From Fonticula alba ATCC 38817 (lineage: Eukaryota; Protista; Nucleariida), in the NCBI GenBank assembly GCA_000388065.2, contig KB932207.1: a stretch of 64,000 bases of DNA; one strand, given 5' to 3'. This document shows positions 1 through 64,000 of this stretch, piece by piece. The translations under genes were made by a program, and so were the position numbers. Position 1 is the stretch's first letter. Every line of letters begins with the position of its first letter. The notes beneath the pieces were generated by a model. The model had not been told where the DNA came from and searched no databases. It worked only from the letters and a program-made list of their open reading frames with translations.

Positions 1-40
1 GTCTCCCCTCCCCCCCTCCCTCTTCCCCTCTCCTCGGCAG

Positions 41-3000
41 ATCACCCCCCCGCAGGGCGAGCCCTTCAAGGTCCATGTGTCGCTTTTCCTGACCGTGGCC
101 TCCGGCATGCTCAATCGCACCAAGGCCGCCACGGAGGAATTCATGAATGCCGCCCTGCCGGTCCTCTTCGCCGGGCTCAATTCCCCGAGTGCCGACTTCC
201 AGATCGCCAGCCACCTCATTCTGTCGCAGCTGTTTGGCGGCTCGCAGGTGGCCCAGGAGACCACCCGCGTGGTGACGGCTCTCCTTTGCACCAAGACCAC
301 CGACCGGACGGCGGCCTCCGCGCTGCCGGTCCTGGCGCTCATCTGCCACAACAGCCCGACCGTGGTCTTCGAGCCGGAGCACCTCAGCGGCCTGATGGCC
401 CTGTCCGGGCTTGGGGCCCGGTTGGCCGAGGTCAGCGCCATGGGCATCGCCCACGGCCTGATCAAGGGCTTCCTCGGCTCCTGCACCGTCCACCTGTGCG
501 TGTTCGCTTCCTTTGTATTTTGCGCTGCCCCCCCCCCCCCCCCTCCCTCCCCGAGTTGAGGCTGCCCCATTCTCACCCCTGTCCCGTTTGTCACTCGGTC
601 TTCGAACACACGTGCATGCGCATGCGTGTCTGTGCGCGCACATGCGCCCACGCAGCCACCGCGAGGGTGTGCCCGAGGTGTGCCTCCAGTTCCTGGAGGC
701 CGTGCCGCTCACCTGCGCCGAGCTGGTGGCCTCCACCACGGTGGCCCTGTTCGAGCGTGTGGTCGATGTGCTGGCGGACCAGGACATGGACGCGGCCGCC
801 GCGGCCGCCAGCCAGCCGACCATGCTGGCCATCCTGCGCCTGCTGAGCACCCGCTACCCGGATGCGGTGGACTCCTGCATGGTGCACTTCTCGGCCACCC
901 TGACCGAGAAGCGCAAGGCCCTGGTCTTCCAGGTGTTCAAGGGTGTCTTCGATGGGTCGCGGCACCAGCCGCTCGGGGACAACTCCTCCTCGCTGCTGCT
1001 GACGCTGAACCACCCGAGCGATGGGATCCGCGAGCAGGCCATTCGCGAGCTGGCCGACGCCATCGCCACCCCGGCGGCCAACCATGCCTACATCGCGGCC
1101 ACGGCCCTCGGCAAGCTGTACGACTCGCACCCGCCGGTGGTCGAGGCGGCCCTGGATATCCTGGCCCGCAAGGAGATCCTCCCCCATGTGGAGGCCGACC
1201 AGCTGCAGAGCTACCTGTGGACGGTGCTGGTGACTGGGCGCGACGCTGACGACCAGCCGGTCCGCCTGCCGGCCGGCATCTTCCCCCTGGTGGCCGCCAT
1301 GTCGCACCATCAGCCGGGCCTGCTGGCCGATGTGCTGCCGGTCCTGCTGGCGGCTCTGACCGGTGACATGCGCCTGGATGTGGCGGCGGCCCTGCCGGCC
1401 TTGGCTTCGGCCGCGTGTCCTCTGCTGGCCGGGCTGGCCAAGGTGCCGGTGTCTGCCGGGAGTGCCCGGCCGGCGGTCGGCGCGGCGGTGGCCACGGCGG
1501 TGGCCACGCGTCTGCCGGAATCCACCCTCACCGGGCTGATCGGCGCCCTGCCCGACTTGCAGGATCTGACGGCCCCGGCCGCCGGGCTGATCGGCCTGGC
1601 TTTGGTGTCTGGACAGCCCGAGGCCCGCGATGATGCGGCCTTCTTCGTGCAGACCGAGCAGCTGCTGGCCGCGCTTGGGCGTGTGCCGGCTGCGGTGGCC
1701 GCCGCGGTGGCCGCCCCGGCGGTGGTTTCGGCCGACACCGCCCTCGAAAGTGCCCTCGAGGCGGCGCTGGCCCTGCCGGAGGCCACGGCTCGCACGCAGG
1801 CCGCCCTGCAGGGGCTTCTGCTGGCGCTGGTCCGGTCGTCGGCCCGGCGTCGGGCTCCGCTGGCCCTGCTCCAGGCCGGCCTGGCCCAGCAGCCGTATCA
1901 CGCCCTGCTCCTGTCCCTCTTCTCGACTTTGGCTCCGTTGGCGGCGGCGGCCGGGTCGGCCAGCTTCGCGGCCGACCTGCTGGTCCTGCTGCTGGCCGAG
2001 CACTTGGACCACGCGCCGCTGGGCTTCCTGGCTGGGGTGATTGTGGCCCCGCCGGCTGCCCTGCCGGCGTCCACCGTGGTGGCGGCCCTGCGCCTGTTGC
2101 AGGTGGTCATCGCCACGCAGGAGGCCCATCGTGACCTGGGTGCCCTGGGCCCGGTGTTGCTGGTGCCGCTGGTGCACCCGTCCGGGGCGGTGCGCTCGGC
2201 GGCGGTCGATTGCCTGGCCGCCCTGCAGGAGGTCCAGGCTGCCCTGCCGAAGGCCGCGCACAAGGCCGCTCGTGGGGTTGTTGCCCGGCGTGGGAGTGGT
2301 GCGCGGTCGGCGGCCCCGGTGGCCGGCGCCGGCCCGGCCGTGGACCGGAGCCTGGTCCTGTGCTTCTCGGAGCTCTTCCCCACCACGACCGCCGGGCAGC
2401 CGGTCAGCGCCTTCCTCAGCACCAAGAAGTCCGCCAAGTTCCTGAAGGGCCTGCTGGACGCGCGCGCCGAGTTGGCCATGGATGCGTCGGCGCTGCCGGC
2501 GGTGCTCGGCGCCATGCTCAAGGCCCCGCGCAACAACTCCTTCAAGCTGAAGGTCATCAGCTTCCTGCTCGGGGCCTCCGGGGCCCTGGCGGAGCCCTTC
2601 TTCCAGGCGACCCTGCTCCGGGTGCTGGGCAGTGTGGACGCGGCTTTCAAGCTGCCGCACCTGGTGGCCGGGCTGGCCAGTTTGGAGGCACGCCTGCCGG
2701 CCCTGGCCAGCCTGTCGGAGCCCGCGGCCTCGGCCCTGGCCCGCGAGCTTTTCGGCTGCCTGCATAGCGCGGCCCTGCGCCAGTTGAAGGAGGACCAGCG
2801 TGTGGCGGTGGCCGAGGCGCTGTTGGGCTTCCTGGCTCCGCAGAAGGAGGAGGAGGCGGAGGCGGAGGCCGCCGGCCCCAGCACCGGGGTCCGGCTGGTT
2901 TTGCTGGAGGCCGTGTCCAAGGACTTCTTCCTGCACCACCCGGCGGCCTATGGGCAGCGCCTGTTCCAGCAGGTCATCCGGCTGCTGACGTCCACCAAGG

Positions 3001-6000
3001 ACAGCCGTCTGGCGGCCGGCATCCGGGCCTTCTTCGGCCGGCTGAGCGATGTCAATGCCCAATTTGCCGAGGCCTTCCGCGGGTTGGCCGAGACGTATGG
3101 CGCGGCGGCCCGGCGCGTGGCCCAGCCCGAGGCGGCCGGTGCCCCTGCCACCGGGGGCGACTCCCAGCAGGAGCTCGACACGGTGGGCGCGCTGCTGATC
3201 GGCACGCTGGAGGCCTTCGAGCTGCGCCGGGTCATCCTGCCGAACAATGACCTGGTGACGCTGCTGTTTTCGCTGCTGGAGTCGGCCGTGCTGGCTGGCC
3301 CGTCCGTCGGTGGGGATTACCTTCGGCAGTTGCTGCTGTCCTCGCTGCTGTCCCTGTCGAATGCCTTCCAGTCGCTGGATCGCGCGTCGGCCGAGCGCCG
3401 GGCCGGGCAGACCGGCTTCCGCATGGATGTCCTGGTGGATTGCATCCGATCCAGCGACAATCCCCAGCTCCACCACTTGGCCCTGCTGCTGATGAGCTCC
3501 ATCGCGGCCATCTACCCGGAGAATGTCCTGTCCTCCATCATGCCGGTCTTCGCCTTCATGGGTGCCAATGTCCTGCGGCAGGATGACAACTACTCCTTCT
3601 TCGTCATCCAGCAGACCCTGCAGTTTGTCATCCCGCCGCTGGTGAAGAACTCCCCCTCGCTCGGGGGCGGCATCAATGTGGTTCCCATCAAGCCGGTGAT
3701 CAAGGTCTTCGTCGATGCGCTGGGCCACATTCCCAACCACCGCCGGGTGCGGCTGTTTGACATCCTGGCCAGCACCCTGGGCCAGGAGCAGTACCTGTAT
3801 GCCATCTTCGCGCTGCTGCTGGACAAGCTGAGCCAGAAGCCGGCCGGAAGTGCGGCTGGCGCCCCGCCGGCGGCCGATGCCGACTCGCTGCGGGAGTTCT
3901 GCGTGACGCTGAGCAACTCCTTCCAGCCGGAGGCCCAGCTGCAGGCGCTGCTGCAGCTGCTGCAGCTGGTCCTGTCCCTGCCGAATGATGTGCCGCGTGG
4001 TGGCGCGTCCGAGGGGCCGGCCAGCGGCGGGTCCTCCTCGGGCAGCTCGGCCGGCATCGATCGTGACCTGATGCTGGTGGACATTTATGGCATGCCGGCC
4101 CGGCAGCTGCGCATGTTCAAGTACGACACGATCCGCTTCATTTCCGAGGTCCTGGCCAGCCGGGCTTTCTTGCAGAAGTTTGTCAGCCGGTCGTCGCGCG
4201 GTGGTGCGGCGGCCGGGACGGCCGCCCCGGCCGCCGCCGGCGGTGCCTCCAACAGCCCCTTCGAGCAGCTGTTCATCTCCATCCTGGAGTCGCTGCTGAG
4301 TCTGGTCGATTCGCTTGGGGCCCACCTGGCCCGGCCGATGGAGGAGATCGGCGGCCCGGCCGCGGTCAAGGCCTTCCGCCACATCAATGCCCGGGTGTAT
4401 GATGTCATCAACCAGACCAACTCCCTGCTGTCGATTCCGTCCTTCTTGAATGTGGTGTCGCGCTTGCTGCAGCACCGGAGCAGCTCCCTGCGCCGGCGCA
4501 CGCTGCTGCTCTTCAACCAGCGCCTGCTGGATGACAGCCAGGAGAGCCACCGCCACAAGGACCTCTTCCTGTCGATGCTGGCCGATGTGACCGGGGTCAT
4601 TCGCGCCGGCGGGGCCGATGCCGATGCCGTGCTCAATGTCCAGAGTGCCCTGGTGTCGCTGGAGATCCTGATTCGGTTCTTCGCGGCCACCGAGGCGGCC
4701 ACCTTCCTGGAGGTGGTGCCGGTGGTCATCGCCGGGGTCAAGAGCACCAATGTCCAGGTGGCGGCCAACAGCCTGATTTGCTTGGCGTCCCTGTGCTCGC
4801 AGCTGAAGCAGCAGATCCTGCCCTTCCTGCCGCAGTTCATGAAGGACTTCCTGGGGCTCTTCCGCCAGTGGCTGGATTCCAAGGCCGCTCCGATGGCGGC
4901 CGGCGGGAGTGCGTCGGGCATCATCGGGTCCTCCGCCGAGGAGGGCGGCGCCGTGACCCCGGCCAGCATGAGTGCCGCGGTGGCCGAGCGCCAGCGCCGG
5001 AGCTCGCAGCAGTACTTCCTTCGGTCGGCCATCGCCCTGCTGGAGGATCTGCTGGTGCACCTACGACGCTCTTCCGATCTGAGCTCGCAGCAGTACTTCC
5101 TTCGGTCGGCCATCGCCCTGCTGGAGGATCTGCTGGTGCACCTGCCGCAATTCCTGTCGCCGTACATCGCCGACACGCTGGCCTGCTGCCTGGATCCGTA
5201 CATGCTGGCGCAGGTGGGCGACGCGTCGATCGGTGCCGGTGGTGCGTCGCTTTCCTCGAGTGGTGCCGACAGCTCGGAGCTGTTGATGAAGACCCGTCGG
5301 GTGCTGCAGCTCCTGGGGCAGAACCTGCCGCCGCGTGTGCTGCTTCCGGCGCTGAAGGGGTACTTCGAGCGCCAGGCCCCGGTGGCCGAGGAGGCCTCGC
5401 TGGTGGCCTTCTTCCACCTGTCGCGTGACATCGTCAGATCGGAAGAGCACACGTGATGAAGACCCGTCGGGTGCTGCAGCTCCTGGGGCAGAACCTGCCG
5501 CCGCGTGTGCTGCTTCCGGCGCTGAAGGGGTACTTCGAGCGCCAGGCCCCGGTGGCCGAGGAGGCCTCGCTGGTGGCCTTCTTCCACCTGTCGCGTGACA
5601 TCGTCGGGCATCTGAACCGCTCGGCCGTGGTCATGTTCAGCGAGGACTTCTTCGGGCTCTTCCTGGGCGCCGTGTCGTTGCGCGGTCGCAATGGCAAGGC
5701 CCCGGCCGCCCCGGCGACCGATCGCGTGGAGGCCGCCGCCGTGGACATGTACCTGGAGCTGGTGACGAAGATGAATGAGTCGATGTTCCGCCCGCAGCTG
5801 ATCAAGGTGCGCCCCCCTCGGCGGGCTCTTTTTTCTTTGCTTCTTTTGCTCTTTTGCTCTTTTGCTCTTTTGCTTTCGCCTCCATGTGCCGGTACTGAGA
5901 CGTGGTCTATGTCCCCTCCTCGCTCTCTCCCTCTCTCCCCGCCTCCCCCCTGGCTTGCAGTTTGTCGACTGGGCCAATGGCATTGAGCGGACCCCGGCCC

Positions 6001-6779
6001 GGCAGCTGTCCTTCTACTTCGCGGTGGACAAGATGCTGGACCGGCTGAAGTCCGTGTTCATCCCCTTCCTGGGCCACGTCTTCGAGAGCATGATGGACCT
6101 GCTCGTGTCGCTGCCGGAGTCGGTGGATCTGAAGGCCGGCAGCGCCGCCGGCGGTGCGAATGTCGCCGGATCGTCGATGTTCATGCTGGCCGCGCCGAGC
6201 CCGGCCCGCAAGTCGGTCGGCGGGAAGCGCTCGCGCGACCAGCTTGACCAGGATGAGGCTGCCGCCAAGACCGGCGGCCTGCTGCCGCTCGAGGCCGGCA
6301 TGCTCCTGTGGCGTCGCCTGCTGTCGTCCATCCACAAGTCGCTGGTCTTCGACACGGAGGGCTTCTTCGAGAAGGACCGCTTCGCGCGGATCCTGCCGCT
6401 GCTGGTCCAGCAGTTCACCTCGCCGCTGCTGCAGGCCGATGCCGGCTCCATGCGCGCGGTGGCCGGCGAGACCCTGGTCCCGCTGATGGGTCAGCTGGCG
6501 GTGACGGTCAGCAACGACGTCATGTGGAAGGCCATCAATGCGGCGGTGTTGGATCTGACCCGGGCCCCGTCGATCGATCTGCGCTGCGTGGCCATCAGCG
6601 TGGTCATCGAGATGTACAACCGTCTGGGCGAGGAGCTGACCATCCTCCTGCCGGAGACCCTGCCGTACATCGCCGAGCTGATGGAGGACGACGACGAGGA
6701 GGTCCTGGCCCTGGTGCACCAGCTGTCGGCCAAGATGGAGGTCTTCCTGGGCGAGCCGATCAGCAAGTACCTGCGTTAA
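41..6779 (+). CDS. UTP10: U3 snoRNA-associated protein 10 / HEATR1 (5' part lies outside the window)
   Basis: Inferred exons 41-495, 656-5806 (interrupted by the adapter artefact at 5063-5453) and 5961-6779, with phase-consistent GT-AG introns. Very long helical HEAT-like protein with 'DVLVDCIRSSDNPQLHHLALLLMSSIAAIYPENVLSSIMPVFAFMGANVLRQDDNYSFFVIQQT', a BP28CT-like 'FRPQLIK|FVDWA', and C-terminal 'LPETLPYIAELMEDDDEEV...LGEPISKYL', typical of Utp10/HEATR1. Confidence 0.93.
5063..5080 (+). other. Illumina adapter remnant (read-1 side)
   Basis: ACGACGCTCTTCCGATCT equals the 3' end of the Illumina/TruSeq adapter ...CTACACGACGCTCTTCCGATCT. It sits between two identical 63-bp copies (5000-5062 and 5081-5143). 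Confidence 0.97.
5436..5454 (+). other. Illumina adapter remnant (read-through side)
   Basis: AGATCGGAAGAGCACACGT equals the start of the TruSeq read-through adapter. It sits between two identical 152-bp copies (5284-5435 and 5454-5605). Confidence 0.97.
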
Positions 6780-7109
6780 GTAGGGCGAGAGAGAGAGAGA
6801 GGGAGAGAGAAGCCAGCACGGGGGGCCGACAAGCCAGCAGCCGGCGCAAGACGGTGCGGCGTGCAGGCGTGTGCCCTGCGCCGCCGCGGCTGTGCTCTCC
6901 CTCGTGTCGCCTCTCTTCCGCTTTTCCTCCCCTCTGCGCCCCCCCTCCTTCCTCCATGTGTACACAAGTCCATAACCGTGTGCCTGTCCACTACCCCCCC
7001 CCCTGTTAAATATAGAATTGTTTCCCCTCTTCCCGCGAGAAGGTGTTCGGATTGCGTGCCGGTGTGTGCGTGTGCCCGGCGGTGGCCTGTCGTGTGCCGG
7101 CGGCGCGGC

Positions 7110-7142
<33 letters not shown>

Positions 7143-7316
7143 GCGCGCGCGAAAGGCAACATCAGGCAGGAGTCGGTAGGGAGGATGGCAATGGGAAAGG
7201 CAAGAAAAAGACAAAGAAGGGGGGAGGGGGGCGGGGGAGTGTCGCATGTATTTTGTCGGAGATCCCCATGCGGAGGGAGGGGCAGAGGCAGACACGGGAA
7301 GAGGGAGGGGGCCTGC

Positions 7317-8192
7317 TTACTGGCGGACCGGGTTCAGCACCTGGGCGCCCGGGGCGATGCGGTAGTTGTCGGCGCGCGCGCTGCCAGCCAGCAGGGCCTG
7401 GGCCGAGTAGTACGTGAGCATGACCAGGAAGTGCGAGAAGCGGAAGGGCTGCGCAAAGCGGTTGTAGGCCAGCAGCGAGTCGGACAGGACGAAGAAGGCC
7501 GCGCCGAGAGCGGTGGCAGCCGACCCGCGGCGCACGTAGCTGGAGGTGGCCTTCGTCGGCTTGCCGGCGGCACGGTACTGGGCGTCCGAAAGGTCGGTGG
7601 TGAAGCGGGCCAACGCGCGCCAAAGCGTGACAATGATCACCGCGCAGTAGGCCAGCACATGCATGCGCATCTCCATCGGCACGTGGTAGATGAAGAGCGG
7701 CAGGACCAGGGCCGCGGCACCGAGGGCAATGCCGCCGGACAGGAGCGCCATGAAGCCGGAGAAGTTGGACAGATCGTCGTCGGAGATGATGGCCAGCGAG
7801 TAGAGGACATGCGCCACGAAGAAGGCCCCGAGCCCGGCCAGGAAGTACCGCTCGTCGAGCTCCAGCGCCAGGGCCATGTCACCGATGGAGGACGCCGCCA
7901 GGCCGAAGGCCATGCCCAGGCTGAAGCCATCATGCACCGGCCGGGCCAGCACATGGAACAGCAGCATCCAGATGGGCAGGGTCTTGAGGATCGGCACCAC
8001 CAGCAGCGGCAGGCGGCTGATCATCGGGCCGAAGAGGTCCGGCAGGGCCTCGGACGCCGCGATGAACCCCAGGTAGATGGCCATGGCATTGAAGATGGCC
8101 AGCGGCAGGGGGGGCGACAGGCCGGCAATCTCGACCGAGGCGTCGGGTACTTTCCGCGCCGGGGAGGGGGGCTGCTTGCTCGGGGTTGTCAT
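7317..8192 (-). CDS. YhhN/TMEM86-family lysoplasmalogenase-like membrane protein
   Basis: Single 291-aa ORF with multiple hydrophobic segments and family motifs 'LKTLPI', 'GLAASSIGDMAL', 'FLAGLGAFFVAHVLY', 'GAAFFVLSDSLLAYNRF' and 'VMLTYYSAQALLA'. Confidence 0.9.
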   Translation of the reverse strand: MTTPSKQPPSPARKVPDASVEIAGLSPPLPLAIFNAMAIYLGFIAASEALPDLFGPMISRLPLLVVPILKTLPIWMLLFHVLARPVHDGFSLGMAFGLAASSIGDMALALELDERYFLAGLGAFFVAHVLYSLAIISDDDLSNFSGFMALLSGGIALGAAALVLPLFIYHVPMEMRMHVLAYCAVIIVTLWRALARFTTDLSDAQYRAAGKPTKATSSYVRRGSAATALGAAFFVLSDSLLAYNRFAQPFRFSHFLVMLTYYSAQALLAGSARADNYRIAPGAQVLNPVRQ

Positions 8193-8499
8193 GTTGAGCG
8201 TTGTGCAGGGGGTGGGTGGGGTGGGTGGCGTGGGAGGAGGGGGAGGAGGAGGGAGACGGCGGAGGCAGGCACAAGGGGGGGGGGAGGAGGATGGTGGAAG
8301 CAGGGCGAGAGGCGGCTGTTCTAGGTCCCGGGATGCCCGGGCCCAGGCGCGGCTCGCCCAAAAGACTGAAGCGCCAGGGCCGGGGGCGGTGCCCGGGGTG
8401 GGGGTGCCGCCACCTCCGTCTGCCCACCGGCACTGATTTGGAGGTGCAAGAGCACACTGTCAGGGGGCAGCTCTGGGGGCTCTCTCATTGGGGAATCTA

Positions 8500-8524
8500 G
8501 CTGGCTGGCTGGCTGGCTGGCTGG
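8500..8524. repeat. (GCTG)n microsatellite
   Basis: About six tandem GCTG units in the TMEM86/FHA intergenic region. Confidence 0.9.
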
Positions 8525-9296
8525 CCGGCCGGGGGGCGGGGGTGGGGAACTTCACGCTCCTCTGTGCTGCCTCACAGGGGATAATGCGGCCCCTCAGCTG
8601 GGGCGAGCTCGGGTGCCGGCCTGTGATGCCCCCCTTCTCCAGAGGGGGGAGGGGGCATATTTCCCCCGGAGTGTCGCTGCCTTCGGGAGGTGCGGGCGAG
8701 CGGGCGGGCGGGGGGGGGGGGGGGGAGATTCACGCGAGTCTGGGAAATGTGCCTGGTTGAGGCGGAGATCGCCGCGTAGTGTCTGACAGTGGCATGTGAT
8801 GGCCGGGTCACGGGCGCCCATTCAGGGGCGCTTTCCTTCCTTCTTCGCTCCGTGGGGGGCGCGCTCGCGCGCGCGCGTGCCTTGCCCCCGGGCGGCCGCC
8901 GGCCTGAGCTCGGCCCGAACACGCGTTCCGGTGAACTTCCCTCCCCCGGCTCGGTGGCCGCCGCCGGTCCAAGCCCCCTGCGCGCGGGGAAGCGCCCTTG
9001 TTGCCCCTCCGCCGGCGGGCGCCTGGCCCCCCCCCCCCCCCCCCCCCTCTCGGGACCGTTGGGGATAGGCATCTCTGTGCGTGGCCGCGGGGGGAAGCCG
9101 AGGCTCCGGCGGCTGGCAACCCGTGTGTCTGGGGGCACCTGGCTGCCCCGGCTGCCTCTCGGGCAGGGCCTAATGACTGTGAGACCGGCCGCTTGTTGGC
9201 CTGCCAGTGCCGGGGCCGGGAAGGGGGGCGGCTTTCCGCCGGGGGCCCACGCAAGCAGCTCACGTAGCATGGGGGGTTGTTCGTTCGTTCGTGTGG

Positions 9297-9297
9297 G

Positions 9298-9344
<47 letters not shown>
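9297..9344. repeat. (GTGC)12 microsatellite
   Basis: Twelve perfect GTGC units, read directly. Confidence 0.95.
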
Positions 9345-11253
9345 ACACTCTAGGTGTACGTGGCAGAGCAGTGACGTACCCCAAGCGGGGGCTGGACCGG
9401 GGAAGAGCTGGCAGAGCCGGGCGTATGCGAGGTGCCCTGGTCTCCTCCGGGCGTTCGCTAGCCCCGCGCCGGGGGAGCATCCCGGTACAAGGCAACCCTC
9501 GCGCTGGGCCCCCCTTTTCGCGCTCGCCCCCCGCCCTGCGCCTGCGCCTCCCTGTGGCTCTCGGCCCCGTCTGTTCACCTGCGTCTGCTCCGGTATGGTG
9601 CCACGCATTGCCAGGGCGGCCGAGGGGGAAGGGGCATTTCTCGAGGCAGGCGCCGTTGCCGCCCGAGCTCGAGCCGCATGGGCCGCACACTTCATTTCTG
9701 GCGGCCCTTGCCCCCGCCCAGGCCCGGCCTGCTGGGGGGGGGGGGGGCGGGGCCAAATACGGGTCCGCACGTTGGAGCCTTACCCTACACTTGTGGGGAC
9801 CTCGTCGAGTGCTACGCCGCCTTGAGCGGCCCGCATCTCTCTCCCTCTCTTTCTCGCTCTCTCTCTCTCTCTCTCTCCCTTTCTCTTTCTCCCGACCCTA
9901 AATCCCCGCGCGCATTCGGCGGGGGCGGGCGGCGGGCGTGGGTCTCATCCCGGTGGGAGCGCGGGACCTTGTTGTTGTTGTTTTTTCCCCGGCTCGTCAG
10001 GGGGGGGCGGGGGGGNNNNNNNNNNNNNNNNNNNNNNNNNNNNNNNNNNNNNNNNNNNNNNNNNNNNNNNNNNNNNNNNNNNNNNNNNNNNNNNNNNNNN
10101 NNNNNNNNNNNNNNNNNNNNNNNNNNNNNNNNNNNNNNNNNNNNNNNNNNNNNNNNNNNNNNNNNNNNNNNNNNNNNNNNNNNNNNNNNNNNNNNNNNNN
10201 NNNNNNNNNNNNNNNNNNNNNNNNNNNNNNNNNNNNNNNNNNNNNNNNNNNNNNNNNNNNNNNNNNNNNNNNNNNNNNNNNNNNNNNNNNNNNNNNNNNN
10301 NNNNNNNNNNNNNNNNNNNNNNNNNNNNNNNNNNNNNNNNNNNNNNNNNNNNNNNNNNNNNNNNNNNNNNNNNNNNNNNNNNNNNNNNNNNNNNNNNNNN
10401 NNNNNNNNNNNNNNNNNNNNNNNNNNNNNNNNNNNNNNNNNNNNNNNNNNNNNNNNNNNNNNNNNCCCCCCCCCCCCCCCCCCCCGGCCGGCACCCTGGG
10501 GTCGTGCAAGTATCAATGTGCGGTGCGACTGGGGCTCTCGCCCGGGAGTCCTCTCGTGGCTGCCCGGCCCCCATGGCGGGGTCGTCGGCAAATGTCGCGA
10601 CCACCGAACGACCCCCCTGCCCCCCCCCCCCCCCACGGAGAACCCCCGGGGTCCGGGGGCCAGCTCGAGGCCGACATACGGCGGGCTGGCGCGCATACTG
10701 GCGGAGTGTACGTACTCTGATGACCGTTTTGGCGCATCTTCCCCTGGCGCGGAGGAGCCCGCCCCGGCGTCGATCGCCCTCGCCCCGGCGCCGCGCCTCG
10801 CCCGGTCGCGATTGCCGGAGCCCCGCTCGCGCGACTCGCCTCGCCTGCCAGGACCCAAAGAGCCACCCCGATACACCTGGCCGCCGTTCTGCCGCCAGCC
10901 CCGCTGCAGTCCCCCCCCCCCCCCCCCCCCCCCGCCCTCTCGCCCTCCTTCATCCGCCAGTACATGCCCCCGCCCGCTTTTACCCCGCCCGCCTTGCCCT
11001 TGCTTGCTTTTGCTCTTGCCCTCCCCATGGCCGCTGTTCTGTTCTGCTCCATTATGTCGCCTTTCCTCGCGCCTCTCGTCCATTCCGCCCTCATGCCTCG
11101 ACCCGATCTCTCCTCCCCTCATCCCCCGCCCCTCATCCCCCGCCCCCTCGTCCCCCGCCCCCTCATCCCCCGTCCCACACACCTCCCCTTCTCACACACC
11201 TCCCCTTCTCACACCTCGCTCCCGACCACCACCCTGGCCTCGATAGAGCCACG

Positions 11254-11564
11254 ATGAAGCGCTTTTTTACCTTCCGCCGTAAAAAGGACAAGTCCAAGAG
11301 CGTCGAGGTCGATCGCGACGCCTTCAACGCCCCGGCGGCCACCGGGGCCGGCGGCTCGCCCACCTCCGCTCCGGCCACCGCGCCTCAAACCCCCACCACG
11401 CCAACCAGTGGCCACGGCAATGAGACCATCCTGCCGCCGGCTTCCGCCGACCACACGCTCCTCCCTCCGGCCGGTGGTGCGGCCCACTCCGCCAACCAGG
11501 ACACCCTCCTGCCGCCGGCCGGCGCCCCGGGTGGTGGCTACCAACAGCACCCACCGCCCCATGG

Positions 11565-11603
<39 letters not shown>

Positions 11604-12653
11604 CCACCACCACCAGCAGCAGCAGCAGCAGCAGCAGTACCACCACCACCAGCAGCAGCAGCAGCACCACGCGGCCGGCAACAACCCCTACGCTATGAAC
11701 AACGGCCACACGCTGGTCGGCGCGCAGCAGGGCGACGCATCGTATGCCAACCCGGCGGCCGGTGTCAACTCGACGCTCGTTTCCCCGCACGGCGGTGTCA
11801 CCTACCACGCGCACCCGGGCAATGTCAACATGACCCTGGTCGGTGGCCCGGGCGTGCCGGGCGGCGGCATGCCGATGGACTCGCATGCCACGCTGATTGG
11901 CGGCCCGCCGGCGCCTGGCTGCGATCCCAACTCCACTCTCATTGCCGGCGGGGGCCCCGCTCCGGGGATGATGATGGCCGGCCGGCCGGCCCCGGCCCCG
12001 GTGCTGGTCCCGCACCTGCGCCTGCTCCCCTCGAGCGAGTACTACCCGGTGCTGGACATCGACGTCACGCGCACCATCAAGCTCGGCCGCACGGACCCCA
12101 ACAACACGGACCCGGACTTCGTGCCCTTCAACAGCAAGGTCATCTCTCGCCGCCATGCGGAGATCTGGGTCGTCAACAACGAGTTCTACATCCGCGACAC
12201 CAAGTCCCAGTCCGGCACCTTCCTCAATGGCACTCGCCTCAGTCTCCCGGGCGAGGAGTCTCGTCCGTGGAAGCTCAAGAACAACGACGTCATCCAGCTT
12301 GGTGTCGATCGTCGTGGGACCACCACCGGTGCGTGCCGCCCTTCTTTTTTTTTTCTTCTTGCCTCTCCCGGGGGGGGGGGGCCCCTTTCGCTCGCACGCT
12401 CTCCCTCCCTCCCTCCCCCCCTTCCTTCGCCCTCATCGAATTGGCCTACAACACTCCCCTCTCCTCCCGCGCCCCGGTTTTCTGACACTCTCCACATCCG
12501 GTAGACTCGTTGCGCTGCTTCTACGCCTCGGTCGAGCTCTCCTTCCGCAATACGGCTGCCGATGCCGGCGCGCCGGTTGTCCACCCTGGCATGTACGCCA
12601 TGCCGATGGCCCAGCCGCACGCGCCCGATCCCAATGCCACTCTCATTGCTTGA
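11254..12653 (+). CDS. FHA-domain protein (Dma1/Vps64/SLMAP-type FHA, no RING) with a Q/H-rich disordered N-terminal arm, about 407 aa
   Basis: ATG at 11254. Exons 11254-12328 and 12505-12653 (GTGCGT...TAG, phase 1; total 1224 nt). FHA motifs 'IKLGR', 'FNSKVISRRHAEIW', 'YIRDTKSQSGTFLNG' and 'LKNNDVIQLGVD', followed after splicing by 'DSLRCFYASVELS', matching the post-FHA strand of this subfamily. Confidence 0.85.
11566..11670 (+). repeat. Coding (CAG)n/(CAC)n tract encoding polyQ-YHHH blocks
   Basis: Encodes QQQQQQQQQQQQYHHHQQQQQQQQYHHHQQQQQHH within the FHA protein. Confidence 0.95.
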
Positions 12654-12875
12654 GAAGGGGGCCGGAGCATGCCGCCGTTCCTGCCAGCCATTTTTGTGCA
12701 TGTGTGTCTGTATGCGCATGTGCATGCGCGTGCGCTTTCTCCCTCTCACTGTGCGCGCGCTCGCACCCCCCCCCTCTCTCCCCCCTGTCTATCTCTCCTG
12801 CACTGTGTCGCTTTCTCTCTTCCCCTCTTCCCGTCCTTGTCAGCGCTCCTTCTCTCCTCTTGCGCGCCCACATGC

Positions 12876-12911
<36 letters not shown>

Positions 12912-14319
12912 TAGCATGTATGTCCGCGCACGGGCCGGGACACGCATGTCCAAAAGTGCCTTTGGTGAGCATGCCTTTTGCTGCCACCATGACAAGGAGG
13001 AGCGGCGGTGTGTAGAGCAAGTGGATTTCTCGCCTTGAGTCTTTGCCGAGCCGTCGAGAAACGCAAACGTACACACAGCCGCAGGGTCCCCTCCCCGTGG
13101 AAGGGCGTGGTGGGGAGGGGGGGGGGGGGGGGCAAAGCATGGGAGCAAATCAAACACCCATGCCTCTGCACCAGTTTCCGGATCCCCGCAATCGTCGGGG
13201 CCCACGCGCGCCGGTCCCCCTTGTGTACGGCGGCGGGCGTCTCTCGGGCGCGAACAGCCGGCCGCATAGCCCGCCTGTGTCGGATCCCCGCTCCGTCCAC
13301 CTGGTCCCGGCTCGCCTTTTCTTGCGCGAGCCGAAAAAACGGACGCCCAGGCGGCGGCAGTTCTCCTCGCCGGCTCAGGGAGCGCGCGCGCGCGCGTGAA
13401 CGACTCATCACATGCCCAGACACACCAGCCCGGGTTACGCCCGGGGCTTGTGCTCTCCGTGCGGGATGTTATCTTGCCCGGAGCTTCCAGCCGGTCGGCG
13501 CGTGCGCATGCGCGGGCACGGGTGCCGCGCGAGAGAGAGACGGGGACCTACACTCGCCCACCGCCCGCCCCCCCCCCCCCCAGGGCGGCCGGAGCACACG
13601 GGCTGAGAGGCCACCCTGCCTGTGCCCCCGCCCCCCGCGCCGCCCCCCTCTCGTCAGGGGGCCGAGGCGGGTTTGTGTCGGGACGCGGTCACAGGTCGGG
13701 TGCGTGCGTTCGGCCGGGGCTGGCCGGTGCGCGGCCCCCCTCGTCAGCGTCCCTGCCTCCCCGGGGCACCCCTTCTGCCGCGAGGAACGTGTCTGCCAAG
13801 TCGGAGGGGGGGGGGGGGGGGGGCGGGGGCGGGGCCATGCGATGTCAGGACAGACGGGGTGGGGGCCATTTGAGCGTCGGCGTGCCGTGACACGGTGGGG
13901 CGTGTCTTTCGCTGCTTGGCCGGCTTCCCTATCTCCCCCTCTCTCAGGTTCTCGAGCCTCGCGTGTTTCCGCGTCCACGGGCGTTTGTGAGTGTATCCTT
14001 GTGTTGTCGGCCGAGAACGACGGTCAGCCAAGCGACCGTCTGGTGGCGCGGCCAGTGTACGCGAACATGCGTGTCCCCATGTGCTGTGGGAGGCGGCCTT
14101 CAACCACCTCACAACACGGCGGGCGGTCCCCTTCCCCTGAGAGGGGGCCACCGGGCGTGGCTGAGGACGCCCGAGCAAGCGCTGGCGAGTCATGACCGGG
14201 CGCGAGAGGGACAACGCGAGACGCGGCTCTCCTGACCCCCTTGCTCATCGTCTCCTGGAGAACGTGGGCCGTGGATAGGGGGTCTCTGTCTCTGTCTCTG
14301 TCTTTGTTTGTGTCTCTCG

Positions 14320-14350
<31 letters not shown>

Positions 14351-15115
14351 ACCGTCCCTCTCTTTGTCCGCCCCTCGACCCTTCGCTGGCGCTGCCTGTC
14401 TTACCGGCGCGAAGCCGCGCGTTTCAGGCCGGCTGCTCTCCAAACTCCCCGACCCGATAGTCGGCAGCTGATCGACCAATTCGCTGGGGGGTAGGGTCTA
14501 GGCCCGCTGGGCGATCGGGCATGCAGCCGGCGCCCGGCCCCCCCCCCCCCCCCCTGCCTGTGTGTGGGACTGTGCGCGCGCATGTGTGCAGGGGCGTGTG
14601 CTCGCCGGGCTGTGTGCGTGTGCGCGTCCTCTGTCGGGCGGGTGCGCTTTCGATCTGCCCGTGTGACAGACAAGTTCGCCGGGGGAGGACTGTCGTGATG
14701 TGCGTGCGTGTGCACGTCAGCGTGAGACCGCAGGCGTACTTCTGCTCGGCTGCCTCCCCGGGCCAAGTGCAGGCCCTCGCATCATGCCTCTCCCCTGCGA
14801 GGGTGCGTGTGGGTGGAGGGGGATGGCTTCCACTCTCTGGCGCCGCTTGTCGCGCAACTCGCTACGCTCGCCGGACCGCCGAGGGAGCGGAGCATCGAAG
14901 GGGATGCACACCGCCAGGTCAGGACATGCCGGGAGTAGACCAAACCTCTTGCCCCGCCCTGCCTCGCCCGAATCGCTCGTCGGGTATGACACCCTGCGCC
15001 TGTTCTTGCCCTTGTCCCCGTCCTCCCTCCCTGCGTGCCTGTTGTCTCCTCGTCTGACCCCCCTGCCCCCTCCCCCTTCGCCCGTCCCGAAGCTCAAACG
15101 ATACACCCTCCCACC

Positions 15116-17004
<1,889 letters not shown>

Positions 17005-17711
17005 AGCGGCGCCAAGGAGGCCGCGCGTGTGCGCGCGTGCGTCCACAGGCCAGGGAAGCCGGGCCATGGTATAAACACGTGTGTGGATGTCCCCCCTCCC
17101 TGCCCCCCCCCCCCCCTCCCCATCTCCCTCTTCCTCCCCCTCCCCTTCCTCGCCGCGTGTTCGGGAGAGAGGGGCACTCTGAGGGCCGAGCCTGCCGCCA
17201 CTCTTTCCCCCGCGGGCTCCCCTGCTCTCATTTCCTTCGCTCTTGACAGCATCCCGAGGAGGGCCGCGCCCTGGCCATGTCGCATGGCTGCGCCTACATC
17301 ATCCCGTCCGCGTGCGCGCATGTTCCTGCGTTTCTTCCCGGACCAATACATCCATCCTCTTCCGCTGTTTGCTTTTTTTTGGCTGTGGGTGTCTGTGGCC
17401 GCGCCTCTTGCAAGTGGGCGTTGCGCCCATTCTTTTTACTCCCGCCCCCGCCCGCCGCTCTCGCCATCCCTCCATTGTGCCGTGTTCTTCCCGAGCAGGG
17501 GGGGGGGGAGGTGGGCTCCTTCTTCAAGACCCGGCCTTCGTCCCCCGTGTCGATGCGCCCCCTCGATATTTGCTTGCTCCTTTCTTTCCTCCTCCCCCTC
17601 CCTCTCTCCCGCCCTCCCGGCATCCATGCCCCCCCACACGCACTCCTGGCCTGCTCTCTGATGTCTGATGTGTATTCATCTCCCCTCTTCAGGTAGCGGG
17701 GAGACGCCGGT

Positions 17712-20700
17712 TCACTGTAGCGACTCCCGGAAGAAAGTGGTCACATAGGCTTCGTATGCCTCCGGAGCGGCCACTGCCAGGACCGGATGCTCGGTGCAGT
17801 GACCGCGCACCTTGGTCACCGTGTGATCGGATGCTCGGCTGCGTGTTCCACCGCCCCCGCCGCCGGTGACATACGACAGCAGGGACCGGCCGAGGCCCAC
17901 CAAAAATGACGGCTCGCCCGGGGCCTCACCCGCGCCGGTGGGTGCTTCCCCTCCCACCGGCCCGGGGCCTGGGTGTTTCTGCCCCGGTGAGGGGGCGGCC
18001 TCCATTGTGCGGTCCGGCCCCTCGGCGGCCGGATCGCTGCCTGCCATGCTGCCAGCCGCGGAGGACCCCTGGTCATGGCCGCTCCCCGGGCCGGGCGGCG
18101 AGGCGGTACTGCCGCCGGGTCCAGCCTGGCCCCCCCCACGGCCCGACGACGCGGCGGCCACCTGGAAGATGTGCGCCGGGGTCACCTCCGGCCGGAGGGC
18201 GTGGCGCTGGTCGACATTGTCCGGATCGAACCAGGAGAAGTCCCGCGGGTCCATGTCCAGCCGGAAGGTGGTCGTGTCGAGCGGCTGCGTGGCGGGGATG
18301 ACAACCGGCCCGGTTCCCGGGGCCGACTCCACGCTGCGTGGCTGCTTGGTGGCCGTCGCCATGGCCGGCTTCTCCCCCGGGGGGACTCCCTTCGGCCGCG
18401 GGCGTTGTTGGGCATCCTCCACGCGGCTGGCATCGGCCCCGATGCCACCGGAGAGGGCATCCGGCGGGCTGGGGTCGGCGCGCGCCGCGAGGAGATCATG
18501 CTCGGCGCGGGCCCACGCATGCTCGGCAGCCGTCATGGACGATCCATAGGCCGCGGCATCGATGGTGGAGATGTACCACTCGCGCACGCGGAAGCCGGCG
18601 ATGCGCCCGGTACTGGCGAGGAGGCGCCCCTGTCGGACCGGCACCACCTCATCGTCAATGGAGTGTGCCACGGCCAGCTGCCGGTCCAATAGAGCACCGG
18701 CCAGCCCCGGGGCCGAGGGCTCCGGCAGCGACCACACATATTGCCCGGTGCTGCTCCGGAGGACGACCAGCCCCGGCGAGGACCCGGTCGAGTCCCGGCG
18801 ATGGAGCTGCCGCGCATGGTCCAGGTCCACGGCGTTGCCATCGGCCCGGGTGGAAATCCCAGGGATGCGAAGCTGCCAGCCGGGCGGCATGCTCGGCCGG
18901 GCCGCCGGGCCGCCGGCCGAGGGCAGCTCGGCGGTCACGCGCACCTGCTGCCCGGGCACCGGTGCGGTCGGCATGGCCGGGTCGCCGCCGCCGCCGCCGC
19001 CGCCGGGTCCCGGCCCGGCCGAGTTCAAGGGCAGGCTGCCGAACATCTCATCCGCCGGACGTGCCCAATTCAAGTCCACCTGGCGGCGCACGCCGCGCAC
19101 AATGTCCCTGGCATAGGCCCAGCTGAGGCCGATGAAGAAGCCGCCCGACACATTGCCCACGTTGAAGGCCGTTCGCAGGACATTCCGCGGGCTGAACACC
19201 CCGGAGTCCATGAATACCGCGCGGATTTGGGGCATCTTACCCATGGCGATGGCCACGGTGGACGCGCCGGCCGACACGCCCCAGAGGCCGATGTGCTCCG
19301 GGCGAATGCCCCGCTCGCGGACCAGGTAGTCCACGGCTCCAACATGGTCCAGGTACTCCGAGGCGCCCCAGTGGAAGTGCCGCTTGGACCCGCGCAGGCG
19401 CCCGCTGGTGCCCATGTTCCGCGCGTCGACCAGCAGCACGCTGAAGCCGGCCCGCCACAGGAGGAAGGCCGGCTGCAGGACGCTCGGGGTCCGCCGGGAC
19501 GAGGCGAACCCATGCTGCATGATGATCACCCGCTCCATGCCGTCCGGGAAGGCGGCCTGTGTCCGGGCGGCCTCGGCCACCGTGGCCGTCATGTATGTTT
19601 GGTTGCTGGCCTGGATCCAGTTGCCGGGGCCCGGGGCACCGGCCTGGTCGGGCCCCCCGGGCACTGTGACCTCCTGGCAGCCATCCTCCAGGCGACAGGG
19701 CACCGAGGCCGGCTCATGCACGTACTGCCATCCGCCCGGGCCGTAGCGCCAGACATAGGACCAGGTCTCGCTGCTCTCGAGGTTTTCCTCCTCCTCCATC
19801 TCATACTCGTATTCGTAGTAATAGTAGATATACTCATCGCCGCCGTCGTCGTCGTCGTCGTCGTCATCATCATCTTCAAGATCATACTCCTCTTCGTATT
19901 CCGCGTCCTCGTCATCGTAGTCATCGTCATCGTAGTCCTCGTCATCGTAATCCTCGTCCTCGTCCTCGTCGAAGTCGTCGTCCTCGTCGAAGTCGTCGTC
20001 CTCGTCGAAGTCGTCGTCCTCGTCATCGAAATCCTCGTCGAACTCCTTGTCGAACTCCTCGTCAAACTTGTCGAACTCCTTGTCGAATTCATCCTCAATG
20101 TCCAGGAAGAAGGGGTCCACCTTGCGAGGTTCACTCTGCGGCGCCGCCGCGCTGGGGAGGGCCCCTCCACCAGGGGAAGACTCCAGCGGCTCGGATTTGA
20201 CACTTGGCCGGGGCGGCAGCCCTGTCGTCGATTCCTCTGCACCTGGGGAGATGGCCCCGGATTCGCCCGCAGGGGCAGCAACCGCCCCGGAGCCGGCTTC
20301 CGCCACACTCCCATTCTTGGGCTTCTCCTCGTCCACAATCTCCCGTGAGGTGGGCAAGTCAGCTGCCGAGCTCCCGGCTCCGGGAGCCGCCTGCCCCAGC
20401 GGGTCGCGGTGCATGCTGCCATTTGATTGGTCAAGGGGCTCGGCGGCACTCCCTTGGGCGGCCCTCTCTGGCTCAGTGGGCGCCGGGGCCTGCGTGGCGG
20501 CCGCCGTCGGGGCCTGTGTGGCGGCCGCCGTCGGGGCCTGTGTGGCCTCTACTGTCGGGGCCTGCGTGGCCTCTACTGTCGGGGCCTGCGTGGCCTCTAC
20601 TGTCGGGGCCTGCGTGGCTGCCGGCGTGGGGATGGCAGTTGGTGCCTGCGTCGCCAAGGGTTCAGCAGGTGTCCTCGGGGTCGGGCGCAATGGGCGCCGA

Positions 20701-22515
20701 GGGCCGGAGGGAGGCGAGTCACGGCCCCGGCGCCAGCGACCGCGACTCGTCAGAGGCCCCTCCACGGTGGCCCAAGTGTCGGCGCCAGAATCAACCTTGG
20801 CCGAGGCACCCTCCTGGCGAAGCAGCCACTCGGGCAGCGGCACTCGCGCCGGGCCGGAGGACTGTCGCACGTCCGAGCGTCTCCGGTCCGGGGCCTGGGA
20901 GGCCGGCTGCTCCGGGCCCCGGGCCTGGACAAGCATTTCGTGGACCGATGCATCGACCGTGACCACGCGCCGGCGAGGATGGGCGTGGGGCTTGCCGTCA
21001 GCCGGGCCGGCCTCCGGGCGCCAGCGCCGGCGCAGGACCATTCCCTCGGTGGCCGCGCCGCGCTTCGACCGCTGGGCCTCGGTGGGGGCCGCCTCATGGC
21101 GCCTGGCGTGGCTGCTTTCGCGCAGGATGTCCCGCTCGGCGAAGCCCGGCGCGCGAATGTACCACGCGCGGATCTCGATCAAGTCCTCCGCCGTGGGGAA
21201 GGACACGGTCTCAATGCGTGCCGACCGGGGGAATTGATACGGCTGCAGGGCGGAAACCCGGTCGTAGCGCGTGCAGCCGCTGTCTTCCAGTCGGTAGGAG
21301 GTCGGCTCATTCAGCGGGTAGACATTGTGCCGGGCCCAGGTGAAGACCCCGGCGGCTGGGGCACCGGTGGCATAAGGTCAGTTGGCAGGCTCGGTGGTCG
21401 GGCATCGGGGCGGGGCGAGGGGGCGAGGGGGGGNNNNNNNNNNNNNNNNNNNNNNNNNNNNNNNNNNNNNNNNNNNNNNNNNNNNNNNNNNNNNNNNNNN
21501 NNNNNNNNNNNNNNNNNNNNNNNNNNNNNNNNGGCAGTCGTGGACGCGGGGCAGAAAGGCCGGCAAGAATACCGCAGGCGGAGGCCATGCCAATGGGCAA
21601 GGCTCGCCACTTGCCAGCCATCGCGCGAGGGTGTCGGGAACACGCACCGGCTGCGCAAATGATGGCATAGACGATGACCAAGAACGTCCAGCAAGCCAGC
21701 AGGATGAGCGCCACATAGATGAGAACCTTCCACCAGGTGATGGGTCTCCGGAAGACCGAGGCAATGCCGGACCCGATGGCTGGCAGGGGGCACCGCGTGC
21801 GCAGGGCAAAATGATGGGAGGGGGGGGGGGGGACGGGGCGGGACAGTTCACGTGGAACAGTCAGCGCACGGGAAGGGGGGGAGCAGGTGCCAGATGCTCC
21901 CTTGTCAAACCATTGCAAGCGCAAACACACACACACACACACATCGCCTGCTGGGCGACAGGGCTTCAAGGGTGGGCAAGCCCAGATGCACGTACTTCGG
22001 AAGAAGCCACGGCGCTTGGCCGGGGCCACGGAGATGACGGAGGCCGCTGGCGACCCTATCGCGCCACGGGCCGCGGCCGGGCCCTCGCCGGCGGGACGCA
22101 CCGAGACGTCCCCCGGATCGACGGCGGCCACGCCGACCTGGGACTCGGGATCAAGAGGGCCGGTCCCCGGCGGCGGGGCCCCATATGGCCCGGGGGTGCT
22201 TGGACGCGAGGGCAGCGCGAGCCCCGGCGGGCCCGGGTCACCCCGGTCATGCACATTCACCGGGTAAAGGGAGTAGGCTTCCGCACGGCGTGGCCCGGTG
22301 GGCGTGCCAGTCAAGTGGGGGTAGATCGGCTGCCGAGGATAGCCCCGGGGGTCATACTCCTGATTCAGCTGCTGCGGTTGCTGTGTTTGCCGGGGCTGCT
22401 GTGACTGCTGCGACTGCTGCGACTGCTGCGGCTGCTGCGGCTGCTGCGGCTGCTGCGGCTGCTGCGGCTGCTGCGGCTGCTGCGGCTGTTGTTGATGGTG
22501 ATGGTGGTGGTACAT
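17712..22515 (-). CDS. Membrane-anchored alpha/beta-hydrolase with very large low-complexity insertions, about 1431 aa
   Basis: Exons 22515-21996, 21779-21648 and 21355-17712 (both introns phase 1; total 4296 nt). TM helix 'WWKVLIYVALILLACWTFLVIVYAIICA'. Core motifs 'VSFPT..IEIRAWYI', 'IIMQHGF', 'AGFSVLLVDARNMGTSG', 'WGASEYLDHVGAVDYL', nucleophile elbow 'GLWGVSAGAS', acid 'AHSIDDEVVP' and a C-terminal His region 'GHCTEH...YEAYVTTFF'. Confidence 0.85.
19780..20112 (-). repeat. Coding Asp/Glu-rich low-complexity tract with periodic Phe then Tyr
   Basis: Encodes FFLDIEDEFDKEFDKFDEEFDKEFDEDFDDEDDDFDEDDDF...EDYDDEDYDDDDY...DEYIYYYYEYEYEMEEEE inside the hydrolase. Confidence 0.95.
20485..20654 (-). 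repeat. 24-bp coding minisatellite encoding ATQAPT(VE/AA)
   Basis: Plus-strand unit GGGGCCTGCGTGGCCTCTACTGTC and variants. Seven ATQAP copies, six of them in tandem. Confidence 0.95.
22371..22494 (-). repeat. 9-bp coding repeat encoding (QQP)n/(QQS)n at the hydrolase N-terminus
   Basis: Plus-strand (CTGCTGCGG)n, translating to QQPQQPQQP...QQSQQSQQS. Confidence 0.93.
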
Positions 22516-25378
22516 GGCTCCGGTCCTCAAAGATCACAGATCCTGCGCGCTGGCGACCAACTGTGCATAGCGTTGTTGCCGGAACGACGCAGAGTCAGCA
22601 AGGGCGGCACAGAAGGCCGAGGCAATGCCCAGGCACAGGTTCGGCGACTCGGAGCTCAACAACGTTCGGGCAGTACGAGCAGGTCGAGCCAGGGGGCGCA
22701 CGCAGGCACTCAGAGAGCCCGATGCAGGGAGATCGGCTTTCGGTGAGGGTGGTATGCCCAGGCGGTGAGTCATGCGCCACTGCGGAGGGAGGGCAGCATA
22801 GGATGGCGACGGAGAGAGGTAGACGGTAGCAGGGCGGCAAGGAGGCAGGAGGGTAGCAGGGCAGGGGGGGGAGGGGGGGGGGGCGGGGAGCCAGTGCGCA
22901 AGGCTGACTTCAGAGGCGTTTTCATGTCTCCGCACCCCAGAGGCAAGAACGGGGCCTCACTTGAGCCCCGATGCCTTGCGTGTGTGAGCCCTGCTGAAGG
23001 GCCGGCGCCTCGCGCGTCAGCCCCGAAGGCCTGTCCTCGCCCAGCCTCACATCGAGCAGCACACCTGCGTTGAGCCCCCGCGCCAGCGAGGGGGGCGGGC
23101 GTCGGGGGGAGAGCTGCTCCGGCGATGAAGGTAAGCACCAGACGCCCGGAGGCACCATGCTTCTTGGGTCCATGGCATTGCGTCGGTGAGCCTGCCAGCG
23201 CCCAGGCCGAGCTGCAATTAAACGGTCATCTCCTGGCGGGCGGAGGCCGCGCCGCTCGGGTGATCCAAGAATCCCCGGGTGCTTTGCGCCACGATCCCCC
23301 CCCCCCCCCCCCCCCCGACCCAGGCCGGGGCTGTTGCTGACGAGCAGGGCACCCTGCTTCGCCGGACTGGAGCGCGATCGCGAGCCCGCAGGCCGACGGG
23401 CAAACGCCCTCCCGGGCCGCCATGCACCGGTCTCGGCCCCGGGGCCGGGGGTGACATGGGCCTCCAGGCCCGGGCCCGGGGTTGATTCGGCCCTCTGGCC
23501 TGTTGTGAGGGCCTCCCGACCGGCGAGGGGCCATGCCTCGGGCGCCATTCGCCGCAGACCTTGTGCTTTCGTGGAGGCTGCCCATGGGCCTTTCTTTTCA
23601 TTTGGCCTGTTCTTGCCTCGTCTTTTGTCGACCGCTCTCCCCGCGCCATATGCCGCCCCCGCCCCCTTGCAACACTTGGCCATTCTGTCAGGACCTTAAA
23701 CTGCCTCACCCACAATTGAAACATCGGATGCAAGCCTGTTTTGCGTCCCCCCCCCCCGCTCCGGCGGCCCGACGACTTGTTCGTTGGCGCACGGTCGCGA
23801 CCGCGATGGTGGCCGCGACCCCTGCACTGAGGCCTGCCGCGTCGCGCGGCACCGGCCGGCCGACGCCCAACAAGGTGAGGACGGTCCTCGATCGGGACGG
23901 ATGGTTGCACAGCATTCGCTGGTCGGGGGCGGGGCGCGCGTTTGGATCAGGTACTGGTGAGCCGCCCCCCCCCCCCCCCCTACCCCGGGGGGACAGGGCG
24001 AGGGCACTTCATCCGAGACAGGATCATGGAGCGCATCTATTTTTCGGCCAGAGGCAGCCCCACCCGAGGCACCTCGTCCAGGCGGGACTTGGCGGATTTA
24101 TTGTTTTTCCGCCCGGGCCCGGCGTTTCCCCCAGATGGGGGGGGGGGGGGGGGGGGCAATAGTAAACAAGATTCGGGATGCCCCCCGCCCCCGTGCCTTT
24201 ATTTTGCCAGGGAGAACGGCCATCGCCGCAAGGCCTGCCAGACCGAACCCATTCAGCCCAGGGATTGTGTGTCAGTGTCTCGACTATCTCTTTCTCTCTC
24301 CACCTCTCCCTCTCCCTCCCCCCCCCCTCTCTCTCTCTCTCTCTCCATCTCTCCCTCTCTCCCTCTCTCCCTCGCCTGCGGCCCCCAGAGGTGCACAAGA
24401 GTCTCGCCCGGAAGGACCATTCACACCCGACGGTGCGTCATATCCGAGGGAAACACAACAAACATACCCTCTGGGCTGATGCGCCATCAAAGAGGCATGA
24501 CCCCCGCGGTGTGGGACACGAGCTGGCTCTTTCATCGATTTTGAGTGTCTGCCTTTGCTCCTCAGCTGGGCTCGAGCGAGCGGAGGCGGCCGAGATATGC
24601 AAAGGCGGCCTTTGGCGGGAAGGCACAACGCAACGCGGCGTGACTGCTTGTGCGCCGCCCCCGCCCCCGGCCCAGTCCCTGCTCCTTCTCACTCCCTCCC
24701 TCCCTCCCTCTCTCTCTCTCTCACACACACACACACGCACGCACACACAAGAGCCACATCCGCCATGCCACCCCCCGCCCTTCGCCTTGCCCGCACCGCA
24801 GGAAGCATTTGAAAAGGAAAACCCCCAACAGAGACACATCGGAATACACGGGGCTTTCTTTTTGGTGAGGCGCATTTAGGCGTGACACGGACATTACACG
24901 CCGCCAAGTGGCGAACGACGCCTTCCTGCATGCGGAGGAGACCCCCTGCTGGAGCATGCGAGGCTCACTGGGCTTCTTCTCAAATGTGTGCGCACACACA
25001 TACACACACACAACCAGGCGCGCAAACAGCCATATTTGTCCGTGGAACCTGGGCAAGGCAGCCACAACCGAGGGCGGAGGGCGCGCAGCGTCTCGCGAGG
25101 ACGGGGGCGCGCGAAGGGAGGCGAGGCTCGGAGCCCGGCCCGGCGAGCGCCCGCGTGGTGCTTGTGCCCGGCGCGATGCGCGCTCAACCGGCTCCACGGT
25201 TCTGGACCTCCGCCCTGCCCCTCCTACTTACGCCTTCTCTCGGCTCGCCTGTCCCCGCGCACGCGCGCGCACACGCACACGCACTCGCACGTGCATGTAC
25301 GTATGTGCGTCGGGCCATTGCCCCCCTCTCTTTCTCGGCGTCACACTCGCCTCGCCCCTCGCGCAAATCCCGGCGGCC

Positions 25379-26297
25379 TCACTTGATGTTGATCTTCTCG
25401 TGGGCACCGTGGATCTTGTGGGAGGAGGTCCCGTCGGTGGCGGTCTCGCCGAGGGACCCCCGGCGGGCGGACTTCGGCGAGTGGGGCCCGGCCTCGTCGG
25501 TGGCGCCGCGCTTGAGCATGTTCATGCCGGCCTCCATCCACATGGTGATCTTGGTGGTCAGGGTGTTGTCCCAGATCTCGGCGGTCTGGGCCTCGACACG
25601 CAGCAGGCACAGCTCCGGCGACTCCTTGCCCTTGGGGAAGAAGGCGTCCCAAGCGTGGGTGTAGAACTCGTCGATCTTCTGGCGGTCCTTGTTGATGATG
25701 GCCTTGCCGCTGATGGAGATGAAGGAGCTGCTGCTCTGGAAGGAGACGCTCACGTGCGGGTCGAACTCGATGTCGGAGCACTGCAAGATGGGCCGGCGTG
25801 TGCGAGAGTCCCATTGTGCGTGTGCGTGTGCGTGTGCGTGTGCGTGTGCGTGTGCGTGTGCCAGAGGAGGGAGAGGTGAGTATGCGGCGAGCAGCCCCCC
25901 CTGCCAGGCAAAGAAAGGATCATCCATGCTGGNNNNNNNNNNGCAGCCCCCCCTGCCAGGCAAAGAAAGGATCATCCATGCTGGTCGGGGGGGGGGGGGG
26001 GGGGGGACGATCGCCCACATCTCAGCACAGGGGGGGGGGGGGGGACCCACTTTTGGCACGCACCTTGCTCGAATCGCAGGACATGGCAAACCAGACGTCG
26101 CCGTTGTCATCGACATGGGCCACGGCCATCGGACGGGTGCGGAGGCCGCTGTCGGCCCGACGCGTGGTCAGCATGGCGTTGTGGAAGCCGCGCATGTTCT
26201 CAACAAGCTTCTTGACCTTCTCCGCGTGCTGCTTGTCGCCATGCGCGGAGTCCATCATGCGGCTCTGGTCCTTGGAGCTGGGGGCAACGGAACCCAT
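25379..26297 (-). CDS. General stress protein 26 (YdaG)/Bli-3-like, pyridoxamine 5'-phosphate oxidase-like FMN-binding split barrel, about 211 aa
   Basis: Exons 26297-26064 and 25780-25379 (phase 0). Motifs 'AMLTTRRADSGLRTRPMAV', 'GDVWFAMSCDSSK|CSDIEFDPHVSVSF', 'FISISGKA', 'AWDAFFPKGKESPELCLLRVEAQTAEIWD'. Confidence 0.88.
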
Positions 26298-29213
26298 CTG
26301 CACGAGCGCGCATGATATCGGGGGGGAGGCCGGGGGGGGGGGGGGTCAAATCAAGTTAGAGGACGGTTCAGATGCCCCCAGGTACACCGGGCCGCCGGAC
26401 GGCCGGACGGCAATGTCAGAGGCCTAAGCTAGGGTGATGCGCGACGAGGGGAGGCAATAGCGCAAGCCACACCCCTGCCGTCAGCCGGGCAAGCGGGCAC
26501 CCTGTCCCGAGAGACAGGGGGCTCACACGCGTCGGTGACCGGAGCCGCGATCCACCCCCCCTCGGGACAACCGCACGCCGGAAATGTGACGCACCTTGAC
26601 TTGTGAAGTATCGGGGGGGGGGGGGGGGAGCGAGAAATGTGTGTGGAGTCCGGGTAGAAGGGACACCAACGAAAAGCGACGAGGGGGGAGAAGGAAAAAT
26701 CGGCGGGGGCTCGGACTTCCTTTGGGGCTAACGAAGGGAGCCCCAGGGCATCTTGGCAAGCTCGCTGATATAGGTGGGTGACGCGCGCCCCATGCCCGAG
26801 CTCTCGTGCGAGCATTTGCCTCGGCCCGGCCGCGCGCGCGCGCGCGCGCGCGCGTCGTGCGTGCACATCCTCTCCTCCTGCCCCCTCGCCTCCTCTCCGC
26901 GCCCTGCCCAGCCCCCGAGGCGCCAGCCCCCTCCCCCCAGGCGAGGCGCCCCGCCGGGCAGGAGCAACCCCCTGCCATGACCCGGGAGAGAAGGCCCTCG
27001 CGGGATTGTCCAGACACATACGCCGATACATAGATAGTGGCACATGGGCAGATTGAAACAGGCACCAGGGAGGCCGGGCATGCATGGACCGCAGTAGGGG
27101 CCGACTGGAAGCCCCCCTGCTTGTTCTGGGCCCTGTGGCAGCGCAACAGATAGACATCAGGGGGGGGGGGGGGGGCACATTTTGGCCAAACCACCCCCCC
27201 CGCCCCCCCCCCCCCCCCACACACACACACGCCCTGTAACCCTCCCTGGCCGGATCGCTCCGCGCCGCGGTTGGGTGAACACCGGTGACCCACCTGGCGG
27301 CATATCTCGACGCCTCCCGGGGCAACCGCGCCCGACCTGACACCCGGGACAAGCGATTGCGCGCCCTTGGGCCGCCGGCAGCGTTTTGTGGAGGTATCTC
27401 CAGTCCCGGCCCCTTTGCCGCGCTGCAGGCGATACCCGGCGAGATCCCCCGCCAGGCCGGCATACGTCAGATTCCGGAGCGCCTGGGTGTGTGTCTTCGG
27501 GCTCATCCCCCCCCCCCCCCCCCCCCCCCGGAGGAGCGGCGGAGTTTTGGAGAACCCTCGCGCAGGCCTGGCCCCAGTCCAGCATTGCGGGAGGGGTGCC
27601 CTCCAGCGGAGGTGCCACCATGGTCAAAGTCTCCTGCATACCTTAGATGCTACTGCGCCCTGCCAGCCGGCCACCCCGCTCGCCCCTCCTCCCCTGCTAC
27701 ACACACACACACACACCCTCTTGAGCGCCAACCGCCCGCCACATGTGCAGCCGGATGCGCGCTTTTACACACGCGAGATGCGCCGAGACATCTCACGAAG
27801 GGGGCAGGGGGTGACGAAATCAGCGATACAGATCTGCAAGGGTCCAGCGTCCCCGGGGCCCTTCGCCCCGCCGGCGCCCAAGTTGCGGCTCCCGAGGGAA
27901 AATTGTCCCCACCAGGGGAGGAAAAAGAAGCAGCGTCCAGCAACACCCTTCCCGCCTGCCGGAGGCGGCCACAGGGCACGGCGGATGGCAGAGGAACAGC
28001 CGGGAGCGGGGAGCGGGGAGCGAGGAGCGTGGAGCGGGGTTAATTGACGGGGACCATGCGCCGGTTGCCTATGCCACTGATACTCTCCGCTGAGAGGGGG
28101 CCGGCCCCCGCTCCCCCTGTGTTCCCGAGTCACCCGGGGCAATGGTGGCTCGGAGCATGCCCCAGGCCGATGCAGGCCAGGTTCCCTGGTTGCCGCGCCC
28201 GGGGCATTCGCCGAGGACCGATTGAGGATGAAGGGCAGCCCGAAGATCGGCCTCAGCCCGGCGCGGCGGCGCTGCCGGGCATCCAGGCCCACGCGCCGAC
28301 GCGCATCCGTCCGGATCGTGCCCCGGCTGCGGTCCCCCCCACCCCCCCCCCCCCGCCTCCCGCACTCGCAGGAAACGGATTGGTCCTGGTAGTCCACAAC
28401 CAAAGATGTCATCGGTCACGGGATATGACCTCGGCTGACGCTGATCACGCTCCAGGCCCCGCACCGGCCCCAGAGCTCGCGTCCACCGGCCTCGGGCCAG
28501 TGCCGCCCTTGCCGGCCCGCCCGGGCGCGCCGCTCGCCTCGCCTTGGTCAGCTGCGCCACACTGGGCGGGGGTGGAGGCGAGATATGTGGGGACCGGCGC
28601 CGAGAAGGCAAGGCCATCGCGGCGCGTGTGCGCGCATTGCCCTCACGCTGTGGAGTCGGCTGTGGTTGGCAAGAGCCCCAGCACAAACCGGGAGCGAGCC
28701 CCCGGCAAAGGGGTGCAAAGGCATGTCTGTGAGGCGTCTTGTGCCATGCCGACGACACAGGGGGGCGGGGGGACGGTGCTGGATGGGGATTTTTTTTGCA
28801 TTTAAGGAGGGAAGTGGGGGGAGGGGGGAGGCGCGTGGAGAACGCGCTCTGCGAGTTGTAGTCACCAAAGAGAGGGAGCGGCGCGGGTGCGCGCGGGTGC
28901 GCGTGCGCGCACATACAAAAGTCTCTTGGCTGGGCACAACGCGCGGATTCTAGGAAAAAAAACAATCGCGCGGAGGAAAAGGCCAGACAATGGTCCGGCA
29001 CGACAAGACACACCACGCTCAAGATTGCCGGACGGGGAGGGCGCGGGGGAGGGGGGAGGGACTCAGAGACAGGGGAAGAGAGGGAGCGAGAGGTCGATCA
29101 TGCTCCGGACGTGCAAACCCACGCGCGGCCAACAGCACGCGCGGCCGCCTCTGCGCGCACTCGCTCGGCCCGGCCCGGCCCGGCCCCATCCACCGGACGG
29201 ATCTCCTCCGCAC

Positions 29214-30193
29214 TTAGAGCTTAAGGGCGTTGCTGAGGCGAGCAGGGACATGCTGGCTGCTGACCTCATCGAGATGGCCCTTGGAAATGGCCTCATGGAT
29301 GCGGAGCTGGGACTCCTCCGGCAGGACACCCTCGGCGCCCTCGCCGAAGAGGATGGCACGGGCCTCCTTGAAGGCGGCCGAGCGCTCGCCGAGCACATGC
29401 TTCAGGCGAGCCATGGACTTGCGCACCTTGCGCAGATGCTCCCGCGCATAGAAGGGGCGCTTCTCGATGTTGCAGGCGTACCGCTGGGTGAGCAGCATGT
29501 TGCGCTCCTTCAGCAGAACAAACCACAGCTTGTGCAGGTCCTCATAGGAGTGGGTGCGAAGCTCGGACGCGGTCCAGCTGCGGCCTGTGCCCCGGGGGGG
29601 GGGGGGGGGGGTGCGCCCGGTCGAGTGGTGATGGTGAGCACGGTGAGCAGGCATGGCAGTGACGCATATGCGTGAGCAGGGGGGCGGGTGGGCGGGCGGG
29701 CGGGCGGGCGGGGGCCAGGGTCTGGCTCTCGCGGCCAGCACGAAGGCCGGCCCAAACCGCAGGCAAGCACAAGGGCCCGGCCGGGCGAGGGGAAAAGCCA
29801 CGCACCAACTGACATCTTCTCCGGGGTCGCCGAGGCGTACTGGGTGGGGGGAAGGAAAAACTGCGAGAACGGATGGGTCTGGAGACTGGTCATGGTGGCG
29901 ACCAGCTCGTCGCGGGTGCGCTGGTTCCGGTCGGCCACGGACTCCTGCTCGACCTCCTCGCGGTTGGCCTCCTTGGCGCTGACACGGCGGTTCACATGGT
30001 TGGCCATCTGGCGCATGTGCCGGTCGCGGGGGTTGACGTAGCGCGAGTAGGCGCGCCCATTGGACGGGGGGGCGCCCTCGTTGGACGTGGTGGTGGCAGC
30101 CAGGCCGGCAGGCAGCACCGGGCCCATGGGCTGACCCAGCCGGAAACCCGCCAGCAGGGCGGGGCGCGAGAGCCCGACAGTGCGGCTCAGCAT
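29214..30193 (-). CDS. MRPL47: Mitochondrial ribosomal protein uL29m (MRPL47 / yeast MrpL4), about 252 aa
   Basis: Exons 30193-29806 and 29584-29214 (phase 1). Presequence-like N-terminus. Signature 'GRSWTASELRTHSYEDLHKLWFVLLKERNMLLT...KVRKSMARLKHVLGER'. Confidence 0.95.
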
Positions 30194-31635
30194 CGCGATG
30201 TGCGGGAAGGGGGGGGGGAAGGGGGCGAAAAGCAGGAGGGGGAAAGGGGGAGGGGGGGGGGGGGAGAGGCGCTGAGGGCACAGTTGTCCAGGGCCCGACG
30301 GGACATGGCCGCCGGCCGGGGAGGCACTTCAATCTGCCCGGAGACGTGTGGGGAATCGAACCCTCCCGGGCCCCGGCGAGCCGGCATCTGGCGGACCGCA
30401 CAGCCCGGCACATGGTGGCGGGCACAGACACCCCTCGGCGTCCGGCCCCGGGGCACATGCTGCGCACCCATCAGGACTCCCGGCGCGAGGGGCCGCCGGG
30501 CCGGGCCGCTTGCCTGGCGGGTCAGCCTCCCTCGGACGCGTGTGCCCGCGTCGCCGCAACCACGGGCGGGCGGGCGGGCGGGAGGGGTGGCAGGGGGGGG
30601 AGGGGGGTAGCTTCGGCGGTGGCAGTGGCGGCGCGCCCCGCTGCTCAGATCAAAATGGCATTCCTCCTCTACTCCCGACGCGCCGTGGGCAGCTGACGTG
30701 CCCACTGTCTGGCCGAGTCAGTTACCCACCCTGCCCGTTGGTGTCGGCCGGGGCAGGCGAGGCGCAGAGGCGCAGGCACGGCGGGGGTGGGCGGGCTAAT
30801 GGGCCGCCCCTGGGGCCCGGTGCCCGCCCGAAGGGGGGGGGGGGGGATAAAAAAGCCTGGAGCAGGACCCGGGCACGCCGCCCGGGGGCGGTGTGCGCGG
30901 GGGGGAGGAGGAGGGCTGAAGTGAAACATTGCTCCCCCCCCCCCCCCCCNNNNNNNNNNNNNNNNNNNNNNNNNNNNNNNNNNNNNNNNNNNNNNNNNNN
31001 NNNNNNNNNNNNNNNNNNNNNNNNNNNNNNNNNNNNNNNNNNNNNNNNNNNNNNNNNNNNNNNNNNNNNNNNNNNNNNNNNNNNNNNNNNNNNNNNNNNN
31101 NNNNNNNNNNNNNNNNNNNNNNNNNNNNNNNNNNNNNNNNNNNNNNNNNNNNNNNNNNNNNNNNNNNNNNNNNNNNNNNNNNNNNNNNNNNNNNNNNNNN
31201 NNNNNNNNNNNNNNNNNNNNNNNNNNNNNNNNNNNNNNNNNNNNNNNNNNNNNNNNNNNNNNNNNNNNNNNNNNNNNNNNNNNNNNNNNNNNNNNNNNNN
31301 NNNCCGGTGCGTGCTCATCATTCCCCCCCCCCCCCTCCCTCCCTCTCCCCCCGCCGCGTTTCCGCCGTGCCTGCTCCCAGGCTTCCCCTCCCTGCCCCGA
31401 GCGCTTCTCTATCACGCCCACGCCCACGCCCACGCCCGCAGCTTCTCCTCCCCCCCCCCCGCCCTCCTCCCCCAATCCCCCGCTCCCTCGCGTCCGCGCT
31501 CCGCTGCCCACCGAGACCGAGTGAGAGACCGCCGCGCGCTCGCGCCCTTCTCCGCCTGCTCGTGCCCACATATCGCGCCTGCTGCCCCGGCCGCCGCTGC
31601 CGCCGCCGCCGCTGTGCGCTCCCCTCCTCGCTGCC

Positions 31636-34600
31636 ATGTCCTTCACCAGTGACGAGGTGAACCTCCTGATCTACCGCTATCTGCAGGAGTCCGGTGCGTG
31701 CTCATCATTCCCCCCCCCCCCCCTCCAGCGGGGATGGAGTGGGCTGGCAGAGAGGGGGCTTGATGATGGTCCGGCTCTGACACATGTCCCTCCCCAATGC
31801 ACATCGTGGGATTTGCCGGCCCCTTGGCTCGCCTCCAGGCTTTTCCCACTCGTCGTTCGTCTTCAGCAATGAGAGCCTCCTCTTCCAGGCGGACATCCTG
31901 ACCGAGCCGTCGGCCGATGACGGCGACGTGCCGCCCGCCTTGAACATCCCCCCCGGCGCGTTGATTGCCCTCCTGCAGAAGGGCCTCCAATATGTGGAGA
32001 TCGAGTGGCATGTTCGTGAGGTGCGTCCTCGGGCCGGCCGCCGGGCCCACTCCTCCCCAGCGGTCTCTCTCTCCCTCTCGCTCGCTCGCTCGCTCGCTCG
32101 ACATGAGCGCACACACCTGGATAGGCATATATGGCCATGCTCTTCGTTCCTGACCCTCGCCTCTTCCCTCTCCCGCCCGGCACGACCCCCTGTACAGGAC
32201 GGCAAGGAGATCTCCTGCCGCGACATCCCGTCATTAATCACGGCCACGCAGCCGCACCACTGCAGTGCGGCGCCGGTTCGCCGCCGGGGGCGGTCAGCCT
32301 CGCGCGCCTTCCACCATGCGGCATACTGTGACATGCCCTCGCCGGGGATCGCGCGCCTGCAGCAGCGGGTCAAACGCCGGCGAAAGGCCCGGCCCGCGGC
32401 CGGCCCCTCCAAAGCCGTCATGCTCTATGGGCATTCGGGTGAGGTACGCTCACGGCCCCCGGACGCCTCCCTGTCCGTCTGCCCGCCCCCTCCCTGTCCG
32501 TCTGCCCGCCCCCTCCCTCCCTCCCCCTCCCCCGCCCTCACCCCCCACCCCACCCCACCCACGCGTTCAGGTTTTCTCGTGTGCTTGGAACCCGGCCAAC
32601 GCCAATCTCCTGGCCTCCGGCTCTGGCGACGGCACGGCCCGGATCTGGCAACTCCCCGCCGAGCCGCTCAGTCCCCCCAATCTGGCCGCCGCAACGGCCA
32701 CTCCCGGAACCTCCCTCCTGGAATCCCTGTCCTCCGTTGTGCTGGACCACTCGGCCCTGATCCGGACGCCAACCACCTTCCCCAGGCGGGATGTCCCCTG
32801 CGTCGACTGGAGTGTCCGTCCTTGTGGCCCCTTTTGCCCGCCCGCCCGCCCGCCCCTGCTGCCTTGACATGTGTTCCCCCGCGAGGGAGGGGTGATCGAT
32901 CGCCTGCCGTGCGACTGACACGCCAATGGCCCATTTCCCCCCCCCCCCCCCCACTCCCCCCCGGCCTCGCTCCCCGGCCTCGCTCCCCGGCCCCCCAGAC
33001 GGACGGCATTATGCTGGCCACCGGGGCATACGATGGCAGTGCGCGGCTTTGGTCCATCCGGGGCCAGCTCCTGGCCACGCTGCAGCCATCCGATCCCACC
33101 CGGGCAGCTCCCCTGCTCTCGGTCAGCTGGAGCCCGGCCCTTCGAGCCCTGGCCGGGCCTGAGCCCGAGTCCGATACTCGCTGCCTGCTGAGCACCTCCC
33201 TCTCCGGGCGCATCGACCTGTGGCTGGTCAAACCAAATGGCCAGTATCCCTTCCTGCTGGAGGAGAAGGGAGGCCCTGACGGGCTGACTGTCAAGCAGGA
33301 CGAAATCCAACCCTTCACCGCGGCCCCCATCCACTGGGCCCAGACCTCCCATCATGCCGGTGCGTGCTGCCCCGTGAGAAGTGGGCTGCTCGATGGCAGC
33401 CCGCGGCGTGGGCCTCCGCCAGGCAAGGGGCTCTTTTTTTTTTTTGCCCGGCTCTGCCCCTTTCTCCCGTGCTTCCCCTCCTTTGTGCCTGCGTCGTGCT
33501 CCGTGGCTCATTGTCCCCCCCCCCCCCCCTCCCCCCCCCCGCCGCCGCGCCTACTTCTGCCCCACCCTCCCGGCCGTAGCCCCGGTCCTGGACATCGCTT
33601 GGCGCGATCACAGCGTCTTCGCCACGTGCGGCATGGATGGCTGGGTGGCGGTACACAGCCTGGCCGGGCTGCCGTCCGGGCCCGAATCCAGCGCCAGCCC
33701 CCTCACCCTGCCGCCTCCCCTGCGGAACTTCACTTCACATACGGACGAGGTCAATGCGCTCCGCTGGTCGCCCGGCCGCTTCAGTGGCTTCTACGCGCCG
33801 GACGTCCTGCACAATGGGGACATCGCCCCGGCGCCCGGGTCACCGGAGCACGCTCTCTGCGTTGGAACCGGCGGCCCCGATGGCGACGATGGCATCGACC
33901 AGGGCGTCACCCTGTTGGCCACCTGCTCGGATGACGCCACGATCAAAGTACACCTGCCCCTCCCCCTCCTCTCCTTTGGCACTGGGCCTTCTTTTCTTCC
34001 TCCTTTTTTTTCCCCCTCCCCCCGCTTGAAAGAAGAAGAAGAAAAAACACCCCGCACCGCACACTCACCACTTGCCCACGCCGAACGCTCTGCAGATCTG
34101 GGACCCGCGGCTTTCGGCGGCGACCGGCCCGCTGCGCGACTTGCGCGGCCACGCCGGGCCTGTGTGCGCCATCGCCTGGGCTCCGCCCGGGACCGGGCTG
34201 CGCTTCTTGCCGATGGCCGTCTCCTCGGCGCCAAGCCGGTCCGACACGCGCTCGAGCGTGGCTCCGGCCACGGAGAGCAAGACCGACGCGGCCCCCGGCC
34301 CGACACCCGCCCCGGGCCCCGGGCCCCCAACGGGCCTGGAAGCCGACTCCCTGTCGCTGCTGCTGAAGTCCGAGAGCCCTTGGGGCGGCCCGGCGTCCGG
34401 TGTCCGGCTCATGGCGTCGAGCTCCATCGATGGGACCGTGCGCGTGTGGGACCTGGCCAGCGGCGAGTGCATCGCGGTGCTGGACGACTTTGCCGTGGCC
34501 GCGGCCGCCGAAGGCGCCGCCCCCGACGCGCATGTGGTCTATTCTCTTTCTTTTTCTCCCTGCGGATCGCTGCTGGCGGCCGGGTCACTGAATGGCGTCC

Positions 34601-35115
34601 TGCGGGTGTGGTCCCTCCGGTATGCGGTGGTGGCCGTGTCGGCCGATGAGCAGCGCTCCGGCACGGACGCCGCCCCGGCGGATGAGAGCACCGCGGCTCG
34701 GCCGCTGGTGGTCCGGTCGCCGGAGCACCCTGCCGTCCCGCTGTACCTGGCCCCGGAGACCGCTGATCGGGTGTCGGTCCGGACGCACCTGGTCCGCGAG
34801 GTGGCCTCATGGACCGGGATCTTCGGACCGGTGTGGGCCGAGACCATTGTCAGCCCGCCGGCGGACGCGGCCTCGGCCCCTGCCGCCGACAAGCCGGAGC
34901 CGGATCTGGCGGCCGGCCCGGCAAACCCGACGGCCGCCGCTCCGGCCGCCAATCCCCCGACGGATGGCGCCCCACCGGGCCTGGCCTCGCCGGTGCCGCC
35001 GCATGCCGCCGACCTCCAGGGCCTGGTGTATGATGTGGCCTGGGACTCCAGTGGGAGCCGCATCGCGGCAGCCCTCTCCTTCGGCGCCATCGGCCTCGTC
35101 GACGTTCGGATATAA
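31636..35115 (+). CDS. TBL1: LisH/WD40 transducin-beta-like protein (TBL1/TBLR1/Ebi/Sif2 family), about 825 aa
   Basis: Exons 31636-31693, 31839-32020, 32198-32443, 32571-32813, 32999-33359, 33580-33947 and 34096-35115 (total 2478 nt). N-terminus '[28 protein letters not shown]..E', 'IPPGALIALLQKGLQYVEIE', 'LYGHSGEVFSCAWNP..NLLASGSGDGTARIW', 'LATGAYDGSARLW' and 'HTDEVNALRWSP'. Confidence 0.94.
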
Positions 35116-35496
35116 CTCGATCCCGGGGGCCTGTCACCCTGGACCCGGGCCCGGCCGCTGCTGTGTCCGGGGGCCCTTGCCGCCTGCTTTTTGCCGTGCT
35201 TGGCGTTTTGTCCCCTCTCTCTTTCTCTCTCTCCCTCTTGACTCCTCGCCATCCCCCTCCATGTGTGCTTTTTTCCTCCCGACCACATCCCCATTTTGTC
35301 CTTGTTCACGGGCCGCCCTGCGCCAGCTGGGCGGGACACGTCCCAATATACAGCGCGTGCACTTGCACATTGGTCAAGAGGGGGCAGAGGAAGGAGCCTA
35401 CAAATCCAGAGGAGCGGGCGGGCGGGCAGGGGGGGAAGGGGGTCATTCATTTACCGGGCACCGGCAGACCGGAGGCGCGAGGGGGCCGAAGCCCGA

Positions 35497-36424
35497 TCAC
35501 CGACCGCCCGAGCCGGAGTGTTTCCCGGAGCGCCCAGGTGCGGTTTTCAGCGGGAGCAACGGGCTTCCGGCCGAGGAGGGCTTTGCTCGTGGGGCGGCAC
35601 CTGGTGCCGTCACGGCGGCGGCCGCGGCCGCGGCCGGCGCCGGTCCCGCCGCAGCAGCAGCCGATCCAGCCACAGAGCCGGCCGCCGATGTCGCGGGCAG
35701 GGCTGACTCGGGCTCGGCCAGGAGCGATTGCTCCAGGGCCACTATCCGGTCGCGAATCATGATGAGCATCGCCCGGAGGACCGGGATAGGAACGGATTCT
35801 GGACGGGGTTCAGCAGAGGGTTAGACTGACGCAGAGCACCGAGGCCAGCAGGTAGGCGAGAGTCCATCGGCAGGCCTGTTCGCACCGCGGCTCGGCCCGA
35901 GGATAGCCGAGATGAGGCGGCTGGCGGAGATCTGCCCACGGGCGTCCGGCGCCCGGGCATCCGGCCCGCCAGGGCTGCCACCCTCGGCCAGGTACTGCTG
36001 GAAGCTGGTCTCCATGGTTTCCTCGGCGCGCTGCCAGAGGGCCTCAATCCACCCGGACGACAAGAGGTGCTGATGGAGGCGGGCCTTGATTCTGTGGCAG
36101 GGGGAATCATGCGCCCGGAGCGGGACCCCAAGGCCCGACCGATGAATCGGCCCACGGGAGGGAGTGGATAGGAGAGGGAGAAGCAGGGGGCAGAACAGCG
36201 GCCTGTGAGCAAGACCCCGCGGGAGCACAGGGCGGTCAACCTGCTTGACCTCCAGGCAGCAGGAGGGAAACGCACTCGGACCGATCGCCACGACATTCCA
36301 GCGCACGGGCCACCCGCTCGTGGGGATCGGCCGTGGGGGAACTCCGGGAATTGCCGACCCGGGCAGGGCTGCCCAGTGAGGTGGGCCGCCGAGTGGCGCC
36401 GCCGCCGGCGCCAAGAACCCCCAT
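35497..36424 (-). CDS. ENY2: ENY2/Sus1-like SAGA/TREX-2 subunit with N- and C-terminal low-complexity extensions
   Basis: Exons 36424-36276, 36091-35886 and 35798-35497 (657 nt). The start may lie further upstream: an acceptor at 36503 and an ATG at 36654 are phase-compatible. The spliced core 'RVARALECRGDRSE|IKARLHQHLLSSGWIEALWQRAEETM...ISASRLISAILGPSR|ESVPIPVLRAMLIMIRDRI' aligns by eye to ENY2 '[31 protein letters not shown]...[31 protein letters not shown]'. Confidence 0.75.
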
Positions 36425-37720
36425 TCGGGGGGATGCCGACGGGCTGCGCGCTGTGGCTTGGCCAACAGCCGCTTTGGCCTTGGTGGCCCGCAGCGGTCCG
36501 GAGCTACATCGGTGAGTGGACAGACGAGCGGCCGGCAGGGCGAAGAAAGGTGTGAAGGGGCAACAAGGTCAGCGGAGGACGGGGGGGGGAACCGGCCAGG
36601 GCACAGAGGTGATGGATTGGCGTGGTCGGCGGGCGAGAGCACGGACCCGCTCATGGGGAGGGAGGGGGGGCGGGACGTGGTAGACCGGCGAAGGAGGGGG
36701 CGAGGAAGATGGATGGGCGGATGGAGCTGGGGTGGGAAACAGCTCCAAAGTGGGTGACAATTGGGGGATGGGCGCACCCACAGGGTGCCAGGCAGATCGC
36801 ACTTATCCTCTGTGTGTGTGTGTGTGAGCGCCCAGGCGAGCATACTCGGCCGCTCCAAACACGCAGGCCCGCCCGCCGGGCAGGGGGCAATCGGCTGGGC
36901 CTGGCTGGCCTGTACTGTCCCCCCCNNNNNNNNNNNNNNNNNNNNNNNNNNNNNNNNNNNNNNNNNNNNNNNNNNNNNNNNNNNNNNNNNNNNNNNNNNN
37001 NNNNNNNNNNNNNNNNNNNNNNNNNNNNNNNNNNNNNNNNNNNNNNNNNNNNNNNNNNNNNNNNNNNNNNNNNNNNNNNNNNNNNNNNNNNNNNNNNNNN
37101 NNNNNNNNNNNNNNNNNNNNNNNNNNNNNNNNNNNNNNNNNNNNNNNNNNNNNNNNNNNNNNNNNNNNNNNNNNNNNNNNNNNNNNNNNNNNNNNNNNNN
37201 NNNNNNNNNNNNNNNNNNNNNNNNNNNNNNNNNNNNNNNNNNNNNNNNNNNNNNNNNNNNNNNNNNNNNNNNNNNNNNNNNNNNNNNNNNNNNNNNNNNN
37301 NNNNNNNNNNNNNNNNNNNNNNNNNNNNNNNNNNNNNNNNNNNNNNNNNNNNNNNNNNNNNNNNNNNNNNNNNNNNNNNNNNNNNNNNNNNNNNNNNNNN
37401 NNNNNNNNNNNNNNNNNNNNNNNNNNNNNNNNNNNNNNNNNNNNNNNNNNNNNNNNNNNNNNNNNNNNNNNNNNNNNNNNNNNNNNNNNNNNNNNNNNNN
37501 NNNNNNNNNNNNNNNNNNNNNNNNNNNNNNNNNNNNNNNNNNNNNNNNNNNNNNNNNNNNNNNNNNNNNNNNNNNNNNNNNNNNNNNNNNNNNNNNNNNN
37601 NNNNNNNNNNNNNNNNNNNNNNNNNNNNNNNNNNGGGACAGCAGGGGAGAAGGAGAAGAAGAGGCAGAAGGAAGGCGACAAATGCCACAACAAAGATCGG
37701 CCTCCGGTCGCGCGGCGCAC

Positions 37721-39320
37721 CTTCTCCACGGACTCCACAAGATCGCCGCCCACCGAGCGGACCACATCGAAGAAGTCATTATCATGCAGGCTGTCCGCCC
37801 GCCAGAAGGCCACATCCTTGTAGCACAGGGGGTACTTGCTGAAGGGGGCGAACTTCACCTTGTCCAGGGTGCTCGGCTGGGCGGGATCGCACGCATCGAA
37901 CTGCGTCAGGAAGCGCGGGTCGCGCGACCAGAACAGCCGAATGTCCGGGATCCCAAAGCGAACCATGGCCAAGCGCTCGAGGCCCAGACCAAAGGCCCAG
38001 CCGGCCACCGTGCCGCTCGGCGCGTCGGGCGACGCACCCCCCGCCGGCCGGTAGTGCTCATCGATGATGGCCTGCTGCGTCACCCCGCAGCCCAGCACCT
38101 CCAGCCACTCGCCCTGGAAGAAGACCTCCACCTCGAAGGAAGGCCGGGTGAAGGGGAAGTAGGCATCCACCCAGCGAATGGGTGTCCCGGGGGGGAAGAG
38201 CCCCTCCAGCACGGCGGTCACATGCGCCCGCAGGTCCGCCTCCACCCGGTCACTGGCCTCCTGGCTGAGGGCCGGCTGCCGGCCCACCGCATCGGGGCCA
38301 CCCTCGCCCTGGGGCAGGAGCGCCCGATCGACCGTTTGCCCGGCCGCCGGGTCCAGGTCCAGCAGACGCATGCCCTCCATTTGGTGGAAAACCGGGTAGT
38401 GTGAGGCGTCCACCTCATCGCGGCGGTAGACATCGGCCGCGACGAGGAAATTACGCTGCAGATGTACGGGCGCGCATATGTATGCATGTGTGCGCGAGTG
38501 TGCGCGAGTGTGCGCGTGTGTGCGCGTGTGTGCGCGTGTGTGCGCGTGTGTGCGCGTGTGTGCGCGTGTGTCGGAGATGCGAGCGCGCCAGGCCCCGCAT
38601 GGCAGGGGGGGGGGGGAAACGAGGGGGAGGTGGAGGTTAGTCGGAGAGGAGGGAGGGGAAAGGGCAGCGAGCGGAGAGGGCGCCGGCGGCCGAGGAAGGA
38701 AGGCGCACGTGGCCTTGGCGCAGGAGCTCGCTCTGGTGCGCGGAGGAGTGCGTGCGCAGCATGCACTCGGTGCTGGCATAGTACGAATCGGTGAAGGACC
38801 GGCTCGGGTGCCCGGGGGCCACCAGCAGGTGGTCGAAGTTGGCCTCCGGCCGGACAAATGGCGGGAGGTTGTCAAAGACGGCGAAGTTGTCCTTCCCATC
38901 GGACGACCGGGCGATCGCCTCCAGCAGGGCCCGCTGGATGATCGACCGGATGAGGGCCAGCGGGTGCGTGCTGTACCCCGGGCCGGGGCTGCCGGCCGGC
39001 GGCTCCAGCAGATGCAAGCCACGGCTGATGCGCTCGAAGATGGTCGGCGTGATGTTGCAGGTAGCCGGGTCGGCCTCCACGCCGAAGCTGCTCCGCAGCA
39101 AGGGCGCCACCTCGGCGAACATGTGCGCCGGCAGCAGGCACTCCGAGCTCGAGGCCCCGGGCGAGGCGCCCGTCGGCTCGGGGTCGGTCACCGCCGCCGA
39201 GGAGAAGCCCCGCAAAAGGGCCGCGGTGCTGGGACGCGCCGTGCCAATGGCCATGCGGACGTGCGCCGCATGCGCAGTCGGCCCAGCGACACGCACAAGG
39301 CGACCAACAGAGGAGAGCAT
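37721..39320 (-). CDS. FARS2: Mitochondrial phenylalanyl-tRNA synthetase (last exon presumably in gap 36926-37634)
   Basis: Exons 39320-38709 and 38455-37721. Motifs 'NFDHLLVAPGHPSRSFTDSYY', 'LRTHSSAHQSELL', 'DVYRRDEVDASHYPVFHQMEG', 'WVDAYFPFTRPSFEVEV', 'WLEVLGCG', 'GWAFGLGLERLAMVRFGIPDIRLFWS' and 'FSKYPLCYKDVAFW'. The anticodon-binding domain is cut off at the gap. Confidence 0.96.
38487..38571. repeat. 10-bp minisatellite (TGTGCGCGTG-type) in the FARS2 intron
   Basis: About eight tandem units of TGTGCGCG(A/T)G. Confidence 0.9.
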
Positions 39321-39604
39321 GTCAGGCGGGGAGGAGGGAGAGAAAGGATGCGCGCGGGGGGGGAGAGGGGGAAGGGGGGAGGGGGGATGGATCCACGAAG
39401 GGGGAAGAGGAGAATGCCGCTTTTGCCTTGCGGCAGGCGAGCAGTCACTTTGCCCATGAAGGGGGATCTGTCCGGGATCGACCGGACCCGTGTGGTGCCC
39501 AGGCATTGGGCGACAATGCGAGCGCTCTCGACCAGGAGAAACCCCTTGAGTCATCACATCTTGACCGGGTTTACGCCACACGGACACAAGCAGCTCGGAA
39601 AACA

Positions 39605-39660
<56 letters not shown>

Positions 39661-39922
39661 AGGGAGAGAGAGAGAGGCGGAGGAGGGCAAGACGATGGAG
39701 CCGGCTCGGGGCCGCGGCCCGAGACCCACACTGCACACACAGCCCCCGTCCCCCGCACCCGGCCCCGGGCCATACATAAACGTGCGCCCGCCGCCCATCT
39801 GGCCCCCCCCCCGTCCCCACAACCCACGGCAGAGTGGGACACAGCAAAGGCACCAGGGCCACCGGGCCCGGTCGATGCGTTGGTATCTATTTGGGAGGTG
39901 CCGACGAATCGGGGAAGACCAC

Positions 39923-42900
39923 TCACTCGGAGTCGCTGGCGCTCATGTCCTCGTCGTCGCTGTCGCCCTCATCCCCGGAGGAACCGGCGTCGGTGCTGCC
40001 GTCCTCATCGTCCTCATCGTCCTCATCATCCTCATCGTCCTCACCCTCCTCATCGTCCTCATCCTCCTCATCGTCGTCCTCGGCAGGGCCGGCATCAAGA
40101 TCCGAGTAGTCCACGACCGGCTTCAGGAGGAAATCCAGCTCAGGGCTCTGAGCCAGGGAGTTGAAGGACCGGATGTGGGCACACGGGGCCAGCACATCGC
40201 CACCCGAGCAGGTCCCGGCCCCCGGGAAGAGCGCATCACCGCGCGGGAGAAGCCCATCCACCGAGGCCAGGCGGCGGACCTCCGCGCCGCGAGCAACCAA
40301 GGCATCGACCGCCTGCCCGGCCGAGGAGGTCGGCGACACGACGGCCGTCAGCGACCGACCCGGGGTGAAGACCGGGCGGACATTGCGCTCGAAAGCCTCA
40401 TACAGCTGACCGGCCGACATGCTGGTCACCTCACTGGCCATGGCGCGGAAGAGCTGGTCGGCCCGATCGCCGCGGAAGTCCGCCGGCTCCGGCAGGGCGG
40501 CCTCCCGGCGCAGGAACACGGCATTCATGAAGGCATGATTGGCCGCGCTGAAGAGGCACTTCATGCGGCTCACCCGCGAGTAGATGTACACCGATTTGGC
40601 CGCCACAAGGTCCGTGTCGGAGATGTTGGGCTCGGTCGAGCCGTCCACCGGGCACAGAGACCGGGCCACGCCGTCCACCGCCTCGGCCACCGCCTCGACA
40701 CCGGCATTGCTGATCCGGTAGGCCGACAGGGTGATGAGCCCGGCATTGGGGTCGCTGTCGGCGTAAATCCCATAAGACAGCCCGCGCCCGCGGACACCCT
40801 TCCACAGGGGCCCCTCGGTCATGCTCAGGAAGGTGCACAGGACATCCAGCTCATGCACCTGCGGGTCCAGGAAGGACACCGGGCCCGGGGCCGCGTGCGT
40901 GGAGAAGGAACTCTCGGTGGAGCCCATCTCCACGACCACCGCCCGGCCGGAGGTGGTCAAAGCCTCCCGGGCCAAGGGCGTCAGGCAGCCATTGGTCAGC
41001 ACGGCCGGGCCCAGGGCCCGGCCCAGGATGGACCGCTGGACATCCAGCAAGGTCACCGGCCGGAGGCCGTCATCAGGCCGACCGCCATCGGCCGAGCGGG
41101 CCGCCCGGAAGGCAGCCGCCGCGCTGGCCGACCCGCTGGCCAGCAACGCCTCCGGAACCAAATCCCCGATGGCCGCCACATGGCCAAAGTGCTGCAGCCA
41201 CACGGCACGCGCCGACTCGCCGAGGTCCACCACATTGCCCGACACATGGGCCAGCATGCGCAGCGAACCGACCGGGCCGTCGGCGGCGGCCGGCAGGGCA
41301 GCCGGCCGGGCAGCGATGGCAGCCACCGCGCGGGCTACCGCGACCGCCGGCTCGGCCCCCTCGCCGGACACCTCCAGGTCGCCGGCGCTCCCGGTGAAGA
41401 GCAGCCGCTGCACCAGGGCCAAATCGCGCAGGGCCCCAGCCGGATCGGCCTTCAACTGGCGAATCACCCGCCGGAGGAAGTGCTCCTGATGCCGGGGGTT
41501 TAGGCGCACCGTGTTGGAGCAATGCCGGCAATGGGTCAGCGCGTCGGACATGGCAATGCCCACATAGGTGGAGCCCTGTTGGCTGTAGGCCGACAGGCCG
41601 GCCAGCAGACGCCGGGCCATGACCACCAGCCGGGCCGGGCTCAGGTGCACCTGGCTCAGGCGCCAAGCCAGCCACCGGACGCCCCGCTCGTAGTTGGCCT
41701 GCGTGACGAAGGCCGACATGGAAGCCAGCGTCTCGGACCGCGGGCAGATGCCACTGGCCCCGAGCGGCCAGATGGACCCGATGTCCGTCAAAAACTCGAT
41801 GGTATCCTGCTCCATGAGCGTGGTGGCCTGGTCATGCGGCAGGACCATGACCGGGGACTGGTCGCCGGCCGGGCGCAGGACCGCCATCGCACGGAGGTCC
41901 TCCGGCACGGCATCCGCACTGGCAAAGGCAATCGGCGCCTCGGTCGCATAGTTCAGGTACAGGTACAGGTAGTCCCGCAGCCGGGGCGGCAGGATGGACG
42001 TGTCGAAGATGACATTCAACTTGAAGAAGCGGCTGGGCACGTCTGCGGCGCCGGGCGCGGGTTTGGTGGGGGGGCGGGGGCGGGAGAACAAGGCAACAGG
42101 TTAATCCCCATGGATGAGGGCCGGAGGCAGGGAAAAAGAAGGAGCCCAACAAGAGGAGCCCAACTGCGAGGACGGTCGCCGACGCACGATCAAACTGCAG
42201 CTCGAAGGGCAGGATCCGGTCCGGGGCGCTGGCCAGGAGGGCCAGCTGCACGGCGTTCAGGCGCCCGGTGTCCAGGCCTCCGGACGCGTCGAGGTCCAGC
42301 GCGCTGCGAGACCCATCGGCGAAGACATGCAGTCGCGAGCTGACCACCGGGTAGAGGGTCACCGAGTCCGGGTCCGGGCGGGAGGTCAGCCCGGCCAGCA
42401 CAGCATCCGGAATGGGGGCTGTGTTGACGGCCTCGGCCGCGGCCAGCACCCCGGCGAAGGAGTCCCGCTCCTCCGAGGAGAAGCGCTCCAGGTGCGCCTT
42501 CAGATTGGCGGCCGCCTGCTGGGCCAGCATGTCCGACCGGTGGGGGTCCGGCACACCGGCTACCGCCACAAATGGCGCATCCACCAGGTATCGCTTTGCC
42601 AGGGCCACCCAGCGCTCGGCCGGCCAGGCATCCGAGTCCAGGGCCGCCCGGTAGCACAGGGCCGGGCCGTAGAGGGCCGTCGGCAGGTCCTGATAATCCG
42701 ACCGGCCGTTGATGAACTCCGACAGGACCGCATCCAGGATCAATTCCTTGGGGTCATTTTCGCTGTTGAACTGCATGGTCTGCAGCTCGCGCCGGAGGAC
42801 TTGGTGCATGCGCTCCAGGCTGAAGTTGTCCACCGCCTTGCGCATCTCCCCGGGGAGGGCGGCAAAAACGGCCTCCTGGCTGGCGACATCCATGCCGTCG

Positions 42901-45024
42901 AGCGTGAGGAAGTACACCGTCCGAAGGAAGGTGAGGTCGTCATAGTAGACGGCTACAGGCGGGGGAGGGNNNNNNNNNNGGGGGGGAAGGGGAGAGCCGC
43001 ACAAGGACAAGGTCAGGGACATGCCATGTCCGGCATGCGACAGCGAAAGGGCGAAGAGAAGGCCGACGTACAGGAGGCCAGACCCGTGTCCACAAAGGCC
43101 GCATGCAGGTCGGACACCGAGGACTCGGTGAGATAGAGGAACAGAGCCTCAAGCATGGCGCGGTCTTCGTGCTCCTGCAGCAGGGCGGCCGGGGGAAGGG
43201 ACGGGGGAAGGGACAGGAATGTCAGAGGGAAATCGCCCATCCATGGCGGAGGGGGGAGGAGGGAAGATCGGGAGCCCGGAAGAAGTGACAAGCCCGCGCG
43301 AAAAGTGCACAGGCGGCACGGGCACACATACGCACATGGTATTCCGGGCCGGCCCAGGCGATGTACATCTCGCCGGAGTTGTCCTCATCCGAAGGGAAGG
43401 GGACATCCACCTTGCGTGGGGCGCCGGCGGTTGCCGGGGGAGGGAGCGCCGGCGAATCGACCCACGGGCTGGTTGCGCGGGAGAGTCAGACAGGCAAGCC
43501 GCGCAAGGAAGGGAGCAGAGGCCAAGGGAGGAAGGCGCCGAAAGCGACCCCATGCACGCATGCCGTACCGAGGCTTGGGGTTGGCTGGGAAGTTGGCGAA
43601 CTTCGGCACGCCGATAATGCGCTCATTCTCGAATTGAGCGATGGTGCTCAGCAGCTGGGCCAGGCCGGCATCGCCGCCCAGACCGCCGATCACCACCAGG
43701 CACAGGTTGTCCGGGCGGTAGTACTCCGTGTGGTAGGCGCGAACTGCCGGACAGCCAAACGGTGGACGGAGACGAGAAGGGGGGCGGGGGGTGAGCACAC
43801 GGAAGCAGGAGACCATGGTCCAGCAAGACAGCATGTAAGGACGCACCCTCCTCGATCGAGGATTGCTGCAGGCCGACCAGCGTGCCGCCAGTGTTGGATG
43901 TGTAGCCCGACCAGGCGGGGTACATCTCTCGGACCAGCTGCATCATCATCAGGTCGCCGCTGGTGTTCTCGCGGGCCTGCATCTCCGAGTAGACGACGCC
44001 GCCTTCCTGATGCTGGCCATTGATGTGATACACCTCGGTGGTGAAGCCCTCAGCGGTCAGGGTCGGGTGCAGGATGTGATCCAGATACATTGGCAGCGAG
44101 GAGAGGAAGCCCTTGATGCCGGCGTTGGTGATCTAGGCAGCGGGAGGATCAGAAGAGACCAGGGGGACATGGGTCAGCAAGGGAGGAGGGGAGGGAGCAA
44201 GACAGAACGAGGGGGCGAACGAGAGAGGGAGAGAGAGCGAGAGAGCGAGAGAGCGAGAGAGCGAGAGAGAGAGAGAGCGAGAGAGCGAGAGAGAGAGAGA
44301 GAGAGAGCGAGAGCGAGAGCGAGAGAGAACGCCTGGGCCACTGCAGGACGGGATCCCATGGAACCGAGTGTCCAGACGCACCGTGTAGCACGTGTGGTCC
44401 GTGTCAGTCCAGGCGTTTGTGCCATCCGAGAGGCAGCGGTTGGCATCGATATCGAGGATGCCCTGGCATCGGGAAGGGGGAGCAGGCGCAGGCAGAGAAA
44501 GATGGCCGGAAGTTAGTCGAACACGCGGCCGGGAGCTGAGCATGCCAAGGGGGGGGNNNNNNNNNNNNNNNNNNNNNNNNNNNNNNNNNNNNNNNNNNNN
44601 NNNNNNNNNNNNNNNNNNNNNNNNNNNNNNNNNNNNNNNNNNNNNNNNNNNNNNNNNNNNNNNNNNNNNNNNNNNNNNNNNNNNNNNNNNNNNNNNNNNN
44701 NNNNNNNNNNNNNNNNNNNNNNNNNNNNNNNNNNNNNNNNNNNNNNNNNNNNNGGGGGGGGGGTGAGCGGGTGCGAAGAGGCGTGTGGCCGCGGAGCGGG
44801 CGGAAGATCGCAAATGGCGAGGAGAGATCGACAGGAGGCGCACCACCAGTGTCCGCGGCGACGATGGTCAGGCCGGACTTGGCCGAGCGCCACACATGGA
44901 CATCACAATCCGGCACCTCGGTGGCGGTGACACTGTTGGAAACAATGTGCTGCTGGAGGAGGAAGTGCTCCAACTCAGGATTTCCTGAGGTGAAGCTGCA
45001 GACGAGCGGCGGCGCGCCAGTCAT
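39923..45024 (-). CDS. M16C-like zinc metallopeptidase (insulinase family; yeast YOL098C/SDD3 and C. elegans C05D11.1 type)
   Basis: Exons 45024-44844, [one exon expected in gap 44557-44753], 44462-44382, 44132-43847, 43743-43569, 43468-43336, 43174-43072, 42952-42188 and 42042-39923, phase-consistent from 44462 onward. Motifs 'ANRCLSDGTNAWTDTDHTCYT', 'YLDHILHPTL..EGFTTEVYHING', 'GVVYSEMQARE', 'VRAYHTEYYRPDNLCLVVIG', 'PFPSDEDNSGE', 'QFD|HVPSRF' and 'EGPLWKGVRGRGLSYG'. Acidic C-terminal tail. The HxxEH motif is not visible and is expected in the gap. Confidence 0.88.
44221..44328. repeat. (GA)n/(GAGAGC)n compound microsatellite in an intron of the M16 peptidase gene
   Basis: Read directly. 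Similar (GA)n tracts occur at about 39607-39672 and 51457-51481. Confidence 0.9.
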
Positions 45025-47718
45025 CCCTGCGGAGGGGGCGGAAGCAAGGGAGGGGGGGAGGGAGCTAGGCGAAAGGGGGGGGGGGAGGAGGGGGGGAGAT
45101 CTGGCCACTGGCTGGGCGCGCGCTGGTCGGGTGGGGACCGACCCTTTCAGTCGGCCATGCACCCTCGCCCCCGCCAGCTGGCAGGCGCAACATCGGGAGG
45201 GCGTCCGGCCACCCACCTCCCTAGTCCTGTGTCCCGCCCTCCACTCTCCCTCCCCCCGGGGGAGGAAGGCGCCGCGCGGGGAATGATGCAAGATGCCGCC
45301 GGAGGCGAGGGAGAAAAGAGGCATCGAGAAGCCCCCCGGATGTGCACCTGCGCCAGACTCGTTTCCGTGGGTATATCCCCCCTCCCCGCACCCAGTCACG
45401 GAGCCGCACCGGGGGCAGCCCTGCCGCCGCAGCCAGAAAGCTCGCTGTGGCAAAATCGACCTGCGCAAAGAGCTGTTTGATGCAAGCCCTCGCCTCCCCC
45501 CGCCCCATCCGCCGGACTCGCGTTCGCGGCGCCATCGAGGGCAGGAAAAGTAGACAGCATTAGTCGCACCTTTATCACATGATGCCATCCCGTCGCACAT
45601 TGCTTCTCGTGGGTTAAACTGGTATCCACGTGCTCTTGTGCCAGGTGTAACTCGCTTGGGATTGGGGCATTTTGGTAAGCAGAACCCCTTGACCCCGGAA
45701 AATGGCCTGCCCCCCCTCCCTCCCCGCCTCTCGCCCCGCCCCGCTGCCCCGCCTCAAGGCGCGGCAGAGGGCCCGTTACAGGCCGACCTTCGTTCGGGTG
45801 CGGGTCGCAGCAGCCAGGGGCAGCCCGGGCGCTGGGCGCCGCCTTCCGGGTACTGCCGCGGCCACGCCCTGGACGGGTGCCGCTCCGTCGCCCCCAAAAA
45901 AAAAATATTATGCGCTGCTCCGATTTAACATAACAGACACATATTGGGCCCGCCGCCGGTGGGGACTGGGGGGGGGGCACCGTGGGAGGACACCGGTCCT
46001 CTGGGAACCTCGCCATGGGAAAGCCTCAGCGCCGTCGGCGGGCGGGGGTCAGCCTCTCACGGAGTAACGGCCGGAGCGTGTCCAGGCATTCGGGCCGGCA
46101 GGCCTGCGAGTGGCGGGCGCGGTCAGACCCATGTGCCCAGGCGGCTATCAGCCCCCAGTGTCGGGAGATACTGCCCGGGTGATGACATCCCACTCGGCTG
46201 AGCGAGACCGTATGGCCAGCCGCCAGGGGGGCGGGTGGGGGGAGAGAACAGGACGGAGCTGAGCCCGCGGCGCACAGCACCCCGCCGCCGGCCCTCGCCC
46301 GGGGGCGTGGGTGTGTCGGGCGCGGGCATATATGCATTTTTTTACGTGACCCGCTCCCCGGGGGCACATCTGGGCTGAAAGGTATGCTCCGAGGCGCGGG
46401 GGGGGGGGGCAGGGGGGGGGATGTGAAGGGGATCGTCAGAACCCCTTGAAAGTGCGCAGTTGGATCATTGGGTCCCGCCCCGCCCCAGGGGTAGAATGCG
46501 CTTGGATGTCCTCGACGCGCCTCTCCCCTTCGGCGGTGGCTTATTCACCGCCACCGGTGCACGAGCCAGGCGTGCGGCATCTCATCCGGCAAGGTCCCGC
46601 CGCCGAGCCGCCCCCTCCCTCCTCCCCCGGCCGCCGTGCCCGTGTGGCCGACCGGGGGCGGCTCTTTATGGGGCGTTTGCGCGCCCCCCCCNNNNNNNNN
46701 NNNNNNNNNNNNNNNNNNNNNNNNNNNNNNNNNNNNNNNNNNNNNNNNNNNNNNNNNNNNNNNNNNNNNNNNNNNNNNNNNNNNNNNNNNNNNNNNNNNN
46801 NNNNNNNNNNNNNNNNNNNNNNNNNNNNNNNNNNNNNNNNNNNNNNNNNNNNNNNNNNNNNNNNNNNNNNNNNNNNNNNNNNNNNNNNNNNNNNNNNNNN
46901 NNNNNNNNNNNNNNNNNNNNNNNNNNNNNNNNNNNNNNNNNNNNNNNNNNNNNNNNNNNNNNNNNNNNNNNNNNNNNNNNNNNNNNNNNNNNNNNNNNNN
47001 NNNNNNNNNNNNNNNNNNNNNNNNNNNNNNNNNNNNNNNNNNNNNNNNNNNNNNNNNNNNNNNNNNNNNNNNNNNNNNNNNNNNNNNNNNNNNNNNNNNN
47101 NNNNNNNNNNNNNNNNNNNNNNNNNNNNNNNNNNNNNNNNNNNNNNNNNNNNNNNNNNNNNNNNNNNNNNNNNNNNNNNNNNNNNNNNNNNNNNNNNNNN
47201 NNNNNNNNNNNNNNNNNNNNNNNNNNNNNNNNNNNNNNNNNNNNNNNNNNNNNNNNNNNNNNNNNNNNNNNNNNNNNNNNNNNNNNNNNNNNNNNNNNNN
47301 NNNNNNNNNNNNNNNNNNNNNNNNNNNNNNNNNNNNNNNNNNNNNNNNNNNNNNNNNNNNNNNNNNNNNNNNNNNNNNNNNNNNNNNNNNNNNNNNNNNN
47401 NNNNNNNNNNNNNNNNNNNNNNNNNNNNNNNNNNNNNNNNNNNNNNNNNNNNNNNNNNNNNNNNNNNNNNNNNNNNNNNNNNNNNNNNNNNNNNNNNNNN
47501 NNNNNNNNNNNNNNNNNNNNNNNNNNNNNNNNNNNNNNNNNNNNNNNNNNNNNNNNNTACTCCTTTCCCCCTTCTTCTTGCCTCTCGGTGCTTGTTCATG
47601 CATATGGCTCCCCCTTCGCTTGGGTGGCTGACTCGATTTGCCCCCCCCCCCCTCACGAGCATCACCCGCCGCCTGACCCGTCACCGCTGATCCCCCCTCC
47701 GTCCCCAGAGCCGGAAAC

Positions 47719-48292
47719 ATGCCCTCCTCTGGCAAACAACAAACCCTCCACCCGACCGTGGTGGACTTCGCGGCCGGCGTGCTCGGCGGCTGCGCCGGCA
47801 TCGTCGTTGGCCAGCCCTTGGACACGATCAAGGTCCGCATGCAGGCCCTCGGCACGCTGACACCCCCGCTGGCCGCCCTGCCCGGGGCAGCCGCCAGCGC
47901 CACCGGCGCGGTCCGGCCCAGCATGTCGACCGCCGGCCTGGGCGGCGTGTCGCTCGGGCCGGCGGCCGGGACCCGGCCCACCGCCCTGGCCGTGGCCACG
48001 GCGGCCATCCGCCACGAGGGCCCGCTGTCGCTCTTCCGCGGCCTGACCCCACCGCTGATCGCTGTCGCCGGGCAGAATGCCATCCTCTTTGCGGTGTATG
48101 GCTCGTCGCAGCGCATGGCCGGCGACCTGCTGGCCGCCGCCGGGCTCGGCGCGCGCGATCCCAACAGCCTCATGGTGTCCTCGCTGGCCGGTGCTGTTGC
48201 CGGCCTGGCCGCATCGGTGGTCACCTCGCCGGCGGAGCTGGTCAAGTGCCGGCTCCAGGTGTGGTCCAATGCCGCGGCCGTCGGGGCCCCAG

Positions 48293-48334
<42 letters not shown>

Positions 48335-49233
48335 CCACCCCGGCCAACACCCCGACCATGCTGTCGGTTGCCCGGCAGGCTATGTCCGCGGCGCCTGGGC
48401 TGCGTGGCTTCCTGGGTGTCTATCAGGGCTGGCAGGCCACGGCCCTGCGCGATTCTCCCGGCTACGCCATCTACTTCGGCGCCTATGAGCTGACCATTTC
48501 CCATCTGTCAACCGCATGGGGCCGGCCCCGGGCTGATCCCGCAGTTGTACGTGTGACTTCACCAGCATGCTGCCCCCCGGCCGAGGCATGGTGGATTGGC
48601 CTCCTTCTCGCGTTGCTGCCATCGCCGCCGCCCAGCCCGATGCTGTTTGCCACCGTCGCCACCGCGGCAGCACCCGCGGCGCATCCCCTGGCTGTGCTGC
48701 CTTTTTGCGGCTGTGTGACTGACCTGCGTGGGACCTCCTCCCCTCTCCGCCTCTCTCTGCCTCTCTCTGCCTCTCTTTCCGATGCATGCGTGCCCTCTGT
48801 CGGTGTGCCTCCCGGACAGGTGCTGCTGGCTGGTGGGCTGGCTGGTGTGGCCTCTTGGCTGCCGATCTACCCGTTTGATGTGCTGAAGTCCCGCATGCAG
48901 ACTGCCGAGGCCCTGGCCAGTGACGTGCCGCGCCGCGCGTCCCTCTCCATGAGCTCCATCATCCGTCAGGGTGTCGCCCAGGAGGGTGGCTACCGGTGGC
49001 TCTTCCGCGTGCGCGCCCATTCCTGGCATCTCCCAAAATGTGTCGCCCTCTCACCCACCCTCTAACTTCCCTCGGCTGCATGCTGCTCCCTTCCCCCTTG
49101 TTTTTCCCCTCCGTCCCCTGGCGGCAACACATCATGGCAGGGCATTGGCCCGACCCTTGCGCGGGCCTTCCCCGTGAATGCGGTTACCTTCTTCGTTTAT
49201 GAGTGGTCAGCCTCCCTGCTCTCTAGTTTCTGA
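47719..49233 (+). CDS. Mitochondrial carrier (SLC25A29/SLC25A45/Ymc-like, basic amino acid or carnitine type), about 369 aa
   Basis: Exons 47719-48546, 48820-49008 and 49141-49233. Three carrier signatures: 'QPLDTIKVRMQ', 'SPAELVKCRLQ' and 'YPFDVLKSRMQ'. Also 'LRDSPGYAIYFGAYE' and 'GIGPTLARAFPVNAVTFFVYE', typical of this subfamily. Confidence 0.9.
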
Positions 49234-49741
49234 TGGCGCCTACATCGCCCCCCCCCCCCCCCTTCCGCCTCCCCCCATCCCCTTGGAGTGCGGAGGAGGG
49301 GACAGGGCGGCTCCCAGCGCACTGGGATGCCTCCCCTCTTCTTGTGATCTCTCTTGTCGTCCTTGGGGCGTTTGTGTGTAAAAATGCCCCCCCCCCCCCC
49401 CACACACACACACACACTCCCACCATCCATGCACCGCGATTTTCGGTCACCCATCTCTCTCCTCCAGCCCACGCACGCATGCGCAGGCGCTTGCCCCACA
49501 CACGGTTTCCGCCCTTGTCCCCGGCCGCCGGCGGCCGATGATGATGCCGATGTGACGGCGGCGATCCACCAAATACATCTCCTGTCCTTGACTCCAAATG
49601 CCTGATGCATGGCGCGAAGCACTCTCGACCCTGCCTCGTGAAAGGGGAGGGGGGGGGGCCGCGCAAAGTGTGATCTGTTTGTATTTTCTTTTCTTTGTCC
49701 GGATGCCACGGGTGGAGGGGGAGGCGACACATGGCGCGGTG

Positions 49742-51450
49742 TCAGCATGCCGACTCAGGCCAGGTGCCCGCAAGCCGGTGCACTGACAGCGCATGCAGGT
49801 GATCCTGCAGAATGCCGGCGTCGTCAGCGTCATCCTCCTCCGCCTCGCCGGGCCGTGGCGCTGTGAAGGGGCATGGCTGCGCCAGGGCCAGGAGGCTGGG
49901 ATTGGTGGGATTCCAGGCAATCGAGGCATTGGGTGTGTATGTCCCGCCGCCAGCTGGCCAAAAGCGAGTGCGATCAAGCAGGCGAGGAGACGCGGAGCAT
50001 GTCAGTTTGCGCTGCCCAGCAGCCGGAAAGCACGGGGATGGCGAGGGGGAACAACAGATCGGCCGCACAATCGTCCGACCGGCGAATCACCTCGATCGGG
50101 CTGGGAGGCTGCTCTGACTCGGCCTGCAGGGTGTCAAAAAGCAGGGCCCCATGGCCGGGCGAGGCCAGGAGAAGGTGCCGCGCCCCCCGGGCCGGCGACT
50201 CCAGAGCGAAGGAATTCCGGCCGCGCACGCCGGATGGCCGGCTGGGTGCCTGGCCGGGGCGGTCGCCGGGCCTGGCCGGCACGCGGTACACCCGTACCGG
50301 CTGACTGGCCGCCCGAATGTCCCACTCGGCCACAACAGCCTCATCGCCCGGGGAGCCGACCCCCCGACGACACGCCCCGAACAGCCGCCATGGGCGGCCC
50401 CCGCCATCGAAAGCCAGGTGCGACACCCCGACCCCGGCGGCGCCGGTAGACGAGGCACCAGCCCGGAAGGCCGCCGGGTCGGTGAAAACCTTTTTCCCAA
50501 GCCGGCCTGAGGCGTCGGCCGTCGAGTACACTGTCACACCGCCGGCTTGCGATCCCACCGCCACCAATCCACCGATGGTCGGATGCACGGCCAGCCCCGT
50601 AAGAAGGCCTGGGTCGGCACGGGGGAGGGGAGGCCCGACAGCCAGCATAAGTACCAGCCCGAAGAGCAAACACGCCAACGTGGCGCTTGACCAGGAGCAA
50701 CGCACCTCCGATGCCCTCGCGGGACTTGCGAGAAGGCCGTGTGGCCCACGCGCCGAGCTGCTGGCCGGAGTATGTGTCATACTTTTGAAAGGCGGCGTCC
50801 GAGGTGAGGTACATGCTGAGTGGGCAGGCGTGTCAGAAGGAACGGCAAGGAGCGCGCCAAAACCCGGGTAGGAGGAGATGCGGAACGCACGACAGCGAGT
50901 CGGGCGAGAAGGCCAAGCGTGCCGGGGCTTCGATTTCGTCATATTGGTTCTTGGCCGCGATGGAAAAGCGAACCTGGGCCGGGAGGGAGAGAGAGAGGGG
51001 GGGGGGAGGGAGGGAGACGGAGAGGTGTGAGTGCCAGGATGGGGAAATGCGGTCGGGAGGGCGTGCGACAATGTGAATGGCAATACCTGGCCGGACAGAT
51101 CGCGCAGCTGAACCGGCAGATCCCGAGCACTGATGGCATAGAGGCTGGTTGATGCTGTGACGCAGAGGGTCCACCAGAGGAGGGTCAGAGGGACGGATGC
51201 TGTGGAGGGGGCAGCGGCAAGGGGGAGGGGGCGACGGCAAGTGCCCCGGCCCGGCATACCAGTCGGGCACCACTGGGCATCGAGGAGGGCCGATGGGGAG
51301 CGGAAAAGTGACAGGGGAGGGCCGATTGCCGCGCCGCCGGCGGTCGTGGCTGCCTTGTAGCTGGTGCATTGAGGGGGCTGGGCGAAATCCGGCTCGAATC
51401 CCGGGCTGGTGGCCAGCGAAGAGAAGTCCCTAAGCAACCCGGCAGTCCGG

Positions 51451-51484
<34 letters not shown>

Positions 51485-52070
51485 GAAAACATGTCACTAT
51501 GACGTGGAAGCATTGGAGACGCCGGTGAAGGCCGGCCAACGCACGGGCTATGGACCGCCAACGACAGGGACTGGGCTGACAACAGGTAATACCCGCAGGG
51601 AGACCTGACGCCACGGCAACAGGCGACCGGGTACAGTGGGCGAGCGCTGGTCAGGGGGAGCGATCATAACACACCAACACCAACATCAACATCAACATCA
51701 GCAGCACACAAGGGGTCGAGCGTCCGCACCACTCGCACAGCGACAGGCCCGGCGAGGTGATATAGGAGGGCTGGCCAGGAGGGCGTGGGGCCTGGCGATC
51801 GGCCACCACATCTCCGGTGGCCGGAGTGCCAACACCGGAGACCGACCACCGCACAGCCAGGCAGGCAGCCGGCTCGGGAGCCAGCGAGAACCCAGTCAAC
51901 CAGGAAGCCACGGCATCTCGGTGCTGGTCCTGCTGCTGTTGCTGGTCCTGCTGCTGCTGCTGGTCCTGCTGCTGCTGCTGATCCTGTGGATCGCACGACT
52001 GGCTGGCCGGCTGGCCGGCGGTTGACGAGCCGGACGGCCAGTCGGCTGGCAAGTCAGCCGAGGGAAGCAT
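49742..52070 (-). CDS. WRAP53: WRAP53/TCAB1 (WDR79, Swt21-like) WD40 Cajal-body protein, about 545 aa
   Basis: Exons 52070-51730, 51604-51491, 51429-51260, 51154-51087, 50973-50891, 50815-50706, 50608-50069 and 49953-49742 (total 1638 nt). Motifs 'CE|WSPCGYYLLS', 'LLDAQWCP', 'YAISARDLPVQLRD..GQ|VRFSIAAKNQYDEIEAPARLAFSPD', 'GLLTGLAVHP...LVAVGS', 'GVSHLAF' and 'VAEWDIR'. Some boundaries (51490, 50068) are less certain. Confidence 0.8.
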
Positions 52071-54503
52071 GATCGATCGCACAGGAAGCTGTATGTAGAG
52101 GGGGGGGGGAGAGAGAGAAAAAGAGGAGGGGGAGGAGTAGGATGATGGGGAACTTGGGGCTCCGGCATCAGAAGTGCCCTTGCAATTGAATAGAGCATCA
52201 CCACCCGGGTCATGGGGGGAGACTCCCCTTCGCGCACGCGTTCGCGCTCACCGCCCCTAGCGCCCATCCCGGCCAAAAGCAGATCCACCCATGCACCCGC
52301 AACCAATCACCCCCCGCAAGAACGCGTGCCGGGGAGATCTCCCTGCCGGGGGGGGGGGGGGGGCCTTCGGCCTGCCCGCCGTCCATCACGCGTAGGAGCC
52401 GTCAATGCAGATCCCTGGCTGGCTGGCTGGCGTGCCAGGACACGCGGAGTCAAGATCCGGAGCCGTGTGCTCCTGAGCCCCGCCATGGACACGCGCGCCA
52501 GCACCCGGGAAACACCTCCTCTCCCCGGCGCATCACCCTGCGGTGCGGACCGCCCCCGAGCCCCGGCCCGCCCGCACGGCCTCCTCCGCCCCCTTCCATC
52601 CTCCTCCCCGGCCCCCCCCCCCCACCCCTTACGGTCGCTGTGTGCGTGCGGCAAAAAAAGGGCGGCCAGGCAGAAAGCAAAGCGCGTGCCCCTCTCTGTC
52701 TCTCTTGGGGAGGAGAGAGAGAGGAAGAGAAAGGGAGGAGGAATTCAATTATTAAGGAAGTAGAGGGGGAGGAGGGGGGACGAAAATGAAGGGCAAAAAA
52801 GGGCAAAAGCAAAAGAGGGGGGGGGGCTTGTAACAGGAGCTACTATCAAACGACGTCCACTGAGCAAAGAACGCTGTTAGCGAATCTCCGTCGCCCTGGC
52901 GCCGGCTTCGGCGGCCGGCGGTTACCGCTCCCGGCATGCGGAGACCGAGGGGGAGGTCCCCTCCCAGAACGGGAGGGGGCACCCCATCGGGCCCCACCAG
53001 GAACGGAGGATGCCAAACACACCGACGGCACCAGGGCCTAATCTTGCCATCAATTGAAACCGACCTGGAACGAAGATCCAGGCCAGGGATTAAATGAGGC
53101 GTCACACACGAACACATGAAGACAATCCGGCACAAGAGGGGGGCGGGGGTGTACGCAGAGAGAGAGAGAGAGAGAGAAAGGAGGGCAAAAGACCACACGC
53201 GAAAAAAAAGAAGGGACCACATGCGGGGAGGTGCGCGTGCGCACGGGCACACGGACGGGTACGTCTCCCTCTTTCTCCTGCCCGGAGCGCGCCGCGTGCC
53301 CGAGAGTGCAGGTAGTATGGGGGGGAGGGCGCGGCACACACAGCGGGCCTCGCTTGGCCTCTTGAAGTGCAGGTGGGGGGGGGCACCTGTGTGCACGAAA
53401 AAGGCGCGTCTGCGCGTACGCCCAGCGCCGCCGGGGGAAACACCACGCACTGCCGCGCCACCGCCGCTTCGCCTGCACGGACACATACACACACCCGGGA
53501 GCAACCACATGACCCGCCCCTCCTGGTACCTTCCCCTCCTCCCGGCAGGTGCCCCGCCTGTGCAGAGACAGACAGACACACATACATGTCGGCATGTGGC
53601 GCACAGCCGAGAGGAGGAGGAGGTTGAGAGGGGGAGAAAGAGGAGCGCGAGCTGGCAGGCCGGCAGGGGAGGAAGGGGAGAGGGCGTGGAAGCGCGAGGA
53701 TGGACACACGGACGGGAGGGAGAACGCGCGCGCGCGCGCACGCACACATGGACACACCAAGAGGGAGGAGCGAGGCAGCCGGCGGACATGCTCCCACACA
53801 TACGTACTCCAGGGCGTCGGGCCGAGGGGGACAGGAGAGGAGAAGGAGGAGACGGGCGAGTCCGCGGCCACGAGCACACGCGCGCGCCACACGTGCACAC
53901 ACACACACACACCACGACGACCTCCCCGGCGACATCCTGCCCAAAAGAGGGCAAGGAGGCGCGAGGGCCGGTGGAAGAGGCGGCGGCGGCGGTGACGGGA
54001 GGGGGGGAAGGTGCGCGGGGCGGCGGCTCAAGTGGGAACTGTATTCCACAGGAAGGGCGCAGGGGGAGCGCGCGCGGCGCCCCACCTGCCCCCACGAAAG
54101 GGGGGGAGGGGAGAGAGCGGCGGGCGGCACACAAGGATCAACACCCTGTCACACGGCGGCGGCCAGGAAACGGGGAAGGGGGGAAAAAAACAACCCCACC
54201 GCCACCACCACCATCAGACCGCCGCCATGGCGCGTGTCAGGGGAAATCGAGCTCGGCAGACGGAAGTGCGCGCGCGCAGGCGCGCACGCTCGACTGACAA
54301 GCTCCATCTGAAGCGGGACATCCCCCTCTCTCGCAGGGGCTCCCTCCCGGCCGACAGCAGGGGAGGGGGAGGAGAGGGGGAGACACGGGGCAGCAGGGCA
54401 CACGGCCGGGGAAGGAAGGAAAGAAGCAAGGACGGGGAAAGGGAGAGGGGGGAAGGGCTTTCGGCCCGGGGGTCATGCATCCTCCATGGTCCGACACACC
54501 AGC

Positions 54504-54953
54504 TTAGTTCTCCTCCTTGAAGGAGATGGCGGCCTCCTCACCCATGGCCTTGAGGATGGTGACGACGATGTTCTTGTCAGAACCCTGGAAGGCCTCCTGG
54601 ATCTTAAGGCCAACCTCGTCCTCGGTGAACTTGATGTCCTCGCGCTCCTCGTTGGTGTCGGTGTTGATGAGGTGGTAGTAGCCGTCGGCAATGTCGAGCA
54701 GGGTGTACTCAGTGCGGGTGACGAAGGGGACATCCATGTTCATGGTGGACATGGCGCTCTCCTCGTACTTGCGGCCGGTGAAGATATCGACGGCAGTCAT
54801 GTTAACCTTGGCACCACCGTGCTTACCGGTCTTGTGGGTGGACATGTCGGTAATCTTGCAGGGGCGGTCCTTGATGATGACAAGACCGTTCTTGCGCAGG
54901 GCAGAGCACTGCACGGGGTAGGTGAGGCCGCTAGCCTGGCCTTCGCTGCTCAT
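54504..54953 (-). CDS. EIF5A: Translation factor eIF5A (divergent), 149 aa
   Basis: ATG at 54953 and an intronless CDS. 'TYPVQCSALRKNG..IIKDRPCKITDMSTHKTGKHGGAKV...DIFTGRK' and C-terminal 'AMGEEAAISFKE'. A probable 5'-UTR intron at 55170-54986 (GTACGT...CAG). Confidence 0.95.
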   Translation of the reverse strand: MSSEGQASGLTYPVQCSALRKNGLVIIKDRPCKITDMSTHKTGKHGGAKVNMTAVDIFTGRKYEESAMSTMNMDVPFVTRTEYTLLDIADGYYHLINTDTNEEREDIKFTEDEVGLKIQEAFQGSDKNIVVTILKAMGEEAAISFKEEN

Positions 54954-57648
54954 TGTGTCGTGACTAACTCGAAAATTTCCAAACACTGCAACACCGGCGC
55001 GTGGCGGGGTGGCGGGGGCCGACCATCAGAGCACGCGGAAGCGGGGAGGGGCACGGGGAGGGAGGAGAGAGGGAGGGGGGAGGGGGCATCCTGTTAGACG
55101 CGCTGTCGGGGGCAGGGGGGAGGGGGGAGGGGAGGGGGCCGAAGAGGTGGGGCAAGGCGCGGACACGTACAAAGAAAAATTACGAGTGAGAGGGGGCGGA
55201 AAACTGGGACACTGGTGGCCAGGCAAGGGGCCTAAAAAAGTCCCCCCGTCCCCGCCCGAGCGCGCCCACCCTTGCACACAGACACGGACGCACGCGGGCA
55301 CACACACACACACACACATGCGCACAGGTGCATACGCACACCCACCCGCCTCACACCCCCGCCCCCTCCGCCCCCACCCACGAGTGTACTCGTGCCCCAC
55401 GCGTGGACGGGCACAAAGCGCACGCGGCGCGCGCGACCACGGACCCCCCCCCCTGCGGCCTCCCTGCGCCCGGTCACCACGCCTCGCGGGGTCCCACGCA
55501 GGCACAACCCCCGGTGGCGGCTTGCAGGGGGGGGGGGGGGCGCCGGGGCAGGNNNNNNNNNNNNNNNNNNNNNNNNNNNNNNNNNNNNNNNNNNNNNNNN
55601 NNNNNNNNNNNNNNNNNNNNNNNNNNNNNNNNNNNNNNNNNNNNNNNNNNNNNNNNNNNNNNNNNNNNNNNNNNNNNNNNNNNNNNNNNNNNNNNNNNNN
55701 NNNNNNNNNNNNNNNNNNNNNNNNNNNNNNNNNNNNNNNNNNNNNNNNNNNNNNNNNNNNNNNNNNNNNNNNNNNNNNNNNNNNNNNNNNNNNNNNNNNN
55801 NNNNNNNNNNNNNNNNNNNNNNNNNNNNNNNNNNNNNNNNNNNNNNNNNNNNNNNNNNNNNNNNNNNNNNNNNNNNNNNNNNNNNNNNNNNNNNNNNNNN
55901 NNNNNNNNNNNNNNNNNNNNNNNNNNNNNNNNNNNNNNNNNNNNNNNNNNNNNNNNNNNNNNNNNNNNNNNNNNNNNNNNNNNNNNNNNNNNNNNNNNNN
56001 NNNNNNNNNNNNNNNNNNNNNNNNNNNNNNNNNNNNNNNNNNNNNNNNNNNNNNNNNNNNNNNNNNNNNNNNNNNNNNNNNNNNNNNNNNNNNNNNNNNN
56101 NNNNNNNNNNNNNNNNNNNNNNNNNNNNNNNNNNNNNNNNNNNNNNNNNNNNNNNNNNNNNNNNNNNNNNNNNNNNNNNNNNNNNNNNNNNNNNNNNNNN
56201 NNNNNNNNNNNNNNNNNNNNNNNNNNNNNNNNNNNNNNNNNNNNNNNNNNNNNNNNNNNNNNNNNNNNNNNNNNNNNNNNNNNNNNNNNNNNNNNNNNNN
56301 NNNNNNNNNNNNNNNNNNNNNNNNNNNNNNNNNNNNNNNNNNNNNNNNNNNNNNNNNNNNNNNNNNNNNNNNNNNNNNNNNNNNNCGGGGTTGGATGCCG
56401 CCCGGCACGCGTTCCGCCCGCCCCCCACGCCGGGTCGCGAGGCCCGAGGACGCGCGGCCTCCCACAGCGCTGCCCCCCTTTCCGGCGGTCGGGATGCCAC
56501 CCGGGAAACGCGGGGGCCCCGCCCCTCAATGCACTGGCCGCGCGCTTGCCGGCCAGCGTGGCCACCCCCCGCCGGCCCCGTCTCCCCCGGAGCCCTGCCG
56601 CCCCGGCGGCCGCCACCCCTCCCCTCGGGCCGCCTGGCCAAATACACCCCGCGCCCAAGAGGCGAGCAGGACCGAAAATCGTGGCACCGCGGCGGCCCGG
56701 TGGCCGGGACTTTAGCTTCTGCCCTGACCGGCTTCCTTAAAACCTGCGGTCGCCCGGTTTCCAGTGCCTCACCCGCCTGAGAACGGGGGCCGGGCCCGGT
56801 GAGGAGCGCCATTATTCCGTCTTTTGTATGTTGTCCAATATGTAGATACGTGTTGTCGCCGAGAAGATCACGCCCCCTCGATCACGCCCGAAGCTCGTTA
56901 CAGATTTAAAGTCCCCCACCCGAGTGGTTCCACCATCACCCCCGCCCCTGTGTCCGATCTCCCCCCCTCCCCCTGACTGGCCCGACACAAGTCGCGGCCC
57001 CGGCTTGTGACTGCTGGAAAGCGTTCCCGGTCCCGGCGTTGTACACACACACACACACGCCCCAGGCCCAGTGCAGGGGAAGGGGGACATCGGCAGGGGG
57101 GGAGGCCCCACGCCAACCGAGGCCCGGGAGAGCTGGAGAGGCCATCCGCTGGCATGCACCCGTCCCCGGGCCCCCGGGACGGTCCTCGCACCAGCCGGTT
57201 GTCGATCGGCCTGCCCTGCTGCCCGCACGGGGAGGCGCGCGCCTGGCGACACTCTTCTTTCTTCCTTTGTTTCCGCATGTTCGCCACACGCTGATCTACC
57301 CCTCCGCCCGGCGCCGCAGCCATTGTGTCTGCCACACTCACTCACACGGCGCCGGCCCCGGCAAAGTAGATGCCTCGAGGGCGACCCCGACAAGGGAGCA
57401 TTTTGCGCGTCCATGCCATGGGCGCCAAACACGCAGAAAGTGACCACACCCTCCTTGCCCCCTTGCCTCTCCCCCCCCCCCCCACCTCCCNNNNNNNNNN
57501 NNNNNNNNNNNNNNNNNNNNNNNNNNNNNNNNNNNNNNNNNNNNNNNNNNNNNNNNCCCCCCTCCTCCCATTCCCCCCTCTCGACAGCCACCTCTCCCTG
57601 CCACACTCCGACCCACTCCCACCACCTCCCCCTCTGTCCGATCGCCCC

Positions 57649-60171
57649 ATGATGGACCACCCGACGCCAAGCCGGGCCGAGTCCACGCATCACAAGCGCC
57701 GGCGGCTGAACGCCTCGCCGGGTCTCGCCGATGACCGGACCGAGCTGCTCGACGTCGAGGAGGACTTCGGGACTGACATGGCCCCGCCGCTGATGCCCCC
57801 CCCTCCGACAGTCAAGCCAAGCTCCATCCTGCCGGCCCTGTCTTCCCTGTCTGCCAGTGTCATCGGGCCCCCGGCTCCCGGGAACACACCGGCCCTCGCC
57901 AACCGGGCCGTCAGCGCTGCCAGTGCGGCTCTCAGCGGCGATGCCTCCTCCTTCGGCGGCATGGTCCTCGGGGTGACCGCCGAGTCCGGGGCTGCTGAGC
58001 ACCATCACGCCCCGGCGCCCGCAGCCCTCGAGCGCATGGGCTCCGTCAATGACAAGAGTGCGCGCCCCCTGTGGGCCTTCCCTGTCTCCTCCTTCCCCCC
58101 TCTCTCCCTCCCTCTGCCCGCCCCCACTTCGCTTTGTCTACACACACACACATGCGCACTACCCCGTCCTCCTCTCCACCTGACCTGTGCTCGCAGTTCA
58201 AGCCCTTGAGGCCCTGTCCCGCGCGCGGCTTGCCTCGCTGAATTCCCTGCAGCAGCGCCATGACAGCTTGACCGCCGATTACGAGGCCCTTGTGGAGAGG
58301 TGCCAGGCTCTCGGGGAGCAACGCGAGCGCGACCTCGCCGCACTCACATCCAAGCACAAGGGGCAGCTGCTTCTTTTGCGCCAGGGCAACCGGGTGCCCG
58401 ACTCGGAGCTGAGCCAGCGTCTGGCCGCAGCCGAGGGCACCGTCGCCGAGCTGGAGCGTCGCCTGGAGCAAACCCGCTCCCGAGCGGCTGGAGACTTGGC
58501 CACAGCCGAGGCGGACTTCCGTGCCCAGCTGGCTCGTGCCACTTCCTCGCTGGAGGCCCAGCTGGCCGCAGCTGAGGCCGAGCTCGGCCGGGCCAATACC
58601 GCGTCGACCGATGTGCACGCCGAATTGACCGCCCTGCGCCGGGAGAATGACGCCCTTCGGGAAGAGGGGGCCGCGCTGCTGGCGCGCTTGCGCCAGGAGG
58701 ATGCCGTCCGTCGACAGATGCACAATCGCATCCTCGAGCTCCAGGGCAACATCCGGGTGTTTTGTCGGGTCCGCCCGGCATTGGCCGACTCGCCGGCCGA
58801 GGCCGACGCTCCGCTGGCCGCCATCACCATCAGCAGCGCGCCGGAGCTGGCCGGCAAGCATCAGGTGACGCTGGTGGCCTCGTCAGCTGGCGGCGCCGCG
58901 ATGTCTTCCGGCTCGGCCGGGGCAGCTGGCGCTGCGGCTGCTGCTGCGGCGGCGGCCGCCGCCGCCGCACAAGCTCGCCGCCGGGGAGTTCCCCTGCGCA
59001 CGAGCTTTGCCTTTGACCGGGTGTTTGGCCCCCAGGCCGACCAGCTGTCGGTCTTCGAGGAGGTCCAGCCGCTGGTCCAGTCGGCTTTGGATGGACATCG
59101 GGTGTCCATCTTCGCCTACGGGCAAACCGGCTCCGGCAAGACCTTCACCATGGAGGGGGCCGGGGCCGGTCCTCCCGGTGAGGATTTGCCCCCGGCGGCC
59201 GGGCTGATCCCCCGCGCGGCACGGTACATCTTCTCGTCGGTGGCTCGCAAGGCCGCCGAGACGGGCTGGGCTTGTCGCGTGTCGGTGTCCGTGGTGGAGA
59301 TCTACAATGAGACCATCCGCGATTTGCTGGCCCCCCCCGGGCAGTACGCCCCGGTGGGTGCCGGCCCCGGGGGAGGCGGCCCGGGACCGGGCCCCGGTGC
59401 GACCGCGGCGGCGGCGGCTGCCGCCTCGCCACCGGTCCGCCATGAGATCCGCATGCACTCATCGGACCCGCGGGATGGCGTGTACGTCAGTGACATTCTC
59501 ATCCGGGTGGTTCGATCGGAGGAGGAGCTCCACAGCCTCCTTGGCCTGGCCTCGCGGAACCGGTCCTCCGCCTGGACATGTGCCAACAACCGTTCCAGCC
59601 GGTCGCATTGCCTGGTCACCCTGCGGCTGGAGGGCCAGGACCCCGGGGCCCCGGGGCTCACTTCCTCCGGCATGCTCAATCTCATTGACCTGGCCGGGTC
59701 CGAGCGACTGACGGATGTCCCGGCGGCCGAGGCCCTGGCCGGTCTGGCCGGTGGTCCGGGCCCGCGCGCGGCCAGCGGCGCCGCGGCCACCGGCGTCCGT
59801 GAGAAGGAAACCCGCGCCATCAACCTCTCGCTGAGTGCCCTGGCCGATGTGATCGCCGCCATCAGCGCCCAGCGTGTGCATGTGCCCTTCCGCCATAGCA
59901 AGCTGACCCAAATGCTGGCGGACTCGCTGACGCCGCCGGCCCCGGCCCCGGCCGGCGCGCCGACCGGCTCCGGCCCGGCCATCTGCCTGGCCACCGACAC
60001 CAGCACCCTTCTGCCGCCGCATGTGCCGCGGCCGCGGCACCTGAACATCGGCAGCCCGAAGGTCTTGATGCTGGTTGCCGCGTCGCCGCTGGCCATCCAC
60101 ACCTCGGAGACGCTGAATTCCCTGCGCTTCGCGGCCAAGGTCAACAGCACGGTTGTCGGTGGGGGGTCGCT

Positions 60172-60207
<36 letters not shown>

Positions 60208-60427
60208 CGTGGCCCCGGTCGACTCGCCAGCTGGCCCTGCCTCGCGGCGAGATTTCTCCGCTTCCGCGTACAACCCCCTGAGCCCGCTGGCCTCGCTGTC
60301 GGCGTCGACTGCCTCTCCGCGGGGGGGCTTCCACAATGAAGGCCCCGCTGGCCCGGGCGGGGGGCGTCCGTCCGGCCGATCTGCCGGCACCTCGTCCATC
60401 GGGTTCGGGTCCTCCTTCGCCCGGTGA
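57649..60427 (+). CDS. Kinesin-14 (Kar3/Ncd/KIFC1-like, C-terminal motor), about 879 aa
   Basis: Exons 57649-58057 and 58197-60427. Disordered tail, coiled coil, neck 'RRQMHNRILELQGNIRVFCRVRP', P-loop 'IFAYGQTGSGKTFTMEG', switch I 'NNRSSRSH', switch II 'LIDLAGSER' and 'HVPFRHSKLT'. An upstream exon near gap 57491-57556 cannot be excluded. Confidence 0.94.
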
Positions 60428-60989
60428 ACGCCGGTAAAAAAGCCCATGCTCTCCTTTGCCCCTTCTCCTCCCCCGGGCACTGAGGGTGGGGATGTGCGCG
60501 TGCATGCGTGCGTGCATGCGTGCGTGTGCGTGCATGCGTATGTGTGCACGCACATGCACGCACATACATGCTCCCTTGTCCTTGTTTCCCTGTTCCTCGC
60601 CGCCTTTCCCCACCTGCGGTTATACATATTCATCTAGATGTCACCTATTGTCTCGCAGCCATGTCCCTTCCCCCCCCCCCCCTCTCTCTCTCTTTCTCTC
60701 TCCTCCTCCTCTCTTTTTTCCTGCGACCATCGCGAGCCGTGCAGTCCACCGCACGCGTTGTTTTCCTCCTTTTCTTTCGCCACAAAAGTTGTTCCCAGGT
60801 GTGGGAGGGTGTAATGCATGGGGGCGATGTTTTTTATTGACTGAAAATGGCGGCGACGGGGGAGAGAGGGACAAGCATGCATCAGACTCGGTGCAGCTGG
60901 TCCTCCTCCCCCTCGCTCATCCTCGGCCTCCCTCTCTTCCTCGGATCTCTTCATCAGGTGGCAGGGGGCGGAGTACGGGTGGCGATGAG

Positions 60990-61069
60990 GGTGGTTGGGG
61001 GTGGGGGGGGTGGGGGGGGGGGGGGGGGGGGCGGGGGCGGAGGGGGGCCGGGGTGGGGTGTGGCGGGGG

Positions 61070-61103
<34 letters not shown>

Positions 61104-61143
61104 CGCGGGGGCGGGGGCGGGGGCGGGGGCGGAGGGGGGGGGG
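60990..61143 (+). repeat. Extreme G-rich tract (long poly-G runs, G-quadruplex potential)
   Basis: About 150 nt made almost entirely of G runs, between the convergent 3' ends of kinesin-14 and the PGRMC-like gene. Confidence 0.9.
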
Positions 61144-61500
61144 ATGAGGCGAAAAGGGGAGAAGGGAGCAGGGACACCTCGGCAGACCTCCGGCGAAAAT
61201 GACTGGCGATGCGGGAGGAGGCACCGTTAGATGGTTGAGGCGCGTCGAGGACAGCGAGGTTCCTCTTTCCCTGGTTGTGTCGTCCTCTCGCTCTCTGGGC
61301 TGGCTGACGATGATGGCAGGGAAGTGGCTCGCATGGTTGTGGGTGTCTAACAAAATGGTTTGCCCCCCTGGCGGAGAAAAGGTGGACGAGAGGGAGCCAC
61401 ATGGGCCCCGGTGTCTTTTTCCTGGCCTCTTGGTCTCACCTTCTTTGTTTCTCGCCCCCTGCCTCTCGCCCGCTCTCTCTTTCTCTCAGCGGCCATGCGT

Positions 61501-62480
61501 CTACTCCTTCATGGAGGGAGATGACTGGGCACTCTTGCTCTGCTGCTTGGCCAGGAGGCGCGCCTCGTAGCCGACGCGCTCGAGGGGCCCGCCCGGGGTC
61601 TTGGCCACCTCGAGCCAGCCAATGCGGGTGTACTTGCTCAGGAAGAAGCCATGCCACTCGGTCATCGAATCCACCTCGGCCTTGGTGAGGTCCTCGAGAG
61701 GGTCGTATTCCTCGGACACCTGGGTCCATGGGGGGCGGGGGGGGGGGGAGCAGCAGCAGGAGGCGGGGGTGAGTTTGAGAGGGAACTTGGCAAGGGCAAT
61801 CGGGGGCGGCAGGGGACGCGCACCATCGAGGGCTCGAAGGAATACTTGGCCATCCCGCGGGACGCGTCGCGGCCGGCAAAAATCGAATAGTCGGATTCTG
61901 CGGGAGGTGGGGGGGGGGGCAGCACGCGTCGGGACAGGGCATATCATGGGAAGCGCAAGTTAGCATACATGAAGGACAGGTCGGGCATAGGGCGCTTCGG
62001 GGGGGGGGGGGGGGGGGGGGGCCACTTTCCGGGACTCCCGTAGAACTTGGCACCCTCAGACACATCGAAGACGGTGCCATCCACGGCCAGGGCCAGGATA
62101 CGGCGCTTCGGGGGGGAGGACGGGTCGGCCGACTCCACGGCGGCGGGCTTGTCGCTGGGAGAGTCGAGCAGCTCGCCGCGCATGGTGCGGAGCTCCTCCA
62201 GGGTGTAGCCACGGAGGCAGATGACGCGCGGGTGGCGGACAGCCGGCCTCTTGGGCAGAGGGGTGAAGAGGATCCGCAGGAAAATGACCAGCAGGGCAAG
62301 GAGGAACTATGGCGCCGGCATGGCTCGCGGGTTAGTGCGGGCGCAAATGTACACACGGCCAAGGGCCACATCCGAGCCCCGGGAAAGGGGACGCACCCAG
62401 TTGAAGCCGTTTGTCAGGAGCATCCGGAGGAGGGAGCCCTCCTCCAGTCCGGCAAAGAGAGGGCCAGATAGAATGGACAT
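61501..62480 (-). CDS. Membrane-associated progesterone receptor / Dap1-like cytochrome b5-like heme-binding protein, about 215 aa
   Basis: Exons 62480-62397, 62306-62036 (donor position uncertain), 61897-61824 and 61719-61501. N-terminal TM segment, then 'YTLEELR', 'LAVDGTVFDVSEGAKFYG', 'DYSIFAGRDASRGMAK' and 'YDPLEDLTKAEVDSMTEWHGFFLSKYTRIGWL'. Confidence 0.92.
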
Positions 62481-63043
62481 TCTTGTGATTGGGCGGGGCG
62501 GATGGGGCCTGGTGGGGATGTGGCCGTGTCTGTGCCTGTGTCTGTGTGTGTGTGTGTGTTTCCACCGGTTCGGGCGGCACTCGGACTGTGTCCTGTGGTA
62601 TGGGGCGCGAAGGTGAGGGTGCCTGGCAGTGGGCAGTGGGCAGGGAGCAGGGGGAGGAGAAGGGGGAAGGAGAGGAGGGAAGGGAGAGGGCGCGAAGGGC
62701 AGTGTGGCCTCGAGGCGAGGGGATCAGCGCGGAGGGGTCTCACTTATCTTCCCATCGCGGCCACTCGGGCGGTCTTGGGCTGTGCCCGGGCCCGGATGGC
62801 CCTGGCTGGCGCGGGGTCGTGAGATCCTGGCCTGGATCGGCCTCTGGCAGGGAGGCCCGCGCGCGATCGGGGCGGGGTGGGAGGAGCCGGGCCCCTGGTG
62901 CCCTGCGTGGGGCTCCTGCCTGAGATCGGCCCACTTGCGGGTGACCCTGCTGCGCGCCGGCGTGCCCTGAGACAGCCCCGTGTGCTGCTGGCGCGGGGGC
63001 CGGGAGAACCGGGCGCCCTTCAGAATCAGCGAGAGGCAGAGAA

Positions 63044-63077
<34 letters not shown>

Positions 63078-64000
63078 GAAGAAGCCGGGCCGGGGACAGG
63101 GGGATGCACCACCGTTCGGCGGCGGTGCAACGAGGCTCACATGCCAATTCTCAGCTGGGCATGCCGACGATGGGTTTGTCGGGGTGACGCTCCGCATCGG
63201 CCTGCTGCCGCGGTGACCGTGGCCGCCGCCACTGCCATCGGGTGCCGCGGAACCCGATGCCCGGCTGCCCTCGCTCGCCCGAGAGAGCGGCTTGTCGGGG
63301 GCAGGCCGGGGGAGGAGGGCATTGTCTAAGCGCGCGCGCGCCCACGCACAAGGTTGGCGCCCACAATCTCGACCCGGAGCGTGTGCGAGCCTCGGCGGTG
63401 GCGAACATTCCGCGCGTTGGTGCGTGCGCGCGCATGTACGCGCGTGGCGTCTGCGGGTGTGGATGCACGCGCGCCAGACGCCTGAGGAGGTGTGGCGTGC
63501 GGGTGGCCGTGTCGCCACCTGCCCGTCGGGGAGAGGCGCCTTATGTGCGAGCCGGGGCCGGGCGTCGTCCGCCTGCTGTTTGTCGCCGCCTCCTCTCCCC
63601 GGGCAGGTGGAGGCCGGGGGGCGGGGGTGAGGGGGGTCGGGCGTCGTCTGGGTGGGACCCCCGCGCACACGCGCGCGCGCGCGCGCGCGGGCTCCACGCT
63701 TCCCCGCCCCCAGGGGGATCGGACGCAAAAGGCTGCGTGTGCCGTGCGGCAGAGGACGCCCCGCCAGCAGCTCTGGACTGGCGGGGCCTCGCGCGCCTTT
63801 GCATGCGNNNNNNNNNNGGGGGGGCGGGCGGAGGCTGTGACTTCCTGGTACTCGGCGAACGCCCGGACGAGTTGCCACCGCGCTCTCTGTCCAGGGTCGC
63901 GGGTCGTCCCACGCCGGCCGGCGAGAATTCATTTAACGCCTCTCGGGAAACGCCCTTCCAAGTAGCAGGGCCGTTTCTCGGAGCACACGGCCCATTGGTG

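Follow-up and report, generated by a model that had tools for sequence, protein, structure and literature searches.

A Fonticula alba FHA protein and its relatives carry arrays of a conserved threonine motif that may be read by their own FHA domain

The window, by which we mean the whole stretch of 64,000 nucleotides of Fonticula alba ATCC 38817 contig KB932207.1 analyzed here, encodes an FHA protein that belongs to a conserved, unnamed and so far undescribed signaling family. Represented in Fonticula and in aphelids, lineages close to the base of the fungi, the family joins an FHA domain of the Dma1/SLMAP type to a distinct and sharply defined Thr motif that is present in as many as 13 copies. 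Judging from the sequences, the motif threonines may be phosphorylated by a kinase that favors Asp/Asn at -2 and a hydrophobic residue at +1, and be read both in cis and in trans by the FHA domain of the same protein, a tentative reading to which we give slightly less than even weight.

The gene lies on the plus strand and consists of two exons (11254-12328 and 12505-12653) that together code for 407 aa. Exon 1 (11254..12328) contributes aa 1-358 and the first base of codon 359, and is separated from exon 2 by an intron of 176 nt (12329..12504) with a GT donor at 12329 and AG at 12504. The spliced model of the original prediction is borne out by a contig of 1094 nt from runs X1 and X2 that leaves out exactly the intron (12328-12503), matches exon 1 between 11666 and 12327 with zero mismatches, and retains the TGA stop at 12651. 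This splice also agrees with homology, since the start of exon 2 aligns with the last FHA strands of relatives. The open frame of exon 1 begins at a predicted ATG with A at -3, and RNA evidence covers the gene from 11666 onward. Raw RNA-seq runs X12 and X13 ('organism B') gave no matching reads, an outcome without weight for the gene model, since the organism may be absent from those runs. Beyond the stop, the contig is colinear for at least 225 nt, which gives the minimum extent of the 3' UTR (12654..12878, plus strand), and then continues for 28 nt more. The RNA mapping was placed beside the CAG/CAC tract at 11539-11670 and a (CA)n run after 12880, and the sequence searches were run with exon 1 (11254-12327) and exon 2 (12507-12650) as separate queries.

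Nine motif copies, all on the plus strand, are located where they had been predicted, with eight Thr codons in exon 1 and one in exon 2. The N-terminus is basic and aromatic, as had been noted (MKRFFTFRRKKDKSKS, 11254..11301, plus strand), and is followed by NETILP (motif 1, 11419..11436; Thr 58, codon 11425), DHTLLP (motif 2, 11449..11466; Thr 68, codon 11455) and QDTLLP (motif 3, 11497..11514; Thr 84, codon 11503). The polyQ/YHHH low-complexity tract described between motifs 3 and 4 is present (aa 96-139; 11539..11670, plus strand) and is missing in the closest relatives, and is therefore a lineage-specific insertion. Downstream of it are GHTLVG (motif 4, 11704..11721; Thr 153, codon 11710), NSTLVS (motif 5, 11767..11784; Thr 174, codon 11773), whose Thr and Leu never vary in alignment A1, NMTLVG (motif 6, 11827..11844; Thr 194, codon 11833), HATLIG (motif 7, 11884..11901; Thr 213, codon 11890) and the copy proximal to the FHA domain, (DP)NSTLIA (motif 8, 11929..11946; Thr 228, codon 11935). 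In the family alignment of this proximal copy N226 is invariant and T228 nearly so, and 85 aa separate it from the 'IRD' core of the FHA domain. The ninth copy, NATLIA (12633..12653, including the TGA stop; Thr codon 12639), forms the extreme C-terminus after a short disordered tail without a Pfam match (12552..12632, plus strand).

The copies had been called near-identical, but two types can be distinguished: three follow T-[IL]-L-P-P, deviating from the family consensus, and six follow T-L-[VI]-[G/S/A]. Their number far exceeds expectation, with eight T[LI][LVI] occurrences in the arm of 255 aa against 0.097 expected and none of 20000 composition shuffles reaching eight or more. Up to aa 230, all Leu and Ile residues of the arm fall inside motifs, and a six-frame scan of the window returned three strict motif matches, all inside this gene. 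The copies differ in their codons, flanks and spacing, and the differing codons indicate that the motifs are preserved as protein sequence rather than having arisen by recent copying of DNA.

The FHA domain spans the two exons, its first part (aa 249-358; 11998..12328, plus strand) being defined by Pfam PF00498 and the alignment with SLMAP, and its last strand, (D)SLRCFYASVELSFRN (12505..12551, plus strand), aligning with 'KCVAMTIELSFRK' of relatives. The Pfam PF00498 match covers aa 276-350 at 57.7 bits (cut-off 20.7; E 1.6e-15). The residues predicted to bind pThr are R279 (12088), S298 (12145), R299 (12148) and H301 (12154), all on the plus strand and equivalent to R32, S52, R53 and H55 of SLMAP. 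Among 33 sequences, G278-R279, S298-R299-x-H301 and S320-G321-T322 are invariant or almost so, and the pocket is intact. The proposed Dma1/SLMAP type holds up: the top solved match is the SLMAP FHA domain 6ar0 (E 3.5e-14), followed by Vps64/Far9, and fungal Dma1 is also matched. By sequence the domain scores about 100 bits against Dma1 and 56 bits against SLMAP, and is thus nearer to the former. For the relative P0001, fold matching likewise returned 6ar0 and 6ar2 (E about 4e-10, 34-35% identity), and an AlphaFold2 model built from an alignment of 33 rows gave the FHA domain a pLDDT above 90. C-terminal to the domain are just 33 residues, rich in Ala, Pro, Met and Gly.

The family comprises about 25 relatives from the aphelid Amoeboaphelidium protococcarum and uncultured eukaryotes (P0001-P0009, P0121-P0134 and P0171), which carry 2-13 sites per member in arrays on both sides of the FHA domain, so the expectation that orthologues would keep multiple motifs was confirmed. 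The window protein conforms to this pattern, with eight copies before the FHA domain and one after it. In the FHA tree, the family forms a clade of 25 rows with 100/99 support, split from the RING-bearing Dma1 proteins, and the window FHA domain belongs to a subclade of nine rows (98/97), adjoining P0001; its identity to P0001, P0002 and P0125 is 50-59%. Motif arrays are confined to this one FHA clade among 170-odd FHA matches, and the motif is retained across two deep subclades. Motif density is 1.41 per 100 aa in P0001-P0009 versus 0.013 in 111 other FHA matches, mostly of the Dma1 type, a difference of about 100-fold.

The family motif can be written D-x-[N/D]-[A/S]-T-L-[V/I]-[G/A]. The 131 instances collected from 24 relatives and the window protein reduce to 123 unique contexts, in which position -2 is Asn (53), Asp (30) or Glu (8), position +1 is Leu (106) or Ile (17), position +2 is mainly Val (75) or Ile (31), and position +3 is Gly (57), Ala (23) or Pro (15). 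Ser and Thr are equally frequent in the arms, but the motif center is Thr in 95 cases and Ser in 3, a bias that accords with the pThr-only selectivity of FHA domains. Of the 24 family rows for which the spacing was determined, 19 have a proximal copy 78-89 aa upstream of the FHA core; P0001 and P0005 are counted among them after correction by hand, the script having taken the first FHA strand. A motif at or near the C-terminus is shared by the window protein and six close relatives; in relatives it takes the form [S/T/N]-D-L-T-L-[IV]. The original prediction had overlooked the Asn/Asp at -2, the Gly at +3, the positionally fixed proximal copy and the existence of relatives with a PH domain.

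Many of these relatives carry a PH domain at the N-terminus, recognizable by a K...K-x-R-F-F signature. In the window, no PH domain was matched in exon 1 by Pfam or elsewhere by tblastn. This absence does not disqualify the window protein from the family, because P0125 and P0001 also lack the domain, their start codons being preceded by in-frame stops. An assembly gap at 10016-10465, 800 nt upstream of the gene, and RNA coverage that begins at 11666 leave a small doubt about a missed upstream PH exon. The N-terminus MKRFFTFRRKKDKSKS aligns with the PH strand 'WKRRFFVLDKKNK' of relatives and could be a PH relic, a membrane-binding patch or an NLS. Action at a membrane, which had been proposed for this protein, is suggested only indirectly, by the PH domain of many relatives and by a basic-aromatic N-terminus that may equally well be an NLS.

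The proposed mechanism would start with a kinase favoring Asp/Asn at -2 and a hydrophobic residue at +1 that phosphorylates the motif threonines. Polo consensus sites read [DEN]-x-[ST], followed directly by a hydrophobic residue (+1), and Mps1 has the same preference (PMC10987667, PMC5807344); the motif's Asn/Asp at -2 and Leu at +1 match it. Kinases of the Polo/Mps1 type or of the GCK/MST type would be candidates. The FHA domain would then read [D/N]-x-pT-L on its own protein. The proximal copy, about 20 residues before the FHA domain (up to 30 in relatives), would bind in cis and close the protein as in GarA/OdhI, and the other copies and the C-terminal copy would bind in trans, giving a multivalent, phosphorylation-dependent self-assembly comparable to that of TIFA or of the SCD-FHA pair of Chk2/Rad53. 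We infer the phosphorylation, the kinase, the self-binding and the output alike, and the polymers or condensates that had been proposed could follow from such reading. A decoy role in STRIPAK/SIN signaling, also put forward originally, found no support in any result here.

It is possible, although we consider it rather unlikely, that the arrays serve another protein (a kinase, a phosphatase, another phospho-reader or another FHA protein) as substrates, docking sites or ligands, and that the protein's own FHA domain reads other targets, making it an adaptor or decoy. The motif satisfies kinase consensus rules by itself, and the conserved Val/Ile at +2 and Gly/Ala at +3 are not accounted for by known FHA contacts, including those of the SLMAP complex. 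Moreover, the pT-M array of MST2 is read by the FHA domain of another protein and by MOB1, and not by MST2 itself (PMC5663475). In the AlphaFold2 model of P0001, the motifs were disordered (pLDDT 48-60) and undocked on the FHA domain; the absence of cis docking is weak evidence, because the modeled threonines carry no phosphate. Against a partner elsewhere are the co-occurrence of the arrays with a single FHA clade and the fixed distance between the proximal copy and the domain, which a purely trans ligand would not need. In addition, fusions of a kinase to such an FHA domain were sought with the P0007 FHA region as query, among lengths up to 947 aa, and only family members and Dma1-like proteins were recovered.

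An improbable alternative is that the motifs work unphosphorylated, as short beta-strand 'stickers' (T-L-V-G-G, ...T-L-I-A) of a disordered chain that engage in strand addition, in reversible cross-beta self-association or in phospho-independent binding to the FHA domain as in GarA. The beta-branched side chain would then be the reason for keeping Thr, and Thr, Leu, Val and Ile are all beta-formers, here followed by Gly; the restriction of Leu and Ile to the motifs up to aa 230 would fit as well. Phospho-independent contacts of the GarA FHA domain with its enzyme targets are documented (Nott 2009, cited in PMC8546545), which makes the statement that FHA domains bind only phospho-Thr slightly too strong. 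However, Val or Ile should be tolerated at the center of a sticker, yet the center is Thr with a conserved Asn/Asp at -2, the P0001 model shows no strand at any motif, and the pThr pocket is wholly conserved.

At the level of sequence, we regard as refuted the readings of the motifs as N-x-T glycosylation sequons or as functionless products of chance, low complexity or recent tandem duplication. N-x-T does occur in 53 of the 123 contexts, but sequons were rejected, there being no signal peptide or TM segment, FHA and PH domains being cytosolic or nuclear, and Asp occupying -2 in 30 of 123 contexts (a quarter). Clearly recent tandem copies are found in P0002 and P0125; for the window, recent duplication was rejected on the differing codons, flanks and spacing, and chance is opposed by the shuffling result and by the retention of the motif across both deep subclades.

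That missed exons conceal an ordinary orthologue, either of Dma1 (FHA-RING) or of SLMAP (FHA, coiled coil, tail anchor), is a reading close to refuted, for which the resemblance of the domain to fungal Dma1 and SLMAP/Far9 and the upstream assembly gap might speak, but against which stand the TGA and the colinear sequence beyond it in the contig, the separation of the clade from RING proteins (100/99), and the results of tblastn and Pfam. The stop retained in the spliced contig rules out a RING exon downstream in that transcript, and seven full-length relatives, used as tblastn queries, matched the window only at 11761-12363 and the start of exon 2, with no extra PH, RING or other exon. Pfam found no RING in exon 2, the window protein has no coiled coil or TM segment, and all three features are missing from every one of the roughly 25 clade members. 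The claim of a stand-alone FHA protein thus stands, and a downstream RING that would have made it an ordinary Dma1 is absent.

Returning to reading by the protein's own FHA domain, a larger and frankly unlikely extension of it is a self-assembling module of reader and mark array, in which each chain would receive up to a dozen [D/N]-x-pT-L-[V/I]-G marks from a mitotic or Hippo-type kinase and its own FHA domain would read them at membranes. Such a module would first be closed in cis and then form a trans network or condensate, placed at the membrane via the PH domain or the basic N-terminus. Animal Hippo-STRIPAK signaling follows an MST-linker/SLMAP logic, to which such a module would be related as a unicellular version that unites ligand and reader in one protein.

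Binding of an FHA protein to its own pThr is a textbook switch (TIFA, GarA, Chk2/Rad53), built in each case on one site or an SQ/TQ cluster. If the motifs of the present family are FHA ligands, they would provide the first peptide rule for the Dma1-like FHA branch, a natural multivalent phospho-switch that could be rebuilt from two simple parts, and a glimpse of the Hippo-STRIPAK and SIN pairing of pThr-hydrophobic sites with FHA domains in unicellular relatives. With the motif as a pattern, these genomes can also be searched for trans ligands and for the kinase responsible. In the literature, nothing was found joining Fonticula alba and FHA, and nothing relevant was found with the motif strings DPNATL, NATLIG, NSTLVA and NATLVG; a search of the ESM Atlas for look-alikes of P0005 gave no usable match.

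Among known systems, SLMAP is the best match by sequence and fold, with its pThr-binding residues R32, S52, R53 and H55 conserved in the family. Its FHA domain prefers Glu/Asp at -2, where R53 provides a hydrogen bond, and Met at +1, which occupies a hydrophobic pocket, and reads a pT-hydrophobic array, E/D-G-pT-M-x-R/K, in the MST2 linker (PMC5663475). The Asn/Asp at -2 and Leu at +1 of the motif suit this solved preference. However, the array sits in the kinase there and in the reader's own chain here, position +3 is Arg/Lys there and Gly/Ala in the family, and SLMAP S75 and the +3 contact V109 are replaced in the family by Gln and by Arg or Tyr, respectively. SLMAP, Far9 (Vps64), Far10 and Csc1, which belong to STRIPAK and SIP, also have a coiled coil and a C-terminal tail anchor, neither of which occurs in the window protein or its relatives. 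Fungal Dma1 proteins are the nearest named FHA relatives (Dma1/CHFR type; E about 1e-22, about 50% identity over the domain) and share the 'S-x-S-G-T-F-L-N' loop, but they have a C-terminal RING, form a separate clade and almost lack the motif. Because CK1 generates the known Dma1 ligand, Sid4 pT275/pS278 (PMC5584178), and the window FHA domain is closer to Dma1, the SLMAP rules may not transfer.

In TIFA, pT9 is bound by the FHA domain of another TIFA (PMC10865109), and such own-pThr binding between copies gives oligomers or condensates (PMC10113258; PMC10865109). TIFA resembles the window protein as a small FHA adaptor with its own N-terminal Thr site as ligand, a role that is only predicted here, and differs in having one site in another sequence context, whereas the family has several on both sides of the domain. 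In GarA/OdhI, a phosphorylated N-terminal Thr folds back and closes the FHA domain (references cited in PMC8546545). That site lies tens of residues before the FHA domain, a geometry similar to that of the proximal copy here (about 20-30 residues before); these proteins are nevertheless bacterial, use an ETTS motif in a single site cluster, and show low similarity (2kfu, 6i2p; E 0.005). In Chk2/Rad53/Cds1, Thr sites of one kinase's consensus are clustered beside the FHA domain, and their phosphorylation drives association in trans. Those sites are [S/T]-Q for ATM/ATR and belong to a kinase, whereas the family has [D/N]-x-T-L-[V/I]-G and no catalytic domain, but a consensus Thr cluster adjoining the FHA domain is common to both. 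An FHA domain combined with a cluster of its own phospho-sites is a design known already, and what is new is the undescribed family built on that design.

The gene at 11254-12653 (+) encodes a predicted protein of 407 aa, in which a disordered arm of 255 aa precedes the single Pfam domain, an FHA domain (aa 276-350, E 1.6e-15; score 57.7 bits, cut-off 20.7). Nine Thr-centred motifs had been proposed in the original prediction, and the count holds: eight T-[LI]-[LVI] motifs lie in the arm at exactly the predicted codons, and the ninth, NATLIA, forms the C-terminus. Two motif types are found, T-[IL]-L-P-P (three copies) and T-L-[VI]-[G/S/A] (six copies). Up to residue 230 of the arm, all Leu and Ile sit inside motifs, and a stricter pattern, [DN]-x-T-[LI]-[VI]-[GA], has three matches in six frames of the 64-kb window, all within this gene.

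A word-based protein search returned nine close matches from metagenomes and metatranscriptomes (identity 41-61%), with strings of the DPNATLIG, DANATLVG and DENATLVG type N-terminal to the FHA domain and SDLTLI near the C-terminus. Further relatives were added by a profile search, among them a named NCBI protein, the hypothetical MIR68_002712 of the aphelid Amoeboaphelidium protococcarum. Absence of the motifs from orthologues had been put forward as one of the observations that would refute the self-ligand idea; both searches gave the opposite, the motifs being kept. A census of 24 relatives and the window protein yielded 131 instances in 123 unique contexts, with the consensus D(-4)-x-[N/D](-2)-[A/S](-1)-T-L-[V/I]-[G/A]-G. 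In these contexts, position -2 is mostly N (53), D (30) or E (8), position +1 is L (106) or I (17), position +2 is mainly V (75) or I (31), and position +3 is mainly G (57), A (23) or P (15). Motif density reaches 1.41 per 100 aa in relatives P0001-P0009, against 0.013 in the 111 other FHA matches of the same search, most of them fungal Dma1-type FHA-RING proteins. The motif centre is Thr in 95 cases and Ser in 3, though the arms contain Ser and Thr about equally. The proximal copy lies ~20-30 residues ahead of the first FHA strand; of 24 rows measured, 19 place it 78-89 residues ahead of the FHA 'IRD' core (distances for P0001 and P0005 were set by hand, at 88 and 91 residues). In the window protein this copy is DPNSTLIAGGG, centred on Thr 228; in the protein alignment of relatives, N226 is invariant and T228 nearly so. 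At the level of sequence, the density, the Thr-over-Ser bias and the fixed proximal copy support selection on the motif. One divergent relative, P0131, replaces N-A-T-L-V-G with T-I-V-G-G preceded by Gln at -1 (five QTIVGG copies); its FHA Ser-Arg-x-His is unchanged, so co-variation of motif and pocket is not obvious.

The FHA domain had been likened to the Dma1 and Vps64/SLMAP types, and both likenesses were recovered. The closest solved structures are human SLMAP FHA (6ar0, E 3.5e-14) and yeast Vps64/Far9 (6a8w), and sequence similarity is ~100 bits for Dma1 versus 56 bits for SLMAP. An AlphaFold2 model of P0001 (33-row alignment) is an 11-strand sandwich at residues 58-188 (pLDDT > 90) with disordered arms, for which Foldseek placed SLMAP FHA first, both apo and pMST2-bound (E ~4e-10, identity 34-35%), and Far9 next. 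In SLMAP, R32, S52, R53 and H55 contact phosphate and peptide (PMC5663475); their equivalents here, R279, S298, R299 and H301, are invariant in the family. SLMAP S75 is replaced by Gln in the window protein, and the +3 contact V109 by Arg, or by Tyr in most relatives. Altogether, the domain of this family looks competent for pThr binding, as judged from sequence and model.

The best reading of the array, held with slightly less than even confidence, is that the motifs may be phosphorylated and bound by the protein's own FHA domain. It is favoured because Thr is chosen over Ser near-absolutely, because the array co-occurs exclusively with one FHA clade, because the proximal copy is fixed in position, and because the window protein and its closest relatives have a motif copy at the C-terminus or close to it. 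SLMAP follows the ligand rule E/D-G-pT-M-x-R/K in its complex with pMST2, where the -2 acid bonds R53 and a hydrophobic pocket takes the +1 Met, and it reads several pT-M sites of the MST2 linker (PMC5663475). The family motif is alike in its -2 Asp/Asn (an acid in the SLMAP ligand) and hydrophobic +1. These two positions also coincide with those that define Polo kinase sites ([DEN]-x-[ST], then a hydrophobic +1), a preference that Mps1 shares (PMC10987667, PMC5807344). Binding in cis would close the domain on its own phosphorylated motif, as in the intramolecular closure of GarA/OdhI (works cited in PMC8546545), and binding in trans would give assembly like that of TIFA through FHA-pThr contacts (PMC10865109, PMC10113258). 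Self-binding is limited by the P0001 model, in which the motifs are not docked, and by the conservation of Val/Ile at +2 and Gly at +3, which no known FHA contact explains. A further limit is that the FHA is nearer Dma1 than SLMAP by sequence, and CK1 is the kinase that creates the known Dma1 site on Sid4 (PMC5584178). A less probable alternative is that the array is there for a different partner, for example a kinase, a phosphatase or another FHA protein. It is rather unlikely that the motifs act as phosphorylation-independent beta 'stickers' or make phospho-independent FHA contacts.

That the motifs are glycosylation sequons or arose by chance is highly improbable. Shuffling the arm gave a mean of 0.097 motifs versus the 8 observed, with 0 of 20000 shuffles reaching eight; Asp takes the place of Asn at -2 in 30 contexts; and the window's copies are unlike one another in codon use, flanking sequence and spacing. 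The latter differences also mean that the copies are not recent DNA duplicates, an origin that was ruled out.

Exon 1 starts at a predicted ATG at 11254 (A at -3) and reads through to a GT donor at 12329 (+, 358 residues); the frame is regained at the AG acceptor (12503-12504), and exon 2 adds 49 codons (a split Asp codon, then 48 residues), closing with TGA at 12651-12653. Exon 2 opens with (D)SLRCFYASVELSFRN, and the splice model gains homology backing because this start aligns with the final FHA strand of relatives, KCVAMTIELSFRK. Sampled words of 11690-12870 were present at a fraction of 0.77-0.79 in each of four small 2012 runs of one study. Two of these, from two samples, were examined in detail, and each holds a 1094-nt contig that joins 11666-12327 directly to 12504-12878 with zero differences, so the intron is skipped exactly. 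Contig coverage of the gene begins at 11666; the chosen stretch adjoins a CAG/CAC tract and a (CA)n run. The stop codon is retained and the contig is colinear for at least 225 nt past it, so this transcript has no downstream exon for a RING, coiled coil or TM segment. Two raw-read RNA runs labelled as another organism yielded no reads, which has no bearing on the gene model. The splice and the 3' end of the gene are real, and from 11666 onwards the spliced, stand-alone FHA protein of the original prediction is borne out. The presumed 5' UTR (10900-11253) is very C-rich, with a run of ~25 C and repeated CCCTCATCCCCCGCC and CACACCTCCCCTTCTCACA units, and a (CA)n microsatellite lies in the 3' flank (12880-12912).

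Fifteen relatives (N-terminal fragments counted) carry an N-terminal PH domain, starting 'K-Q-G-G-R-I-K-T-W-K-R-R-F-F-V-L'. Pfam found no PH domain on exon 1, and tblastn with seven full-length relatives found no PH-like exon in the window. The PH-less window protein is not a model oddity, because relatives P0125 and P0001 likewise begin at the motif region, with in-frame stops upstream of both start codons. An upstream exon could conceivably be concealed in the assembly gap at 10016-10465, which precedes the start codon by 800 nt. Residues 2-13 (11257-11292), KRFFTFRRKKDK, were aligned by MAFFT with the PH strand WKRRFFVLDKKNK of PH-bearing relatives; the match may be fortuitous, or these residues may be what is left of a lost PH domain, a basic-hydrophobic patch for membrane contact, or an NLS. 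For the family, the relatives' PH domain renders association with membranes or phosphoinositides plausible; for the window protein, the sole argument for a membrane link is its basic-aromatic N-terminus, which resembles an NLS too. On the STRIPAK/SIN role raised in the original prediction, the findings bear solely through the kinship of the FHA domain. In a maximum-likelihood tree of 35 FHA domains, all 25 motif-bearing proteins are split from 10 RING-bearing Dma1 proteins (support 100/99), with the window protein beside P0001 in a nine-row subclade (98/97) and aphelid-like proteins as a second motif-bearing subclade (97/99); these values are rough, the bootstrap being not fully settled. Given this split, the retained stop and the tblastn result, a mis-modelled Dma1 or SLMAP is the least credible explanation of all. 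A second conserved short motif, FSYNGPTLAVLPNR, follows the PH domain and precedes the Thr-motif array in P0121-P0124, P0128 and P0132; it is limited to the aphelid-like subclade. P0172, a Dma1-like FHA+RING protein of 725 aa from EukProt 'Partr', presumably a nucleariid relative of Fonticula, bears the source label 'putative sarcolemma associated protein', which mismatches its architecture.

Around the gene lie a HEATR1/UTP10-like ORF with HEAT repeats (513-5453, +, E 1.6e-23), a class-III aminotransferase ORF (14700-16091, +, E 8e-41) and an S9 peptidase-like ORF of the prolyl-oligopeptidase family (17712-21203, -, E 2e-7), none of which suggests a functional link. GC is 66-71% in gap-free bins, and the low-GC bins of the composition profile are N runs, which further occur at 16385-16529, 21434-21532, 25933-25942, 30950-31303, 36926-37634, 42970-42979, 44557-44753, 46692-47557, 55553-56385, 57491-57556 and 63808-63817. 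The PH-FHA relatives P0008 and P0009 lie on compact contigs (L001, a 52-kb ENA metagenome scaffold, and L002-L004), with genes called intronless, in a gene order that differs from the window; their neighbours are housekeeping genes (SPX transporter, ribosomal S14, Atg4-like peptidase C54, PIG-A, Pellino-like FHA-RING).

The family, the motif and the gene are asserted with high confidence. The relatives are all unnamed or 'hypothetical protein' in databases, and the literature searched has no paper that mentions Fonticula alba together with FHA, nor a relevant one with any of the motif strings. An FHA domain beside a cluster of Thr sites for one kinase is a design with precedents in Chk2/Rad53, TIFA and GarA. 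New here are the family, the motif, the unusually high copy number, and sites that flank the FHA domain on both sides.
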